A stretch of 64,000 nucleotides of DNA from an uncultured Alphaproteobacteria bacterium (GCA_947588275.1 CANPYJ010000003.1:959-64958); one strand, 5' to 3'. Shown: positions 1 to 64,000, counted from the stretch's first letter. The notes: a model not told the origin generated them from the sequence alone. A program made the numbers and translations.

Positions 1-621
1 GCGGGCGTTGCCGCTTGCTTGTTTGCCGCGAATGCGAACGCTGCCGAAGTGAAACAATATGTTTCCGGCAAATTGAATTATTCGATTATGGATAATGGCA
101 TGAAAGACACAGACGCAGATGGTAGTACGGAGAAAGCAAATACTGATGACAATGTATTGGGCGGCAGCTTCGCTTATGGCGTTAAGGCCGACGCGGTAAG
201 AACCGAGCTTGAATTAAACCTGCATCAAAAAGCTGAAAAGAAACACGCTGCTACTGGTGAAGATGATGGTTCTTGGAAAAGCTCACTGGAAAACAACTCC
301 ATTATGTTGAACGCTTACTATGATATTGAGACGGGAACCAAATTTACGCCTTATGTCGGTGCCGGTGTCGGTTTGGCCCGCCTGAAAGCTAAAATAAAAC
401 AAGATGATGGGTCCGTTAGCAAAAGCGGCACAAATTTCGCTTGGCAGGTTGGCGCCGGCGTTGCTTATGCTGTGACAGACGACCTCTCTGTGGATCTGGG
501 TTATAGATACACCGACTCTGGCGATGTTACCAAAAAAGGAGTTAGTGAGGACGGAGCATGGAAAACCAAATTTGATTCCTCTGCTCATGAGATTTTGCTT
601 GGTGCCAGATACAGCTTCTAG
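1..621 (+). CDS. Outer-membrane beta-barrel protein (OmpA-like/Opa-type small barrel), 5' end outside window
   Basis: Frame is open from nt 1. AGVAACLFAANANA reads as the tail of a signal peptide. Alternating amphipathic strands and the C-terminal LGARYSF aromatic terminus fit an OMP barrel. A hairpin terminator follows. Confidence 0.6.
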   Translation, partial: AGVAACLFAANANAAEVKQYVSGKLNYSIMDNGMKDTDADGSTEKANTDDNVLGGSFAYGVKADAVRTELELNLHQKAEKKHAATGEDDGSWKSSLENNSIMLNAYYDIETGTKFTPYVGAGVGLARLKAKIKQDDGSVSKSGTNFAWQVGAGVAYAVTDDLSVDLGYRYTDSGDVTKKGVSEDGAWKTKFDSSAHEILLGARYSF

Positions 622-654
622 TTTGACCAAAGCAAGTTTCGTTTCATAAAGTTT

Positions 655-687
655 GAGGCGGGATGGCAGTATCCCGCCTTTTTTTTT
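655..687 (+). terminator. Rho-independent terminator after the OMP gene
   Basis: Stem GGCGGGAT / ATCCCGCC (657-664 / 671-678) followed by a run of 9 T. Confidence 0.7.
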
Positions 688-714
688 GCTTTGCACATAA
701 CCTGCATTTTTGTG

Positions 715-742
715 TTGTTTGCCACCGCCAAACGAGTATAAT
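715..742 (+). promoter_or_regulatory. Candidate sigma70 promoter for the SPFH gene
   Basis: TTGTTT, 16 nt spacer, then a perfect TATAAT at 737-742. GAGGAG Shine-Dalgarno lies before the ATG at 778. Confidence 0.4.
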
Positions 743-777
743 GGCGGCAACGATATTTTATTGCCGAGGAGAAAACC

Positions 778-1530
778 ATGGATCCGCTGCTTTCCACTCT
801 GTTGCCGCTTTTGTTCGTGTTCATTGTCTTTATCGCGATTCCGGGGTTTCGGATTGTGATGCAATATCAAAAAGGCATCGTCTTTACGCTCGGCCGCTAT
901 ACCAGCACTCGCAATCCCGGTCTGCGTTGGATTATTCCCTATGTTCAAACGATGCAAAAAATTGACATGCGGATTATGACGGTCGACGTTCCCAAGCAGG
1001 AAGTCATGACCAAAGACAACATACCGGTCAATATCAACGCCGTCGTCTATTTTAAGGTAACCAACCCCGAAAACGCGGTTATTCAGATTTCCAACTACAT
1101 TTTCGCCGTCATCCAACAAAGCCAGTCGGCGCTCAAAGACGTTATCGGAACCAACGATTTGGACACCATCTTGTCCGAGCGCAAACGCATCGGCGAAGAG
1201 ATTAAAAACATCGTCGACCTTACCACCGACAAATGGGGAATTGACATTGAGGCAATCAACGTGCAGGAAATCGAGCTGCCCGAAGACATGAAGCGCGCCA
1301 TGGCCAAACAAGCCGAAGCCGAGCGCAATCGGCGGGCGATGATTATCGCCGCGCAGGGCGAAGTGGAGTCGGCGCAAAAGATGCTTGAAGCCGCGCAAAC
1401 CCTCGAGAAAAGTCCGGTTACCATGCAACTCAAAACCCTTCAGACAATCAAAGACATTTCGGCGGCGCCGTCACAAAAAATTGCCCTCTTTCCGCTGGAA
1501 ATCGCCGGCTGGTTCGGCGGCAAAAAATAA
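778..1530 (+). CDS. SPFH/band-7 (stomatin-like, slipin) membrane protein
   Basis: N-terminal TM helix followed by a stomatin-type core (VDVPKQEVMTKDNIPVNINAVVYFKV, IEAINVQEIELPEDMKRAMAKQAEAER). Strong SD. Confidence 0.85.
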   Translation: MDPLLSTLLPLLFVFIVFIAIPGFRIVMQYQKGIVFTLGRYTSTRNPGLRWIIPYVQTMQKIDMRIMTVDVPKQEVMTKDNIPVNINAVVYFKVTNPENAVIQISNYIFAVIQQSQSALKDVIGTNDLDTILSERKRIGEEIKNIVDLTTDKWGIDIEAINVQEIELPEDMKRAMAKQAEAERNRRAMIIAAQGEVESAQKMLEAAQTLEKSPVTMQLKTLQTIKDISAAPSQKIALFPLEIAGWFGGKK

Positions 1531-1533
1531 ATC

Positions 1534-2529
1534 ATGTCCGCCCGTTCCTTAGCCACCCTGCTTCTGGATTGGTATGCCCGTTGCGGCCGCGATCTGCCAT
1601 GGCGGACAAAAGGCGGCGCGCACCCCGACCCTTATGTGGTGCTGGTCTCCGAGTTTATGCTCCAGCAAACCACCGTCAAAACCGTCATCCCGTATTTTGC
1701 CCGATTTATGAGTCGTTTTCCGACGCTTAAATCCTTGGCTGACGCTGACATCGAAGACGTCTATGCCTGCTGGCAAGGGCTCGGCTACTACACGCGCGCC
1801 CGCTCGCTGCACGCCTCGGCGCAAATGATTGCGGCCGCCGGCCAATGGCCGCAGACACCTGCCGAAGCGCTGCGGCTCAAGGGTTTCGGGAATTATACCG
1901 CGGCCAGTTTTGTAGCTCTGGCATTCAACCGTCCGGCCGTGGTGGTGGACGGCAACGTACGTCGCATTATGTGCCGGATGTTCGCCCTCAACCCCCAAAA
2001 TTCCGACTTTGAAAACACTGTATTTAAATCCGCGGCCAAAATCTCCGATACCGAACACGCGGCCGATTACGCTTCCGCCCTTATGGATTTGGGCGCCTTA
2101 ATCTGCACCCCAAAAAAACCGCAGTGTCGCGTTTGTCCGTGGCAGCGCCGCTGCCTCTCGGCCGGCCGACCGGACATTGAGCAAATTTTGCCTCATACCA
2201 AACCCGAAAAAAAGCTCAGATTCGGCACCGTGCGGCTCATTTTCAACCCTCGCGGCGAGGTTTTTATCCGTCGCCGCACCGAAAAAGGCCTGCTCTCCGG
2301 TCTGTGGGAATTTCCGTGGACGGACAACGAACCGCCTTTTGCCGCCGAGACTTGCGTCACTCACACCTTTACGCACATCCGCCTCACCCTCAGGCTCAGC
2401 GAACGCCGCGCCACCGCCGCGCCGACCGAAGGCGTCTTTGTATCGCCGGCCGAACTTGCCCGCTATCCCCTCTCTACCCTCATGAAAAAAGTTTGGCGCG
2501 CTCATCTCAAATCGGCGGCAAAATCTTAA
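1534..2529 (+). CDS. mutY: A/G-specific adenine DNA glycosylase
   Basis: LLDWYARCGRDLPWR N-terminus, HhH region (GLGYYTRAR), 4Fe-4S loop C-x6-C-x2-C-x5-C (CTPKKPQCRVCPWQRRC), and a NUDIX-like C-terminal domain. Confidence 0.85.
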   Translation: MSARSLATLLLDWYARCGRDLPWRTKGGAHPDPYVVLVSEFMLQQTTVKTVIPYFARFMSRFPTLKSLADADIEDVYACWQGLGYYTRARSLHASAQMIAAAGQWPQTPAEALRLKGFGNYTAASFVALAFNRPAVVVDGNVRRIMCRMFALNPQNSDFENTVFKSAAKISDTEHAADYASALMDLGALICTPKKPQCRVCPWQRRCLSAGRPDIEQILPHTKPEKKLRFGTVRLIFNPRGEVFIRRRTEKGLLSGLWEFPWTDNEPPFAAETCVTHTFTHIRLTLRLSERRATAAPTEGVFVSPAELARYPLSTLMKKVWRAHLKSAAKS

Positions 2530-2603
2530 CAGATTCTTTTTGCTGGAAATTTTTAAAAAAAGGATTATAATATATTTCGTTATCCTTTTTAAGGGAGGAT
2601 TCT

Positions 2604-2780
2604 ATGGAGTATATCGAGACCACAATGGAAACACTCAAAATCCAGCATGCCGCGCTCGATTCCGCCATTCAGGAAGAAGAAAGCCACGTCTGGAAAAATA
2701 TGATTCGAATAGAGCAGCTCAAGAAAGAAAAGCTCCGCAAAAAAGATGAGATGCTGCGCAGAACCTTGCAGGCTCAATAA
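2604..2780 (+). CDS. DUF465 (YdcH-like) small coiled-coil protein, 58 aa; below the ORF-track cutoff
   Basis: My own translation: MEYIETTMETLKIQHAALDSAIQEEESHVWKNMIRIEQLKKEKLRKKDEMLRRTLQAQ. AGGGAGGA SD sits 5 nt upstream. The H..L...I ... LKKEKLRKKDE pattern is typical of DUF465. A terminator follows. Confidence 0.6.
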   Translation: MEYIETTMETLKIQHAALDSAIQEEESHVWKNMIRIEQLKKEKLRKKDEMLRRTLQAQ

Positions 2781-2803
2781 ACTCAAAAATTCCCAACCAA
2801 ACG

Positions 2804-2830
2804 AAACGGCCTCGAAACGAGGCCGTTTTT
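2804..2830. terminator. Hairpin terminator between convergent genes
   Basis: ACGGCCTCG-AAA-CGAGGCCGT stem-loop followed by TTTTT. Confidence 0.7.
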
Positions 2831-2837
2831 CGTCGTC

Positions 2838-4085
2838 TTATTTTTTATAAATCGTCCGCGGCGCATTTTGACTAAGCAGCTTCTGCACATAACGCCCCTG
2901 ATACAGGTTTATGCCCAGCGAATTCCCCGCCTCTATCGCCTGCGGATCGTCTATCCGACACAAAATCATCTTGGCGCGCTCGGAACGATTGACATAATCC
3001 ATAAAATGCCCGTCTTCATTGACCACGTCCATAAAACTCGGATGCCAGATAATCTTCATCAAGTCGCAGTCCAAATTGGCGCGGTTCAGATATTTGAGCT
3101 TGTCAACCGTAATTCCGTCTATGCAGACCTTATAGCCTCGCGCCTTGGCAAACGTGCGCGCCAACACAAAGGCCTTGATGTCGCTGAATATGTCTACCAG
3201 CTGCAGCTCCAAAATAATCGTGGAGCGCATCGACACATTGATATTATCGTCAAACTCCAAAAAATCGTCGGACAAGATGGTCGAAACATTGATATTAATG
3301 CTGAAATTGCCGATTAGCGAACCATCGTCATGGCGGCTGATTGTCTCCATTACCCGCTTGTCCAAAGTCTCGCTCAAAGCCAAAAACAACCACGGATTAG
3401 ACGTCAGGTCGACATCAGGCAGCAGCATGTCGCGCAAATCGGGAATAGCCACATACACTTCTTCAAACACGCGCTGCGGAGCCGATTTTCCGATAATGGC
3501 ACAGACCGACTGTCGACGAATAAAGCTTGAAAAATCGGCCACCGACAAAATCTTTTGCACCTTGCCAAGCATTTCAGCCGTCAATCCGCGCTTGGGCCGG
3601 CGAGCCGAATTTCCCGAAGTCGCAGAAACCGCCGTAACCGTCGGTGCAACTGCCGCGGGGTTCTTTTGCGTTTCGGCAAGGTTCTTGACCAACTGCCACA
3701 ACTCCACCGATTGCTGCGGCAGATTATAAATCGTGGCAAACCCGATGCCGGACAAATCGTCGGCGTCCTTAATCAGCGGATCGGTGTGAAACATAAACCG
3801 AACCTTCACCAAACACGACAAAATTTCATCGTGCATCCGCGGAGCAAACACAATAAGCATATCGTCGTTGCACAAAGAAAATATCTTAAAATCGTTGGAA
3901 AGCGTGACAAACATTTCTGTCATGGCGCGCCGAGTCATCACGTTCAGGCTGCCGGCCTGCAGTTTGTGCAGACTCAAAAGCAGAGCTTCGGCCTCAGATT
4001 TTCCTTGCTCTATTTTTTTCAAGAATTCAAATACTTGAAAATCCCGCCGCTCGGAATAATTGCCTTCCTGTGTACCCTCCGTCAT
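2838..4085 (-). CDS. Cytoplasmic protein with degenerate GGDEF-like and EAL-like domains (paralog B)
   Basis: 415 aa with an ATG start. KIFSLCNDDMLIVF aligns to the RxGGDEF strand. FSININVS, IILELQLVD, CIDGITVDKLKYL, LMKIIW, ILCRIDDPQAIEAG and YQGRY align to the EAL-domain blocks NxS, ExTE, DDFGTG, KxD, EGVE and QGY. A paralog lies 4 nt upstream. Confidence 0.55.
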   Translation of the reverse strand: MTEGTQEGNYSERRDFQVFEFLKKIEQGKSEAEALLLSLHKLQAGSLNVMTRRAMTEMFVTLSNDFKIFSLCNDDMLIVFAPRMHDEILSCLVKVRFMFHTDPLIKDADDLSGIGFATIYNLPQQSVELWQLVKNLAETQKNPAAVAPTVTAVSATSGNSARRPKRGLTAEMLGKVQKILSVADFSSFIRRQSVCAIIGKSAPQRVFEEVYVAIPDLRDMLLPDVDLTSNPWLFLALSETLDKRVMETISRHDDGSLIGNFSININVSTILSDDFLEFDDNINVSMRSTIILELQLVDIFSDIKAFVLARTFAKARGYKVCIDGITVDKLKYLNRANLDCDLMKIIWHPSFMDVVNEDGHFMDYVNRSERAKMILCRIDDPQAIEAGNSLGINLYQGRYVQKLLSQNAPRTIYKK

Positions 4086-4089
4086 CTCT

Positions 4090-5367
4090 CTATCCTAGCA
4101 TTTTTTCCAGATATTCCTTTTGCGGACATTGTTCGCGGAATTGTCCGGCCACCAACCGCCGCCGTTTCAAACAATCAATCGCCGTACAGCCTTTTCCATT
4201 GGGGCATTGCGCCTTAATCAGCGAGATTTCGAGCGTGTCGATATACGGCCCCTGATAATTTTTGAGCCCATACCCCATGCCGAACCGCAACGCCTCAGCA
4301 TCTGAACATTTGGCCAGAATGACATTGTCAACGCCAAACTCGGCAATAAATTTTTTGAAATCCTGATTGTTGGTATTATGAGCCGTCAGCGGCTCCCAAA
4401 AAAACTTGACCATGTCCGGCTGCAGCCGCATCACATTGAGCATATGCAAAGTTTCTATCGACATTCCGTCCAGCAAAACCAAATGCCCTTTTTGGTGCAG
4501 CAGATTCCGTACTTCAAAATACTGGTTCAGATTGTTCACGACATCCATCAGCTGCACTTCGGCAATGAGCGTATGCCCCTTGCTCAAGAACTTTTGCTCA
4601 AACGCCGTAAACTCCGGCGAATAAATTGTCGTCAAATTCAAATTCAAGCCGATTCGCTGCGGCCACCTGACAATATCGGCCGTCTCAAAAGAGGCCAATG
4701 TCTTTTTGTCGAGTTCCTGAGACAAATACAAAAAAAGCCATTTGTTTCCCGACAAATCGATCATCCGGTCATAGCGCCGGCTCAAGTCTTTGACCGCGAC
4801 AAAAAATTCCTGAAACAATGTCTTAAAGTTATTGGCGCCCTCAATCCGCATAGCGCTCTGACGTTTAATTATCTGCGCAATATCAATGTTATTGAGGTGG
4901 GCAACCACGCCGTCAATCTCCGAGGCATCAACCGGCCGCCGCAAATCTTCATCTTCGGTCGTGGCGCCTTGCGTCATCAAGGCTTCAATTTGCTGATAAA
5001 CTTTGGCAAAATCATCGGGAAAGTCATAAAGATGGGTAAATTCGGCGTCGCTGTCGCCGTTGAGCAGCGGGTCGGAGGCCAAGCCCAAGCGCAGTTTCCC
5101 GACCGCGTCTTCAACCTTTTCCGGCATAATATTGCGCCCCAAAATCACAAAGTCTCCGTTGCTCAGCACCACTACCGTTCCGTCAGCGGCATTGACCATA
5201 TCTTCAAACATCTTGGCAATGATTTTCACAAACGAAGCGTGCCGGTTTTTGGGTTTGAGTTTAGAGACCGCCACATACAAAAGCGCATAAGCCGACTGGC
5301 TGCGGGAAACCCTGTTAAGAGAATCCAGCAAATATTTTTCCGCGCCGAAATTTCCGCCCTTGGCCAT
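4090..5367 (-). CDS. Cytoplasmic protein with degenerate GGDEF-like and EAL-like domains plus a C-terminal 4-Cys tail (paralog A)
   Basis: 425 aa. LNR...ALLYVAVSKLK...VVVLSNGDFVILG follows a GGDEF-like layout. LNLNLT, LIAEVQLMD, LLDGMSIETLHML, MVKFFW, ILAKCSDAEALRFG and YQGPY follow an EAL-like layout. Tail is CPNGKGCTAIDC...C. Confidence 0.55.
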   Translation of the reverse strand: MAKGGNFGAEKYLLDSLNRVSRSQSAYALLYVAVSKLKPKNRHASFVKIIAKMFEDMVNAADGTVVVLSNGDFVILGRNIMPEKVEDAVGKLRLGLASDPLLNGDSDAEFTHLYDFPDDFAKVYQQIEALMTQGATTEDEDLRRPVDASEIDGVVAHLNNIDIAQIIKRQSAMRIEGANNFKTLFQEFFVAVKDLSRRYDRMIDLSGNKWLFLYLSQELDKKTLASFETADIVRWPQRIGLNLNLTTIYSPEFTAFEQKFLSKGHTLIAEVQLMDVVNNLNQYFEVRNLLHQKGHLVLLDGMSIETLHMLNVMRLQPDMVKFFWEPLTAHNTNNQDFKKFIAEFGVDNVILAKCSDAEALRFGMGYGLKNYQGPYIDTLEISLIKAQCPNGKGCTAIDCLKRRRLVAGQFREQCPQKEYLEKMLG

Positions 5368-5468
5368 TACTCAGAGTCGCACCTTTCATTTACATTCTTA
5401 ACCATAATAATCTCGCTTTGGCGCAAGAGCAAGCAAATATCTGCATTTTTCCTTATGAAATATTGTTG

Positions 5469-5497
5469 TTGCGTTTTTATAAACGGACTGATATACT
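5469..5497 (+). promoter_or_regulatory. Candidate sigma70 promoter for the hydrogenase cassette
   Basis: TTGCGT, 17 nt spacer, TATACT. It lies 35 nt upstream of the ferredoxin ATG at 5532. Confidence 0.35.
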
Positions 5498-5531
5498 TTG
5501 GAAAAATAATTTCAACATGATTGAGGGAAAA

Positions 5532-5780
5532 ATGACGGCGCAAATAAAAATTTGTATGGGAAGCTCCTGTTTTGCCCGAGGCAATTCCAAAAACCTGCAA
5601 ATCATCCAGCAGTTTCTGGAAAAAAACGGTTTGGAAGCCGAGGTCGAGCTTTCCGGTTTGCGCTGTTGCGACAATTGTTCCAAAGGCCCCAACATCAATA
5701 TTGACGGCACCGAATACAACAATATTGACAGCGGCACCCTGCCCGACATTTTGGAAAAACATTTCAACCTCAGTCGCTGA
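5532..5780 (+). CDS. Thioredoxin-like [2Fe-2S] ferredoxin (NuoE/HydC-like), 82 aa
   Basis: Start chosen at the internal ATG after a GAGGGA SD. Cys pattern is C-x4-C (CMGSSC) ... C-x3-C (CDNC) with GPNINIDG, as in NuoE-type 2Fe-2S proteins. Confidence 0.7.
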   Translation: MTAQIKICMGSSCFARGNSKNLQIIQQFLEKNGLEAEVELSGLRCCDNCSKGPNINIDGTEYNNIDSGTLPDILEKHFNLSR

Positions 5781-5814
5781 TACGAACCTGCCTTCCTTGG
5801 GAATTTGAACAAAT

Positions 5815-7599
5815 ATGTCAAATCGAGACTATCCGCTTCATACTGTCAAAACCGATTGTCAGGACTGTTACAAATGCGTGCGCCGCTGCCCTGTCAAAGC
5901 CATCAAAATTGAAGACAATTCGGCCATGATTGTGCCGGAGCTCTGCATTGCCTGCGGCATCTGCTATCGGGTTTGTCCGGCCAAAGCCAAGCAACCGCGC
6001 GGCGACCTGAGCCGCGCCAAATATCTGGTCTCGCAGAACAAAAAAATTTATGTTTCGCTGGCGCCTTCATGGATCAGCGAGTTTCCCGAATATACCGCCG
6101 GCCAGCTGATTGCCGCCATTCGCCGCCTTGGCATCTGCGGCGTCAGTGAAACCGCCTTGGGCGCCCAGGAAGTTACCAGCCGGACGGTAGAAATTTTGCG
6201 TGATTCGGCCGCCAAAGGCGAAAACAAACTTTTTATCTCCACCGCCTGTCCGGCCGTGGTTGAATATGTCGAAAAATACCTGCCCGATCTGGTACCCTGC
6301 CTCACGCCGGTATTGTCGCCCCTGCTGGCTCACTGCCGAATAATCAAAGAAAAATTCGGACCCTCTGCCGAAACCTTGTTTATCGGCCCCTGCATTGCCA
6401 AAAAACTCGAAGCCGACCGCCATCCGGACCTTTTGAGTTTGGCCATCAGCTTTGCCGACTTGCGGCAATGGCTCAAGGAAGAAAACATCAATCCGGCAGC
6501 GCTCACGCCGGGAGTATACGACACTTTTGTCATCGACAAAGCGCAGGAAGGCACCATCTATCCGCTAGAAGGCGGCATGCTTGAGACGATTCGGGCTTAT
6601 CGACCGGACAATGTCTACGCCGCGCAGATTACCGGCATTATCAACATCCAAAAAGAATTGACCGCTTTTGACGCGAATTCTTTAGACCGTCCCGTATTTT
6701 TGGAATGTTTGGCCTGCTATGGCGGATGTTTGGCCGGCCCCTGCACGGTCAACCGGCAAGCCGGTCTGCAAAAACGCCTGCAAATTGTCAATCAGGCGCC
6801 GTTTAGCGAAGAATCCGGCAAACGCCGGCCGCAATACAACATTTTTGCGGCCTACACGCCGCAACCTCTGGCCGAAGAAGAACAGTTTTCGGACGCCGAT
6901 ATCCGCCAAGCGCTGATGAAAATCGGCAAATTTTCGGTTGAAGACGAACTCAACTGCAACGGTTGCGGCTATGACACCTGCCGCAATTTTGCCCGTGCTC
7001 TGCTTTGCGGCAAAGCTGAGCCCGAAATGTGCGTTTCGCACATGAAACAACAGGCGCAGCGCAAAGCCAACGCTCTTATCCGCTGCATTCCGTCACCGAT
7101 TGTGATTGCCGATTCCAAGCTCAACATTATCGAGTATAACGACCTTTTCCGCGATGCTTTCTGGAACGAGGAAGAACACGCCGAAATATACGATTACAAC
7201 AATCTCCGCGGCGCCAACCTGCGCGACTTCGTCAGCTTTACCAACCTTTTCTCGGCCTCGCTGGAACTCAAACAAGACATTCACAAAGAACATGTCCGGC
7301 AAGACGACAAAACTTATGACGTGGTTGTCTTTAACATTGACAACAAACAAAGCGTGGGCGGCATTATTGAAGATGTAACCAACGCCGAAGTGCACAATGA
7401 GCAGATTGCCGCCAAAGCGCGCGAAGTCATTCGCAAAAATCTGGCCACCGTACAGCAGATTGCCTGCACTCTGGGTGAACACATGGCTGAAACCGAAGTT
7501 TTGCTGCGTTCCATTGCCAAGGACTATGCGGCGGAAGACGCCGAAGCCGAAAAACTAAAGTTCCATACCAACTCGACTGAAGGAAAGCTGTCCCGATGA
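5815..7599 (+). CDS. hydS: Putative sensory [FeFe]-hydrogenase (HydS-like): 2x[4Fe-4S] domain, H-cluster domain, 4-Cys motif and PAS-like tail
   Basis: Two CxxCxxCxxxCP motifs at the N-terminus. H-domain motifs are FISTACP (variant of TSCCP), FIGPCIAKKLE and LECLACYGGCLAGPC. These are followed by CNGCGYDTCRNFARALLC...C and a PAS-like C-terminus. Confidence 0.8.
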   Translation: MSNRDYPLHTVKTDCQDCYKCVRRCPVKAIKIEDNSAMIVPELCIACGICYRVCPAKAKQPRGDLSRAKYLVSQNKKIYVSLAPSWISEFPEYTAGQLIAAIRRLGICGVSETALGAQEVTSRTVEILRDSAAKGENKLFISTACPAVVEYVEKYLPDLVPCLTPVLSPLLAHCRIIKEKFGPSAETLFIGPCIAKKLEADRHPDLLSLAISFADLRQWLKEENINPAALTPGVYDTFVIDKAQEGTIYPLEGGMLETIRAYRPDNVYAAQITGIINIQKELTAFDANSLDRPVFLECLACYGGCLAGPCTVNRQAGLQKRLQIVNQAPFSEESGKRRPQYNIFAAYTPQPLAEEEQFSDADIRQALMKIGKFSVEDELNCNGCGYDTCRNFARALLCGKAEPEMCVSHMKQQAQRKANALIRCIPSPIVIADSKLNIIEYNDLFRDAFWNEEEHAEIYDYNNLRGANLRDFVSFTNLFSASLELKQDIHKEHVRQDDKTYDVVVFNIDNKQSVGGIIEDVTNAEVHNEQIAAKAREVIRKNLATVQQIACTLGEHMAETEVLLRSIAKDYAAEDAEAEKLKFHTNSTEGKLSR

Positions 7600-8771
7600 G
7601 CGATTCTTTGTTTATAGAAATCGGCACCGCGCAACAGCAGAAATACGGTGAGGACTGTTACGGCGACACCATATATTCCAAAAAAATACCGGATGAACGC
7701 CGTATTATCTCGATTTTGTCCGACGGCTTGGGCAGCGGCGTCAAAGCCAACATTTTGTCATCCATGACCACGCGCATGGCCATGAAGTTTGTAGAAAGCA
7801 ACATGGAGCTGGCGCATTCGTCCGACATTATAATGGATGCTCTGCCCATATGCCAAATCCGCAAAATCAGCTATGCGACTTTTTCGGTTGTTGACACCGA
7901 GCTCGATGGCAAAACCCGCGTATTTGAAATGGACAATCCGCCGTTTATGATGATTCGCAACGGTCGGCCGGTCAATGTGCGTTGCCGTGCCATATCTTCC
8001 GAAAAATGGAAAAACCGCACAATCAATATCTCGCAGATAACCAATCAGGAAGAAGACCGCCTGATCCTCATCTCGGACGGCGTCAGTCAGGCCGGCATCG
8101 GCAATCATAAATACCCGCTCGGCTGGCAGCGTCAAGGATGTCTGGACTTTGTATTGGAAAAAATCCGCAAAAATCCGCACGTCTCGGCCGCCGAACTGGC
8201 GCAGAACATTGTCGGCGAAGCGCTGAACAAAGAGGTCAACCGTCGTGCCGGTGACGACATCAGCTGCGTAGTGCTGTATTTTCGTAAACCGCGCAAACTT
8301 CTGGTTTTGAGCGGCCCGCCGTTTGACGAAAGCCGCGATCGGGAATATGCCGAACTGGTGTCGGATTATGACGGCAAAACCGCTATTTGCGGCGGCACTA
8401 CGGCGAACATCGTGGAACGCGAACTGTGCCTCAAATGTGTCATCGACAAGACCTCTATTGATCCTAATATTCCAATGTGTTCAATTATGGACGGCGTCGA
8501 TTTGGTCACGGAAGGAATTTTAACCTTGACTGATGTGTACCGTATGCTAAAAGAAGGCATAGACACAGACCGAAACAACGGCGCCACGCGGTTGGCAAGA
8601 CTGCTTTTGGACAGCGACCGCATAGATTTTGTGGTCGGCACCAAAATCAACATTGCCCATCAGGATCCGAACTTACCGATGGAACTGGAAATCCGCCGCA
8701 ATATTATTAAAAATATCATTCGTATCCTGCAGGAAAAATACCTCAAGGAAACAAGTGTCAGATACATTTAG
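7596..8771 (+). CDS. PP2C/SpoIIE-family Ser/Thr phosphatase with an uncharacterised C-terminal domain of about 160 aa
   Basis: ATGA overlap with the hydS stop. ILSDGLGSGVKANILS and LILISDGVSQAG ... GDDISCVV are the PP2C metal-binding Asp blocks. Confidence 0.8.
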   Translation: MSDSLFIEIGTAQQQKYGEDCYGDTIYSKKIPDERRIISILSDGLGSGVKANILSSMTTRMAMKFVESNMELAHSSDIIMDALPICQIRKISYATFSVVDTELDGKTRVFEMDNPPFMMIRNGRPVNVRCRAISSEKWKNRTINISQITNQEEDRLILISDGVSQAGIGNHKYPLGWQRQGCLDFVLEKIRKNPHVSAAELAQNIVGEALNKEVNRRAGDDISCVVLYFRKPRKLLVLSGPPFDESRDREYAELVSDYDGKTAICGGTTANIVERELCLKCVIDKTSIDPNIPMCSIMDGVDLVTEGILTLTDVYRMLKEGIDTDRNNGATRLARLLLDSDRIDFVVGTKINIAHQDPNLPMELEIRRNIIKNIIRILQEKYLKETSVRYI

Positions 8772-8785
8772 AAAGGACTGGAGCC

Positions 8786-9052
8786 ATGAACAAAATCAAA
8801 ATCAGAATTTGTGTCGGAACTTCCTGTTTTGTAATGGGATCGGCGCAGATACAATCGCTAGAATTTAACGCCCCGGCCGATATCGCCGACCATATTGAGA
8901 TTGTAGAAGAGCGCTGTATGGGCTTGTGCCGCGAAATCGCAGTCAAGCATAATCACGGCCCTTTCGTTTTTGTAGATGATGAATTGATTGAAAGCGCTAC
9001 ATACGAAAAAGTTGTCGCCAAAATCCGTGAAAAATTAAAAAAAATATCATAA
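8786..9052 (+). CDS. Thioredoxin-like [2Fe-2S] ferredoxin, 88 aa (paralog of 5532..5780)
   Basis: IKIRICVGTSCFVMGS ... ERCMGLCRE gives the same C-x4-C ... C-x3-C layout. GGAG SD present. Confidence 0.7.
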   Translation: MNKIKIRICVGTSCFVMGSAQIQSLEFNAPADIADHIEIVEERCMGLCREIAVKHNHGPFVFVDDELIESATYEKVVAKIREKLKKIS

Positions 9053-9067
9053 GGCCTTATAAGAACG

Positions 9068-10528
9068 ATGTTGATACCTAAAAATAACGCCAACTTAATG
9101 AGAACAAAAATTTTAGTCCGGTTGGCCTCCAGTTATCTGGAAAACAAATTTGCCGAAGCAGACCGAATCCCGCTTGAACTCCGCCCCAAAGACGGCGAGG
9201 TCAGCCGCTGTTGCGTTTATAAAGACCGCGCGGTTCTCAAATACCGTTGCATGGCCGGCTTGGGACATTGTCCCGACGAAGAGACCGACGAGCTGACCAC
9301 CCTCAAGGAATATGGCCAAAAAGCTCTGGAACGGCGTGCGGCACCCAAAAACAAACTTTCGGTCATCGACATCGCTTGCTCTGCCTGCATCAAATCGCAA
9401 TACGTCATCACCAACGTCTGCCGCGGCTGTTTTGCTCAGCCCTGCCGATTGAACTGCCCCAAAGAAGCCATTTCAATTGTCAACGGGCAAGCTCACATTG
9501 ATCCGTCCAAATGCGTTAACTGTGGCAAGTGTTATGAAGTCTGTCCCTACCACTCGGTCGTCAAAATTCCGGTTCCCTGTGAGGAAGCCTGTCCGGTCGG
9601 CGCCATCAGCAAAGACGAGTTCGGCAAAGAGCATATTGATGCCGAAAAATGCATTTCCTGCGGCCGTTGTCTGGCTTCGTGCCCGTTCGGCGCGGTAGTC
9701 GAACGTTCGCAAATGATTGATGTGATGCGCGAAATCAAAGAGACCGACAAAAAGGTTGTGGCCATGCTTGCGCCGGCTGTTGCCGGACAATTCTCCAGCT
9801 CTCTGGAACATTTGGCCGGCGCGCTCAAAGCTTTCGGTTTTGCCGATGTTGTGGAAGTTGCGGTTGGTGCCGACATCACCACGCAAAAAGAAGCCGCCGA
9901 ATTTGTGGAGCGTATGGAAGCCGGCAAACCGTTTATGACAACCTCTTGCTGTCCGGCTTATTATCGTGCGGCACAAATTCATATTCCGGAAATCCGCCCG
10001 TTCGTCTCAGACACCAAAACCCCGATGTATTACACCGCCGAACTTCTCAAACAAGAACATCCCGACTGCGTGGCTGTCTTTATTGGCCCTTGTTTGGCCA
10101 AACGGGCCGAAGCCGAGTACGACCCGCATGTCGACTATGTGCTCACGTTTGAAGAATTAGGCGCCATGTTGGTGGCGGCCGGCATCAATGTTGATGATTG
10201 CCCGGAAGTTTCGTTTGCCCAAGTTTCGCATGCTCAGGGACGCCAATTTCCGATCAGCGGCGGCGTTGCCGGTGCAGTGGCCAGTCTGGTGGGCAGCAAA
10301 GTCGACATTCGCCCCGAAAAAATTGACGGTCTCACCAAAGATAACATCAAGCTGCTTAAACGCTATGCCCTAAAAGGCGGTGAAAACAACATGCTTGAAG
10401 TTATGTGCTGCGAAGGCGGCTGCGTTTCGGGTCCGGGCTGCATTGCCCTAAGCAAAAAAGCCGCGCGCGCAGTTGAAGCCTATGCCCAAAGCGGCGATTC
10501 GCTGACCGTTGACAAAAAAGCCGAGTAA
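9068..10528 (+). CDS. [FeFe]-hydrogenase, monomeric group-B type (catalytic paralog)
   Basis: N-terminal Cys-rich region, several CxxCxxCxxxCP ferredoxin motifs, and H-cluster motifs TTSCCPAYY, FIGPCLAKRAEAE and EVMCCEGGCVSGPGC. Confidence 0.8.
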   Translation: MLIPKNNANLMRTKILVRLASSYLENKFAEADRIPLELRPKDGEVSRCCVYKDRAVLKYRCMAGLGHCPDEETDELTTLKEYGQKALERRAAPKNKLSVIDIACSACIKSQYVITNVCRGCFAQPCRLNCPKEAISIVNGQAHIDPSKCVNCGKCYEVCPYHSVVKIPVPCEEACPVGAISKDEFGKEHIDAEKCISCGRCLASCPFGAVVERSQMIDVMREIKETDKKVVAMLAPAVAGQFSSSLEHLAGALKAFGFADVVEVAVGADITTQKEAAEFVERMEAGKPFMTTSCCPAYYRAAQIHIPEIRPFVSDTKTPMYYTAELLKQEHPDCVAVFIGPCLAKRAEAEYDPHVDYVLTFEELGAMLVAAGINVDDCPEVSFAQVSHAQGRQFPISGGVAGAVASLVGSKVDIRPEKIDGLTKDNIKLLKRYALKGGENNMLEVMCCEGGCVSGPGCIALSKKAARAVEAYAQSGDSLTVDKKAE

Positions 10529-11668
10529 TCACTCTTTGCCGATGTTGATGTTGCGGTTGATGTTGACCGAAAGGATAATTCCAAATCCGGCCATCACCGA
10601 AAGGATGACCGTGCCGCCATATGAAATCAGCGGCAAGGGCACACCGACAACCGGAATCAAACCGAGCACCATTGAGATGTTAATCATAACATACAAAAAA
10701 TAATTGGTTGCCAACCCGATTGCCGCCAATTTGCCGAAATAATTGGCACTCCGCAGCGCAAAACCGAAACTATAGGCAATCAGCAGCACATTGAGCAGCA
10801 CCACAAAAACGGCACCGATCATTCCAAACTCTTCCGACAACATCGTAAAGATAAAATCGGTGTGTTTTTCGGGCAAAAAGTTAAGATGGCTTTGCGTGCC
10901 CTTCAAAAAACCTTTACCAAACATTCCGCCGGCTCCCAACGCGATTTTAGACTGGATAATATGATATCCGGCACCCAGCGGATCACGTTCCGGATTCAAA
11001 AAAGTCAGCACCCGATTTTGCTGATATTCATGCAGCAGTTTCCAGACAATCGGCAGACTGATTAGCCCGCCCAGCAGCACAATGCCAAACTTCCACAACT
11101 GCACGCCGATGGCAAAAAACATTGCGCCGGCCGTAAAGATAAGCATCAGCGCCGTTCCCAAATCAGGCTGCGTCAACACCAAAAACGCCGGAAACATCAC
11201 CATTAAAATCGGCGCAATAATCCCTTTGATCGATTCGATGTTTTGCAGCGAAGAAGAGTGAAAATAGCGCGCCAAAGCCAACACCAAGGCAATTTTCATC
11301 AATTCGGACGGTTGCAATTTTATAAATCCGAGATTAATCCAGCGCTGCGCTCCCATTCCGATATGTCCGCCGATTTCCACCGCAATCAGCAGTCCCAGCG
11401 TCACAAAATAAAAGACATAGGCATAACGCATAAAAAACCGCACGTCTATCAGCGCCAAGGTCAGCATCACGCAAAGCCCCAAACCAAAGCGCAAAAGCTG
11501 TTGCAAAGCCCACGGATGCCAGCTGCCGTTGGCGGCCGAATACAACATAACCACCCCGAGCGAGGCCAAAATCAAAATAATCAAAATGTAAGCCATACTC
11601 AAATTTTGCAGCTTTTCGCGAAAAGTCGGCGGTTGGTTTTTAAAACTGGTTTCATAAAACTTATACAT
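10529..11668 (-). CDS. rodA: Rod-shape-determining SEDS glycosyltransferase RodA
   Basis: About 10-TM FtsW/RodA/SpoVE protein (QPSELMKI, PEKHTDFIF, GLIPVVGVPLPLISYGGT) immediately downstream of PBP2. Confidence 0.9.
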   Translation of the reverse strand: MYKFYETSFKNQPPTFREKLQNLSMAYILIILILASLGVVMLYSAANGSWHPWALQQLLRFGLGLCVMLTLALIDVRFFMRYAYVFYFVTLGLLIAVEIGGHIGMGAQRWINLGFIKLQPSELMKIALVLALARYFHSSSLQNIESIKGIIAPILMVMFPAFLVLTQPDLGTALMLIFTAGAMFFAIGVQLWKFGIVLLGGLISLPIVWKLLHEYQQNRVLTFLNPERDPLGAGYHIIQSKIALGAGGMFGKGFLKGTQSHLNFLPEKHTDFIFTMLSEEFGMIGAVFVVLLNVLLIAYSFGFALRSANYFGKLAAIGLATNYFLYVMINISMVLGLIPVVGVPLPLISYGGTVILSVMAGFGIILSVNINRNINIGKE

Positions 11669-11672
11669 TGGC

Positions 11673-13496
11673 TTAATCTTTCGCTTTTAAAGGCTGTTGT
11701 TCAAGTTTCAGGGCTTCAAGCAGAAGCTTGCCGCCAATCGGCGCGGCAACGGCCGAACCGCCGCGGCCGTGTTCCACCAGCACCACAACCGCATAACGCG
11801 GATTTTCTTGCGGCGCATACCCGACAAACAACGCATGATTACGATATTTCCATGGCAAATCTTCTTGTCTGACAATACCGCTTTGGCGTTCTTTCATCGT
11901 AATCCGGCGAACCTGCGTCGTTCCGGTTTTGCCGGCCATTTTCATACCCTTATAATCAAATCTTGAGCCAAAAGCCGTTCCCCCCGGAACATTAACCACG
12001 TCAAACATTCCTCGCTTGACCAAAGCCACATTTTCCGAGCTGACCGGAAGCTTTTTGAGCTCCGGCCGGTCATCGCCGGCCGGTATAAAGGTCGGCGTCA
12101 CCTCATACCCGCCGTTGGCAATGCGCGCCGTCATTGTGGCCAACTGAATAGGCGTGGTCAAAATATACCCCTGCCCAATTCCGGAAATCAAACTTTCGCC
12201 CGTTTGCCAAGGCTCGCCAAACCGTCTGAGTTTCCAGTCCGTATCCGGAATAAGACCGGCTTTTTCGTTTTCCAGACCGATATCCACGACCTGTCCCATT
12301 CCAAACCGCCGAGCCATTTCGGCAATTTTGTTAATTCCGAGTTTCTGCGCTGTCTCGTAAAAGAAAATATCGCACGAATGCTGCAACGCCTGTACGACGT
12401 CAATATATCCGTGCCCACCCTCTTTCCAGCAATGAAAAGCATGGTTTCCCAAAAACATTTTACCGGCACAAAAACTCCGACTTTGCGGTGTGATTACGCC
12501 GCTTTCAAGCGCGGCCAAAGCCACCACCATCTTAAAAGTCGACCCCGGAGAATATTGTCCGGACACGGCTTTGTTCATCAGCGGTTTGCGCTCATTTTCA
12601 TTAAGCTCCGTCCAATCCTGCACCGACAGTCCCTGCGTCAGCAAATTCGGATCATAAGCCGGCACCGACACAAAGGCCAAAATTTCGCCGCTGTTAACAT
12701 CAAGCAAAATCGCCGCACCGCTTTCTTCGCCAAACAATTCATAAGCTTTTTTTTGCAAGCGGGCATCTATGGTCAGGTCAATCCTGTCTCCGGGTATTCC
12801 GTCTTCACGCTCAATCTCTTTCATTACCCGGCCGAAAGCGTTAACTTCAAGCTTGAGGTTGCCGCCGCGGCCGCGCAGCTTTTTTTCAAACAGCTTTTCG
12901 ATTCCGGCCTTGCCGATTTTAAACCCCGGAACTTCCAGCAGCGGATCATCCTTAACGTCATTTTCCGACACCGAAGACACATACCCGATAACATGCGCCG
13001 CCTCTTTGCCGACGGGATAATCGCGGCTCAGGCCTTCGTCTATGATAATCCCCGGCAAATCCGGCGCATTGAGTTGGATTCGCGCCACTTCTTCCCAGCT
13101 CAGATTATCCTTAATCTTAACCGGCACAAAACTGCGATTTTTTTTCAAGTCTTTTTTTATACGCTCTTCCTCGGCTTCCGACAACGGCATAATTTTCTTA
13201 AACGCGTCCAGCGTAGCCTGCACGTTGGGCGTCTGTTCGGCCACCATCATGGCCTGAAAGTTCTGCCGATTGGTTGCCAAGAGTTCGCCGTTGCGATCAT
13301 AAATCCGTCCACGCGGCGGAACCAAAAGGCGGGTAGAAATTCGATTTTCATCTGCCAGCATCTTATATTTATCGGCCTGATAAACTTGCAGATAATATAG
13401 TCTGAAAATCAGCAGCAACAGCAAAAAAAGCTGCACGCCGCCCAAAATCAGCGACCGCGAAATCAGCACTTTTCCTTTGTCGTTGTCGCGGTTCAT
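11673..13496 (-). CDS. mrdA: Penicillin-binding protein 2 (elongasome transpeptidase)
   Basis: N-terminal TM, SxxK (STFK), SxD/SxN region (SCD) and KTGT motifs. Sits in the mreBCD-mrdA-rodA order. Confidence 0.9.
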   Translation of the reverse strand: MNRDNDKGKVLISRSLILGGVQLFLLLLLIFRLYYLQVYQADKYKMLADENRISTRLLVPPRGRIYDRNGELLATNRQNFQAMMVAEQTPNVQATLDAFKKIMPLSEAEEERIKKDLKKNRSFVPVKIKDNLSWEEVARIQLNAPDLPGIIIDEGLSRDYPVGKEAAHVIGYVSSVSENDVKDDPLLEVPGFKIGKAGIEKLFEKKLRGRGGNLKLEVNAFGRVMKEIEREDGIPGDRIDLTIDARLQKKAYELFGEESGAAILLDVNSGEILAFVSVPAYDPNLLTQGLSVQDWTELNENERKPLMNKAVSGQYSPGSTFKMVVALAALESGVITPQSRSFCAGKMFLGNHAFHCWKEGGHGYIDVVQALQHSCDIFFYETAQKLGINKIAEMARRFGMGQVVDIGLENEKAGLIPDTDWKLRRFGEPWQTGESLISGIGQGYILTTPIQLATMTARIANGGYEVTPTFIPAGDDRPELKKLPVSSENVALVKRGMFDVVNVPGGTAFGSRFDYKGMKMAGKTGTTQVRRITMKERQSGIVRQEDLPWKYRNHALFVGYAPQENPRYAVVVLVEHGRGGSAVAAPIGGKLLLEALKLEQQPLKAKD

Positions 13497-14014
13497 CAGA
13501 CGTCGTCCTGTATCAAATTATTTTGCACAAACGCCAGCAGCAGCGACACCAGCGGATAAACGGCAATCGTAACCATATAGCTGAAAAACATCAGCGACGG
13601 CGGCAAAAAATGGCTGTAATAAATAGAAACCACCAAATATCTTACAAACATCGTCAGCAGCAGCAACAGCGCGAACCCATACCACAAGACGATAAACGGT
13701 TTGGCATTTAAAAGCCGCGAAGTATTGTTAACCAAAACATACATGAGCAGCATTTCCAATATGTTTGACCCCAGCGGCGACGTACTAATAACATCGTCCA
13801 GCAGCCCCAGACAAAACACTGAAACCAGATTAAACAAATCAGGACGGTGTTGAAGCCAAAAATACACGCAGGCGGCACCGATTGCCGGCCGCAGACTGCC
13901 CCAAAACACCACGTTAAGCGGCGCATACGAAAACAGAACCAAAACCGCCGAAACCAAAAATGGCAACCGACGCTTAAATATCAAGACAAGATTGTTTCCC
14001 AGCCCTTCGCTCAT
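13496..14014 (-). CDS. mreD: Rod-shape-determining protein MreD
   Basis: 172-aa polytopic membrane protein with ATGA overlaps to mreC and mrdA. The position is diagnostic. Confidence 0.75.
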   Translation of the reverse strand: MSEGLGNNLVLIFKRRLPFLVSAVLVLFSYAPLNVVFWGSLRPAIGAACVYFWLQHRPDLFNLVSVFCLGLLDDVISTSPLGSNILEMLLMYVLVNNTSRLLNAKPFIVLWYGFALLLLLTMFVRYLVVSIYYSHFLPPSLMFFSYMVTIAVYPLVSLLLAFVQNNLIQDDV

Positions 14015-14874
14015 TTTCGCTTATCCTGAGGCTGATCCTGCAAAATCCCATCAAGACCGTAGTCCACCAGCTTTACGTACTCAATCTGTTCCAAGTTGCT
14101 GAACGGTTTGACCACAATCTCGCCCTTGCTGGCGCTGACAACTTTGCCCACCGGCAAACCGGCCGGAAACACGCCGGCCACGCCGGAAGTAACGATTCGG
14201 TCACCGACATTGATTGTCGTGTCAAGCGGAATAAAAATCAACTTGGGCGACATTGTGTTGTCTCCCGACAAAATACCGCGCACACGTTTTTTTTCCACCA
14301 TCACCGGAATTTTGGAGTTAATATCGGTAATCAAAATAATTTTGGCATAACTGCCGCTCACCTGATCAACCCGTCCGACCACTCCTTTATCCGACAACGC
14401 CGCCTGCCCTTTGCGCACCGAATTTTCGCCGACATATGCAATCATTGCATGAGCGAAGGCGTCACTTTCTTCGGCAATTACTCGCGCCGTCACAAAATCG
14501 GCCTGCGGCGGCGTCACATAATTCAGCAAATCGCTCAGAAGCTTATTCTCGATTTCCAGCGCGCGAAAGCGGTCATAAATCATGTTCAAGCGATGATTCT
14601 CTTCCCGCAAGCGGATATTGTCATGATGAATTCTCTGTAAATCTCGGACGGAATCATAACTTTGGGCAATTAGTCTGGCCGGCATGACCAACACATCTAT
14701 CAGCGGCGAGACGATACCGGTAGTTACGCTGGAAGCACGATCGGCAATTTCGCTGTCGGTTTTGCTGATGAGCATCAGTACGAACGCGGCCAAAAACAAT
14801 ATAACCAGCGCAAATTTCCGAACCAGCAGGCGGATGTGGCTCAACCGAAAAAACAAACTTCTGCGCCTACTCAT
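14011..14874 (-). CDS. mreC: Rod-shape-determining protein MreC
   Basis: N-terminal TM, coiled-coil (ENHRLNMIYDR...ENKLL), and beta-barrel domains with GDRIVTSG / FPAGLPVGKV. ATG at 14874 is preferred over the upstream GTG at 14901. Confidence 0.85.
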   Translation of the reverse strand: MSRRRSLFFRLSHIRLLVRKFALVILFLAAFVLMLISKTDSEIADRASSVTTGIVSPLIDVLVMPARLIAQSYDSVRDLQRIHHDNIRLREENHRLNMIYDRFRALEIENKLLSDLLNYVTPPQADFVTARVIAEESDAFAHAMIAYVGENSVRKGQAALSDKGVVGRVDQVSGSYAKIILITDINSKIPVMVEKKRVRGILSGDNTMSPKLIFIPLDTTINVGDRIVTSGVAGVFPAGLPVGKVVSASKGEIVVKPFSNLEQIEYVKLVDYGLDGILQDQPQDKRK

Positions 14875-14999
14875 ATCTTGTTCCCGACCTTTAATTTTCA
14901 CAAAGAAGCCAGCTTGGGGGAAACACCCTTCTGCCGGCTCCAGACTTCAATCATTTTCAGACGGCGGCAAAGCATTTTTGCCGTCCCGCCGTCCGCATA

Positions 15000-16064
<1,065 letters not shown>

Positions 16065-16119
16065 TTATTAGTAAATTTTTATAACGATAATATTTACTGT
16101 GCAAGTGCAAATTGCTTTG

Positions 16120-17025
16120 TTAACAGTCAAATTGCATTGTTTCATAGCAGCTGTCCAACGTAACCTCAGCCGGCAGTTTGTTGCGAAACCAAGTCCGCTG
16201 CCGTTTGGCATATTGGCGGGTATGAAGTTTGGCCAGTCTGACAGCCTCTGCCAGAGGAATTTGTCCGCGGACAAAAGCGCCGAGCTCCGGCACGCCCAGC
16301 ATTTTCATAGCCGGCAGATCAGCGGCCAAATTCATTTTCACAAGCTGTCTCACTTCATCCAGAGCGCCGTTTTGCATCATTTGATCAAACCGCCGAAAAC
16401 AGCGTTCGTCAAGCTCTTGAACGGGCGGCACAAACTTAATCACGCGGAACTTGGCCTCCGGAAGTTTGCGAATCAGCGGTCGCTTAAACCATTCGGCAAT
16501 CGATTCGCCGGTTTGCAAAAATATTTCTGCCGCCCGCCGCACCCGCGTCGTATCATTTTGGCGCAGCATGGCTGCGGCGCGCTCATCGTGTTTGCACAAA
16601 AAAGCATAAATATCGGGCATTGCGGCCACTTGCCGGCGAACCTCGGTGGTGGCTTCCGGAATCGGCGTGGTGCCGTTTATCAAATTATCAATATAAAAAC
16701 CCGTGCCGCCCGCGACTATCGGCACCCGCCCGCGTTTCCAGACATCGCGGATGACGGCCGCCGCCAAATTCAGCCAATCCACCACGGTGCCTTTTTGAGC
16801 CGGCGGATAAATCTCATAAAGATGATGCGGCACCAAAGCCTTGTCTTCAGCGCTCGGCGCCGCCGACAAAACCGGCGTGCCGGCATAAATCTGCATCGAG
16901 TCGGCATTAATGATTTCGCCGCCGAACTTCTGCGCCAATTCCAAAGCCAAAGCCGACTTGCCGCAAGCCGTCGGACCGGCCGCCACAATCACGTCAAAAT
17001 CACCGACAGACTCAAGTGTCAGCAC
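16120..17025 (-). CDS. miaA: tRNA dimethylallyltransferase
   Basis: P-loop GPTACGKS and INADSMQIY. GTG at 17025 is preceded by AGGAAAGGA and lies just after the ddl stop. The track's TTG start at 17064 would overlap ddl. Confidence 0.88.
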   Translation of the reverse strand: MLTLESVGDFDVIVAAGPTACGKSALALELAQKFGGEIINADSMQIYAGTPVLSAAPSAEDKALVPHHLYEIYPPAQKGTVVDWLNLAAAVIRDVWKRGRVPIVAGGTGFYIDNLINGTTPIPEATTEVRRQVAAMPDIYAFLCKHDERAAAMLRQNDTTRVRRAAEIFLQTGESIAEWFKRPLIRKLPEAKFRVIKFVPPVQELDERCFRRFDQMMQNGALDEVRQLVKMNLAADLPAMKMLGVPELGAFVRGQIPLAEAVRLAKLHTRQYAKRQRTWFRNKLPAEVTLDSCYETMQFDC

Positions 17026-17039
17026 CGTTTTTCCTTTCC

Positions 17040-17954
17040 TCAACCGCCAACCGGCCGGCAACAAGCCTGCTCAACCAGCATCTCGCACAAATCATCATAA
17101 CCGATGCCGGCATATTGAGCCTGTTCCGGCACCAGCGACAGCGGAGTCATTCCGGGATGCGTATTGATTTCCAAAAGTATCGGGCCGTCAACCGGATTAT
17201 ACCGCACATCAATACGCGAAACCCCGCGGCAGCCAAGCTTTTGATGCAGCAGTTCAGCCCATTTTTTGCAAGTTTCCGCCGCTTCGGACGGTATTTCGGC
17301 GGGCAGGACATGCTCTGTCATGCCGCCGGTATACTTAGCTTTGTAGTCATAAAAATTCTGTTTGGGACGCATTTCGGTCACCACATAAGCTTTGCCGTCA
17401 ATGCAGCTTACCGTCAGTTCTTTGCCGGCAATAAACCTTTCGACCAGAATTTCCTCGTTTTCATTGTCATAATGCACCTGTTTCAGGTCTTCGGGAGAGC
17501 GAATGATAAACACGCCCACACTGGAACCGTCGCTCACCGGCTTCAGGACATAAGGCATCGGAATGTCGGTGCCGAATTTCCAAAAATCTTTCACCCGCAG
17601 CCGTTCGGCCGGCGCCACCGCAATTCCGCAGGCGGCGGCAATCTGTTTGGTCAGCTCCTTGTCCATGCCCAGCAGCGCAGCGCGCATTCCCGAATGCGTA
17701 TAAGGAATTTGCATCACATCCAAGAAACCCTGAATCTCGCCGTCTTCGCCCCAGTTTCCGTGCAAAGCCACAAACACCGCGTCAGGTTTTTGCTCCAGCA
17801 CAAGGGCGGCCAGCCGGCGGCCGTCGGTCAAATCGTGTTCAATCACGTCATAACCCTTGCGACGCAGAGCCTCGGCCACGCCTTTGCCGGTGATGAGGCT
17901 GATTTCGCGCTCATGCGAAAAGCCGCCCATCAAAACCAAAATTTTTTTAGACAT
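17040..17954 (-). CDS. ddl: D-alanine--D-alanine ligase
   Basis: MSKKILVLMGGFSHEREISL N-terminus and ATP-grasp motifs (ALHGNWGEDGEIQG, EINTHPGMT). The track's N-terminal 69 aa is an upstream read-in. Confidence 0.9.
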   Translation of the reverse strand: MSKKILVLMGGFSHEREISLITGKGVAEALRRKGYDVIEHDLTDGRRLAALVLEQKPDAVFVALHGNWGEDGEIQGFLDVMQIPYTHSGMRAALLGMDKELTKQIAAACGIAVAPAERLRVKDFWKFGTDIPMPYVLKPVSDGSSVGVFIIRSPEDLKQVHYDNENEEILVERFIAGKELTVSCIDGKAYVVTEMRPKQNFYDYKAKYTGGMTEHVLPAEIPSEAAETCKKWAELLHQKLGCRGVSRIDVRYNPVDGPILLEINTHPGMTPLSLVPEQAQYAGIGYDDLCEMLVEQACCRPVGG

Positions 17955-18023
17955 TTTTAAATCCTTTAAATTATAAATTTTTGTATTAGTGTACCGCCAA
18001 TGTTTTAAAGAAAGAATAAGATT

Positions 18024-18797
18024 ATGAAAAAATTTTTGTTGTCTGCGGCTTTGCTGTTTGTTTTTCCGGCCTTGGCGCACGCTGTCGGCATGGCTCACGA
18101 ATTTGCCGTTGACATCGGCCCGTTTGCGGCGGCGGAAGCGTCCTTCTCCTACAATCTTCAATCAAATTCCTACGCCGTCAGTTCGCATGCCGAAACGGCC
18201 AATTTGTTTGACGCCTTATACCCTTTTCGGGCAGACTATCACGCGGCCGGCATCATAAAAAAAAGCGGCCTTGTTTCAACGTCTTATTCCTACAAGTCCC
18301 GTTCCCGTTTCAACACCCGCACCAAGCAAATCGTCTATTCTCCCGACGGCACGCCGCTTTACCGCCTAAGCGGCAAAAACGGCAAACAAAAGAAAGTTGA
18401 CATTGCCGACAATCCGAACTACGGCGGCACCACCGATTTGCAAACGGTTTTTGCCGAGCTTGCGGACATTTATCTCAAAACCGGCTCTTGCCGCGCCAAA
18501 ATGCAGGTTTTTGACGGCAAACGGCGCTTTGACGTCATTTTTGAAGACCTCGGCTCCGACACCCTGTCATCAATTGAGAACTCGCCTTATTTCGGCGCGG
18601 CACACAAATGCTCAATGTATATTGACAAACTGAATGAAGACGGTGACGATATGTTGTGGCAGCTCACCTCTGAAAAACCGATATATTTTTGGCTGATGAC
18701 CCAAAACAAACTGCCCTTTATCGCCCGCATCAGCATCGCCGAAACACCGCTTGGCGAGCTCACCGCTTATACCCGCCGCATTACTCCGAAGGATTAA
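18024..18797 (+). CDS. Periplasmic DUF3108-like protein
   Basis: Signal peptide MKKFLLSAALLFVFPALAHA. QVFDGKRRFDVIFEDLG resembles the DUF3108 core block. The family call is from memory only. Confidence 0.5.
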   Translation: MKKFLLSAALLFVFPALAHAVGMAHEFAVDIGPFAAAEASFSYNLQSNSYAVSSHAETANLFDALYPFRADYHAAGIIKKSGLVSTSYSYKSRSRFNTRTKQIVYSPDGTPLYRLSGKNGKQKKVDIADNPNYGGTTDLQTVFAELADIYLKTGSCRAKMQVFDGKRRFDVIFEDLGSDTLSSIENSPYFGAAHKCSMYIDKLNEDGDDMLWQLTSEKPIYFWLMTQNKLPFIARISIAETPLGELTAYTRRITPKD

Positions 18798-18800
18798 CCC

Positions 18801-20195
18801 ATGCTTGCACGCTCAGAACTTCTGCTTCCCGCCGGTTCGCTGGTCAAACTCAAAACCGCCGTTTTGTATGGGGCCGACGCCGTCTGCGCCGGCCTGCCGG
18901 ACATGAGTCTGCGCGCTCAAAGTCAGTTCAGTCTGTCTGACTTGGAAGACGGTTTGTCTTATGTCCGCGCCAAAGGCAAAAAAATTTATCTGACTCTCAA
19001 CTTGTTTATGCACAATCGCGACACGGCCAAACTTCCGGACTTTGTCAAAACCCTGCGCCGCCTGCATCCGGACGGCGTGCTGGTGGCTGATCCCGGAGTT
19101 TTTCAATATTTGCGCGACAATGCGCCGGAACTGAATCTCTTTGTTTCGACGCAGGCCAACATTTGCTCGGCGCAGGCCGTCAAATTTTGGCAGGCGCAGG
19201 GAGCCAGGCTATGTGTGCTGGGACGCGAGGTTTCTTTTGCCGAGATGCGGGAGATTCGCGCCGCCTGTCCCGATATTTTGCTTGAAAGTTTCATTCATGG
19301 CGCGATGTGCATGTCTTATTCCGGACGCTGCCTGATTTCCAACTACTTGGCCGACCGCAGCGCCAATCAGGGCAAATGCGCCCATTGCTGCCGCTGGCAC
19401 TACAAATTGCGCCTGCGTTTCAAAGACGGCACAATCAAAGACTTGGAGCTGAACGACGACAACAAAAACATGTTTGAGTTTTTGCTGGAAGAAGATTTTC
19501 GCCCCGGCGAATATTATGAACTGGCAGAAGACCCGCACGGCGGCTATTTTCTAAACTCCAAAGACTTGTGCCTGCTGCCGCGCCTGCCGGACATTTTGGC
19601 ATTGGGCATCGACTCGCTCAAAGTCGAGGGCCGCAACAAAACCGAATATTATGCCGCGGTTGTGGCGCGCGCCTACCGCAGCGCCATAGACGATTGGTAC
19701 AAAGCGCCCGAATCTTGGGATTATAAGCCTGCTTTGGCCGAGCTTTACACGCTGCAAAACCGCGGTTATTGCCTTGGTTTTCATGACGGGCGGCTGACCG
19801 CCCTTGAGCAAAATTACGACTACACGCGCACTTTGGGAGACTGGCTTTTTGCCGGCTCCATTGTCGAGTGGCAGGGAGACGACGCCATATTTGAACTGCG
19901 CAACTGCGTTGAAGCCGGCGAAACAATCGAATTTTTGCTTGCCCGAGGGCTTCAAACCCTCTCTCTCGCCCTTTCTCAATTTGAAGACGCCCAAAGCGGC
20001 GAAATCACAACCAAGGTTTCGGCCGGACAAGGCAAAAAAATCCGCCTGCGTCCGCAGGTTTGGCCTCTGCCTTTGGCCGAAGTCAAATCTATGCTCCCGC
20101 AATATACGGTGGCACGCAAACACGCGCCTTTGAGCGGCGAACCGCGGCGGCTTCTGGATGCCAAAAAAGCCGAATTTTCCAGGGCTCTGGCCTAA
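18801..20195 (+). CDS. Peptidase U32 family protein
   Basis: ELLLPAGS ... GADAV N-terminus and the U32 signature ESFIHGAMCMSYSGRCLIS. Confidence 0.85.
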   Translation: MLARSELLLPAGSLVKLKTAVLYGADAVCAGLPDMSLRAQSQFSLSDLEDGLSYVRAKGKKIYLTLNLFMHNRDTAKLPDFVKTLRRLHPDGVLVADPGVFQYLRDNAPELNLFVSTQANICSAQAVKFWQAQGARLCVLGREVSFAEMREIRAACPDILLESFIHGAMCMSYSGRCLISNYLADRSANQGKCAHCCRWHYKLRLRFKDGTIKDLELNDDNKNMFEFLLEEDFRPGEYYELAEDPHGGYFLNSKDLCLLPRLPDILALGIDSLKVEGRNKTEYYAAVVARAYRSAIDDWYKAPESWDYKPALAELYTLQNRGYCLGFHDGRLTALEQNYDYTRTLGDWLFAGSIVEWQGDDAIFELRNCVEAGETIEFLLARGLQTLSLALSQFEDAQSGEITTKVSAGQGKKIRLRPQVWPLPLAEVKSMLPQYTVARKHAPLSGEPRRLLDAKKAEFSRALA

Positions 20196-20666
20196 AACTT
20201 CGCATTCAATCCTCCAATCTTAACTTTTTGTTAATTTCTGTCAAAAATTTTGCTTAAGCCGTTCTTTTTTTGTTGCGCGGTTCGGTAAAATATGATATAA
20301 ATATAATTGTAACAATATTATCTTTGGATGTCATTTTTATTATAATTAAAAATTTTTGCTTTTCATAGTGCTCTTTAGACTAACGTGTCTAATAAGTCTT
20401 TGAATTGAATTGATTTTAGTTTTAGTAAAGAGGAATGCCAAAGATTTTTCTAACGTGAAAAATTAAATAAAATAATAACAGAAACTCCTGCAACCGAATG
20501 GAATATTTAACCCGAATCTTATATAATCCAGAGCAATAGCGGCTCACAAAGGCGAAGAACAGTAACCTTTGACGGATATGCGGATTTGGCGGCGATGTTT
20601 TGTTTGGATGGAGCTACTTAAAGTGGGAAGATGTCTTTGATATTCATGCCCACAAACTAAATTTCT

Positions 20667-22235
20667 ATGGTACGCTTAAATGTTTTCGTTGCTATGTTAA
20701 TGTCTGTCGTTCTTTTGGCAACTTCTTGCTCGAAAGACGATGAATTCGTTAATCTGTCCGCCAACGGATATGTTAACGAATATGGTCAGGATCCTGAAGA
20801 TCCTAGTTATTCTTTTTTTACGGAGCATGTTGACGTTGTTGCTGCAGATACACTGTGGGATAACCACAATGCTTGGGTGGTCGACAACCTCAGCCAAGAA
20901 GCTTCGGCAAAACAAGAATACAGTGCCAAATATGCAGCGAAATACGATTCTATCGTTGCTGTAGATTTTGGCGCTGTAAAAACCCTCGAAAATCTCACGA
21001 TAGCTTATAAGAATGGCTACTTCGATGTCAATGGCAACACTATTACGGCATCGTTGGAAATGGTCAAAGCTCCTGAAGAAGTCTATTTTAGCCTTAACGG
21101 GAAAACTTACAGCTATCCGAAAGATTTGAAAATTTGCCAGCCGACGATTACTCGTCTGGAGACCGGCAAAGCAAACGGCGACAAACTCAATGGTAACATT
21201 GTAGTTGTTGTCGATGGTGAAGAATACAGCCTGTCTGTTGAATTCATCATTGATGAGGGTGCAGAGCCGCAGGAGCCGGAACATAACTACGGTTATGAGT
21301 GGGACGACCACGCAACGCTGACGGGTGAAAATGAAGCTAGTGTTAACATTTATCCTACTGTGGATGGTGAACGCACTGGAGACGTTGAAAGCCTGAAAGC
21401 AAACGTATCTTTCACATTAAAAGCCGGCGCCGAAATTGTTAAAGAGTCAAAGGAAACTTTAACTCTTTATAACACAACGGCAAACCTCACTTCGACGAGC
21501 GCATCGTTCAAATATCAATTAGGAGGAGAATCCTTCTCTGATAATTGGACGGTAAATACGCCTGCCGAAGTTACCTTCGTTCTTCCGAACGATGAAACGA
21601 TTAGTCTTCCTTTGAAGGCTAATTATGAAGTTCGTTCAGAAGGACTTAGCCGCAACGGTGAAGTTTACAGCAACAACGCTTCGTTGTACGCTGACAACTT
21701 CAAAGTTGATTCTGACGTGCAGATTATAAGAATCAGCACTCCGGAACCGGAAGAACCGACCTACAAAGGCTACAAAGTAGCTTATGCAGATCAGTGGGCT
21801 ATCACCAGAATTTTCAATCAGGCAGGCAACGCCTCTTTGGTTGTTTTGGTAGGTGCTCTGGAGAACATTGAGAATGGTGACATAGTTGCCGTTCACTATG
21901 TTCTGGAAGGTTCCAGCAACCAACTTCCGGATCAACTTGAAAAAGTTGGCAAACCGGCTGACGGTAGTCTGCCGTTCAGTATGCGTTTCAATTCCGCAGC
22001 AAATCGCTGGGAGTATGGAATGCAGATGGGAACCAACCGCGATGTGAAACAGTCTACTCAGTTCGCTTATTGGAACTGGAGCAAGACTGCAACACAGTTG
22101 ATGTCCAACACCACCGTAACCGACTTGCTCGGCGAAGGTATCGTGTGGTACAACGACGGTCGTGTAGCCCAAAACGGCAAATTGTCTTTCTCATACAAGG
22201 GACAGACCATCGTTATCGTTGACGACGTTAAATAA
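20667..22235 (+). CDS. Surface-type lipoprotein, function unknown (Bacteroidota-like signal/lipobox)
   Basis: Signal peptide ending LLATSC followed by SKDDEF. No SD upstream. GC is lower than the neighbours (about 43% versus about 50% in 60-nt samples I counted). I recognise no family. Confidence 0.55.
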   Translation: MVRLNVFVAMLMSVVLLATSCSKDDEFVNLSANGYVNEYGQDPEDPSYSFFTEHVDVVAADTLWDNHNAWVVDNLSQEASAKQEYSAKYAAKYDSIVAVDFGAVKTLENLTIAYKNGYFDVNGNTITASLEMVKAPEEVYFSLNGKTYSYPKDLKICQPTITRLETGKANGDKLNGNIVVVVDGEEYSLSVEFIIDEGAEPQEPEHNYGYEWDDHATLTGENEASVNIYPTVDGERTGDVESLKANVSFTLKAGAEIVKESKETLTLYNTTANLTSTSASFKYQLGGESFSDNWTVNTPAEVTFVLPNDETISLPLKANYEVRSEGLSRNGEVYSNNASLYADNFKVDSDVQIIRISTPEPEEPTYKGYKVAYADQWAITRIFNQAGNASLVVLVGALENIENGDIVAVHYVLEGSSNQLPDQLEKVGKPADGSLPFSMRFNSAANRWEYGMQMGTNRDVKQSTQFAYWNWSKTATQLMSNTTVTDLLGEGIVWYNDGRVAQNGKLSFSYKGQTIVIVDDVK

Positions 22236-22357
22236 TCCAGCGAAATAAAAAATTTAAAATCAATCAATTTCAATAGACTTAAAACCCCTATTACATGGAT
22301 AGGGTCTCCGTCGAGTCTCCCAGCGTTTGGGTTCTTAGACGGAGAAAATTCAACATT

Positions 22358-23044
22358 ATGAAAAATTTAAAAAATACTTTAGCAGTGATCGCATTAACAA
22401 TAGTTTCTATAGTAGCTAACGCTCAAGATGGCAAAGCCGTCTTAATGAATGGTAATCATCATTTCTTTGGCGCTGTCAAAGGAGGAGTGATTTCGTTCAG
22501 CGAAAGCACCATGGGCGAAGCCGGAATAGAAGCTGGTTGGACGCTTGGTCGTTGGCAACTGGGTGCTGAATATGGGCATACTTTTGGCAAGGACGAAGAA
22601 GACAGATCACACGCCGGGTTATTCGGACGTTTCAGCTTGGTGGGCAACCCCAACGCAAAAGTACGTCCGTATGTAGGTCTTGGCGCAGGTATGGGTTCTC
22701 AACCTCGTTATTCGTACTACGGAACCGCCATTGACGGTAAGGGTACAAATTACGATGTAAACGTTGACATGGTCACGTTTGCAAAAGATTACAACTGGAA
22801 TTTCCAGTGTAATCTTGGAGTTAAGTTGGACTTCATTATCAGCCGGACCGTTACGTTGGCAGCATATGCCAATGTAATATATAACCCAAATGAAGGCGAT
22901 CTGAAGGAGATTGCCGCCACTTCGTCGAACATGGACCTTCCGCAAGGATGGGAAATTTCAACGAAAACCGACCTTGAACAAATCAGCCTTGACGCTGACA
23001 AGATCGGTTTCAATGCCGGAGTAACAATCTCATTCAGATTCTGA
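22358..23044 (+). CDS. Outer-membrane beta-barrel protein (OMP_b-brl / porin family)
   Basis: Signal peptide MKNLKNTLAVIALTIVSIVANAQ, alternating strands, PYVGLGAGMG block, C-terminal GVTISFRF. No SD. Confidence 0.65.
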   Translation: MKNLKNTLAVIALTIVSIVANAQDGKAVLMNGNHHFFGAVKGGVISFSESTMGEAGIEAGWTLGRWQLGAEYGHTFGKDEEDRSHAGLFGRFSLVGNPNAKVRPYVGLGAGMGSQPRYSYYGTAIDGKGTNYDVNVDMVTFAKDYNWNFQCNLGVKLDFIISRTVTLAAYANVIYNPNEGDLKEIAATSSNMDLPQGWEISTKTDLEQISLDADKIGFNAGVTISFRF

Positions 23045-23051
23045 ATATTTG

Positions 23052-23096
23052 AAAAGCGCTTTAAACCTTCGGGTTTTTGGCGCTTTTCTTTTTTTT
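23052..23096. terminator. Bidirectional nested hairpin terminator
   Basis: AAAAGCGC...GCGCTTTT outer stem with an inner AAACC-TTCG-GGTTT, followed by a T-run. Lies between convergent genes. Confidence 0.7.
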
Positions 23097-23105
23097 AATT
23101 CTCAC

Positions 23106-23789
23106 TCAAAACAATCCGCGCAAAAACGAAACCAGATAGTCGAAATTGCGTGCGTTCAGATACGATACGACATCCTGATACCGCCACACGCCGCGCCAGC
23201 CTTCGGTATTGAACGCCAACATCGAGCCGACGGCCCACAAGTTGGCACCGGGCAGAAACATTGCGCAAAACTTGTACGAAACCTTGGGCAAATCCGTTTG
23301 TTTTTCATGAATTTGCGAGCCTACGGTATCCATATGATACCCGATAAAATACCCCATACACCCGTTCAAAATCAGATTCATCGGCGCAAACAGCGTATAA
23401 ATGGAAATGCCAATCATACACACCATCCCAAACAACGGAAAGAAATACGGCGCAATCACAATCAACCAGTTTCCCTTGCCCTCAAACGCCATCTCTCCGC
23501 CGCTGTTGTCGGCCTCAATTCTCATTCCCTTAACCTTATGCAGCGTCAACAGCGCAAAAAACGCGTGCGTCATCTCGTGCGCCGCAATTTCCATAATGGT
23601 TTTGACCGCAGAATCCATCATGCCGCGCGCAATAAAAAACAAGAAAAAGCCGCCCAACAACGCCACATAGGGCAACTTGAAAAACTGAAAATACGAAAGC
23701 GACTGCACATAGGCAGGCAAACTCAGCAGCGAATAAACCGCCGCCGGCCATTTCAAAAGTTCTATCAGTCGGTCAATCAGTTCTCTCAT
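23106..23789 (-). CDS. Polytopic membrane protein with an HExxH motif (M50B-like putative metalloprotease)
   Basis: AAHEMTHAFFALLT within a TM region, about 6 TM segments in total. ATG at 23789 follows a GAGG SD; the track start is an upstream GTG. Confidence 0.5.
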   Translation of the reverse strand: MRELIDRLIELLKWPAAVYSLLSLPAYVQSLSYFQFFKLPYVALLGGFFLFFIARGMMDSAVKTIMEIAAHEMTHAFFALLTLHKVKGMRIEADNSGGEMAFEGKGNWLIVIAPYFFPLFGMVCMIGISIYTLFAPMNLILNGCMGYFIGYHMDTVGSQIHEKQTDLPKVSYKFCAMFLPGANLWAVGSMLAFNTEGWRGVWRYQDVVSYLNARNFDYLVSFLRGLF

Positions 23790-23922
23790 CTCCAACCTCT
23801 GTGCAACTATATCAAATCCAAAAAATTTTTCACACCTTTTCTGCACGATATTAACACTTCTTCAACCCTTCTTGACTTATTCTAAAGACTAATTTATATG
23901 TAAAAGAAACAAGGATGCTGCT

Positions 23923-24222
23923 ATGGCTGCTGAAGAATTTGAAACTTATGATTTTCTGATTAACGATGAAGACGAGACTATGCTCTTGCTTTATGTGCGC
24001 GAGGGCGAGCCGCAAAATGCAACCATCACCCTGAATCCGGATGAAAAATCCGCCGTTTTGCACCGCCGCGAAGGAGACGATGTTTCCTTGGACGGCATTC
24101 CCGACGATGTGTTTGACAGCTTGGCCGAGGCCGACAAACTGCTGGTTTGCGAACTCAGCATTGAAAAAGACGAAAAAGATACCCGCATTGTCTATGCCTA
24201 TGAGGCCGACATCAACGATTGA
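23923..24222 (+). CDS. Small acidic hypothetical protein (99 aa)
   Basis: AAGGAT SD, ORF followed by a hairpin terminator. D/E-rich with no recognisable family. Confidence 0.45.
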   Translation: MAAEEFETYDFLINDEDETMLLLYVREGEPQNATITLNPDEKSAVLHRREGDDVSLDGIPDDVFDSLAEADKLLVCELSIEKDEKDTRIVYAYEADIND

Positions 24223-24242
24223 CAGGTTTCATTATCCTGCAG

Positions 24243-24265
24243 CCGGAGCCATGCTCCGGTTTTTT
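24243..24265 (+). terminator. Rho-independent terminator
   Basis: CCGGAGC-CAT-GCTCCGG followed by TTTTTT. Confidence 0.7.
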
Positions 24266-24300
24266 GTTGTCCGTTTTGCGCGACGCATGTCAAAAAATTC

Positions 24301-24329
24301 TTGTGAAATAATAAAAAATACCCTATATA
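24301..24329 (+). promoter_or_regulatory. Candidate promoter for yajC-secDF
   Basis: TTGTGA, 17 nt spacer, TATATA. Confidence 0.4.
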
Positions 24330-24380
24330 AGCAATAAAACTTGTTCTATAGTAGGTTTGTTTTATTTAGAGGAGAAGTCA

Positions 24381-24752
24381 ATGTTTATCAATCCCGCTTT
24401 TGCTGACACCGGCGCTGTCGTGACCGGAACTTCCGGCACCGGCATGGTGCTTCAGCTGGTCTTGATTCTGCTGGTTTTTTATTTGTTTCTTATTCGTCCG
24501 CAACAGAAAAAACTCAAACAGCACGAACAGCTTTTGCAGTCCATTAAAAAAGGAGACAAAATCGTCACCGGCGGCGGCATCATTGCCAAAGTTACCAACG
24601 CCTCCGATCCTTTTGAACTCACGGCCGAGATTGCCCCCGGCGTTGAAGTTCGCCTCTATCGGGCAACCGTGCGCGATTTGGTGATAGAAGACAAAGCGCC
24701 TCAAAAACCGGCCAACACCAATCAAAAACCTTCCAAAAAGTCCAAAAAATAG
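24381..24752 (+). CDS. yajC: Preprotein translocase subunit YajC
   Basis: LVLILLVFYLFLIRPQQKKLKQH ... KKGDKIVTGGGIIAKV. AGAGGAGAAG SD lies before the ATG at 24381. Sits upstream of secDF. Confidence 0.85.
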   Translation: MFINPAFADTGAVVTGTSGTGMVLQLVLILLVFYLFLIRPQQKKLKQHEQLLQSIKKGDKIVTGGGIIAKVTNASDPFELTAEIAPGVEVRLYRATVRDLVIEDKAPQKPANTNQKPSKKSKK

Positions 24753-24763
24753 CGAGAGCCGAT

Positions 24764-26308
24764 ATGTACAAACTTTCAAAATCCCGCATCTTAATCATTT
24801 TGGCCATTTGCGTGCTTGGCATTTTTTTTGCCATACCCAATGTGGTCAGCAACAAAGCCGCGCTTCCTTCGTGGTGGCAGCCGGTCAACCTCGGGCTTGA
24901 CCTGCAAGGCGGCTCAAACCTTTTGCTTGAAGTCAAAATCGACGAAGTCATCAAAGAACGCATGTCCTCTATTGAAGACTCGGTGCGTCAGCTTCTGCGT
25001 GAAAACAAAATCCGCTATCAAAACCTTTCGCTCGGCGCCGATTCGGTTCGCGTCAAGATAGAAAACGCCAATGCCCGCAGCAAAGCCGCCGGTCTGTTCC
25101 GCCGCATCGACAACGGAATTGAGGTTTTGGACGAACCGGATGACACCTTGGTTGTCAAATACTCGGACGTGGAGCTCAACAAAATCCGCCTGCGCGTGGT
25201 TGATCAGTCAATAGAAATCGTCCGTCGCCGCATTGACGAACTCGGCACCAAAGAGCCCGTGATTCAGAGCCAGGGCAGCGACCGCATCGTCGTTCAGCTG
25301 CCGGGGTTGCAAAATCCCGAATATGTCAAAACGCTGCTTGGCAAGACCGCCAAGATGTCTTTTCATATGGTTGACAGCCGCTCCTCGGCCGCCGATGCCC
25401 GTCGCGGCAAATTGGCGTCCAACTCGCGCTTGGTTCAAGGCAGCATGGGCGAAACTTACGTTATCAACCGCAAACCTGTGGTCGGCGGCGAAAATCTGGT
25501 GGACGCTCAGCCCTCTTTCCAAGACGGCAATCCGGTTGTAAGCTTCCGCTTCAACTCGGTTGGCGGCAAGAAGTTTGGCGAAGCGACCAAAAACAACGTC
25601 GGCGAACGTTTGGCCATTGTGCTTGATGACGAGGTTATCTCGGCGCCCACCATTCAAACCGCCATTTTGGGCGGCAACGGCGTCATTACCGGCAGTTTTA
25701 CGGTCAAAGAGGCCAATGATTTGGCCTTGTTGCTGCGTTCCGGCGCTCTGCCTGCTCCGCTTGAAGTGTTGGAAGAACGCACCGTCGGTGCCGGACTTGG
25801 CGCCGATTCGATTCGTGACGGCGTCATCGCTTCCATCATCGGCCTGATTGCGGTTGTGCTGTTTATGGTCGCCGCCTATGGTCTGTTTGGCGTATTTACG
25901 GTTGTCGCCGTGTTTACCAACTTGTTTTTGATGCTCGGCGCACTGAGTTTTATGGGTGCCACGCTCACCCTGCCCGGCATCGCCGGTATCATCCTCACCA
26001 TCGGCATGGCGGTTGATGCCAACGTCCTGATTTTTGAGCGCATGCGAGAAGAAGTCAAGGCCGGCCGTTCTACCCGCGATGCTGCCGAAGCCGGATTTAC
26101 CGAGGCTTGGACAACGATTGTCGACTCCAACTTAACCACACTGGTTGCCGCCTTGGTGCTGTTTTACTTCGGCACCGGACCGGTACGCGGCTTTGCGGTC
26201 ACGCTGGCAGTCGGTATTGCCACTTCGGTCTTTACGTCGGTCACGGTAACGCGGCTTATGATTACGGCTTGGCTTAATCGCTACAAACCTACCAAACTGC
26301 CGATTTAG
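24764..26308 (+). CDS. secD: Protein translocase subunit SecD
   Basis: N-terminal TM, large periplasmic domain, and a C-terminal 5-TM block (TLPGIAGIILTIGMAVDANVLIFERMREE). Confidence 0.92.
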   Translation: MYKLSKSRILIILAICVLGIFFAIPNVVSNKAALPSWWQPVNLGLDLQGGSNLLLEVKIDEVIKERMSSIEDSVRQLLRENKIRYQNLSLGADSVRVKIENANARSKAAGLFRRIDNGIEVLDEPDDTLVVKYSDVELNKIRLRVVDQSIEIVRRRIDELGTKEPVIQSQGSDRIVVQLPGLQNPEYVKTLLGKTAKMSFHMVDSRSSAADARRGKLASNSRLVQGSMGETYVINRKPVVGGENLVDAQPSFQDGNPVVSFRFNSVGGKKFGEATKNNVGERLAIVLDDEVISAPTIQTAILGGNGVITGSFTVKEANDLALLLRSGALPAPLEVLEERTVGAGLGADSIRDGVIASIIGLIAVVLFMVAAYGLFGVFTVVAVFTNLFLMLGALSFMGATLTLPGIAGIILTIGMAVDANVLIFERMREEVKAGRSTRDAAEAGFTEAWTTIVDSNLTTLVAALVLFYFGTGPVRGFAVTLAVGIATSVFTSVTVTRLMITAWLNRYKPTKLPI

Positions 26309-26323
26309 AATAAGGATAGACTC

Positions 26324-27262
26324 ATGATAAGAATATTTAACTGGATTACCAAAGACACTTCTATCGACTTCCTGAAAGGACGCAAATTTACTTATGCTTT
26401 GTCGGGAATTTTGGTAGCGCTCTCGTTTGTCAGCATGGCCCTCAAAGGTTTCAACTATGGCATTGATTTTTCGGGTGGCATTTTAATTGAGCTTAAAAGC
26501 CCCGAAAAAATCGATGTCGAGCTATTGCGCAAACAATTGTCCGAAACCAACCTTGACGAAATAAATCTTCAAAGCATCGGCGAAACCGGTGATGAAGTCG
26601 TGCTGCGCACACAAGCCAAAAACATGAACGAAAAAGAGCAAATGGCAGCCGTCAACAGCATCAAGTCCGCTTTGGGCAACTCATACGAATACCGCCGGAT
26701 TGAGCTTGTCGGGCCGCAAGTCGGCGACGAACTCAAAAAAGCCGGTGTCGTTGCCTCGATTATTTCGGTATTGGCCATTTCGGCTTACATCTGGTTTCGC
26801 TTTGAATGGCAGTTTGCCTTGGGCGCGATGATAGGTCTGGCTCACGACGTCATCGTCACCGTCGGCCTGTTGTCGTTTTTCGGTCTGGACTTCAGCCTGA
26901 CCACCGTGGCGGCAATTCTTACTCTGGCCGGCTACTCGGTCAATGACACCGTGGTTACTTATGACCGCATTCGCGAAAACCTGCGCAAATACAAAAAAAT
27001 GCCGCAATACGACTTGCTCAACAAAAGCATCAACGACATTTTCTCGCGCACCATTTTGACCGGTTTCACCACCATGATGGCCGCCGCCGCATTGTTCATC
27101 TGGGGCGGTGACGCGCTGCGCAGTTTCTCGTTTGTGATTTTGTTCGGCATTATCATCGGCACCTATTCTTCAATTTATGTGTCGGCGGTATTTCTAAACC
27201 TCTTTAACTTGCGCGCCGCCCAAGACGAAAAGGTATTGAACCCGTTCGGCAATGTCGACTGA
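26324..27262 (+). CDS. secF: Protein translocase subunit SecF
   Basis: GIDFSGG block and GYSVNDTVVTYDRIREN. Follows secD. Confidence 0.92.
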   Translation: MIRIFNWITKDTSIDFLKGRKFTYALSGILVALSFVSMALKGFNYGIDFSGGILIELKSPEKIDVELLRKQLSETNLDEINLQSIGETGDEVVLRTQAKNMNEKEQMAAVNSIKSALGNSYEYRRIELVGPQVGDELKKAGVVASIISVLAISAYIWFRFEWQFALGAMIGLAHDVIVTVGLLSFFGLDFSLTTVAAILTLAGYSVNDTVVTYDRIRENLRKYKKMPQYDLLNKSINDIFSRTILTGFTTMMAAAALFIWGGDALRSFSFVILFGIIIGTYSSIYVSAVFLNLFNLRAAQDEKVLNPFGNVD

Positions 27263-27280
27263 CGCGAATTGCAACGACAA

Positions 27281-27308
27281 AGTCCCCTGAAATCAGGGGA
27301 CTTTTTTG
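27281..27308 (+). terminator. Rho-independent terminator after secF
   Basis: AGTCCCCTGA / TCAGGGGACT 10-bp stem followed by TTTTTT. Confidence 0.8.
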
Positions 27309-27408
27309 AGTTTTTTATTGTCTGAAGTTTCTGCTTGCAATTTTCGATTTTTTTTGTATAATTGTCTAAATTTTTATTTTTAAGACTATTACTAATCAAA
27401 TTATAATT

Positions 27409-27834
27409 ATGAAAGCAAAAAACTTTTTTTGGGAAGGACTGTTTATTGTCCTGATTGTCGTTGCAGGCTTTGCCGCTTCTTGGAAATTATCGCTCGGTTG
27501 TCTGTTGGCAATAGTTGTTTTTCTTCTGGGCAACTGCAAAAAAACTAATCTTTTGTGCAGCCTTGGAATATTGTTTGTCGGTAGCTATTACGTTATCTGG
27601 GCTGCCGGATGTTTGTCCTTGTACTGCGGTCTTGGGAAACTGTTTTCGATCAAAAGTTGTTTTTCGCCGCTTGTCCTTTTATTCGGAACACTGTTTTTCT
27701 CTCTTATTATCAGCATAATGCTGTTAATCGACCTTAGGTCTGAGAAAAACCGAGAAAGCCCGAAAAACTTGGAAGACTTGGAAAACCTGGAAGAAACCCG
27801 GGAAGACTTAGAAAAAACAGAAAACCAAGATTAA
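27409..27834 (+). CDS. Hypothetical 4-TM membrane protein with an acidic repetitive tail
   Basis: Hydrophobic segments followed by ESPKNLEDLENLEETREDLEKTENQD. Terminator downstream. No family recognised. Confidence 0.45.
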   Translation: MKAKNFFWEGLFIVLIVVAGFAASWKLSLGCLLAIVVFLLGNCKKTNLLCSLGILFVGSYYVIWAAGCLSLYCGLGKLFSIKSCFSPLVLLFGTLFFSLIISIMLLIDLRSEKNRESPKNLEDLENLEETREDLEKTENQD

Positions 27835-27840
27835 ACAGCA

Positions 27841-27873
27841 AAACGCCTTCTGAAAATTCAGAAGGCGTTTTTG
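27841..27873. terminator. Bidirectional terminator (13-bp stem)
   Basis: AAACGCCTTCTGA / TCAGAAGGCGTTT followed by a T-run. Lies between convergent genes. Confidence 0.8.
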
Positions 27874-27893
27874 TTTGTTTGAATAAAACCGAA

Positions 27894-28352
27894 CTATTTG
27901 CTCTCGGAAGCTGCGGCCTCAGCCTTAGCAGCCTCGGCAGCAGCGGCTTTCTCCGCGGCAACGCGAGCCAAATCCTTAGCGCCTTTGGCGTTGACATCAC
28001 GGTCTACCAACTCAATGATAGCCATATCCGCCGCATCGCCATAGCGCATACCGGCACGCAAAACGCGGCAATATCCGCCGTTGCGGTTTTTATAACGCTC
28101 AGCCAGTGTTGAGAACAGCTTGGCCACGATTTCTTCATCGCGCAAAAAAGACAATGCCTGACGACGATTCGCCAGTCCGCCTTTTTTACCAAGGGTAATC
28201 ATATTGTCAACAAACGTTCTCAGAGCTTTGGCTCTTTGAACCGTAACCTTAATCTGCTCATGGTTCAAAACTGCAGCAGTAAGGTTGGAAAACAAAGCTT
28301 TGCGGGCATTGGTATCCATATTCAGCTTAACGTGTTTTACACCGTGTCTCAT
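27894..28352 (-). CDS. rplQ: 50S ribosomal protein L17
   Basis: MRHGVKHVKLN... and GGYCRVLRAGMRYGD, with an Ala/Lys-rich C-terminal tail. ATG at 28352 follows an AAAGGAGA SD. Confidence 0.92.
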   Translation of the reverse strand: MRHGVKHVKLNMDTNARKALFSNLTAAVLNHEQIKVTVQRAKALRTFVDNMITLGKKGGLANRRQALSFLRDEEIVAKLFSTLAERYKNRNGGYCRVLRAGMRYGDAADMAIIELVDRDVNAKGAKDLARVAAEKAAAAEAAKAEAAASESK

Positions 28353-28522
28353 GGCATTCTCCTTTTTCTGTGGCTTGCAAGGCAAACCGTATCAAACCCA
28401 AAGTCTTTACTACCGACAGCTCCAAAGTACGCCCATACATAAAGACTCCATATTCGCCTGAGTTTCTAACACACAAAATCCATGTTTGCAAGCAAAATCT
28501 TATCTAAAAAATTTCAGACTGT

Positions 28523-29884
28523 CTAAATTGCCTTAAGCAGTTCTCGGCTGAAATCGGCCAAAGAGTTGTCATGGGCACCCATAATCACGATTCGGTCACC
28601 CTGACGTGCATTTTCCAGCACAAAGCGCCGCGTATCTTCCTTGTGAGGCAAAAACAGCGCCTGCTGATGCCCGTTTTGCTTGATTTCACGAATGATATTG
28701 GCCGACGAGATTCCTACATCCTGCGGCGTCAGTTCATATATCTCCTGCATAATCATAATGTCTTCCGGCGCCAACACCCGAGCCACTGCGGCCGCCATCT
28801 CGCTGCCTGTATTCACCGCCGAAAACGGCGTATGCGGCTGATACATGGCAATAATCCGCCCCGGATAATCTTTGAGCGCCAGCAAAGAGGCTTCGATTTT
28901 GCTCGGATTGTGAGCAAAGTCATTATAAACCGTAACACCTTTGGAAGTGCCGATTTTCTCCAACCGCACCTTAATTCCCAAAAAGCCTTCCAGCGCCGCT
29001 GCACATTCAAATTTGTCGAATCCCAGCATCATACATGCTGAAATCGCCGCCAAAGCGTTCGAAACATTGAACTTGCCGATAAGATTTAAGCGGAAAGTCC
29101 GTCCCTCGATTGAATATTCGATTCCGTTGTCGACCGCACGCACGTTTTCGGCCGTCAAATCGGCCTCCCGATTGCCGACCGAATAGCTGAACACGCGTGC
29201 CGGACTCTTAAGCCCGCGGCTCAGCGGACAGTCATAATTTACCACCAACGCGCCGGTAACGTGCTGCGCAAAGGTTGAAAAATATTCAATAAGTTTTTCC
29301 ATACTGGTATGATCGTGCGAAATATTATTGACCAGCCCGACAAAAGGCCGATACTTGCGAATGGAGCCATCGCTTTCATCAGCCTCAATCACGCAATATT
29401 CGCCGTCGTTATACAAATAATTCGGCAGCCCCGGCTGGTTTTCATAATTACAGAGCATGCCGCCGTTAATCATCGTCGGCTTTTGCCCGAGCTGATCCAA
29501 AACATAGCCGATCATTGCCGTTGTTGTTGTTTTGCCGGCCGTGCCGCCGACGGCAATTCCTTTGGGATAAGACGACAATATCTCGCACAGCAGATCCGAA
29601 CGGCTTTTGACCGGAATGTTGTAAGCGTGCGCCGCCCGAATATCCGGATTATTATCATCAAGCGCGGCCGAAGCATAAACGCAGGCCATATCCGGCGTAA
29701 TGCCGCTGCCGTCTTGCGGGATAACCTTGAGGCCGACCGTCTCCAGCGCCCGCCGTCGAGCAGTGTCGCCGCCGACATCAAAGCTCCGGTCCGAACCATA
29801 AACCTCATAACCTTTTTTCAGCATAATTTGTTCAAGCGGACTGATTCCGTTTCCGGCTGCCCCGCAGAAAGCAATTTTTATCAT
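28523..29884 (-). CDS. Mur-ligase family protein (MurC/Mpl-like)
   Basis: N-terminal Rossmann region (FCGAAGNGISPLEQIMLKKGYEVYGSD), P-loop GGTAGKTTTTAMIG, VIEADESDGS and NISHDH. It is not in a dcw context. Confidence 0.75.
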   Translation of the reverse strand: MIKIAFCGAAGNGISPLEQIMLKKGYEVYGSDRSFDVGGDTARRRALETVGLKVIPQDGSGITPDMACVYASAALDDNNPDIRAAHAYNIPVKSRSDLLCEILSSYPKGIAVGGTAGKTTTTAMIGYVLDQLGQKPTMINGGMLCNYENQPGLPNYLYNDGEYCVIEADESDGSIRKYRPFVGLVNNISHDHTSMEKLIEYFSTFAQHVTGALVVNYDCPLSRGLKSPARVFSYSVGNREADLTAENVRAVDNGIEYSIEGRTFRLNLIGKFNVSNALAAISACMMLGFDKFECAAALEGFLGIKVRLEKIGTSKGVTVYNDFAHNPSKIEASLLALKDYPGRIIAMYQPHTPFSAVNTGSEMAAAVARVLAPEDIMIMQEIYELTPQDVGISSANIIREIKQNGHQQALFLPHKEDTRRFVLENARQGDRIVIMGAHDNSLADFSRELLKAI

Positions 29885-29902
29885 TCGTTGTTGTCCTCAG
29901 TT

Positions 29903-30778
29903 CTAAAGTGCATCCATTGTTTCTTTTTCTTGTTCATTCAGCAATATCAGGTTTTTGTAGTCAACTACAATATAACTTTTTCCGTCGCCGTCAACATTAA
30001 CCGCCAGCGCCGCCTCAACCTGATTGTTGTGATAGACCGAATACAAAACCGCCGCGCCGCTTTGCAGTTGTGACAAAAACTGCGGATTGCCAATGGGTGC
30101 GGATTCCTGAACCATAATATCTTTGCCGTTTTTGTCTTTCTTGACCACGTCGATTTGCGCCGGCGTAAAATACTCCTGCGCATTACCGTATTTTTTGCTC
30201 AACCGCATATCATAAATTTTATAAAGCTGCATAACTTTTTCGGCCGAAGCGTTGTCGTCAATCAACCGCCCATATGCCAAAATACGCCACAGCCGATCGC
30301 CGTCGCCGAAAGTGACGATAACCCGCCCGAAATCGTCAATCGCTTTGGGCAAGCGCGTAACTTTAAAGCTGTTGACATAATCTTTTTGTTCGACCGGCGT
30401 CATCATAATTCCCTGATTCCGCGTCTGATTCATTGTTGCACCCCACATCAGTCCGAAAGGCGCCCCCTGCTGACGGGCATTAAGCGGATTTCTATCGACC
30501 GCCGAAGCTACGGCCCGCTGCCGCAATTTCGGAAAACTCTGTTTGCGCAATGCCCGCGGCCTCTGCTCCAACAACTTGCGGGCCTGCGCCTGTGCATCGG
30601 CGGCGTTGACCGTCGGCTGAGGCTTAACCGCGGCGGCTTCGGCCTTTTGAGCCGCCTCTTGCGCCTCAACTTCGGCCAAAACTTCGGCATCAACCAAAAA
30701 ATCCTGTGACAATCCGCCGCTTTGCGCCGCTGCCTTGGCCGTCATTGCCAACATCGCAAACAGGATAAGTTTTTTCAT
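29903..30778 (-). CDS. Secreted hypothetical protein
   Basis: Signal peptide MKKLILFAMLAMTAKAAAQ followed by an A/E/Q-rich linker. Lies 18 nt upstream of the Mur ligase on the same strand. No family recognised. Confidence 0.45.
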   Translation of the reverse strand: MKKLILFAMLAMTAKAAAQSGGLSQDFLVDAEVLAEVEAQEAAQKAEAAAVKPQPTVNAADAQAQARKLLEQRPRALRKQSFPKLRQRAVASAVDRNPLNARQQGAPFGLMWGATMNQTRNQGIMMTPVEQKDYVNSFKVTRLPKAIDDFGRVIVTFGDGDRLWRILAYGRLIDDNASAEKVMQLYKIYDMRLSKKYGNAQEYFTPAQIDVVKKDKNGKDIMVQESAPIGNPQFLSQLQSGAAVLYSVYHNNQVEAALAVNVDGDGKSYIVVDYKNLILLNEQEKETMDAL

Positions 30779-30888
30779 CTAAAAATCCTTTTTCCAAAAA
30801 ATTAAATTGAACAGCGTTCAAGTTTTGGTTATTATAAGATATAATTGCAAATATTTTGTTAAATATCTATGTTTTCGGGTAAGAACGG

Positions 30889-31527
30889 ATGACAGACACT
30901 ATGGATCAATACCTGCGGCTCAAGAAGTTTGTTCATGATGAGGTTCGCAAAACACTGCTGCGCGCCGGTCGCCGTCTGGTGGTGGAAAAAGGCGCCGAAT
31001 ACCTGACCGCGCGCAAACTGGCCGAAGCCTCAAATTCATCTGTCGGCACAATTTATAACGCCTTTTCCACCATGGAAAACTTTATTGCCGCCGAAAATCT
31101 CCAAACCCTGAGTGAACTTTATGAGGCTTTGGTTACAATTATTCCCGAGGCCAACCCCTTCAACACCATAAACCGCTATGCCGATGTTTTCAGCGCTTTT
31201 GTCGTCAACAACCGCAATTTGTGGATTCTTCTGTACCGTGAGCATCTGTTCAACGGCGCGCAGCCTTTGCCGGCGCCTTACCGCAAAATCATTTGCCGGT
31301 TTGAAAAACTGCTTGACCGTCAGATAGCACAGATGTTCGGAAGTCTCACCCGTGGCGAGCGACGGGTAGCGCTACAGGTTTTGGGCGTTTCGCTGTTTGC
31401 CTTGAGCGGTTTTTTGACCGCCGACGCCAAAGAGCGGGTACGCAACGTCAATAAAGACAACCTCTGCAAACTGTTGCTCAACACCTATTTGGCCGGACTT
31501 GACAGCTTACGAAAGGCTTATCGATGA
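30889..31527 (+). CDS. TetR/AcrR-family transcriptional regulator
   Basis: N-terminal HTH (LTARKLAEASNSSVGTIYNAF) and an all-helical C-terminal domain. Confidence 0.7.
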   Translation: MTDTMDQYLRLKKFVHDEVRKTLLRAGRRLVVEKGAEYLTARKLAEASNSSVGTIYNAFSTMENFIAAENLQTLSELYEALVTIIPEANPFNTINRYADVFSAFVVNNRNLWILLYREHLFNGAQPLPAPYRKIICRFEKLLDRQIAQMFGSLTRGERRVALQVLGVSLFALSGFLTADAKERVRNVNKDNLCKLLLNTYLAGLDSLRKAYR

Positions 31528-32075
31528 TTTATGAAGCTTACTACAAATTTTTAGCCATATTGAACGATCCGGCGTTTCTGCATGCCTTTTTTGACAATCG
31601 ATTCTACCTGATTTTGCTGGTTATCATCCTGTTGCGAGTAAAATACACCACCTACAGTTCCATGTGGATGAGTTCTTTGGTCAATATTCCGGGGACAATT
31701 TTACATGAGTTTCTGCACTATTTTGTCGGCGCGCTGCTCAACGCACGTCCCTGCAATTTCACGATTTTTCCGCGCCGCGGCGAAGACGGCAACTATGTAA
31801 TGGGCAGTGTCGGTTTCCGCAACATCACTTTTTATAATGCCGTTCCCTCCGCCATGGCGCCGCTGCTTTTGCTGCCGTTGGGATTCTATGTCAACCGCTT
31901 GGTTCTGCCGCAGATTCAGCCGACTTTTGTCAACTACGTGTTATATGTATTGCTGCAAACCATCATCATTGAAAACGCCATGCCCTCCGGCGCCGATTTT
32001 CGAGTGGCGCGGATGTATATTTCCGGCGTTTTGATGTACGGCTTTATCTTTTTAACCCTATTCCTGACTCTCTAG
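31524..32075 (+). CDS. Membrane protein with an HExxH motif (M50B/DUF3267-like)
   Basis: ATGA overlap with the TetR gene. PGTILHEFLHYFVGALL motif and about 4-5 TM segments. Confidence 0.5.
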   Translation: MIYEAYYKFLAILNDPAFLHAFFDNRFYLILLVIILLRVKYTTYSSMWMSSLVNIPGTILHEFLHYFVGALLNARPCNFTIFPRRGEDGNYVMGSVGFRNITFYNAVPSAMAPLLLLPLGFYVNRLVLPQIQPTFVNYVLYVLLQTIIIENAMPSGADFRVARMYISGVLMYGFIFLTLFLTL

Positions 32076-32566
32076 TTCTGCGATTTTTTCAAAAGCTCCA
32101 GCGTATTTTGCGCCAACGTATTGATACGGTGCAAATCGGAATTGTCAGGCTGTTTGCGATAAATATCGACCAATTGATTGGCAAGTTTGAGAATTTTGCG
32201 GCAGCGATCGGCAACCGACAAATCCTCAGAACCGACCACTTCCAGCATTTTTTCCAACAGCGGAGCCTTTTGCCGATCCGAATGAGCCACGGCCAGCGCC
32301 TGCTCATAATACGCGAAAGCGGCTGACGGCATTTTCTTTTTGACATAAGCGCGGGCAATGTTTTGATAAGCCCAAAACAACAAAACGTCGCGTTTGGTAC
32401 TGCGCTCCATCCGGCAAGCCGGCGTTCCTGCGCAAAAGTTTATTACTTTGTCATAAGCCCGTATCATTTCATCCAGATTTTTGCTCTCCGCAACCATATC
32501 GTTTGCCTGCTGAAAAGCCTGCATAATCGTTTGCGGATGAGCTTTTGTGTGCTCTTCCACTTTCAT
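32072..32566 (-). CDS. Hypothetical all-helical (TPR-like) protein
   Basis: 164-aa ORF with helical-repeat character (YQNIARAYVKKKMPSAAFAYYEQALAVA). No family recognised. Confidence 0.4.
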   Translation of the reverse strand: MKVEEHTKAHPQTIMQAFQQANDMVAESKNLDEMIRAYDKVINFCAGTPACRMERSTKRDVLLFWAYQNIARAYVKKKMPSAAFAYYEQALAVAHSDRQKAPLLEKMLEVVGSEDLSVADRCRKILKLANQLVDIYRKQPDNSDLHRINTLAQNTLELLKKSQN

Positions 32567-32594
32567 ATATGCGTTTCCTTAAAAATCGTGTTAA

Positions 32595-32915
32595 TTATAA
32601 CTGGTAGTTTTGTTCAAAACCCATCACGCAGGTGCGTCCGAGTTCGCCGCCCGTCCGCAGACAATATTCATCGCGCACCAAGTCATATTTGGCATGAACC
32701 GGACATTCCTCGCACAAACAACCGCGGTCTTCCTCAATGCAATGACTTTTTTCAAAAGCGCAAAACATACTTTCATAATGTTCCACATTGTCCAAATCAT
32801 CGGCCAATTTAATCAGATTCAGAGGATAATTCTTAATTTTACAGCCCATGGTATACGACGGGCATTCTCGGCAACGGCAAGACTTGAGATTTTCTTTTGT
32901 TTTGGCGACTAACAT
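32595..32915 (-). CDS. Cys-rich DUF2769-like protein
   Basis: CRCRECPSY ... FCAFEKSHC ... CLCEECPV ... YCLRTG. ATG at 32915 follows an AAAGGAG SD. Confidence 0.55.
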   Translation of the reverse strand: MLVAKTKENLKSCRCRECPSYTMGCKIKNYPLNLIKLADDLDNVEHYESMFCAFEKSHCIEEDRGCLCEECPVHAKYDLVRDEYCLRTGGELGRTCVMGFEQNYQL

Positions 32916-33010
32916 TTTTTGCTCCTTTGTTAACACTGCGTCAAGACGTAAGCGCCAAAATGCAAAATACAAGCCGAACTAGACCAAAGTGCAAGATGTC
33001 ATAACCTTTG

Positions 33011-33105
33011 TCGTCACGAAGACGTATCCAATCCCTCCTTGTCATTGCAAGGACGTGTTGTCCTCTTTTTATCATTGCGAGGACGCTCGCGCCCGAAGCA
33101 ATCCA
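33011..33105. repeat. Short tandem/palindromic intergenic repeat (TCATTGC[A/G]AGGACG twice; ...CGAAGCAATCC end)
   Basis: Copies at 33042-33055 and 33072-33085. ATTGC...GCAAT arms form a hairpin. Confidence 0.4.
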
Positions 33106-33133
33106 TTTTTTGTCTGCCGTGTGAAATAGGTTA

Positions 33134-33162
33134 TTGACACACTTTTATTGTCCTGCTAAAAT
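33134..33162 (+). promoter_or_regulatory. Near-consensus sigma70 promoter
   Basis: TTGACA, 17 nt spacer, TAAAAT. Lies 29 nt upstream of the ATG at 33191 (GGAGG SD). Confidence 0.55.
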
Positions 33163-33190
33163 AAAAGAAAAGTCTTTTATGGAGGCAGGG

Positions 33191-34246
33191 ATGAAAAAGC
33201 TATCATTTGCGGCGGCGTTGGGCATCGGAACAATGTTCACAACCTCAGCTTGGGCGGCAGACTGTGTCAAGGCCGACTGCGCAAGTTTAGGCTACACTCT
33301 TTCTCTTCCCACCAATTGTCTGGAGTCCATTAATTGTCCTTTTGACACGGCTTATAAAGCTTGCACCCATTTAGAGAACGACTTGTTGGATTCCTGCCCC
33401 TCCGGCAAAACCTGCACCAAAAAATATAAAGTGACCGAAGAAGACAGCTCCTGCAGCCACTTCGGATCCAATTATAAAAAGACGCTTGCCGAATGCGGCA
33501 CCGATTCTCACGGGTCTTATTCTTTGGGTACTACCGCGTCATCCGACCCTTCCTGCAAACAGTGTGTTTTGACATGTAACACAGGATACACGACTGCGCC
33601 TGAATACACTTATACCTCCTGTACCCTTTGTCCGACAATATTGACAACTGTTTTCAATCCTTATTGTAACGGCTATTGTCATCTTTTGGGAGGCACGAAC
33701 GGTACTTCCTTAACTCCCAACGAGGACAAGATTAACTTCTTGACCACTGATGTCACGCTTAATGCAACTATTAGCAATGAACATAGCTCTAACAGCGGAA
33801 CGTTTGAGAACATGACAACCGCACCGGCTGGCGGACCATTTTCGATATCGACCTGCGGATTCACCCAGAATCCCGAGCTGACATTAAACACTCTCACGGC
33901 TGAGGGTACTGTTTCGTTGAAATTTGAAGTGCCTGTTTCGGGAACAATCGACATCAGTGGTTCAGGTTACAAGAATTTTCAATTCTACAACAAGACCGAC
34001 GTGACAATAAAAAATACCAAAATTACTAACGGCACTGGAATAATAATGGAGCTTCATCCTAACAATTATTCTAATAGTGGAGATATAAATTTGATCTTTG
34101 ATACATGTGCTTCTAGTTCCTGCACTGCGACTATGGAAGCATCGGGCCCTGTAGGGTCGAATAAAGTTACTTATACAATCAAAGACTCAAAATGGAAAGT
34201 CGATTGCAACGACCGTAATAGTATTGGCTGTACAAAAAAGAACTAA
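33191..34246 (+). CDS. Secreted Cys-rich protein, function unknown
   Basis: Signal peptide MKKLSFAAALGIGTMFTTSAWA. The first half of the mature protein is dense in Cys (ADCVKADCASLGY...), the second half is S/T/N-rich. The 3' half is AT-rich. Confidence 0.55.
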   Translation: MKKLSFAAALGIGTMFTTSAWAADCVKADCASLGYTLSLPTNCLESINCPFDTAYKACTHLENDLLDSCPSGKTCTKKYKVTEEDSSCSHFGSNYKKTLAECGTDSHGSYSLGTTASSDPSCKQCVLTCNTGYTTAPEYTYTSCTLCPTILTTVFNPYCNGYCHLLGGTNGTSLTPNEDKINFLTTDVTLNATISNEHSSNSGTFENMTTAPAGGPFSISTCGFTQNPELTLNTLTAEGTVSLKFEVPVSGTIDISGSGYKNFQFYNKTDVTIKNTKITNGTGIIMELHPNNYSNSGDINLIFDTCASSSCTATMEASGPVGSNKVTYTIKDSKWKVDCNDRNSIGCTKKN

Positions 34247-34277
34247 AAAAATCCCGCCTTATAGGCGGGATTTTTTT
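34247..34277 (+). terminator. Rho-independent terminator
   Basis: ATCCCGCCT / AGGCGGGAT stem followed by TTTTTTT. Confidence 0.8.
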
Positions 34278-34475
34278 GCAAACCCGCGCCGATACAAAGA
34301 CGATTACGATTTAACGGATAGATTGCCATTGTCTGCCGGCGCAGCAAAACGCCAAGAAATAAACACCCAAGCTAAAACGCCAGATTAATAATATTCCGGA
34401 TACGTCAGATACCCGAAATTTTTCGGAACAAAAACTTGCGCAACACGCCGATAACTTTGCAACAACCTAAAAACG

Positions 34476-34505
34476 CATAAAAAAAACGGCTGTTCCCAGC
34501 CCGTT
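34476..34505 (-). terminator. Second (distal) copy of the duplicated terminator downstream of rpoA
   Basis: On the minus strand CGGCTG-GGAA-CAGCCG followed by a T-run. Near-identical to the copy at 34543-34571. Confidence 0.6.
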
Positions 34506-34542
34506 GTGGTTCACGGCAGACATTGCAGCACCCCTAAACCGC

Positions 34543-34571
34543 ATAAAAAAGCGGCTGTTCCCAGCCGCTTT
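34543..34571 (-). terminator. Rho-independent terminator 20 nt after the rpoA stop
   Basis: On the minus strand GCGGCTG-GGAA-CAGCCGC followed by TTTTTT. Confidence 0.75.
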
Positions 34572-34588
34572 CAAAATCTTTGCCAACT

Positions 34589-35599
34589 TTAGAAATGTTC
34601 GTCACAACGGCGAATCAATTCCTCAATATTCTCAGGCGGCCATCCCGGCGTATCCATACCCAAATGAATACCCATTTTGGCCAACACTTCTTTGATTTCG
34701 TTCAGAGATTTGCGACCAAAGTTCGGGGTGCGCAACATTTCGGCCTCGGTCTTTTGAACCAAATCGCCGATATAAACAATGTTGTCGTTCTTGAGGCAGT
34801 TTGCCGAACGAACCGAAAGCTCCAGTTCCTCAACCTTTTTAAGCAGATTGCGGTTAAACGGCAGCTCTTCTTTTTCCGACTCGGCCTCTGTCTCAGGCTC
34901 GTCAAAGTTAATAAACGGCTTAAGCTGATCTTGCAAAATGCGCGCCGCAAAAGCAACCGCATCTTCCGGCGTAACCACACCGTTGGTCTCAACCACCATG
35001 GTCAGCTTGTCATAGTCGGTGGCCTGTCCGACACGAGTATTTTCAACCTTGTAAGAAACCTTGCGCACCGGCGAATAAATCGCATCAACGGCAATCAACC
35101 CTATCGGCGCGTCAGCCGGCTTGTTGAGCGCGGCCGGAACATATCCTTTGCCTGTGCCGACCGTCAATTCCATATTGATTTTGGCGCCGGCGTCAAGGGT
35201 GCAAATAAGCAAATCAGGATTCATAATTTCAATATCATGACCATGCTCAATCATTGCCGCCGTCACTTCGCAGGGACCTTCGGCCTTAAGGGTCATTGTC
35301 TTTTGGCCTTCGCTGTGCAAAGCAACCGCCAGTCCTTTGATGTTAAGCACGATATCGGTCACATCTTCCCGCACTCCGGGAACAACCGAAAATTCATGCA
35401 AAACACCGTCAATTTTAATACTGGTAACCGCGCCGCCCTGCAAAGACGAGAGCAAAACTCTGCGCAACGCGTTGCCCAAAGTTAAGCCGAACCCTCTTTC
35501 CAAAGGCTCGACAACGATTTTGGCCTTATTTCCGCCTTCCAAAGCAGAAACATCCAAATTAGTCGGTTTAATAAGTTCTTGCCAATTCTTTTGAATCAC
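34589..35599 (-). CDS. rpoA: DNA-directed RNA polymerase subunit alpha
   Basis: A GTG start at 35599 gives [12 protein letters not shown]..., the canonical alphaproteobacterial N-terminus. 336 aa with the alpha-CTD ([12 protein letters not shown]). The track's extra 27 aa is a read-in. Confidence 0.95.
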
Positions 35600-35691
35600 G
35601 GGAGTGTCCTCTTTTTTACTGCATATGCAAAGTTCAGAAAAACCAGACGACGACAAGGCCGCGCAAGGCCTTGTCCCCATCTGAAGATTTA

Positions 35692-36084
35692 TTAGACGCG
35701 ACGTCTCTTTCTCAAACGACAGCCATTATGAGGAATAGGGGTAACATCACGGATTGTGGTGATTGTAAATCCGACAACTTGCAAGGCTCTGATAGCAGAC
35801 TCTCTGCCAGACCCCGGCCCCTTAACTTCTACCTCTAAAGTTTTCATACCATGCTCCTGCGCCTTTTTGCCGGCTTCTTCAGCGGCAACCTGAGCGGCAT
35901 ACGGAGTCGATTTACGCGAACCCTTAAATCCCTGCGCCCCCGAGGTAGACCAAGCAACCGTGTTGCCCTGAGCGTCAGTGATGGTTACGCGAGTGTTGTT
36001 GAAAGTAGAATTAATATGTGCGACACCGGCCGTAATATTCTTCTTTTCTTTCTTTTTTACACGTTGTGTTACTGCTTTTGCCAT
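35692..36084 (-). CDS. rpsK: 30S ribosomal protein S11
   Basis: [18 protein letters not shown] ... TPIPHNGCR. Confidence 0.95.
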
Positions 36085-36097
36085 TTAACAACCTACC

Positions 36098-36466
36098 TTA
36101 TTTCTTCTTGTTAGCGACGGTCTTGCGCTTACCTTTGCGGGTACGGGCATTTTGTTTGGTGCTTTGTCCGCGCACCGGCAGACCTTTACGATGACGCAGA
36201 CCGCGGTAGCAGCCCAAATCCATCAGACGTTTGATGTTAACGCCGATTTCGCGGCGAAGTTCGCCTTCAACCACAATGTCTTTATCAATAACATCGCGGA
36301 TTTTGGCAACTTCTTCATCACTCAGTTCGTGCACGCGGCGGTCAACCGAAACGCCGGACTTCGCGCAAATGTCTTGAGCAGTTTTTCTTCCGATGCCGTA
36401 AATATAAGTCAGCGCGACCTCGATTCTTTTGGCAGTCGGGATATTTACACCAGCTATACGAGCCAA
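36098..36466 (-). CDS. rpsM: 30S ribosomal protein S13
   Basis: [10 protein letters not shown] ... [15 protein letters not shown]. Confidence 0.95.
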
Positions 36467-36536
36467 ATTAACTCTCCATTATTTAAAGATGAATTACATT
36501 TAAAAAGTTGATCACCACTTTTCAAAATTAAGCCGG

Positions 36537-36564
36537 ATTATATGCTAAAAATATTTTGTGTCAA
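36537..36564 (-). promoter_or_regulatory. Consensus sigma70 promoter for rpsM-rpsK-rpoA
   Basis: On the minus strand TTGACA, 16 nt spacer, TATAAT. Confidence 0.55.
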
Positions 36565-36618
36565 CAAAGATTTGTGATTTTTTTGGAAAAAAATGCGTTT
36601 TTTCGCGCCGACAAGCAA

Positions 36619-37296
36619 TCAACCCCATCGCCGACCGAGCAAATCATTGATTTTCTGCGCCACAGCCTCAATTGAACCGGTACCGTCCACGCAGCGCAAC
36701 AGGCCCTTCTCTTCAAAATACGGAATAGTCGGATATGTAAGCGCCCTATAATTGACGAGTCGGTTTTGCACAGTGGCGCGGTTGTCATCGATTCGGCGAT
36801 AAAACTCCGTACCGCCGCACTGGTCACAAACGCCGTATACCTTTGGTTTCTGAAACTTGTCGTGATAGCCGTGACCGCATTTCATGCAGGCATAGCGCCC
36901 CAAAATGCGCTCCATAATAATCTCGTCGGGAACCTGAATTTCGATCGCCGCATCAAGAGTAATCCCTTTGCTGGCAAGCATTTTTTCAAGTTCTTCGGCC
37001 TGCGGCAACGTGCGTGGAAATCCATCGAGAATAAAGCCATTTTTGCAATCGTCTTCGTCAATCCTCTTGGAGACCATGGCAATAATCATTTCATCCGTGG
37101 CAAAACCGCCTTTGTCCAGCGTCTCTTTGAGGATGCGGCCTTCCGGAGTCGGTTTGGCGGCCTCGGCACGCAGCATCTCGCCGGTTGAAAGATGACAAAT
37201 TCCGGCTCTCTCCTTAAGCAGGCGCGCCTGAGTGCCTTTTCCGCACCCCGGCGCACCGGTCAAAACGATGTGCAATCCGTTGCCGTTTTTGCTCAT
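36619..37296 (-). CDS. adk: Adenylate kinase (Zn-lid type)
   Basis: P-loop GAPGCGKGTQ and a lid with CMKCG...CDQCGG. Confidence 0.93.
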   Translation of the reverse strand: MSKNGNGLHIVLTGAPGCGKGTQARLLKERAGICHLSTGEMLRAEAAKPTPEGRILKETLDKGGFATDEMIIAMVSKRIDEDDCKNGFILDGFPRTLPQAEELEKMLASKGITLDAAIEIQVPDEIIMERILGRYACMKCGHGYHDKFQKPKVYGVCDQCGGTEFYRRIDDNRATVQNRLVNYRALTYPTIPYFEEKGLLRCVDGTGSIEAVAQKINDLLGRRWG

Positions 37297-37297
37297 T

Positions 37298-38647
37298 TTA
37301 TCTTCTCTTGCGATTGGCCAGTGAAGCTTTGCGAATCAGAGACTCGTATTGATAAGCAATCAGATGCGACTGAATCTGAGTTACAAAATCCATTGTCACC
37401 TGCACCACAATGAGCAGAGTCGTGCCGCCCAAAACAAACGGCACCGCCAGCTTGCTGATGAGAATCTCGGGCAAAATGCACAATCCGACCAAATAAACCG
37501 CGCCCAAAACCGTCAGACGGGTAATCACATAGTCAAGATATTCGGCCGTATTTTTGCCCGGACGGATACCGGCGACAAACCCGCCGTGCTTTTTGAGGTT
37601 ATCGGCGGTTTCTTCCGGATTGAACACAATTGCGGTATAGAAAAATGCAAAAAACGCAATCAAAAACGCATACAAAGCCAAATACAGAGGCTGTCCGTGC
37701 CCGAGCATACGGCTCAGTTCCTGAACCCACGTCGGCCCGTTTTCGGCACTAAAGTTGGCGATGGTAATCGGCAACAGCAGCAACGAGCTGGCAAAAATCG
37801 GCGGAATAACGCCGGTTGGGTTAATTTTAAGCGGCAAATGCGAGCTTTCGGCTGCGGCCATCCGCCCCATTGCCTGACGTTTAGGATATTGAATGATGAT
37901 TTTGCGCTGAGCGCGTTCCACCAGCACAATCAGATAAATCAGAGCCAAAACCATGGCCATCAACATCAAAATCACCGGCGCCGACATTGAGCCTACCCGC
38001 CCGAGTTCGAATGTTTGCGCCAAAGCCGCCGGAATATTGGCAATAATACCGACGGTAATAATCAGCGACGAACCGTTGCCAACGCCGCGCGCCGTAATCT
38101 GCTCGCCCAGCCAGACGATAAACATCGTGCCGCCGACCAGCGAAACAATAGTTGTAAAGCGAAACACAAATCCGGGCATAACCACCGCCGACAAACCGGC
38201 CGAACCGGTCATGCTCTCAAGCCCGACGGCAATGCCATAGCCCTGAACGATGGTAATCAAAACGGTCAAATAACGAGTATATTGCGTCACTTTGCGGTGG
38301 CCGGCCTCGCCTTCTTTTTTGAGGGCTTGCAGCGACGGCACCACCGACTGCCCGAGTTGGATGATGATGGAGGCCGAGATATAGGGCATAATGTTAAGGG
38401 CAAAAATGGTCATACGCTCAAGCGCGCCGCCGGCAAACATATTAAACATTCCCAAAATTCCGCCCGAATTGCGGTCAAAAATTTCGGCCAAAATGTGCGG
38501 ATCAATCCCCGGCAAAGGAATAAACGTACCCAGCCGAAAGACAATCAGCGCCAAAATCGTAAACCACAATCTTTTCTTAAGTTCTTCTGCCTTGCCGAAA
38601 GCCGACATATCTAAATTGGCGGCCATTTTCTCTGCCAGTGAAACCAT
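37298..38647 (-). CDS. secY: Preprotein translocase subunit SecY
   Basis: ELKKRLWFTILALIVFRLGTFIPLPGID, 10 TM. ATG at 38647 is preferred over the track's upstream start. Confidence 0.93.
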   Translation of the reverse strand: MVSLAEKMAANLDMSAFGKAEELKKRLWFTILALIVFRLGTFIPLPGIDPHILAEIFDRNSGGILGMFNMFAGGALERMTIFALNIMPYISASIIIQLGQSVVPSLQALKKEGEAGHRKVTQYTRYLTVLITIVQGYGIAVGLESMTGSAGLSAVVMPGFVFRFTTIVSLVGGTMFIVWLGEQITARGVGNGSSLIITVGIIANIPAALAQTFELGRVGSMSAPVILMLMAMVLALIYLIVLVERAQRKIIIQYPKRQAMGRMAAAESSHLPLKINPTGVIPPIFASSLLLLPITIANFSAENGPTWVQELSRMLGHGQPLYLALYAFLIAFFAFFYTAIVFNPEETADNLKKHGGFVAGIRPGKNTAEYLDYVITRLTVLGAVYLVGLCILPEILISKLAVPFVLGGTTLLIVVQVTMDFVTQIQSHLIAYQYESLIRKASLANRKRR

Positions 38648-38788
38648 TTTTGTATCCTTATCTGTCAATAAATTATCTTCAAGCATAAATATGCTCAATA
38701 CTGCCTAATGTAATACACTAAAAAAAAATTTATGCAACTAATTTATCTTTATCCCGAGAAAAGCACAAAAAAACGATTCTTTTTTTTG

Positions 38789-38817
38789 TTGCAACGACAC
38801 GCCGAATGTGGTATATT
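38789..38817 (+). promoter_or_regulatory. Candidate sigma70 promoter with a leader of about 320 nt to the 39138 ORF
   Basis: TTGCAA, 17 nt spacer, TATATT. Confidence 0.4.
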
Positions 38818-39137
38818 TTTTCAACGTAGAAAATTATTATGAAGTTATTTTGCGCTTGCCGCATTGTGGCTTTTCATAATAGCAAATTAATCTCGTCCGA
38901 CCGGCAGAAATCAAAAAAGGTTTATGCCGCTTCAATAAAATCATAACTCGACAAAACAGATGTTCGGTCACCGCGTCAATTAAGGATTAAGCTGTAACAT
39001 CCGGCAATTTCAATGAAATTTGCTTTTTGACCGCCCCTTGGCCTTCGGGCTTTGATCTGTGCGTCCTTTATGCGCTTTTATTGATCGCGCCATAAATACT
39101 CCTGACTGAAACCTGTCTGACAAAATCAATTTTTACT

Positions 39138-40004
39138 ATGAAACAGAACATGCAAATCGCCTCAGTGTTCCGAAGCAATCTCAAAGAACGCGGCTACAAA
39201 GCATTTGAAGCCGATTACAAAATTGTCCTGTTCGACGCGTCGGTTATTACATGCCACTATGCAACCGACGGCGAAAATTTCCGTCTGGAATACACGGATC
39301 CGCTGACAGACAATTCGACCGACTATTGGCTGATTAAAAACGACAACCTCCCCGTCGCGATAAAAGAGGATGTCTTCAAAAAAATCTGCCCCGACGGCAC
39401 CAATGAAGAAAAAAACATCTTCCTTTACGGAAAAGATGAAGGCTCAAAAATCAACGATTTTAAAAATTGGATTGTCGAGCACAACATCTGCACGCCCGAA
39501 ATCACGATGGAAGTGTTCAAAAAAATCGGCCCGTGGAAAATGGCTCAAACTCGCTGGGAGTACAAAAGCGTCAACGGCGGTCGCAACAGCATAATCCGTC
39601 TGACAAGAGAAACAGACTTTTATGATGTTACGATTTTCCGAAGCGCCGACACAACCAAGATTTTAAGCATTCTCAAAGTAGATGTGGCCGCCGAACGCAT
39701 ACAGCTGAGCAACCGTTACAAGCAAATTTATGCTTTGGCTCAAAAAGCCGGTGTCGGATATCAGGCAGCCTCGACGTTGAAAGATCCTTTCGGTGACGAC
39801 GAAACAAACATCGCGGCACTCAAAGCAGCCAAAGAAGTGCATGAGCAAATTCTGTCCGACGAGATCTGCCACGAACTGACAAAATGCGGAATTGCCCGCC
39901 GCACGGCCGCCATCCGCACACTTCTGGGAAAGCATGCGGAGGCGTTCGTTCTGGAAGGACAAATCCGCAATCGACGATTGGCCGAGTTTTTGGCTAATGT
40001 ATAA
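39138..40004 (+). CDS. Hypothetical cytoplasmic protein (288 aa) inserted between secY and rplO
   Basis: Long ORF on the strand opposite to the ribosomal genes, with a strong terminator 8 nt after the stop. No family recognised. Confidence 0.5.
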   Translation: MKQNMQIASVFRSNLKERGYKAFEADYKIVLFDASVITCHYATDGENFRLEYTDPLTDNSTDYWLIKNDNLPVAIKEDVFKKICPDGTNEEKNIFLYGKDEGSKINDFKNWIVEHNICTPEITMEVFKKIGPWKMAQTRWEYKSVNGGRNSIIRLTRETDFYDVTIFRSADTTKILSILKVDVAAERIQLSNRYKQIYALAQKAGVGYQAASTLKDPFGDDETNIAALKAAKEVHEQILSDEICHELTKCGIARRTAAIRTLLGKHAEAFVLEGQIRNRRLAEFLANV

Positions 40005-40011
40005 ATCTTGC

Positions 40012-40045
40012 AAAAAAAAAGACCGGAACGTTCCGGTCTTTTTTT
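40012..40045 (+). terminator. Rho-independent terminator
   Basis: GACCGGAA-CG-TTCCGGTC flanked by an A-run and a T-run. Confidence 0.8.
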
Positions 40046-40053
40046 ATGATTCG

Positions 40054-40085
40054 CAACAAAAAACGGTTTCTTTCGAAACCGTTTT
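40054..40085 (-). terminator. Terminator for the small minus-strand membrane-protein gene
   Basis: AAACGGTTTC / GAAACCGTTT 10-bp stem, with a T-run on the minus strand. Confidence 0.65.
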
Positions 40086-40096
40086 GAGCCAATGTC

Positions 40097-40321
40097 CTAG
40101 TGCAGATACCGATTGCGCAGTTTGTGCACAACAAGAGCTCCCAGAGCCACATAAGCAGCAATTCCTGCCACAATAAATGATATTGAGGATACCACCTGAT
40201 TTCCATTGTAACCGGTTACCCAGAATACCACCACACCAATCGCAGCAACAGTAAGCGCCGCACAAAAAATTTTTTCTGTTTTTTCCATCTTAATATTTTT
40301 TAAATTAGACATTATTTTCAT
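40097..40321 (-). CDS. Small 2-TM membrane protein (74 aa or shorter)
   Basis: Two hydrophobic helices (IFCAALTVAAIGVVVFWV; ISFIVAGIAAYVALGALVV). Alternative starts at M4 and M12. No family recognised. Confidence 0.4.
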   Translation of the reverse strand: MKIMSNLKNIKMEKTEKIFCAALTVAAIGVVVFWVTGYNGNQVVSSISFIVAGIAAYVALGALVVHKLRNRYLH

Positions 40322-40411
40322 ATCAGAAAAATAACAACTCTGACAGAATGATAAGAATTAATAATTTTATTTAGGATTAATATACCATATCTACTCCCTA
40401 AATGCAAGCGC

Positions 40412-40442
40412 AAAAAAAAGCGGAAACAATTCCGCTTTTTTT
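40412..40442 (-). terminator. Symmetric terminator directly downstream of rplO
   Basis: GCGGAA-ACAA-TTCCGC flanked by A8 and T9 runs. Confidence 0.7.
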
Positions 40443-40460
40443 CTTAAACTTATTTGTGTC

Positions 40461-40916
40461 TTAAGCCACAATAGCAACTTTGCCGCCGGCCTTTTCAACC
40501 GCCGCGACAGCTGCTTTGGAGGCTGAGTTGACGCTGATGTTTGCCTTGGAGGTAATCGCGCCGCGCGCAAGCAACCGCACGCCGCTCAAAGTCTTGCTGA
40601 TCAGACCGGCATTCTTCAACGCCTCAATATTAACATCTTCAGCTTTCAACTTGCCGGCATCAATGGCTTTTTGAATGGTATCCAGATTGACCACCGCATA
40701 AACTTTGGCAAACGGATTCTTAAAACCGCGTTTGGGCAAACGACGGTAAATCGGCATCTGGCCGCCTTCAAAACCATTGATAGCAACACCCGAACGCGCT
40801 TTCTGACCTTTTTGGCCGTGACCGGAAGTCTTGCCCGTCCCGCTGCCGATGCCGCGGCCGACGCGCTTAACATTCTTTTTGGCGCCTTCGTTATCTCTAA
40901 TCTCGTTTAATTTCAT
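40461..40916 (-). CDS. rplO: 50S ribosomal protein L15
   Basis: [14 protein letters not shown]...[20 protein letters not shown]. Confidence 0.95.
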
Positions 40917-40950
40917 AACTTTTCACCTTTTTAACTAGCTATAAGCCCGT

Positions 40951-41032
40951 CCAAGCCTCGGGCTGTCGAAATTTGATAGACGCGACGTCATTTCGCTCGC
41001 CAATTCTCAAATTCTACAGCCCCAAAGCCTGG
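40951..41032. repeat. 82-bp imperfect palindromic element in the rpmD-rplO spacer
   Basis: The arms are CCAAGCCTCGGGCTGTCGAAATTTGA and TCAAATTCTACAGCCCCAAAGCCTGG. They flank a core of about 30 nt that contains GACGTC. Confidence 0.5.
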
Positions 41033-41040
41033 CAAACTCC

Positions 41041-41232
41041 CTATTCTTCGACCTTAACCAAATGAGCGACTTTTCTAATCATGCCGCGGACCGACGGAGT
41101 GTCTTCCAACTCCGACGTCCGATTCATCTTGTTCAGGCCAAGACCAATCAAAGTGGCTCTTTGAATGGCCGGACGACCAATCGGACTTCTGATTTGGGTG
41201 ACTTTAATTGTTTTTTTCTTCTTCTCAACCAT
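41041..41232 (-). CDS. rpmD: 50S ribosomal protein L30
   Basis: [12 protein letters not shown]...TLIGLGL. Confidence 0.93.
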
Positions 41233-41237
41233 AATCT

Positions 41238-41807
41238 TTAGGCCTCCTCAATCGCAAGTTTGGCATTTGCGGTGTTCTCGCGACGGCTGACAATATCACC
41301 CACCTTTTTGCCGCGTTTGGCTGCAACCATACGGGGCGAGTTGATGGACTCCAGCGCATTGAACGTCGCCTTAATCATATTGTAGGGATTGTTTGATCCA
41401 ACCGACTTGGCAACCACATCCTGAACACCCAAAACCTCAAAGATGGCACGCATCGGGCCGCCGGCAATAACACCGGTACCGGCAGGTGCGGTTCTCAGAT
41501 ATACTTTGCCTGCACCGTAGCGGCCGGCAATGTCGTGATGCAGAGTTCTGCCCTCACGCAGCGGAATCCGAACCATATTCTTTTTGGCTTCATTAGTCGC
41601 TTTGGTAATAGCCTCGGGAACTTCGCTGGCTTTGCCGGAACCAAATCCGACGCGGCCTTTTTGGTCGCCCACGACAACGATTGCGGCAAACGACATCGTG
41701 CGTCCGCCCTTAACCGTCTTGGCCACACGGTTGATATGAACCAGTTTTTCAACCAATTCATCTTTCTTTTCCGTCTTATTATGACGATCTACAGCTTGTT
41801 GTGCCAT
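41238..41807 (-). CDS. rpsE: 30S ribosomal protein S5
   Basis: [12 protein letters not shown] ... [13 protein letters not shown]. Confidence 0.95.
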
Positions 41808-41818
41808 TTTTCAAACTC

Positions 41819-42181
41819 CTAGAATTTCAAACCGGCAGCACGAGCTGCGTCAGCCAATGCCTTGACTCGGCCGTGATAGATATAACCGCCGCGGTCAAAG
41901 ACAACTTCGGTCACGCCGTTTTTGAGAGCGCGTTCGGCAACCAGTTTGCCAATATAGCTTGCGGCCTCAATGTTGGACGACTTCTTGATGTTGTCGCGCA
42001 CTTCTTTTTCCAAAGTGGAAGCCGAAGCAACCGTTGCGCCTTTTGTATCGTCAATAATTTGAGCGTATACATGCATATTGCTGCGGAAAACCGACAATCT
42101 CATCTTGCCGCCGGCAGCTTTTTTAAGAGCAGACCGAACGCGGCCTTTTCTCTTTTCAAACAATTCTTTTGGCGTACTCAT
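41819..42181 (-). CDS. rplR: 50S ribosomal protein L18
   Basis: [18 protein letters not shown] ... [20 protein letters not shown]. Confidence 0.95.
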
Positions 42182-42192
42182 TCCACTATTCC

Positions 42193-42732
42193 TTATTTCT
42201 TCTTGCCTTCTTTGCGGCGGATATATTCGTTTTCATACTTAACGCCTTTGCCTTTGTACGGCTCCGGTTTTCTGAACTTGCGAACTTCCGACGCAAACTG
42301 GCCGACGAGTTGCTTATCTGCACCCGAGATAGTAATCTGGGTAGCGCTCGGGCAGCTGACCTTGATGCCCTTCGGCGCTTCAACCGGCACATCGTGAGAA
42401 AAACCGAGCGACAAAACAAGCTTGTTGCTGCCCTCAACGCGCGCCTTATAACCAACGCCGACCAGCTCCAGATTCTTTGAAAATCCTTCGTTGACGCCTT
42501 TGACAATACTGTTGATGTTAGCACGTGTCGTACCCCACAAAGCGCGAGCCTGCTGAGTTTCGACTTTTGGCGTAACCACAATCTTATTGTCTTTGACTTC
42601 AACATTGATATGATTAGCGTCAAAATGCTGGCTCAACTCGCCGAGCTTGCCGCTGACCTTTACCATATTGCCTTCAAGGGTGACTTTGACACCATCAGGA
42701 ATGATAACCGGATATTTACCTACTCTAGACAT
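42193..42732 (-). CDS. rplF: 50S ribosomal protein L6
   Basis: [17 protein letters not shown] ... [11 protein letters not shown]. Confidence 0.95.
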
Positions 42733-42744
42733 CCTGTTTCTCCC

Positions 42745-43143
42745 TTAAAATACCTGGCACAAAATTTCGCCGCCGACATTGGCTTTGCGAGCTTCGTTGT
42801 CGCTCATGACGCCTGCCGGAGTCGAAATGATGGAAATGCCAAGACCGTTGTATACCCGCGGCAAATCTTTGACGCTGGAATAAACCCGGCGCCCCGGAGT
42901 GGATACACGGTAAATTTCAGTAATAACCGAAGAACCTTCATGATACTTCAGTTTAATGTGAAGTTCATCAACGCCGGGGCGTACATTGACTCTCTCATAG
43001 CCCATAATGTAGCCTTCTTTCTTGAGAACTTCCAAAACATTCTCACGCAGGCGGGAAGCCGGAGATACAACCTCAGACTTTTTCGCTCTCTGCGCGTTTC
43101 TAATGCGGGTGAGCATATCGCCCAAAGGATCAGACATAGACAT
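42745..43143 (-). CDS. rpsH: 30S ribosomal protein S8
   Basis: [14 protein letters not shown] ... GGEILCQVF. Confidence 0.95.
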
Positions 43144-43154
43144 ACCTCTTCCTC

Positions 43155-43460
43155 CTACCAGCTAGATTTCACCAAACCCGGAATCTCGCCAAAACTGGCC
43201 ATCTCGCGCAATTCGTTACGCGACAACTCAAACTTCCGGTATACACCACGAGAACGCCCCGTCAGCTTGCAGCGATTCCGATAACGAATGCGTGCAGAGT
43301 TGCGCGGCAGCTCGGCTAATTTCAAAGTAGCTTGGAATCTCTCTTCCGGAGAGATGGTTTTATCCATAACTATCTTTTTGAGCTTGGAACGGCGCGAAGC
43401 AAACTTGGCGGCCATTTTAGCTCTTTTCAGATTTCTGAAAACTGAACTCGTTTTTGCCAT
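43155..43460 (-). CDS. rpsN: 30S ribosomal protein S14 (long, non-zinc form)
   Basis: [26 protein letters not shown]...GLVKSSW. Confidence 0.95.
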
Positions 43461-43472
43461 TTGGTATTCCTC

Positions 43473-44012
43473 TTACTTCTTATAAGGAAGGTTAAAGCCG
43501 GTCAGAAGCGCCTTGGCTTCTTCGTCTGTTTTGGCCGAAGTGCAGATGCAAATGTCCATACCGCGGATGTTCTCAACTTTATCATAGTTAATTTCCGGAA
43601 AGATAATCTGCTCTTTGATACCAAAGGCAAAATTGCCCCGGCCGTCAAAATTTTTGCCGGTAATGCCGTGAAAGTCACGAACGCGCGGCAAAGCCATGTT
43701 AACCAGTCTTTCCAAAAATTCATACATTCTGGTAGAACGTAACGTGACTTTGCAGCCAATCGGCATGCCTTCTCTAACCTTAAACGTTGCGATTGATTTG
43801 CGGGCTTTGGTCATAACCGGTTTCTGACCGGCAATCAAGGCCAATTCTTCCATCGCGTTGTTCAGTTTTTTCTTATCGGTAACGGCATCGCCGACACCGA
43901 CGTTCAGTACAATTTTAGTCAGTTTCGGAATCTCATGTGGGTTGGTGTAACCGAATTTCTCCACAAGAGATTTTTTTATGACTTCATTATACAATGTTTC
44001 AAAATTTGCCAT
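43473..44012 (-). CDS. rplE: 50S ribosomal protein L5
   Basis: [40 protein letters not shown] at 44012 follows a GGGAGA SD. Confidence 0.95.
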
Positions 44013-44026
44013 AAATTTTTCTCCCA

Positions 44027-44335
44027 TTAATCGATTACGTCACCGGTCTTGCGATTAACGCGCACCTTCTTGCCGTCAACAACCTTGTAACCGATTTTGA
44101 CAGCTTTGCCGTCTTTGGTCAAGGCCACGTTGGAAGCATGAATCGGTGCTTCTTTCGTAACAATTCCGCCCGGAGTGGTTTGGCTCGGTTTGGTGTGGCG
44201 TTTAACCAAATTGACACCCTGAACCACAACCTTGTTCTCTTTAGGCATAGCTTTTACGATTTCACCAGTTTTGCCCTTGTCGTCACCTGACAACACAACA
44301 ACTTGGTCACCTTTCTTAATCTTCAGTTTAGGCAT
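44027..44335 (-). CDS. rplX: 50S ribosomal protein L24
   Basis: [20 protein letters not shown] (KOW motif). Confidence 0.95.
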
Positions 44336-44703
44336 TACAATACCTCCGGTGCTAATGAAATAATTTTCATAAACTTCTTAGCACGCAGTTCTCTGGTCAC
44401 GGGACCGAAAATACGCGTACCAATCGGCTCGCCGTCTTTGTTAATCAAAACAGCGGCATTTTTGTCAAAGCGGATGACCGATCCGTCTTTGCGTCTGATG
44501 TCCGAAGAAGTGCGGACAATAACCGCCTTCATGACATCGCCTTTTTTGACACGACCCTTCGGAATAGCGTCTTTTACAGACACTACAATAACATCCCCGA
44601 CGGAAGCGTGCATTCTCTTGGACCCGCCAAGAACCTTAATGCACTGCACCTGACGAGCGCCCGAGTTGTCGGCCACATCAAGGTTGGTTTGCATCTGAAT
44701 CAT
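44335..44703 (-). CDS. rplN: 50S ribosomal protein L14
   Basis: [17 protein letters not shown]. Confidence 0.96.
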
Positions 44704-44765
44704 TTTTCAATTCCTTTTTTCTTTAGTTTAGCCAGCCTGTCTTGCGCGTTTCGGCTCAACAATCT

Positions 44766-44797
44766 TGGAAAAGGCAGAACTTGTTTTGGCCTCTGCC
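44766..44797 (-). terminator. Terminator-like hairpin at the S10/spc operon junction
   Basis: On the minus strand GGCAGA...TCTGCC followed by TTTT, nested inside a longer inverted repeat (TTAGCC...CTTGCGC / GCGCAAG...GGCTAA). Confidence 0.3.
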
Positions 44798-44845
44798 ACC
44801 CTGCTGATTATTTTGGCCTTCTGCGCAAGCGGCTAACCCTCTCTC

Positions 44846-45088
44846 TTAGGCGTTTGTATCATCAAACATTACTGTCCAGCACTTGGTCTTGGAATACGGC
44901 ACGGACTCAATAATCCGAACGATATCGCCGACTTTGCACTGGTTGTTTTCATCATGAGCCGCGTATTTTTTGCTCTTTTTGATGAACTTTTTATAAACAG
45001 GATGCATCACCTGACGCTCAACGCGCACAATGACGGTTTTGTCCTGTTTGTCGCTGACAACAACACCTTGAAGAATTCTTTTAGGCAT
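44846..45088 (-). CDS. rpsQ: 30S ribosomal protein S17
   Basis: [21 protein letters not shown]. Confidence 0.95.
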
Positions 45089-45100
45089 AGTCTTGTTCTC

Positions 45101-45298
45101 CTAACTGTTCTTCTTGCGCTCAGCGAGGAGCGTGTTGATTTTTGCCACTTCACGACGGACATTCTTCAAAACTGCGGTATTTTGCAGCTGTCCGGTAGAC
45201 TGTTGAACTCGGAGGTTAAACTGCTCTTTTTTGCATTCGACCAGTTTGGCCTCAAGCTCATCAATACTCATCGCACGAAGATCTTTAGTTTTTACCAT
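45101..45298 (-). CDS. rpmC: 50S ribosomal protein L29
   Basis: 65 aa, LRAMSIDELEAKLVECKKEQFNLR. Confidence 0.93.
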   Translation of the reverse strand: MVKTKDLRAMSIDELEAKLVECKKEQFNLRVQQSTGQLQNTAVLKNVRREVAKINTLLAERKKNS

Positions 45299-45300
45299 TT

Positions 45301-45726
45301 TTAGGCTCCTTGCTCTGAATTAAGTTTCTTTACAAACTTGGTCTTAATCGGCAGCTTGGCAGCACCGAGAGCAAACGCCGCACGCGCGGTCTCCTCATCA
45401 ATGCCTTCTGCTTCAAACAGAATGCGGCCGGGTTTAACTCTGGCAACCCAGAATTCTATAGAGCCTTTACCTTTACCCATACGAACCTCAGCCGGCTTGT
45501 CCGACACCGGAACATCTGGGAAAATCCGGATCCAAAGTCTTCCGACTCTTTTCATCTCACGGGTAATCGCACGACGTGCCGCTTCAATCTGGCGGGCGGT
45601 GATGCGATCCGGTGTCAGAGCCTTCAGTCCGAAAGAACCGAAATCTAAGCTCGATCCGCCTTTGGCCAGGCCGTGAATACGACCCTTATGCTGTTTGCGG
45701 AACTTTAATCTTTTAGGACATAACAT
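45301..45726 (-). CDS. rplP: 50S ribosomal protein L16
   Basis: [16 protein letters not shown]. Confidence 0.96.
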
Positions 45727-45737
45727 TTCTCTATTCC

Positions 45738-46406
45738 TTATTTCTGATCAGCCAGTTTTTTGTCCTGAGCCATCGGATCATGAGCCATAATTTCACCCTT
45801 ATAGATCCACACTTTTACGCCGCAGGCGCCATAAGTGGTATGCGCGGTCGAAGTTGCGTAGTCAATATCGGCACGCAGGGTGTGCAAAGGCACGCGACCT
45901 TCGCGATAATGCTCGGTACGAGCAATTTCGGCACCGCCCAGACGTCCTGAACAGCACACTTTAATACCTTCGGCTCCCAAGCGCAAAGCCGACTGCATAA
46001 CGCGTTTCATCGCACGGCGGAAAGCGACGCGGCGTTCCAACTGCTGCGCAACGCTGTCAGCAACCAACTTGGCATCCAGCTCCGGTTTTCTGACTTCAAG
46101 AATATTCAACTGAACTTCAGAGTCCGTCATTTTCTGAATTTCTTTGCGCAAAAGCTCGATATCCTGGCCTTTTTTGCCGATAACCACACCCGGACGCGCC
46201 GAATGAATGGTCACGCGAGCCTTTTTGGCCGGCCGTTCAATCACGATTTTGCTGATACCGGCCTGCGCCAGTTTCTTCTTCAGAAATTCTTTAATTTTCA
46301 CGTCTTCGTGCAGGTAGTCAGAATACTTGTCATCTGCATACCAGCGGGAATCCCATGTCCGGTTAACCCCAAGGCGAAGACTGGTAGGATTTACTTTTTG
46401 TCCCAT
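45738..46406 (-). CDS. rpsC: 30S ribosomal protein S3
   Basis: [13 protein letters not shown] start at 46406, with a KH domain. Confidence 0.95.
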
Positions 46407-46410
46407 CGAC

Positions 46411-46785
46411 TTACTCCCCACACTCGGCAACGACAATGGTCATATTGGAGAAGGGTTTCAATACCCGGGCTCCCCGTCCACGGCCTCTGGCGTGCATACG
46501 TTTCATCACTAACCCTTTGCCCACATAAGCTTCTTTAACAATCAGCTTATCAATGTTCAATTGGTGGTTATTTTCGGCATTGGCAATCGCCGAACGCAAA
46601 ACCGCCAACGCGATTTTAGCGATTCTCTTCTTCGAAAAGCTCAGTTCGGCAACCGCCTTCGAGGCACTCAGACCGCGAATGGATTCGGCAACCAGATTCA
46701 GCTTGCGCGGAGAAGTGCGGATGGAGTGGCAAACGGCCAAAGCCTCGTTTGCGGCAACTCTTCTTGCGTCTTTAGACTTACTCAT
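46411..46785 (-). CDS. rplV: 50S ribosomal protein L22
   Basis: [14 protein letters not shown] ... [23 protein letters not shown]. Confidence 0.95.
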
Positions 46786-46787
46786 CG

Positions 46788-47066
46788 TTAGCTCCTCTTC
46801 GCTTTCTTGTCTGCCGCATGGCCGTAGAATGTACGGGTGGGGGCAAACTCGCCGAATTTATGGCCAATCATATCCTCGGTAACCAGAACCGGAATAAATT
46901 TGTGGCCGTTGTGAACGCCGAACGTCAAGCCGACAAACTGCGGCAACATCGTTGAACGGCGCGACCAGATTTTAATCACCTCATTGCGGCTTGAAGATTT
47001 GGCCGCCTCAGCTTTTTTCAGAAGATAGCCATCAACAAACGGCCCTTTCCAAACGGAACGTGTCAT
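46788..47066 (-). CDS. rpsS: 30S ribosomal protein S19
   Basis: [12 protein letters not shown] ... [21 protein letters not shown]. Confidence 0.95.
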
Positions 47067-47078
47067 ATGCAAATCTCC

Positions 47079-47915
47079 TTATTTCTTCTTGTTTTCGTGA
47101 CGGCTTCTCATAATGAACTTATCCGTCTTCTTGTTAGTACGAGTCTTGTAACCCTTGGTCGGTTTGCCCCACGGCGTAACCGGATGACGTCCGCCCGAGG
47201 TGCGTCCTTCGCCGCCGCCATGCGGGTGGTCAACCGGGTTCATCGCGACACCGCGCGACACCGGACGGTTGCCCAGCCAACGATTGCGGCCGGCCTTGCC
47301 AAGAGATCTGTTCTGGCTGTCCGGATTCGAAACCGCGCCGACAGTTGCTAAGCATTCTTCACGAACAACGCGAAGCTCGCCGCTTGAAAGTTTGAGCTGC
47401 GCATAACCGGCATCTTTACCAACCAGCTGAGCATAGCATCCGGCCGAACGAACCAACTGTCCGCCTTTGCCGGCACGCAACTCAACGTTGTGAATAATGG
47501 TACCGATAGGCATGCTCTTCAGAGGCATCGCATTGCCCGGCTTAATGTCGGCTTTGGCCGAAGCCACAACCTTGTCGCCGGCCTTCAGTCTTTGCGGAGC
47601 CAGAATATAAGCCTTTTCGCCGTCTTCATAGCTGATCAACGCAATGAAAGCCGAGCGGTTGGGATCATATTCGATTCTTTCAACCGTAGCCTCTAAATCA
47701 AACTTATTACGTTTAAAGTCAATCACGCGCAATTTGCGTTTATGACCGCCGCCAACCCTGCGACTGGTAACATGGCCGAAGTTATCGCGGCCGCCGGTCT
47801 TGGTCAGACCAACAGTCAGAGTCTTTTCCGGCTTGCCTTTATAGAGCTCGCTTCTGTCAACGATAACGAGCTGACGAAGTCCAGGAGATGTGGGCTTATA
47901 ATTTTTTAATGCCAT
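47079..47915 (-). CDS. rplB: 50S ribosomal protein L2
   Basis: [28 protein letters not shown] ... HPHGGGEGR. Confidence 0.96.
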
Positions 47916-47918
47916 TTT

Positions 47919-48236
47919 TTAAATCCCTGTAGTAACATCAATATTTTGACCTTCGGCCAAAGTAACAACCGCTTTCTTAAAGTCAGACCGTTGTCCTACA
48001 TATCCTTTAAAGCGTTTTTCTTTGCCGTTTTGACGAATTGTGTTGACCTTGTTTACCTTGACGTTAAAAATCGCCTCAACAGCGGCTTTAACCTCATCTT
48101 TGTTGGCAGACAGAGGTACCAGGAAAGTAACCTTTCCGGCTTCCGACGAAAGCATGGACTTTTCGGTAATAACCGGATGAACGAGCGTGTCGTACATTTT
48201 CGCAGTTACGTTGTTTGTTTTTTTCGACTTACTCAT
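47919..48236 (-). CDS. rplW: 50S ribosomal protein L23
   Basis: [10 protein letters not shown]. The ATG overlaps the rplD stop (ATGA). Confidence 0.93.
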
Positions 48237-48853
48237 TTCAATCTCTCTCCTAAGCAAGCAACGGCATCTTTAGTCAAGACGAGCTTGTCTTTTCTCAAGA
48301 TGTCATAAACGTTGGCACCGATAGTCGGCAAAATGTCAACGCCGTTGATGTTTCTGCTGGCCAGCGCGAAGTTCAGGTCGACTTCCTTGCCGTCAATAAA
48401 CAGACTGTTGCTCAAACCGCAGGCTGCGAGTTTGGCTTGCAAATCTTTGGTCTTGGGCTGAGCCAGTTTGGCTTCGTCAATGATAACCAGATTTCCCTCT
48501 TTGGCTTTGGCCGACAAAGCGGTTTTCAGCCCGAGTTTTCTGAACTTCTTGGTCAAATCATGCGAATGATCGCGGACAACCGGACCAAACACAACGCCGC
48601 CTTTTCTGAACTGCGTGCCTTTACGAGAGCCCTGACGAGCACGGCCGCCGCCTTTTTGTTTAAACGGCTTGGCCGGAGTCAACGCGACTTCCGAACGGCC
48701 TTTGGTTTTGTGATTGCCGGTTTGCAGCTTGGCCAATTGCCAAACCACGACCCGATGCAAAATATCGGGACGGACTTCCAAACCGAAAATCGACTCGTCC
48801 AAATCCAGAGACCCGACTTTTTTGTTTTCTAAATTCAAGATGTCCTGTTTCAT
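48233..48853 (-). CDS. rplD: 50S ribosomal protein L4
   Basis: [12 protein letters not shown]...GGVVFGP. Confidence 0.95.
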
Positions 48854-48867
48854 AATCTTGTTCCTTT

Positions 48868-49599
48868 CTACGCATTATCAGCCGGAGCCTCAGCTTCGGC
48901 TTTAGCTGCAACAGGTTCATCAGCTTTTTTCAGCAGACCGGCAGGCATCGGCAACTTGACCGAAGCCGGTTTTTTGATGGCATCGGAGATGTAAACCCAG
49001 CTGTTTTCGGCACCGGGAACACCGCCTTTGACCATAATCAAACCTTTTTCGGCATCGACCGAAACCACTTTCAGGTTCTGAACGGTAACCCGCTCATCGC
49101 CCATGTGACCGGCCATTTTTTTGCCCTTAAACACCTTTCCGGGATCTTGTCTTTGACCTGTGGAACCGTGAGCGCGGTGTGAAATTGACACGCCGTGCGA
49201 AGCTTCCAAACCGGCAAAGTTGTGACGTTTCATAACGCCGGCAAAACCTTTGCCGATAGACGTACCGCAGACGTCAACATACTGTCCGGCAACAAAATGT
49301 TCCGCAGATAATTTATCGCCGACCGTAAGCAGGCAGTCTTCCGACACGCGAAATTCGGCCAGTTTCTTTTTCGGTTCGACTTTAGCTTTGGCGAAATAAC
49401 CTTTCAGAGGTTTCGAAAGGTTCTTGGCTTTAACGTTGCCGCATCCCAGCTGAACGGCGGTATAACCGTCTTTCTCTTTGGTTTTGACGTCAACGACTTC
49501 AAGCCCGTCGACATGTAAAACGGTAACCGGAATATGAGTTCCGTCCATTTCAAACACGCGCGACATTCCAAGCTTTTTTGCGATTAGACCCGTACGCAT
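48868..49599 (-). CDS. rplC: 50S ribosomal protein L3
   Basis: [16 protein letters not shown] ... [13 protein letters not shown], with an Ala/Glu-rich C-terminal extension. Confidence 0.95.
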
Positions 49600-49664
49600 T
49601 TATTTTATTTCCTTTTCTTAATTGGTTGACAGTCCGTCCGGACAGCCAACATTAACTTTGTTGT

Positions 49665-49976
49665 TTACAATTTGATTTCCACATTAACGCCGGCGGCCAA
49701 ATCCAGCTTCATCAAAGCATCAACCGTCTGCGGTGTGGGATCTACAATATCGAGAAGTCTCTTATGAGTGCGGATTTCGAATTGCTCGCGTGATTTTTTA
49801 TTAATATGCGGCGAACGATTCACCGTAAATTTCTCGATTCTGGTCGGCAGAGGAATGGGTCCTCTGACGTTAGCCCCGGTTCTTTTGGCCGTATGCACAA
49901 TCTCTTTGGTTGAGAGGTCAAGCAGCCGATGGTCAAAAGCCTTAAGGCGAATTCTTATGTTTTGTGTATCCATCAT
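49665..49976 (-). CDS. rpsJ: 30S ribosomal protein S10
   Basis: [11 protein letters not shown] ... [16 protein letters not shown]. Confidence 0.96.
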
Positions 49977-50351
49977 GTTAAAATACTTTTCCTATAACTA
50001 GACGGCGACCTCTTACCAGAAGTTGCCCTCTAAACGTTAAACTCGGCAGAGCCTTGCCACGCAAGGGATGCGTTATGTTTTATACCTCAAGCGAACAGCC
50101 TCCGTAACGCCGATTCCGCTTGCCGTGAATGCCTTGTAACACAACCAAATCCTAATTGCAAGCAGTTTTTTTACAAAAATTCAAAAAAAATTATTTTTGA
50201 TACAGCGCAAACCTTGACTCAGACTCTGTTTGAGTCAAGGCAGAATTTTTGTCTATTGTCCAGTTCGGCAACCAAAAGATGTTTATCAACAAGCAATCAA
50301 TTTTTTATTGCAACTTTGTTTAAGACTGTTATAACTGTTGTCGAACCTAAT

Positions 50352-50633
50352 ATGAAAGCAAATAAAATGACCAAACTATGCAATCGTATCATTACCGTAA
50401 ACAGCCGCCGCACCAGCATGCGGTTGTGCAGTCAGGAATGGAAAGCTTTGGATGAAGTTTGCCGCAAAGAGAAACTCAGCCGCAGCGAATTGGTGACCAT
50501 AATCGAAAAAAACAAAAACGAAATTTTTGGATTAGCTTACGCGACCAGATTGTTTTTGTTGCTTTATTATAAGGCCATCGCCGAACGTCAGCGTCGCCAG
50601 GTTTTGGCCACGACGCTCAAAGACCTTTCGTGA
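50352..50633 (+). CDS. Ribbon-helix-helix protein (RHH_4 / COG4321-like)
   Basis: ITVNSRRTSMRLCSQEWKALDEVCRKEKLSRSELVTII...YATRLFLLLYY matches the R.TS.RLE..FW.AL..IA...G.S...L...ID pattern common in Alphaproteobacteria. Confidence 0.6.
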   Translation: MKANKMTKLCNRIITVNSRRTSMRLCSQEWKALDEVCRKEKLSRSELVTIIEKNKNEIFGLAYATRLFLLLYYKAIAERQRRQVLATTLKDLS

Positions 50634-50671
50634 ACTCCTCCTGTTATTATTATAAGAGAAAAAATCGCACA

Positions 50672-50709
50672 CAAAAAAGCCCGAAGCCTCAAAGCTCCGG
50701 ACTTTTTTG
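50672..50709. terminator. Bidirectional terminator between the RHH gene and tolB
   Basis: CCGAAGC-CTCAAA-GCTCCGG (one mismatch) flanked by A6 and T6 runs. Confidence 0.5.
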
Positions 50710-50823
50710 TTTTCTCTGCCGAACCGGGCATCTCGCAGCAAACGACCGTCTTTCAGAACGGCGCCGGCAGATTTCCGTTCAACCGGAGCCGTCGGCGGTC
50801 GGTTTTGATGCCCTTCTGCTCGG

Positions 50824-52146
50824 TTAGGGCAGCAACGGCGACCACGCCGGATCCGAACCGTCGGCCGGCGTAATAATCTGCCGCTCGTTATATCCGGTCA
50901 AATCAATGGAATACAGCTTAACCGGAGCGGTGCCGCGCCCGCCTTCTTCCTGTCTGAAGAATATCAGGACGCGTCCGTTGGGCGACCAAGTCGGCCCTTC
51001 AACCAGATAACCGCTGGCCAACAAGCGCTCGCCGCTGCCGTCCGGATACATTACGCCGATATAAAATTGCCCGCCGGCAATTTTGGTAAACGCGATATAG
51101 TCGCCGCGCGGCGACCACACCGGCGTCGCATAGCGACCGGAACCGAAACTGATGCGCTTGACGTCGCTGCCGTCGGCATTCATAACATAAAGCTGCTGAT
51201 TGCCGCCGCGGTCAGAGTTAAACACGATTTGACTGCCGTCCGGCGAATAGCATGGAGACGTGTCAATCGCGTTGCTGTTGGTCAGCTGCTTGCTGGTGCG
51301 CGTTTTCAAATCCATTTCATAAATGTTGGTCTTGCCGTTATTGGCATAACTCAGCAAAACTTTGGAGCTGTCGGGCGAAAACCGCGGCGCAAAAGTCATC
51401 CCCGGAAAATTTCCCAGAAGCATTTGTTTGCCCGTCTCAATATCCAGCAGATACACCCGCGGCGAATTGCCGCTGTACGACATATAGGTGATTTTTTGCA
51501 AATTCGGAGAAAACCGCGGAGTCAGAGCCATATACTCGCCGGAAGTCAAAAACTTGTGGTTTTCGCCGTCCTGATCCATAATGGCCAAACGCTTGATACG
51601 GCGCGTCGCCGGCCCGGTCTCCGAAACATAAACGATTCGTGTGTCAAAATAGCCCTTTTCGCCGGTTAAACGCTCATAAATCGCGTCGGCCATCACATGC
51701 GCCACACGCCGCCAGTTGTCTTTAGAAGTCGTGTAAGACTGTCCCTGCATTTGCGTCTCGGTATAGACATCCCAAAGACGGAATTCTATCCGCACGTTAT
51801 TGGCGTCGACTTCCGTAATGGCGCTTTGCACCAACACTTGCGCATTAATGGCTTTCCAGTCGGTAAAATTCGGCTCCTGCGACATGGAGTTGAATTCCTG
51901 AATATAACTGCGTTCGCTGATAATGCGAAACAACCCCGAACGTTCCAAATCAGCCGTAACGACATCACGAATTTTGCCGCCCAGCCGGCCGACAAAGAAA
52001 CCCTCGTGAATCATTTGCGGAAAAGCCACCGGCATCGGTTCGCGCTGCGCTCCGTCAACGTCAATCCGCAGTTCGGCCCGCGCCGGCAAAGCAAAGGCCA
52101 GCGCACACAGCATCATCCAAAAACTTATTCCCAATCGCAATTTCAT
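50824..52146 (-). CDS. tolB: Tol-Pal system periplasmic protein TolB
   Basis: Signal peptide, N-terminal alpha/beta domain, and six-bladed beta-propeller repeats (SPRFSPD..., YSPDGS..., WSPRGD..., WSPNGR...). Confidence 0.92.
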
Positions 52147-52287
52147 TGTTTTTCTCTCAACTGAAAAATTTTACTGGCTGATATAGTAAACAATGTTTAA
52201 AAAAAATCAATTGGCAATCCGCCGGTTCGGCATAACTTTTGGATCATATCTCTTGACAGGCGGCCTTGATACGATAAACTGCAGGTT

Positions 52288-52746
52288 ATGACCTTAAAAG
52301 AACTAAAATCCGTTTTGCCTGACCATGCGGCGCTGCTTGGATTTGACTACGGCGAAAAACGCCTTGGCGTTGCCGTATCGGACTCGTTGCGATTGGTGGC
52401 AACGGCGCAAAAAACCATTGTTCGCTCTTCCTGGGAACAGGACATGGCGCAGATTCGCGCTTTGTTGGAAGGGCGTTCGATCGGTGCGATCATTTACGGG
52501 CTGCCGTTGCAAATGAACGGCACCGAAGGCCAGACCGCCGCCGCGGTGCGCCGCTTTGCCGAAAAGGTTGCCGGCGAAATACCCCTGCCCTGGGCTTTTT
52601 GGGATGAGCGCCTGTCATCACGCGCTGCCGAGAGTTTCTTAATCAAGGAAGTCGACTTGTCGCGCGCCAAACGCAAGCAAATTTTAGACAGTTCCGCCGC
52701 CGCTTACATTTTGCAGGGCGCGTTGGACGCGCTGGCGCTTCTCTGA
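52288..52746 (+). CDS. ruvX: Putative pre-16S rRNA nuclease / Holliday-junction-resolvase-like YqgF
   Basis: LLGFDYGEKRLGVAVSD ... YGLPLQMNGTEG ... WDERLSS ... ILDSSAAAYILQ. Confidence 0.88.
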   Translation: MTLKELKSVLPDHAALLGFDYGEKRLGVAVSDSLRLVATAQKTIVRSSWEQDMAQIRALLEGRSIGAIIYGLPLQMNGTEGQTAAAVRRFAEKVAGEIPLPWAFWDERLSSRAAESFLIKEVDLSRAKRKQILDSSAAAYILQGALDALALL

Positions 52747-52866
52747 CCCCTGATAATTGTATCTAAAAGCGGTTTAAATACGGCGTTTTTTCATTATATG
52801 ACTTTGGTCTGCCGCAACCGGCAGCGCGATTTTTTCTCAATCAACAACAATCAAAGGGGACTTAAG

Positions 52867-53073
52867 ATGTCAACAGGCACTGTCAAATGGTTTAACCAAA
52901 AAAAAGGCTACGGATTTATAATTCCGGAAACCGGAGAAAAAGATATTTTTGTTCATATTTCGCAGCTTGAAAAAGCCGGCATTTCCCGACTGGTGGACGG
53001 CCAGCGCATCAAATACGAACTTTATGCCGACCGCGACGGCCGCGCTGCCGCCGGCGAACTGCGGCTAATGTGA
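52867..53073 (+). CDS. cspA: Cold-shock domain protein
   Basis: GTVKWFNQKKGYGFI ... DIFVHIS (RNP1/RNP2 motifs). Confidence 0.93.
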   Translation: MSTGTVKWFNQKKGYGFIIPETGEKDIFVHISQLEKAGISRLVDGQRIKYELYADRDGRAAAGELRLM

Positions 53074-53091
53074 GCGTGCCCTGATTTTCTT

Positions 53092-53119
53092 AAAAAACCC
53101 GCGACATCGCGGGTTTTTT
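53092..53119. terminator. Bidirectional terminator
   Basis: AACCCGCGA / TCGCGGGTT stem flanked by an A-run and a T-run. Confidence 0.8.
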
Positions 53120-53133
53120 AAGAAACTTTGCAC

Positions 53134-53571
53134 TTACACGTCTTTAACCATACGGGCAAACGTCAATCCCTGTTCTTCAAAAATATCCCCTTCTTGCCGA
53201 AATCCGACCTTTTCATAAAAGGGAACGGCAGTCAGTCTGGCATGCATCACAATCCGCGAATATCCGGCCTCGACAGCGCGTTTTTCGGCATATTTGACCA
53301 TGGCACGGCCGATTCCCTCACGCTGATATTTAGTATCGACAGTCACTTCCATCATCCGCACCGTATTGTTATCGACCGGCGCCAGCATCAGCCCGCCGAC
53401 CAGCTTGTCGTCCAAACACTCGATGCAGCCGATGTGCAGATAGTTCATTTCTTTTTGGCGATGGGCATCCAAAAACTTCAGCCCCAGAGGTTCAAGAAGG
53501 ATTTTATAACGCAGTTCGACCAACTCGTCATAGCGGGTAGAACCAAAATCTATGTCGATCATTTTTTTCAT
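53134..53571 (-). CDS. GNAT-family N-acetyltransferase
   Basis: QREGIGRAMVKYAEKRAVEAGYSRIVMHARLTAVPFYEKVGF (acetyl-CoA motif A). ATG follows an AAAGGAGG SD. Confidence 0.8.
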   Translation of the reverse strand: MKKMIDIDFGSTRYDELVELRYKILLEPLGLKFLDAHRQKEMNYLHIGCIECLDDKLVGGLMLAPVDNNTVRMMEVTVDTKYQREGIGRAMVKYAEKRAVEAGYSRIVMHARLTAVPFYEKVGFRQEGDIFEEQGLTFARMVKDV

Positions 53572-53736
53572 CGGACAATCCTCCTTTTCTAATAATATCT
53601 GCAAGATTGATTATAACTCATTTTTGATAATCAATCAATAGATATCGGTTTAATGTCATTTTGTAGTTGCGAAAATAAAAATATCGGATATTTTCAATAC
53701 AGATTAAATAAGCACAACCGAAAGTTTGACAAGCTG

Positions 53737-55545
53737 ATGACCAAACATAAATTAGATCATATCCGCAATTTTGCCATCATCGCTCATATCGACCACGGCA
53801 AATCGACGCTGGCCGACCGCTTGATAGAAATCTGCGGCGGGCTCGAAAAACGCGAGATGACCGAGCAGGTTTTGGACAATATGGACATTGAAAAAGAGCG
53901 CGGCATCACCATTAAAGCGCAAACCGTTCGTCTAAACTACGCCGCCAAAGACGGACGGACTTATCAGCTCAATCTTATAGACACTCCCGGCCACGTGGAT
54001 TTTTCATATGAAGTTTCGCGTTCTTTGGCCTCCTGTGAAGGCTCGGTTTTGGTGGTTGATGCCACCCAGGGAGTAGAAGCGCAAACTTTAGCCAACGTTT
54101 ATCTGGCCATCGACAATAATCACGAAATTGTGCCGGTTTTAAATAAAATTGACCTGCCCTCGGCCGACCCCGAACGCGTCAAAGCGCAAATTGAAGAAGT
54201 CATCGGTCTTGATGCCTCCGACGCCATTGAAACCTCGGGCAAAACCGGCTTGGGCGTGTCCGATTTACTGGAAGCCATTGTCACCCGCCTGCCGGCGCCC
54301 GAAGGCGATGAAACGGCGCCGCTCAAAGCGTTGCTGATTGACAGCTGGTATGACAGTTATCTCGGCGTGGTAATTTTGGTGCGCGTTCACGACGGCATTT
54401 TGCGCCGCAAAACCCAAATCCGCATGATGTCCAACAACGCTGTCTATCTGGTGGAAAAAGTCGGTATCTTTTCGCCCAAGATGACCGACGTCGAAACTCT
54501 CTGCCCCGGTGAGGTCGGGTTTATAACCGCCAGCATCAAAAGTGTGGGTGACTGCCACATCGGCGATACCATAACCGATAACAAAAAGCCGTGCGAGGCG
54601 CCGCTCAAAGGATTCAAGCCCTCGGTGCCGGTCGTTTTCTGCTCTATTTTTCCGGTTGATTCAAGTCAATACGATTTGCTCAAAGACGCTTTGGCCAAGC
54701 TCAAGCTCAACGATGCCAGCATCGATTACCAAAACGAGAACTCCGCCGCCTTGGGGCTCGGTTTCCGCTGCGGATTCCTCGGACTTTTGCACATGGAAAT
54801 CATTCAGGAACGTCTGGGACGCGAATTTGATCTTGATCTCATCACCACCGCTCCATCCGTGGCTTACAAAATCCACCTGACCAACGGCACCTGCATCACT
54901 TTGCACAATCCGGCCGATTTGCCTGATTTGTCACAGATCAAATCAATTGAAGAACCGATGGTCAAAGCAACTATTTTGGTACCGGACATCTATCTTGGCT
55001 CCATCCTCAAACTTTGCACCGAACGCCGCGGCGAACAGGCGGAACTGACTTATGTCGGCAATCGCGCCATGGTCGTCTACAACATTCCGTTGGCTGAAAT
55101 TGTGTTCGATTTTTATGACCGCCTCAAATCGGTAACCAGCGGATATGCAAGTTTTGACTATGAGCTCACCGGTTATCAAGAATCCGATTTGGTCAAAGTA
55201 CAGATTCTCATCAATGAAGAACCCGTTGACGCTTTGGCTTTTTTGAGTCACCGGTCCGAAGCCGAAGCCCGCGGCCGGCAGATTTGCGAGCGCCTCAAGG
55301 ATTTGATTCCCCGGCACTTATTCAAAATCCCGCTTCAGGCCTGCATCGGCGGAAGAGTCGTGGCGCGCGAGACAATCTCGGCCTTGCGCAAAGACGTCAC
55401 CGCCAAATGTTACGGCGGAGACGTCACCCGCAAACGCAAATTGCTTGACAAGCAGAAAAAAGGCAAACAACGAATGCGCCAATTCGGCAAGGTAGAGGTT
55501 CCGCAGTCGGCGTTTATCGAGGCGTTGCGCATTGGCGACGACTAA
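53737..55545 (+). CDS. lepA: Translation elongation factor 4
   Basis: [29 protein letters not shown], and the LepA C-terminal domain. The track's first 28 aa is a read-in. Confidence 0.95.
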
Positions 55546-55597
55546 ACTCCCGACACCCTCTGCAATAGTTGATAAATCCGCAAGTCTAGTAGATTTT

Positions 55598-55626
55598 TTG
55601 ACAAACTTCTGCTAAACTGATGCAAT
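55598..55626 (+). promoter_or_regulatory. Candidate promoter for deoB
   Basis: TTGACA, 17 nt spacer, TGCAAT. Confidence 0.4.
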
Positions 55627-55646
55627 CATAAACAGGGAGTCGGAAA

Positions 55647-56846
55647 ATGTCTCGGGCAATTATACTGATGATGGATTCGTTTGGTATCGGCGGCGCACCC
55701 GATGCCTGCATGTTTGGCGACGACGGAGCGGACACTTTTGGCCACATTGCCAAAGTCAACTTAGGGCTCAACATACCCAATCTGATGATGCTCGGGCTCG
55801 GCAAAGCTGCCGAAGCCACAACCGGTTTACAACGTGAGGCCGGCCTGCAAGATCCGGTTAAACTGAGCCTTCACTCCAAATATGGCCATGCGGTCGAAAT
55901 CAGCAAAGCCAAGGACACCACATCCGGACATTGGGAAATGGCCGGTGTTCCGGTTTTGCAGGAATGGGGATATTTTCCAAAATCTTATCCCTCTTTTCCT
56001 GACCGACTGGTACAGCGGATATGTGCGCGTGCAAACTTAAGTGGCATATTGGGCAACAAGGCTGCTTCCGGCACCGAAATCATCAAAGAACTGGGCGAAA
56101 AGCATCTGCAAACCGGTCTGCCGATATTTTACACGTCGGCCGACAGCTGCCTGCAAATTGCCGCCCATGAGAAGCGCTTCGGTCTCGACAAACTCTACGA
56201 GCTCTGTCAAATCGCCTTTGAGGAAGTCAAACCCTATCGCATTGCCCGCATTATTGCCCGTCCGTTTGTCGGCAATGTTGCAGAAGATTTCACCCGCACC
56301 GGCAACCGCCGCGACTACTCGGTGACTCCGCCGGCGCCGACGCTGCTGGACAAGTTCAAAGAAACCGGCGGAACAGTCGTTGCCATTGGCAAAATCAGTG
56401 ACATTTACGCCGGTTGCGGCATCAGTCAAAGTATTCATGCCACCGGTTTGGAAGAATTGTGGAACGCCACGCTCAAAGCCGTTCGCGAGGCGCCGAACAA
56501 TTCGCTGATCTTTACCAACTTTGTCGACTTTGACATGCTTTACGGCCATCGCCGCGACGTCAAAGGCTATGCTCGCGCGCTTGAATATTTTGATCGCCGA
56601 TTGCCGGAGTTTTTTGCCCTGCTCAAAGAAGACGATTTGGCTTTCGTTACCGCCGATCATGGCAACGACCCCACCTGGGAAGGAACCGATCATACCCGCG
56701 AACAGGTGCCCGTATTGATGTTCGGACATCAGGTAACCTCGGCCGACATCGGAAAACGCGATACTTTTGCCGACATTGCGCAAACCATCGCCGAATTTTT
56801 CAACCTGCCGCCGTTTGAATACGGCCGCTCATTTCTGAAAGACTGA
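55647..56846 (+). CDS. deoB: Phosphopentomutase
   Basis: [16 protein letters not shown]...[12 protein letters not shown] ... TADHGNDPT. Confidence 0.9.
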
Positions 56847-56849
56847 TGC

Positions 56850-57608
56850 ATGAGCTGGACAGCGCCCAACCTGCCGGCCGGCCGGCATTGTTTTTTCGGT
56901 TCCGAAGGCGGAGTATCCGAAGGGTTTTATCAAAGTCTGAACGTCAATACCAAAAGCGACGACAGTCCGGCGCATGTCTCGGCCAATCTGCAAATTGCCG
57001 CCGACCGATTCGGATTGGACAAATCATGCCTCAACTTGCTTAATCAAGGCGTATCAAACACCGCCGTTTACATCGATTCGCCAACGCAAGATCAAATTGA
57101 AGCCGATGGCACCGTAACCACCCGTCCCAATCTGATTTTATGTATCCGCACGGCCGATTGCGCGCCGGTTTTGCTGGCCGATGTCAAACATGGCGTCATC
57201 GGCGCGGCACATGCCGGCTGGCGCGGCGCTTTCCAAGGAATTATTGAAAACACGGTCGATTTGATGTGTCGGCATGGCGCCGAAACGGCCGACATTGCCG
57301 CCGCGGTTGGCCCCTGTATCGGCCAGGCCTCCTATGAAGTTGACGCCGGATTTTATGACCAGTTTGTGCATCGGGATCCGGCTTATGCCGCGTTTTTTGC
57401 TGCCGGACGCGAGGCACATTTTCAGTTTGACCTTGAAGCTTTTTGCATTGCCCGGCTGAAAGCCTGCGGCCTGACCGACATTGCCGCCGCCCATATAGAC
57501 ACTTATGCCGAAACCAAAAAATATTACAGCTTCCGCCGTTTCACGCATCAGGCTCTGATAAAACGGCTCAAAGCTTTTCCGACGGAGCTTTCGGCCATTG
57601 TGTTGTAG
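56850..57608 (+). CDS. pgeF: YfiH/PgeF-family protein (peptidoglycan editing factor / laccase-domain protein)
   Basis: ADG...RTADCAPVLLAD...GAAHAGWRG...GI...GPCIG...YEV. Confidence 0.85.
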   Translation: MSWTAPNLPAGRHCFFGSEGGVSEGFYQSLNVNTKSDDSPAHVSANLQIAADRFGLDKSCLNLLNQGVSNTAVYIDSPTQDQIEADGTVTTRPNLILCIRTADCAPVLLADVKHGVIGAAHAGWRGAFQGIIENTVDLMCRHGAETADIAAAVGPCIGQASYEVDAGFYDQFVHRDPAYAAFFAAGREAHFQFDLEAFCIARLKACGLTDIAAAHIDTYAETKKYYSFRRFTHQALIKRLKAFPTELSAIVL

Positions 57609-57695
57609 ACTTTGCACAATCAACCGAATCAACTTTAATTTCACAAAAAAACCGAATACAATAACTTCATTGTCATAACAAATTCGCCGTGTCAC

Positions 57696-58862
57696 ATGTC
57701 CCCTCTCGGAAAAATTACCCTTGCTCTCATCGGTTTGCGTCTGTTTGGCGCCGAAGGTTTTTTTGTCGGCATGTTTATGGGACATCTGCTGATTGATCGC
57801 ACTCACCTGATTTTGTCTTTGCAAAAACGTCTCAGTCTGATAGATGATAACATCCGGCTACTGCTTCCCTACAAATACTATCGCTGCTACAATCGGCTGG
57901 AAGGGCATTTTTGGGGCAAAATCTGGGGAATGCTGGTCGGCGGCGTGCTCTACGGCATAGACGGCTTTATTCTTCTGTTTGTCGTCGGTCATTTCGTATT
58001 TGACACCCCCGAGAGCCGCCACGCCGTTTATTGGCGTAAAAAATTTGACCACTTCTGGGACAATCATTGGGGCAAAATCGGCGGTGCCATTATCGGATTC
58101 GTTTGTCAAAACCGCCTGATTTTGTTTTTTGGCGTTATATTGGGCTTCTTTTTTGACAATTATCGGATGGAAACCGCAAACCTGATGCCGATTGAAACTC
58201 TGCGTCGTTTTTGGAAAGGAATCAACCCCCTCAAACTTTGGCGCCATTCCAAAGAAGCTCGTCATATTTCCTACATTCGTTCCATGGCCGGATTAGCGGC
58301 CAAAGTCGCCAAGGCCGACGGCCAGGTGAGCGAAAACGAAATCCGCACTTTCAAACAGGTTTTTGCCCTGAAGGAAGATATGAGTTCTGCCGTGGCCAAA
58401 GTTTTTAACGAAGCCAAAAAAACTCCTAAAAACTATGCTTCTTTTGCTCGTCAAATCAAGCAAATTTGCCGCGGCAACATCGAAATGCAGGAAAAAAGCA
58501 TTGATAACTTGTTCAAAATTGCCGCCGCCGACGGTCAGGTCAGTCTGCCGGCTTTTGAACTCTTGCAGCAAATTGCCGAACTGATTGAATTGCCGCAGGG
58601 CAACTTTGAAATGTTGAAACGCCTCTACACGCCAAAAGCCAAAACCGAGACCGAACAGGGCTGGTATGATGTTTTGGGCGTGCTTTATACCGCTTCGAAC
58701 GATGAAATTAAAGCCCGTTGGAAAAAACTGATTGTCGAATACCATCCTGACCGCCTGCAAGCGCAAGGCGCCTCTCCGGAAGAGCTCAAAACGGCCACCG
58801 AAAAACTGGCCCAAATTAACCGCGCTTATCAGGAAATCATCAAATTGAGGACACGCCGATGA
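57696..58862 (+). CDS. djlA: DjlA-like membrane co-chaperone (triplicated TM module, TerB-like domain and C-terminal J domain)
   Basis: WGKI...G...GH.FD modules appear three times. AKADGQVSENE and AADGQVSLPAFE are TerB-like. J domain: YDVLGV...IKARWKKLIVEYHPDR. Confidence 0.75.
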   Translation: MSPLGKITLALIGLRLFGAEGFFVGMFMGHLLIDRTHLILSLQKRLSLIDDNIRLLLPYKYYRCYNRLEGHFWGKIWGMLVGGVLYGIDGFILLFVVGHFVFDTPESRHAVYWRKKFDHFWDNHWGKIGGAIIGFVCQNRLILFFGVILGFFFDNYRMETANLMPIETLRRFWKGINPLKLWRHSKEARHISYIRSMAGLAAKVAKADGQVSENEIRTFKQVFALKEDMSSAVAKVFNEAKKTPKNYASFARQIKQICRGNIEMQEKSIDNLFKIAAADGQVSLPAFELLQQIAELIELPQGNFEMLKRLYTPKAKTETEQGWYDVLGVLYTASNDEIKARWKKLIVEYHPDRLQAQGASPEELKTATEKLAQINRAYQEIIKLRTRR

Positions 58863-59575
58863 TAAACGCTCCCTTGCCGTTTTTTGACGACCGCAGCCGT
58901 TCTGTGGATATGCTGGTGCTGCATTGTACGGCCGGAACGGCAGCGCAAACTCTGCAAATTTTGCACAAACTGAACTTAAGTGCCCACTACATCATCGACC
59001 TGAACGGCGATATCTACCAATGCGTTGACGAATCAAAACGCGCGTGGCATGCCGGCGTCGGATTCTGGCGGGGAGAAGATTGCGGGCTCAACGACCGTTC
59101 CGTCGGCATCGAAATTTGTTCGCTTTCCTTAGGACAAACTCCTTATGCGCCAATACAAATACAGGCTCTGATTCCATTGTGTCTGGATATTATCGGGCGG
59201 CACAAAATTGTGCCTCAAAACATTGTCGGACATTCCGACATTGCCCCCGTGCGCAAACCTGACCCCGGAAAAGCATTTCCGTGGCGGCAGCTGGCACAGG
59301 CCGGCATCGGTTTGTGGCCGCAGGGAAATCTGGCAAAAATTTCCGATGTTGCCGCCCTTCTTTCCGACATCGGCTATGACACCCGCACGCCGCATGCCTT
59401 GCAGGCCTCGGCTTATGCGTTTTGCCGTCGGTTTGCCCCGCAGTTTGTAACCACAATTTCCGATCCGAAAATTTTGGTTGACAACTTTTTGCCTTCCGAC
59501 AACGGCTTTATGTCAGACGAAACTTTTGTTCAAACCTTGCGAGCCGTGGCTTGGACATATCAAAACACGCTATAA
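58859..59575 (+). CDS. ampD: N-acetylmuramoyl-L-alanine amidase (AmpD-like, Amidase_2)
   Basis: LVLHCTAG, HYIIDLNGDIYQ, RAWHAG, SVGIEI, GHSDIAPVRKPDPG. ATGA overlap with djlA. Confidence 0.85.
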   Translation: MINAPLPFFDDRSRSVDMLVLHCTAGTAAQTLQILHKLNLSAHYIIDLNGDIYQCVDESKRAWHAGVGFWRGEDCGLNDRSVGIEICSLSLGQTPYAPIQIQALIPLCLDIIGRHKIVPQNIVGHSDIAPVRKPDPGKAFPWRQLAQAGIGLWPQGNLAKISDVAALLSDIGYDTRTPHALQASAYAFCRRFAPQFVTTISDPKILVDNFLPSDNGFMSDETFVQTLRAVAWTYQNTL

Positions 59576-59586
59576 ACAAAACAACT

Positions 59587-62043
59587 TTATTTAGTGGCTT
59601 TATTAATGATTTTCAGGGCTTCTTCCAAAGTCGGCTCGCGCTCCTTAAGCGCCTTGGGCAAGGCATAATTTGTTCGTCCGCACTTCAAATAAGCCCCATA
59701 ACGTCCGGCCAACAAATGCACTTCCTGTTTGTTGACGGGATTAATCCCCAAGACTTTGCCGCTCGGACGCTCTTTGGCACCGGCCAAAAGTTCTTTGGCG
59801 CGCTCGGCCGTCATATTAAAAATCGTATCGCTTCCGCGCAGTGACTGCGACTTGTTGCCCTGTTTGACATAGGGACCGAATTTGCCGTTGTTGAGCGTGA
59901 TGCCGTCACCCAAATCAAGCGGCAAAGACACCAACCGTGCTGCCTGTTCAAACGTGATTTCCGCCGCCGTTAGGCCGTGAGGCAGAGAAACCCGTTTAGG
60001 TTTCTCGGTAGTGGCGGTGGCATCTTCGCCCAACTGCACATAAAACCCGTAAGGTCCTTTTTTAAGATAAAGCTTCAGTCCGTCTTGTTCGCCCAAAACC
60101 TTGTCTTCCGGTGCAGTGGCTTTAGGCTGAGCGGCAGCCTCTTCTTCCGAGCTGTCGGTCAGCGGCTTGGTATATTTGCATTCCGGATAATTGGAGCAGC
60201 CGATAAACGCTCCGAATTTTCCAAGTTTAACGCTCAGACGGCCTTTGCCGCATTCCGGACAAACTCGCGGATCCGAACCGTCTTCACGCGGCGGAAACAG
60301 ATGATAGGCCAGCATTCCGTCAATCCGCTCAATCACCTCGCTGATTTGCAGCGGCTTAACGCTGTCGATGGTCTTGATAAACTTTGCCCAAAAACCGCTG
60401 AGAAGTTTCTTCCACTCCATTTCACCGGCCGAGACATCGTCCAAAAACTCTTCCATCTGTGCCGTAAAGTCATATTCCACATATTTGCGGAAGAAATTTT
60501 CCAAAAACACCGTCACAATTCGCCCGCGGTCTTCCGGAATAAAGCGCAGCTTTTCCACGCGCACATACTTGCGCTCCTGCAAAACCGCTATAATCGTTGC
60601 ATAGGTAGACGGCCGACCGATGCCGAGCTCTTCAAGTTTTTTGACCAGACTGGCTTCGGTAAACCGCGGCGGCGGCGATGTAAAGTGCTGTTCGGGAGTA
60701 ACCTCGCCTTTGCTCACCTGTTCGCCGATTTCCACATTAGGCAAAATTCGATTTTCGTCATCGTCATCATTATCGTCTTTGGATTCCTGATAAAGTTTCA
60801 GAAAACCGTCAAATTCAATCAATTGCCCGTTAGCGCGCAGCAAAATTCGCTTATCTGCCGAAACCGAGTCAATCACCACTCTGTCCATAACCGCCGGCGT
60901 CATCTGGCATGCTACCGTACGCTTCCAAATCAGCTCATAGAGCTTGTGCGCATCGGCGTCAAGTTTGACTTCCATCTTCTTAGGCGTGTTCATCACGTCG
61001 GAGGGACGAATGGCCTCGTGCGCTTCTTGCGCGTTTTTCGACTTGGTTTTATATTCTTTGGCCGTTTTGGGCAGATAAGCCTCGCCAAAATATTTTTTAA
61101 TGGCTTCGCGGCAGGCCGTGATGGCCTCTTTTGACAAATTCACCGCGTCCGTACGCATATAAGTGATAAAGCCGTCTTCATAGAGTTTCTGAGCAATCTG
61201 CATGGTCTTCTTAGCCGAGAACCGGAGTTTGCGCGCCGCTTCTTGTTGCAAAGTAGACGTCGTAAACGGCGGCGCCGGATAACGGCTGGCCTTTTTGCGC
61301 TCGACATTGGCAACGGCAAATTCCTGCGCTTCGATTTTAGCTTTGGCGGCAAGAGCTTTTTCTTCGCTGTTAAGATCAAATTTTTCAAGTTTTTTGCCGT
61401 CAAGCTCCACCAACCGCGACTTAATCAAAGCTTTGGTCTTGGTAAACAATTCGGCATCGACGGTCCAATATTCCTCGGTCTTGAATTGTTCAATCTCGGT
61501 TTCGCGGTCGCAAATCAGCCGCAACGCCACCGACTGCACGCGCCCCGCCGATTTAGACCCCGGAAGCTTGCGCCACAGCACCGGCGACAGGGTAAACCCC
61601 ACCAAGTAGTCAAGCGCCCGCCGCGCCATATAGGCCGAAACCAAATTGTCATCAATCTGCCGCGGATTTTTAATGGCCTCGGTAATGGCCGACTTGGTAA
61701 TCTCATGAAAAACCACGCGCTCGATTTTTTTGTCTTTCAAAACCTTTTTGGCTTTGAGTTCTTCCAAAATATGCCAGGCAATCGCTTCTCCCTCTCTATC
61801 CGGGTCAGAAGCCAGCACAATCGTGTCACAATCTTTAACCGCCTTAACAATATCGCTCAGGCGTTTTTTGCCGCCGCCCGAAAGTTCCCATGTCATTGCG
61901 AAATCATGCTCCGGATCCACTGAACCGTCTTTGCTCGGCAAATCACGGATATGTCCAAAACTGGCCAGAACCTGATAGTCTTTGCCCAGATATTTATTGA
62001 TTGTTTTGGCTTTGGCCGGAGACTCTACAATAACAAGTTTCAT
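59587..62043 (-). CDS. topA: DNA topoisomerase I
   Basis: MKLVIVESPAKAKTINKYLG, TOPRIM DPDREGE, catalytic region GFITYMRTD, and one C4 Zn finger (CPECG...CSNYPEC). Confidence 0.95.
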   Translation of the reverse strand: MKLVIVESPAKAKTINKYLGKDYQVLASFGHIRDLPSKDGSVDPEHDFAMTWELSGGGKKRLSDIVKAVKDCDTIVLASDPDREGEAIAWHILEELKAKKVLKDKKIERVVFHEITKSAITEAIKNPRQIDDNLVSAYMARRALDYLVGFTLSPVLWRKLPGSKSAGRVQSVALRLICDRETEIEQFKTEEYWTVDAELFTKTKALIKSRLVELDGKKLEKFDLNSEEKALAAKAKIEAQEFAVANVERKKASRYPAPPFTTSTLQQEAARKLRFSAKKTMQIAQKLYEDGFITYMRTDAVNLSKEAITACREAIKKYFGEAYLPKTAKEYKTKSKNAQEAHEAIRPSDVMNTPKKMEVKLDADAHKLYELIWKRTVACQMTPAVMDRVVIDSVSADKRILLRANGQLIEFDGFLKLYQESKDDNDDDDENRILPNVEIGEQVSKGEVTPEQHFTSPPPRFTEASLVKKLEELGIGRPSTYATIIAVLQERKYVRVEKLRFIPEDRGRIVTVFLENFFRKYVEYDFTAQMEEFLDDVSAGEMEWKKLLSGFWAKFIKTIDSVKPLQISEVIERIDGMLAYHLFPPREDGSDPRVCPECGKGRLSVKLGKFGAFIGCSNYPECKYTKPLTDSSEEEAAAQPKATAPEDKVLGEQDGLKLYLKKGPYGFYVQLGEDATATTEKPKRVSLPHGLTAAEITFEQAARLVSLPLDLGDGITLNNGKFGPYVKQGNKSQSLRGSDTIFNMTAERAKELLAGAKERPSGKVLGINPVNKQEVHLLAGRYGAYLKCGRTNYALPKALKEREPTLEEALKIINKATK

Positions 62044-62058
62044 TTCATCTTCCTGTAA

Positions 62059-63183
62059 TCAGCGTTTAATCAGCGTGACTTTATTGCCGCTTTGGCGCTC
62101 TATTTTTCCGTCCATTTCAAGTTCCAAAAGCTCCAGGGCGACCTCGGCGGACGACAACCCGCTGGCGCGGATAATCTCGTCAACATATACTCCATCAAAG
62201 TTCAAATAGTCAATAATTTTTGTTTTGCCATCATTCAAAGCCGGTTTTGAAACCGACTCACGCACCGGTTTCAGCGTCCGCGCCGGCGCTTTGAGTTCGG
62301 GCAACACAATGTCATGCACCGTCGGTTTGGGATTGTTGTGGAGAACTTTCAGAATATCCGCTGCCGATTCGACGAGCTGCGCTCCCTGTCGGATTAAATT
62401 ATTGGGACCAAAACTGCGCGGCTCGGCCGGCGCTCCCGGAACCGCAAACAAACACTTGCCGTATCTGGCGGCACAGGCAGCCGTTATCAAGGATCCTGAT
62501 TTAAGCGTGGCTTCGACAACCAGCGTGCCTTCCGCAAGAGCCGCCACAATCTCGTTGCGACGCGGAAAATTAGCCGCCTGCGGCTGTGTCCCCGGGGCAA
62601 ACTGCGAAACGACACACCCTTGCCGCAAAATTTGTTCGTACAATTCGGCATTTTCAGCCGGATACGGCACATCGGCACCGGTACCGAGCACAGCGATCGT
62701 CGGTCCTTGCCGATTTTGGGCATACAGCGCGCCCTTATGCGCCGCCGCATCAATTCCGCGCGCCATACCGGAAACGACGACAATCCCGTTATTGGTCAAA
62801 TCATAAGCAATGCGTGACGCGGTTTTGCGACCGTTGATTGACGCGTTGCGCGCACCTACGATAGAAACTGCCGGCTTTCCGTTGAGCAGTCGCGCATCTC
62901 CCTTCACATACAGCACCGGCGGCGGTGTATTCAGACACTTGAGTGCGGCCGGATAAGTTGCGTCATCATAACACAAAATCTGGATTTTTCGCTCCTGTGT
63001 CAAGGCAAAAATTTCTTCTGCCCGTCCGCGCGGCAAAATCTTGGCGCGGCCGTTGCCGTCCAAATGCGCCAAGGCCTCGGCAGCCGAACCATAAGCCTCC
63101 AGCAGCTTATAAAAAGTAACGGCTCCCAAATTTTCGGAGTTTATAAGTTGCAAAATATCGATAATACCGGCCGTATCTGCCAA
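62059..63183 (-). CDS. dprA: DNA-processing protein DprA
   Basis: Rossmann-like DprA core (VSIVGARNAS..GR, VVSGMARGIDAAAHKGAL, TIAVLGTG) and a C-terminal winged-helix domain. TTG start. Confidence 0.88.
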   Translation of the reverse strand: MADTAGIIDILQLINSENLGAVTFYKLLEAYGSAAEALAHLDGNGRAKILPRGRAEEIFALTQERKIQILCYDDATYPAALKCLNTPPPVLYVKGDARLLNGKPAVSIVGARNASINGRKTASRIAYDLTNNGIVVVSGMARGIDAAAHKGALYAQNRQGPTIAVLGTGADVPYPAENAELYEQILRQGCVVSQFAPGTQPQAANFPRRNEIVAALAEGTLVVEATLKSGSLITAACAARYGKCLFAVPGAPAEPRSFGPNNLIRQGAQLVESAADILKVLHNNPKPTVHDIVLPELKAPARTLKPVRESVSKPALNDGKTKIIDYLNFDGVYVDEIIRASGLSSAEVALELLELEMDGKIERQSGNKVTLIKR

Positions 63184-63191
63184 TTTTCCGC

Positions 63192-63833
63192 CTACTTTTT
63201 CTTAAAACTGATTTTACTTTCCTGTCCTTTGAACAAACGCGCAAAGTTGGCGTGATGCCGCACCAAAATCAAAGCCACGATGGCCGTATAAACGACTGTG
63301 TGCACCGCGTCGCTCCAATACCATGTCAAAACCGGCGTTAAGACTGCCGCAACAATGGCGGCCAAAGACGAATATCTAAACGCAAACGCCGTAATCAACC
63401 ATATAAGCAAAGCGGCCAAAGCAATCTTGGGCGTCAGCACCAGCACCAATCCAAAAGATGAAGCGACGCCCTTCCCTCCCTTAAACTTGAGCCATAACGG
63501 AAAATTGTGTCCGATAACCGCTGCGCCGCCGGCAATCAATCCGCCCAAAACTGCCGTTGTCGTCGGCATGCCCCACAAGCTGTAGGCCGTATCCGGACAC
63601 CACCGACGTGCCGCATACGCCGCCAAACCGGCCTTAAACACATCAAGCAACAACGTAGCCAGCGCCAATGTCTTGTTGCCCGTACGCAAAACATTGGTTG
63701 CCCCGATGTTGCCGGAACCGATTTTGCGAATATCGCCGTATCCGGCCAAATAACACAACACCAGCCCAAACGGAACAGAACCCAGCAAATATCCGCCGGC
63801 CGCGCACAGGCCAAAAAGTTCGGTTATTGTCAT
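63192..63833 (-). CDS. plsY: Glycerol-3-phosphate acyltransferase PlsY
   Basis: YLLGSVPFG..., GSGNIGATNV, HNFPLWLKFKGGKGVA. ATG follows an AGGGAGA SD. Confidence 0.92.
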   Translation of the reverse strand: MTITELFGLCAAGGYLLGSVPFGLVLCYLAGYGDIRKIGSGNIGATNVLRTGNKTLALATLLLDVFKAGLAAYAARRWCPDTAYSLWGMPTTTAVLGGLIAGGAAVIGHNFPLWLKFKGGKGVASSFGLVLVLTPKIALAALLIWLITAFAFRYSSLAAIVAAVLTPVLTWYWSDAVHTVVYTAIVALILVRHHANFARLFKGQESKISFKKK

Positions 63834-63937
63834 CAACAATTCTCCCTCTTTTTAATCTCAAGTTATTTTTTAACCTCAATTGCTCCGCTTGGCAACCCCG
63901 ATTGCGCGTCTTGGCACAACTTTTATGTCTTGCCTGC

Positions 63938-63971
63938 AAAAAAAACGGGAACCCGAAAGCTCCCGTTTTTT
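63938..63971. terminator. Hairpin terminator at the window edge
   Basis: ACGGGA...TCCCGT flanked by A8 and T6 runs. The gene it serves lies outside the window. Confidence 0.5.
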
Positions 63972-64000
63972 GTCTCTTTGTTGCGCAAAATCAAAGTTTT

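Follow-up and report, generated by a model that had tools for sequence, protein, structure and literature searches.

The hfsABCD operon of Thermoanaerobacterium saccharolyticum and T. thermosaccharolyticum encodes a small protein, a PAS-bearing hydrogenase, a serine phosphatase and a ferredoxin-linked group B hydrogenase (Shaw 2009; PMC5707799; PMC11837493). In Thermoanaerobacterium, deletion of hfsA or hfsB leads to higher adhE expression and ethanol yield, an effect that requires intact hfsC and hfsD (PMC5707799), and the phenotype is restored by hfsD alone (PMC11837493). As related in PMC5707799 and PMC13277313, the HydS/HydA2 cluster of Ruminococcus albus (Zheng 2014) places a putative H2-sensing PAS hydrogenase beside a non-bifurcating, ferredoxin-dependent hydrogenase, and Ser/Thr phosphorylation signalling has been proposed. 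TmHydS of Thermotoga maritima (group C / M2f) has been characterised biochemically (PMC10055695), and it and TamHydS of Thermoanaerobacter mathranii (group D / M2e) both show low turnover (PMC10055695, PMC10407848, PMC13104023). Groups C and D are united by a C-terminal four-Cys [4Fe-4S] domain (PMC13104023), and the published sensory signature is a change at the positions of C299, M353 and M497 (PMC10055695, PMC10407848).

Here, a comparable locus was analysed in 64,000 nucleotides of DNA from an uncultured alphaproteobacterium (the whole stretch, hereafter the window). Results on gene identity, motif state, domain architecture, modularity and the statistics of gene neighbourhoods were obtained directly. 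Five intact co-directional ORFs, g1 to g5, were read from the sequence on the + strand at 5532-10528, with spacers of 34 nt (g1/g2), -4 nt (g2/g3, an ATGA overlap), 14 nt (g3/g4) and 15 nt (g4/g5) (Table 1). As judged by architecture matched to the published operon, an intact operon of the hfsABCD type occupies the region. Compared by published description rather than by sequence, the two share the gene order and the proposed regulatory role of the B subunit. They differ in host, a thermophilic Firmicute in the one case and an uncultured alphaproteobacterium in the other, and the 2Fe-2S gene g4, between the phosphatase and group B genes, sets this locus apart from the operon descriptions. The Ruminococcus albus cluster, in the accounts cited above, resembles it in the pairing of hydrogenases and in the proposed Ser/Thr signalling; the adjacent Ser/Thr kinase reported there (PMC5707799) has no counterpart among the window ORFs scanned and none that recurs among the immediate triad neighbours in 80 related genomes. 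An earlier reading made from the sequence alone (the sequence-only reading) had listed five co-directional genes with spacers of 34 nt or less and one ATGA overlap, which was confirmed. It had also taken the cassette to be unusual; this view gives way to the match with hfsABCD and HydS/HydA2 and to the description, in a 2016 report, of [FeFe]-hydrogenases and hydEFG in gut alphaproteobacteria (PMC4967309).

A Shine-Dalgarno-like GAGGG is located 8 nt 5' of the g1 start codon (ATG, 5532). A search upstream of g1 gave no Rex-box-like site, and the intergenic region yielded no informative inverted repeat and no promoter-like match exceeding chance. The remainder of the window contains housekeeping genes only; in agreement with the sequence-only reading, the window ORFs scanned included no Ser/Thr kinase, STAS protein, Rex or hydEFG, and there is no adhE in the window. 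The Ruminococcus albus HydS/HydA2 cluster presumably also carries a Rex-type regulator.

Table 1. Features of the operon and predicted domains of its products (positions in the window).
Feature	Position	Strand	Basis
Intergenic region, presumed promoter region of operon	5368..5531	.	between divergent upstream gene and g1
g1, predicted thioredoxin-like [2Fe-2S] protein, HfsA position	5532..5780	+	82 aa; PF01257
g2, HydS-type putative sensory [FeFe]-hydrogenase, HfsB position	5815..7599	+	594 aa; PF02906, PF04060
g2 N-terminal 2x[4Fe-4S] ferredoxin domain	5842..5994	+	Fer4 matches; Cys 15, 18, 21, 25, 44, 47, 50, 54
g2 H-domain	6040..6756	+	PF02906; ligands C145, C193, C301, C305
g2 C-terminal four-Cys [4Fe-4S] domain	6949..7035	+	PF04060; C381, C384, C389, C406
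g2 PAS-like domain, ~residues 419-524	7069..7386	+	tail-profile matches to solved PAS domains
g2 conserved C-terminal helix 3' of PAS, ~residues 528-575	7396..7539	+	conservation in homologues
g3, predicted SpoIIE/RsbU-type PP2C + C-terminal orphan domain, HfsC position	7596..8771	+	391 aa; PF07228
g3 PP2C catalytic domain, ~residues 5-230	7608..8285	+	metal-binding motifs GD24, SD43GLGSG48, SD161G, D220D221
g3 C-terminal domain, residues 231-391	8286..8768	+	Rossmann-like alpha/beta fold in model; orphan
g4, predicted second thioredoxin-like [2Fe-2S] protein	8786..9052	+	88 aa; PF01257
g5, predicted group B1 monomeric [FeFe]-hydrogenase, HfsD / HydA2 / 'type A' position	9068..10528	+	486 aa; TIGR04105, PF02906

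The g2 product matched PF02906 (Fe_hyd_lg_C; E 3.9e-46, residues 76-309) and PF04060 (C-terminal Fe-S; E 1e-8, residues 379-407) in Pfam, scored only 174.6 bits against TIGR04105 in NCBIfam, under the cutoff of 450, and has group A enzymes as its nearest solved structures (best E 2.8e-22). Among 30 homologues, seven of its eight N-terminal cysteines never vary (15, 21, 25, 44, 47, 50 and 54), and the remaining one, Cys 18, is conserved in at least 90%. The H-domain motifs read S-T-A-C-P (142-146), GPC (191) and C-Y-G-G-C (301). All four H-cluster ligand cysteines are retained, as in 70-71 of 73 homologues, and A144, G191 and L299 stand in place of CpI C299, M353 and M497; the 73 homologues have Ala at the first position in 61 cases, Gly at the second in 68 and Leu at the third in 58. 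Since three CpI positions are replaced and the four ligand cysteines kept, g2 carries the sensory signature. The C-terminal four cysteines are present in 73/73 homologues. A Pfam search with the single g2 tail matched PAS_9 at just E 0.16, yet over the whole model, and a profile of 33 homologous tails matched solved PAS domains (Aer2, 1.6e-5; YtvA LOV, 8e-4; DcuS, ~4e-3 (3.8e-3)). In the terminal helix I539, Q547, I549, G554, E555, E561, L564 and I567 are invariant in 30 homologues from many phyla, and this helix is a candidate output or docking element. By its PAS-bearing architecture and sensory signature, g2 is predicted to be a HydS-type enzyme of group C / M2f and a putative sensor.

The nearest characterised comparison for g2 is TmHydS, with which it has in common the N-terminal [4Fe-4S] clusters, Ala at C299, Gly at M353, the C-terminal [4Fe-4S] domain and PAS; the TmHydS operon is also cited with a small 2Fe-2S protein gene, comparable to g1 (PMC10055695). 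At the M497 position TmHydS has Ser and g2 Leu. Moreover, g2, which is known from its sequence, has a strongly conserved post-PAS helix and a gene that overlaps the PP2C gene. TamHydS resembles g2 in the Ala at C299, the C-terminal [4Fe-4S] domain and the putative sensory role (PMC13104023, PMC10407848). Assignment of g2 to group D was considered and rejected, since group D enzymes such as TamHydS have no PAS domain and g2 has one.

The g3 start codon overlaps the g2 stop codon, and g3 is predicted to be translationally coupled to g2. Its product matched PF07228 (SpoIIE) in Pfam with 39.9 bits (cutoff 25), and the AF2 model has a pLDDT of 89.9. Clustered at 50% identity, the family has 1487 representatives, of which almost all measure ~390 aa and align over their full length. 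Foldseek matched the model to SpoIIE (5mqh, 8.8e-15) and also to 3pu9, the Rv1364c RsbU domain and RsbX, and the family profile aligned with SpoIIE motif by motif (E 2e-17). The fold and all metal-binding motifs of SpoIIE, RsbU and RsbX are thus common to g3, and D24, D43, D161, D220 and D221 are retained in 79-80 of 80 homologues. From the retained PPM acidic motifs and the SpoIIE alignment, g3 is predicted to be a catalytically competent PP2C. The C-terminal domain, modelled alone with a pLDDT of 92.6, has no solved relative by Foldseek against the PDB (best just E 7e-3, TM 0.35), no sequence match in the PDB and, in Pfam, only NBD_C at E 0.13. G266, T268, E306, D341 and H355 are invariant in 80/80 homologues, and in the model this conserved orphan domain has an invariant polar pocket.

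Both small proteins matched PF01257 in Pfam above the cutoff of 24.8 (g1, 32.5 bits; g4, 27.3 bits), and g1 also gave NuoE/HoxE-like matches in NCBIfam. The g1 cysteines (8, 13, 45/46 and 49) form a Cx4C...Cx3C pattern; those of g4 are at 9, 14, 44 and 48. A g1-like gene lies directly 5' of g2 in 66/70 related loci, and wherever a group B gene follows downstream (34 loci) g4 is present too, no locus having g5 without g4. On this basis g1 is assigned as a protein of the NuoE C-terminal type and predicted partner of the sensor g2, and g4 as the predicted partner of the group B hydrogenase g5. The latter matched TIGR04105, 'monomeric [FeFe] hydrogenase', over its full length (NCBIfam; 527.6 bits, cutoff 450) and PF02906 (Pfam; E 1e-58), with TSCCP at 292, GPC at 340 and MCCEGGC at 446. 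The proton-relay C294 and C295, C342, M446, C448 and C452 are retained in 40/40 homologues. Close homologues bear the name 'monomeric [FeFe] hydrogenase [Alphaproteobacteria bacterium]'. Thus g5 is predicted to be a catalytic, H2-evolving group B1 enzyme; group B enzymes are demonstrated H2-producing fermentative hydrogenases of gut bacteria (PMC12578642). Likened by architecture, g5 resembles the 'Type A' enzymes of Azospirillum sp. CAG:239/260 and Acetobacter sp. CAG:977, which are monomeric, with an extra N-terminal Cys cluster and no small-subunit domain, and whose gut alphaproteobacterial hosts belong to the same broad group as the host of the window; the available text of that report mentions no linked sensor hydrogenase or PP2C (PMC4967309), whereas g5 is linked to both. 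The sequence-only reading had placed both large proteins in the [FeFe]-hydrogenase family, g2 with a group C layout of two 4Fe-4S motifs, H-domain, 4-Cys motif and PAS-like tail, and g5 in group B with intact TSCCP, GPC and MCCxGGC motifs. Indeed, the profile search placed g2 and g5 in PF02906, g5 scored above the TIGR04105 cutoff, every motif was located, and g2 showed the sensory signature and PAS architecture, its tail being seen by the 33-tail profile and below detection in the single-sequence Pfam search.

PP2C relatives were sought in species-representative genomes, at least 594 stretches were confirmed, and the neighbourhoods of the best 80 of these at least 594 loci were analysed. These 80 span more than 10 phyla, all non-Firmicute, with hosts among Melainabacteria, Planctomycetota, Acidobacteriota, Victivallales, Bacteroidales, Spirochaetes, Hydrogenedentes, Fibrobacter, Syntrophobacterales and several alphaproteobacterial clades. 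Within this set the triad g1-g2-g3 is nearly universal, being found, in more than 10 phyla, at 66 of the 70 loci whose upstream sequence is long enough. The order g1-g2-g3-g4-g5 recurs far beyond chance, in 34 of the 63 related genomes whose downstream sequence suffices. After g3, 34/63 loci have g4 and g5 and 26/63 have neither; g4-g5 is an optional output module. NuoF-, NuoE- and long-HydA-like (HydABC-like) genes lie near part of the loci, and hydE/F/G near part of the Acidobacteria loci, in both cases mostly those without g4/g5; group C3 sensors likewise adjoin A3 hydrogenases in Hydrogenedentota (PMC11406978). Among the best 80 of at least 594 loci, Rex-like genes lie near the cassette in 14 and adhE in 13. 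A second alphaproteobacterial clade has co-directional g1..g5-adhE-rex operons, and locus L004, of the window's own clade, has adhE directly 5' of g1. Neither STAS proteins nor anti-sigma or Hanks kinases recur in the 25 most frequent families of the 253 immediate triad neighbours from 80 genomes; HATPase_c gave 4 matches there, mostly with HisKA or response regulators. This operon type is ordinary for the lineage and for many anaerobes.

The operon as a whole is best, and probably, explained as two modules, a sensor module of g1, g2 and g3 and an output module of g4 and g5. In the model we consider fairly likely, g5 evolves H2, and g2 senses H2 and gates g3, shifting electron flow. The g4 and g5 proteins would most likely discharge reduced ferredoxin from fermentation as H2. 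The g2 protein, which keeps the H-cluster ligands and lacks the Cys proton relay, would react slowly with H2 and serve as the H2 sensor, with g1 as partner. Its PAS domain and terminal helix would relay its state to g3, which would dephosphorylate a Ser/Thr phosphoprotein encoded away from the operon. At H2 build-up the likely net effect would be to redirect reducing equivalents, between the evolution of H2 and alternative sinks such as AdhE and the Rex regulon. We infer H2 sensing by g2, its coupling to g3, the sign of regulation and the target. Coupling is proposed because of the ATGA overlap and the co-occurrence of g1-g2-g3 in 66/70 loci, and the electron-sink link because of the Rex-like and adhE genes near cassettes and the g1..g5-adhE-rex operons. 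The link to adhE comes from genetics in Thermoanaerobacterium and from gene neighbourhood in relatives here; since the window has neither adhE nor rex nearby, and no Rex-box-like site upstream of g1, the downstream link is borrowed from relatives. The redox state of the TamHydS C-terminal cluster is unchanged by H2 (PMC13104023), which weakens the simplest signal-relay picture. In 2026 workers on Thermoanaerobacterium stated the mechanism as unknown and still considered that HfsABC could be a functional hydrogenase in its own right (PMC13277313), in keeping with the sequence-only reading, which held that the signalling output of HydS-type sensors had not been worked out.

It could be that g3 acts on a phospho-STAS anti-anti-sigma factor, with a GHKL kinase/anti-sigma factor encoded elsewhere and a sigma factor as the output. 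The PP2C domain is nearest to SpoIIE, the Rv1364c RsbU domain and RsbX in sequence and fold, the known substrates of SpoIIE/RsbU/RsbX-type enzymes are phospho-STAS proteins, and just 64 kb of the genome is visible. However, partner-switching phosphatases have a STAS/anti-sigma partner, and none was found near g3, either among the window ORFs scanned or in the 25 most frequent families of the 253 flanking genes from 80 genomes. Moreover, g3 has no N-terminal regulatory domain of the kind found in RsbU, RsbP and SpoIIE and instead has its own C-terminal one, a predicted orphan Rossmann-like fold; partner switching here appears rather unlikely. It would be a special case of the favoured model. 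That the five products form a single 'Hfs' hydrogenase, with g2 as a second catalytic or confurcating subunit and g3 as a structural or activating one, is very unlikely, although the operon is tight and translationally coupled, includes two dedicated 2Fe-2S proteins and was first named as one hydrogenase, and although the 2026 paper raises HfsABC as a functional hydrogenase (PMC13277313). The triad occurs without g4/g5 in 26/63 genomes, often beside another hydrogenase type, and g2 does not have the proton-relay Cys and Met residues required for fast catalysis (PMC10055695). In g3 the catalytic Asp residues are strictly conserved and would not be required in a purely structural subunit, and deletion of hfsB increased hydrogenase activity rather than decreasing it (PMC5707799).

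The alphaproteobacterial backbone proposed by the sequence-only reading is borne out by public labels: the window LepA shares 88-93% identity with proteins named 'MAG: ... [Alphaproteobacteria bacterium]', and the nearest cassette loci among the best 80 of at least 594 are in MAGs labelled Alphaproteobacteria bacterium. The same reading saw a 'Clostridial-style' cassette of a kind known mainly from Firmicutes and Thermotogae, probably acquired. A clostridial origin by recent horizontal transfer into a typical alphaproteobacterial chromosome would fit this view. Indeed, the characterised examples come from Firmicutes and Thermotoga, and the downstream flank (rodA) is not shared with loci L003 or L004; but the best 80 of at least 594 loci include no Firmicutes, and recent transfer is extremely unlikely. 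GC is 0.508 in the cassette and 0.490 in the window. The three large genes have a GC3 of 0.57-0.61 and codon-usage distances of 0.11-0.12, inside the housekeeping range of 0.05-0.14; g1 (GC3 0.59, distance 0.18) and g4 (0.43, 0.16) lie outside that range in codon usage. Cassette GC and GC3 and, for the three large genes, codon usage are thus within what the housekeeping genes span. The nearest relatives, loci L002 and L003, show synteny for the cassette together with two genes upstream of it, and in MAGs (contigs matched by length) with a LepA ~91% identical, g2 is 73-75% and g5 84-85% identical. By composition and codon usage, synteny and these identities, the cassette is thus inherited within this clade. 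Many alphaproteobacterial MAGs carry homologues 65-87% identical, with as many as 423 contigs for a single protein, and near g2 and g5 homologues bear the labels Azospirillum sp. or Alphaproteobacteria MAG. Only at depth is there an indication of lateral transfer, because the alphaproteobacterial copies are polyphyletic, falling into three clades with 100% bootstrap each that were joined in 0/100 bootstraps. Among the best 80 of at least 594 loci, PVC bacteria, Melainabacteria, Hydrogenedentes and Acidobacteria provide the nearest outgroups, with 43-49% identity.

The five genes of the cassette (g1 to g5) are intact open reading frames on one strand, and the motifs quoted for them in the sequence-only reading were all found in the sequence. 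Successive genes are separated by 34, -4 (an ATGA overlap), 14 and 15 nt. A promoter and terminator scan of positions 5200-10800 gave counts at the level of shuffled sequence and no internal terminator was found, which is consistent with a single cassette transcript. Upstream of g1 (5368-5531) there was no Rex-box-like operator, the window-wide count of such sites being that expected by chance, and no informative inverted repeat; scanning the window against Rfam and for tRNA genes, in search of taxonomic anchors, gave no match. The remaining genes of the window are of the housekeeping kind (mutY, mreBCD-mrdA-rodA, miaA, ddl, secDF, rplQ, rpoA, secY, ribosomal protein genes, tolB, ruvX, lepA, deoB, topA and dprA). 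As had been claimed, no kinase, STAS protein, Rex regulator or hydEFG maturase was found among the window ORFs scanned, and neither adhE nor rex was found in the window.

Positions of the cassette genes and of adhE-rex neighbours in related loci (L numbers, from a scan of species-representative genomes)
Feature	Location	Coordinates	Strand	Remarks
g1, 2Fe-2S protein	window	5532-5780	+	ORF call, intact
g2, HydS-type putative sensor	window	5815-7599	+	ORF call, intact
g3, PP2C phosphatase	window	7596-8771	+	ORF call, intact
g4, 2Fe-2S protein	window	8786-9052	+	ORF call, intact
g5, group B [FeFe]-hydrogenase	window	9068-10528	+	ORF call, intact
adhE (~870 aa) and Rex-like repressor (~210 aa)	several loci	L031 12877-16107; L075 12897-16100; L072 5156-8367; L045 4651-8043; L004 5310-7940		beside cassette, co-directional

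Profile searches place both g2 and g5 in the [FeFe]-hydrogenase family, with scores well above the 22.1-bit cutoff of the H-domain profile PF02906 (158.1 bits, E 3.9e-46 for g2; 199.3 bits, E 1e-58 for g5), and both proteins match solved [FeFe]-hydrogenases. The NCBIfam model TIGR04105 (cutoff 450 bits) identifies g5 as a monomeric group B (B1) enzyme, at 527.6 bits and over its full length (residues 6-459 on model positions 3-459 of 462), and is failed by g2 at 174.6 bits. The H-cluster ligands of g5 are C295, C342, C448 and C452, the four cysteines of motifs P1, P2 and P3. Moreover, the proton-relay residue C294 (in TSCCP) and M446 of P3 are retained in 40/40 homologues, in which position 340, equivalent to M353 of the reference enzyme CpI, is small (Gly or Ser); CpIII carries Gly at the M353 position (PMC10055695). 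By analogy with described group B systems (PMC12578642; PMC8924675), we infer that g5 would catalyse ferredoxin-dependent H2 evolution. The small proteins g1 and g4 belong to the thioredoxin-like [2Fe-2S] family (PF01257, 32.5 and 27.3 bits, respectively, against a cutoff of 24.8), with the Cx4C...Cx3C ligands present.

The H-cluster ligands are also kept in g2 (C145, C193, C301 and C305), and the positions corresponding to C299, M353 and M497 of CpI are occupied by A144, G191 and L299. In published work the putative sensory hydrogenases TmHydS and TamHydS are recognised by changes at all three of these sites (PMC10055695; PMC10407848), and g2 resembles them in combining such alterations with intact ligand cysteines. 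Towards the C-terminus lies a four-Cys [4Fe-4S] domain (PF04060, 35.2 bits against 23), the cysteines of which (C381, C384, C389 and C406) are kept in 73/73 homologues. This cluster is followed by a PAS-like domain, recognisable at profile level only: the family profile matches the PAS domains of Aer2, YtvA and DcuS (E 1.6e-5 to 4e-3), and the single sequence is sub-threshold in Pfam (E 0.16). A strongly conserved helix terminates the protein. Together, the altered positions, the C-terminal cluster and the profile-level PAS domain point to the putative sensory architecture of group C (M2f), in line with the earlier proposal. In the HydDB scheme, subgroup C3 is termed 'phosphatase-linked'. Assignment of g2 to group D (M2e) was rejected, because group D lacks a PAS domain (PMC13104023) whereas the ~185 residues beyond the cluster of g2 form a PAS-like domain and a helix.

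Some variation was seen among the g2 homologues of Bacteroidales. At the C299 position, those of loci L027, L059, L060, L067, L081, L077, L070 and L073 carry Asn; the two for which a full alignment was made (L027 and L059) contain an insertion of ~30 residues before the PAS domain. In L070 and L073 all four H-cluster cysteines are lost and the C-terminal four-Cys domain is kept. A second, oppositely oriented pair of g2-like and HydA-like genes is present in L027, L073 and L081, and also in L062.

The phosphatase g3 is of the SpoIIE type (PF07228, 39.9 bits against 25). An AlphaFold model has a pLDDT of 89.9 and is matched by Foldseek to SpoIIE (8.8e-15), to the RsbU domain of Rv1364c and to RsbX; the family profile aligns to SpoIIE motif by motif (2e-17). 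Conservation of the metal-binding residues D24, D43, D161, D220 and D221 is almost complete (79-80 of the 80 homologues). Residues 231-391 form a second domain, modelled as a Rossmann-like alpha/beta fold (pLDDT 92.6). No significant match for this domain was obtained by Foldseek among PDB structures (best E 7e-3, TM 0.35), and none by sequence among solved structures; in Pfam only NBD_C was retrieved, below threshold. Five of its residues (G266, T268, E306, D341 and H355) are nevertheless invariant in 80/80 homologues. The possibility that it is a fused, STAS-like substrate domain was discarded, since the top 50 Foldseek matches contained no STAS protein and only generic Rossmann-like folds with E >= 7e-3. 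Proteins that combine the PP2C and the C-terminal domain make up a large family: clustering at 50% identity leaves 1487 representatives, E is below 1e-30 for 327 of these, and almost all have a length of ~390 residues. The orphan domain with its invariant pocket is a property of the whole g3 family and not of the window specifically.

A homologue scan restricted to one genome per species confirmed at least 594 stretches as PP2C relatives. The best 80 of these are headed by three alphaproteobacterial MAGs at 68-84% identity; behind them, at 42-53%, comes a wide range of groups, which includes Hydrogenedentes, Gastranaerophilales/Melainabacteria, Planctomycetota, Acidobacteriota, Victivallales/Lentisphaeria, Verrucomicrobia, Bacteroidales, Treponema and other spirochaetes, Syntrophobacterales, Fibrobacter, Bacteriovoracaceae and further alphaproteobacteria. 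Genes g1, g2 and g3 occur together in 66 of the 70 of these best 80 loci that have enough upstream sequence. Of 63 loci in the same set, g4 and g5 follow g3 in 34 and both are missing from 26; g5 is never found without g4. Genes resembling nuoF, nuoE and a long hydA are present in 10-12 of the best 80 loci, mostly those that lack g4 and g5. The presence of the triad with or without g4 and g5, and the other hydrogenase genes nearby, suggest that the cassette is composed of a portable sensor triad (2Fe-2S protein, HydS-type protein and PP2C), distributed over more than ten phyla, and an exchangeable hydrogenase, which can be of either group B or the HydABC type.

The commonest non-hydrogenase neighbours among the best 80 of the at least 594 loci encode Rex-like regulators, in 14 loci, and AdhE, in 13, so that the triad stands repeatedly beside adhE and rex. 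Another alphaproteobacterial clade has co-directional operons running from g1 to g5 and on through adhE and rex, and in L004, from the window's own clade, adhE lies directly upstream of g1. The 253 neighbour genes of these 80 loci include no recurrent STAS protein, anti-sigma kinase or Hanks kinase. Maturase genes adjoin the triad in five loci, four from Acidobacteriaceae and one from Dongiaceae (L032): hydE/hydG-like radical SAM genes lie directly upstream in L017, L020, L024, L032 and L036, as do hydF-like GTPase genes in L020, L024 and L036. Such a link is absent from the window.

The cassette had been described as clostridial in style and probably acquired. The first of these labels was not supported, in that no Firmicute is present among the best 80 of the at least 594 PP2C loci; overall, the observations of the sequence-only reading were confirmed and its interpretation was supported in part. 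Recent horizontal transfer, as judged from composition, was rejected: the three large cassette genes fall within the range of the housekeeping genes in GC content, GC3 and codon usage, with some deviation in the short g1 and g4. The window LepA shares 88-93% identity with proteins that bear the label 'Alphaproteobacteria bacterium', and homologues of g2 and g5 at 65-87% identity are annotated as Alphaproteobacteria, Azospirillum sp. or Rhodospirillales MAG, some of them on hundreds of contigs. In one MAG the accession numbers of a g2-like and a g5-like protein differ by three, from which an identical gene order can be deduced, and the cassette together with the two divergent genes upstream of it is syntenic in L002 and L003. 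Synteny, homologue labels and host-like composition thus indicate that the cassette is resident and inherited within the window's clade. Signs of lateral transfer appear only at greater depth. In a distance-based neighbour-joining tree of g2 and g3, which was built without Firmicute references, three alphaproteobacterial clades, the window's among them, are each supported at 100% and never join (0/100), the other two sitting near Melainabacteria. At this depth, as far as such a tree can indicate, the cassette has no simple alphaproteobacterial ancestry.

In public MAG annotation (GenBank MBE6448235.1 and MBE6448238.1; P0016 and P0443) the sensor appears as '[Fe-S]-binding protein' or '4Fe-4S binding protein', and '4Fe-4S dicluster domain-containing protein' is the name given to some homologues of group B. 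Close g5 homologues are already named 'monomeric [FeFe] hydrogenase' by PGAP. The cassette proteins are given there only as 'Fe-S binding' or 'SpoIIE family', and with such generic names the operon is effectively unannotated in the window's lineage.

In its architecture the cassette corresponds to the hfsABCD operon of Thermoanaerobacterium and to the HydS-HydA2 arrangement of Ruminococcus, the comparison being one of domain layout: a small protein, a PAS-containing hydrogenase, a Ser phosphatase and a group B hydrogenase are encoded co-directionally, in the gene order described for hfsABCD (PMC11837493; PMC5707799; PMC8924675). The kind of cassette is therefore already known, and the window adds nothing categorically new. 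In gut alphaproteobacteria 'type A' [FeFe]-hydrogenases and hydEFG were reported in 2016 (PMC4967309); the part of that report examined makes no mention of a linked sensor or phosphatase. The principal source of H2 in the human gut is at present held to be the hydrogenases of group B (PMC12578642).

The products of fermenters are controlled by H2 partial pressure. In the mechanism that has most support, g5 and its partner g4 would use reduced ferredoxin to form H2, g2 together with g1 would act as the H2 reporter and would gate g3, and g3 would dephosphorylate an unlinked target, changing the destination of electrons. This reading is supported by the translational coupling of g2 and g3 and their strict co-occurrence, by the strictly conserved catalytic site of g3, by the association of the triad with two types of hydrogenase, and by its Rex-like and AdhE neighbours. 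In Thermoanaerobacterium, adhE expression and ethanol yield increase on deletion of hfsA or hfsB, but only when hfsC and hfsD are intact (PMC5707799), and hfsD by itself is enough for the phenotype (PMC11837493); the placing of adhE beside the cassette in relatives of the window mirrors this genetic link between hfsB and adhE. In Hydrogenedentota, bifurcating hydrogenases adjoin group C3 sensors (PMC11406978). Weighing against a settled mechanism are the lack of a recurrent STAS protein, anti-sigma kinase or Hanks kinase among the neighbours, and a window without adhE, rex or an upstream Rex-box-like site. In addition, the C-terminal cluster of TamHydS is unresponsive to H2 (PMC13104023), and a 2026 paper regards the mechanism as still not known and HfsABC as possibly itself a hydrogenase (PMC13277313).

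A conventional partner-switching module would comprise a STAS substrate and a GHKL kinase, and neither was found with g3 in the 64-kb window. The orphan domain of g3 and the lack of a recurrent kinase or substrate gene across phyla are features of the family as a whole that call for an explanation. One rather improbable solution is that g3 of the HfsC type is a self-contained output of H2 signalling, nucleotide-gated or bifunctional, with no dedicated kinase or STAS partner. The invariant pocket could then bind a nucleotide or a phospho-metabolite, integrating the energy or redox state with the H2 signal, and the C-terminal domain could even provide the missing kinase activity itself, giving a bifunctional kinase/phosphatase, a class of which HprK/P and AceK are examples. 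The target would in that case lie among metabolic proteins or regulators, for instance the hydrogenase, AdhE or Rex. If true, this would be a new signalling architecture common to anaerobes of more than ten phyla. The conserved second domain of g3, with no recurrent kinase nearby, constitutes a lead on signalling, and comparative leads of this sort narrow the search for the signalling target.

Several further features of the window were recorded. The stop codon of g5 abuts that of the convergent rodA, which begins at 10529, with zero spacer (10526-10531), and no terminator-like hairpin was found at this junction. Divergent from the cassette are two ORFs that are paralogues of each other, 415 and 425 aa long (2838-5367, minus strand; 26% identity, E 3e-42), considered as candidate partners of the cassette, for which only sub-threshold EAL matches and no NCBIfam match were obtained, and no PDB match for the 415-aa ORF; their EAL catalytic motifs look degenerate. 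L002 and L003 have these paralogues at the equivalent place beside the cassette; in L004 they are missing from it and adhE stands there instead. Three successive ORFs of 522, 249 and 278 aa (20667-23885, plus strand), with no Pfam or NCBIfam match, have a GC content and a GC3 of ~0.45 each, compared with roughly 0.54-0.66 for the other window genes, and may represent a foreign island. Finally, rplQ (27894-28385) and rpoA (34589-35680), which are usually adjacent, lie ~6 kb apart on the minus strand (27894-35680), and between them are a murC-like ligase gene (below the TIGR01082 cutoff), a TetR regulator gene and several ORFs with no family match.
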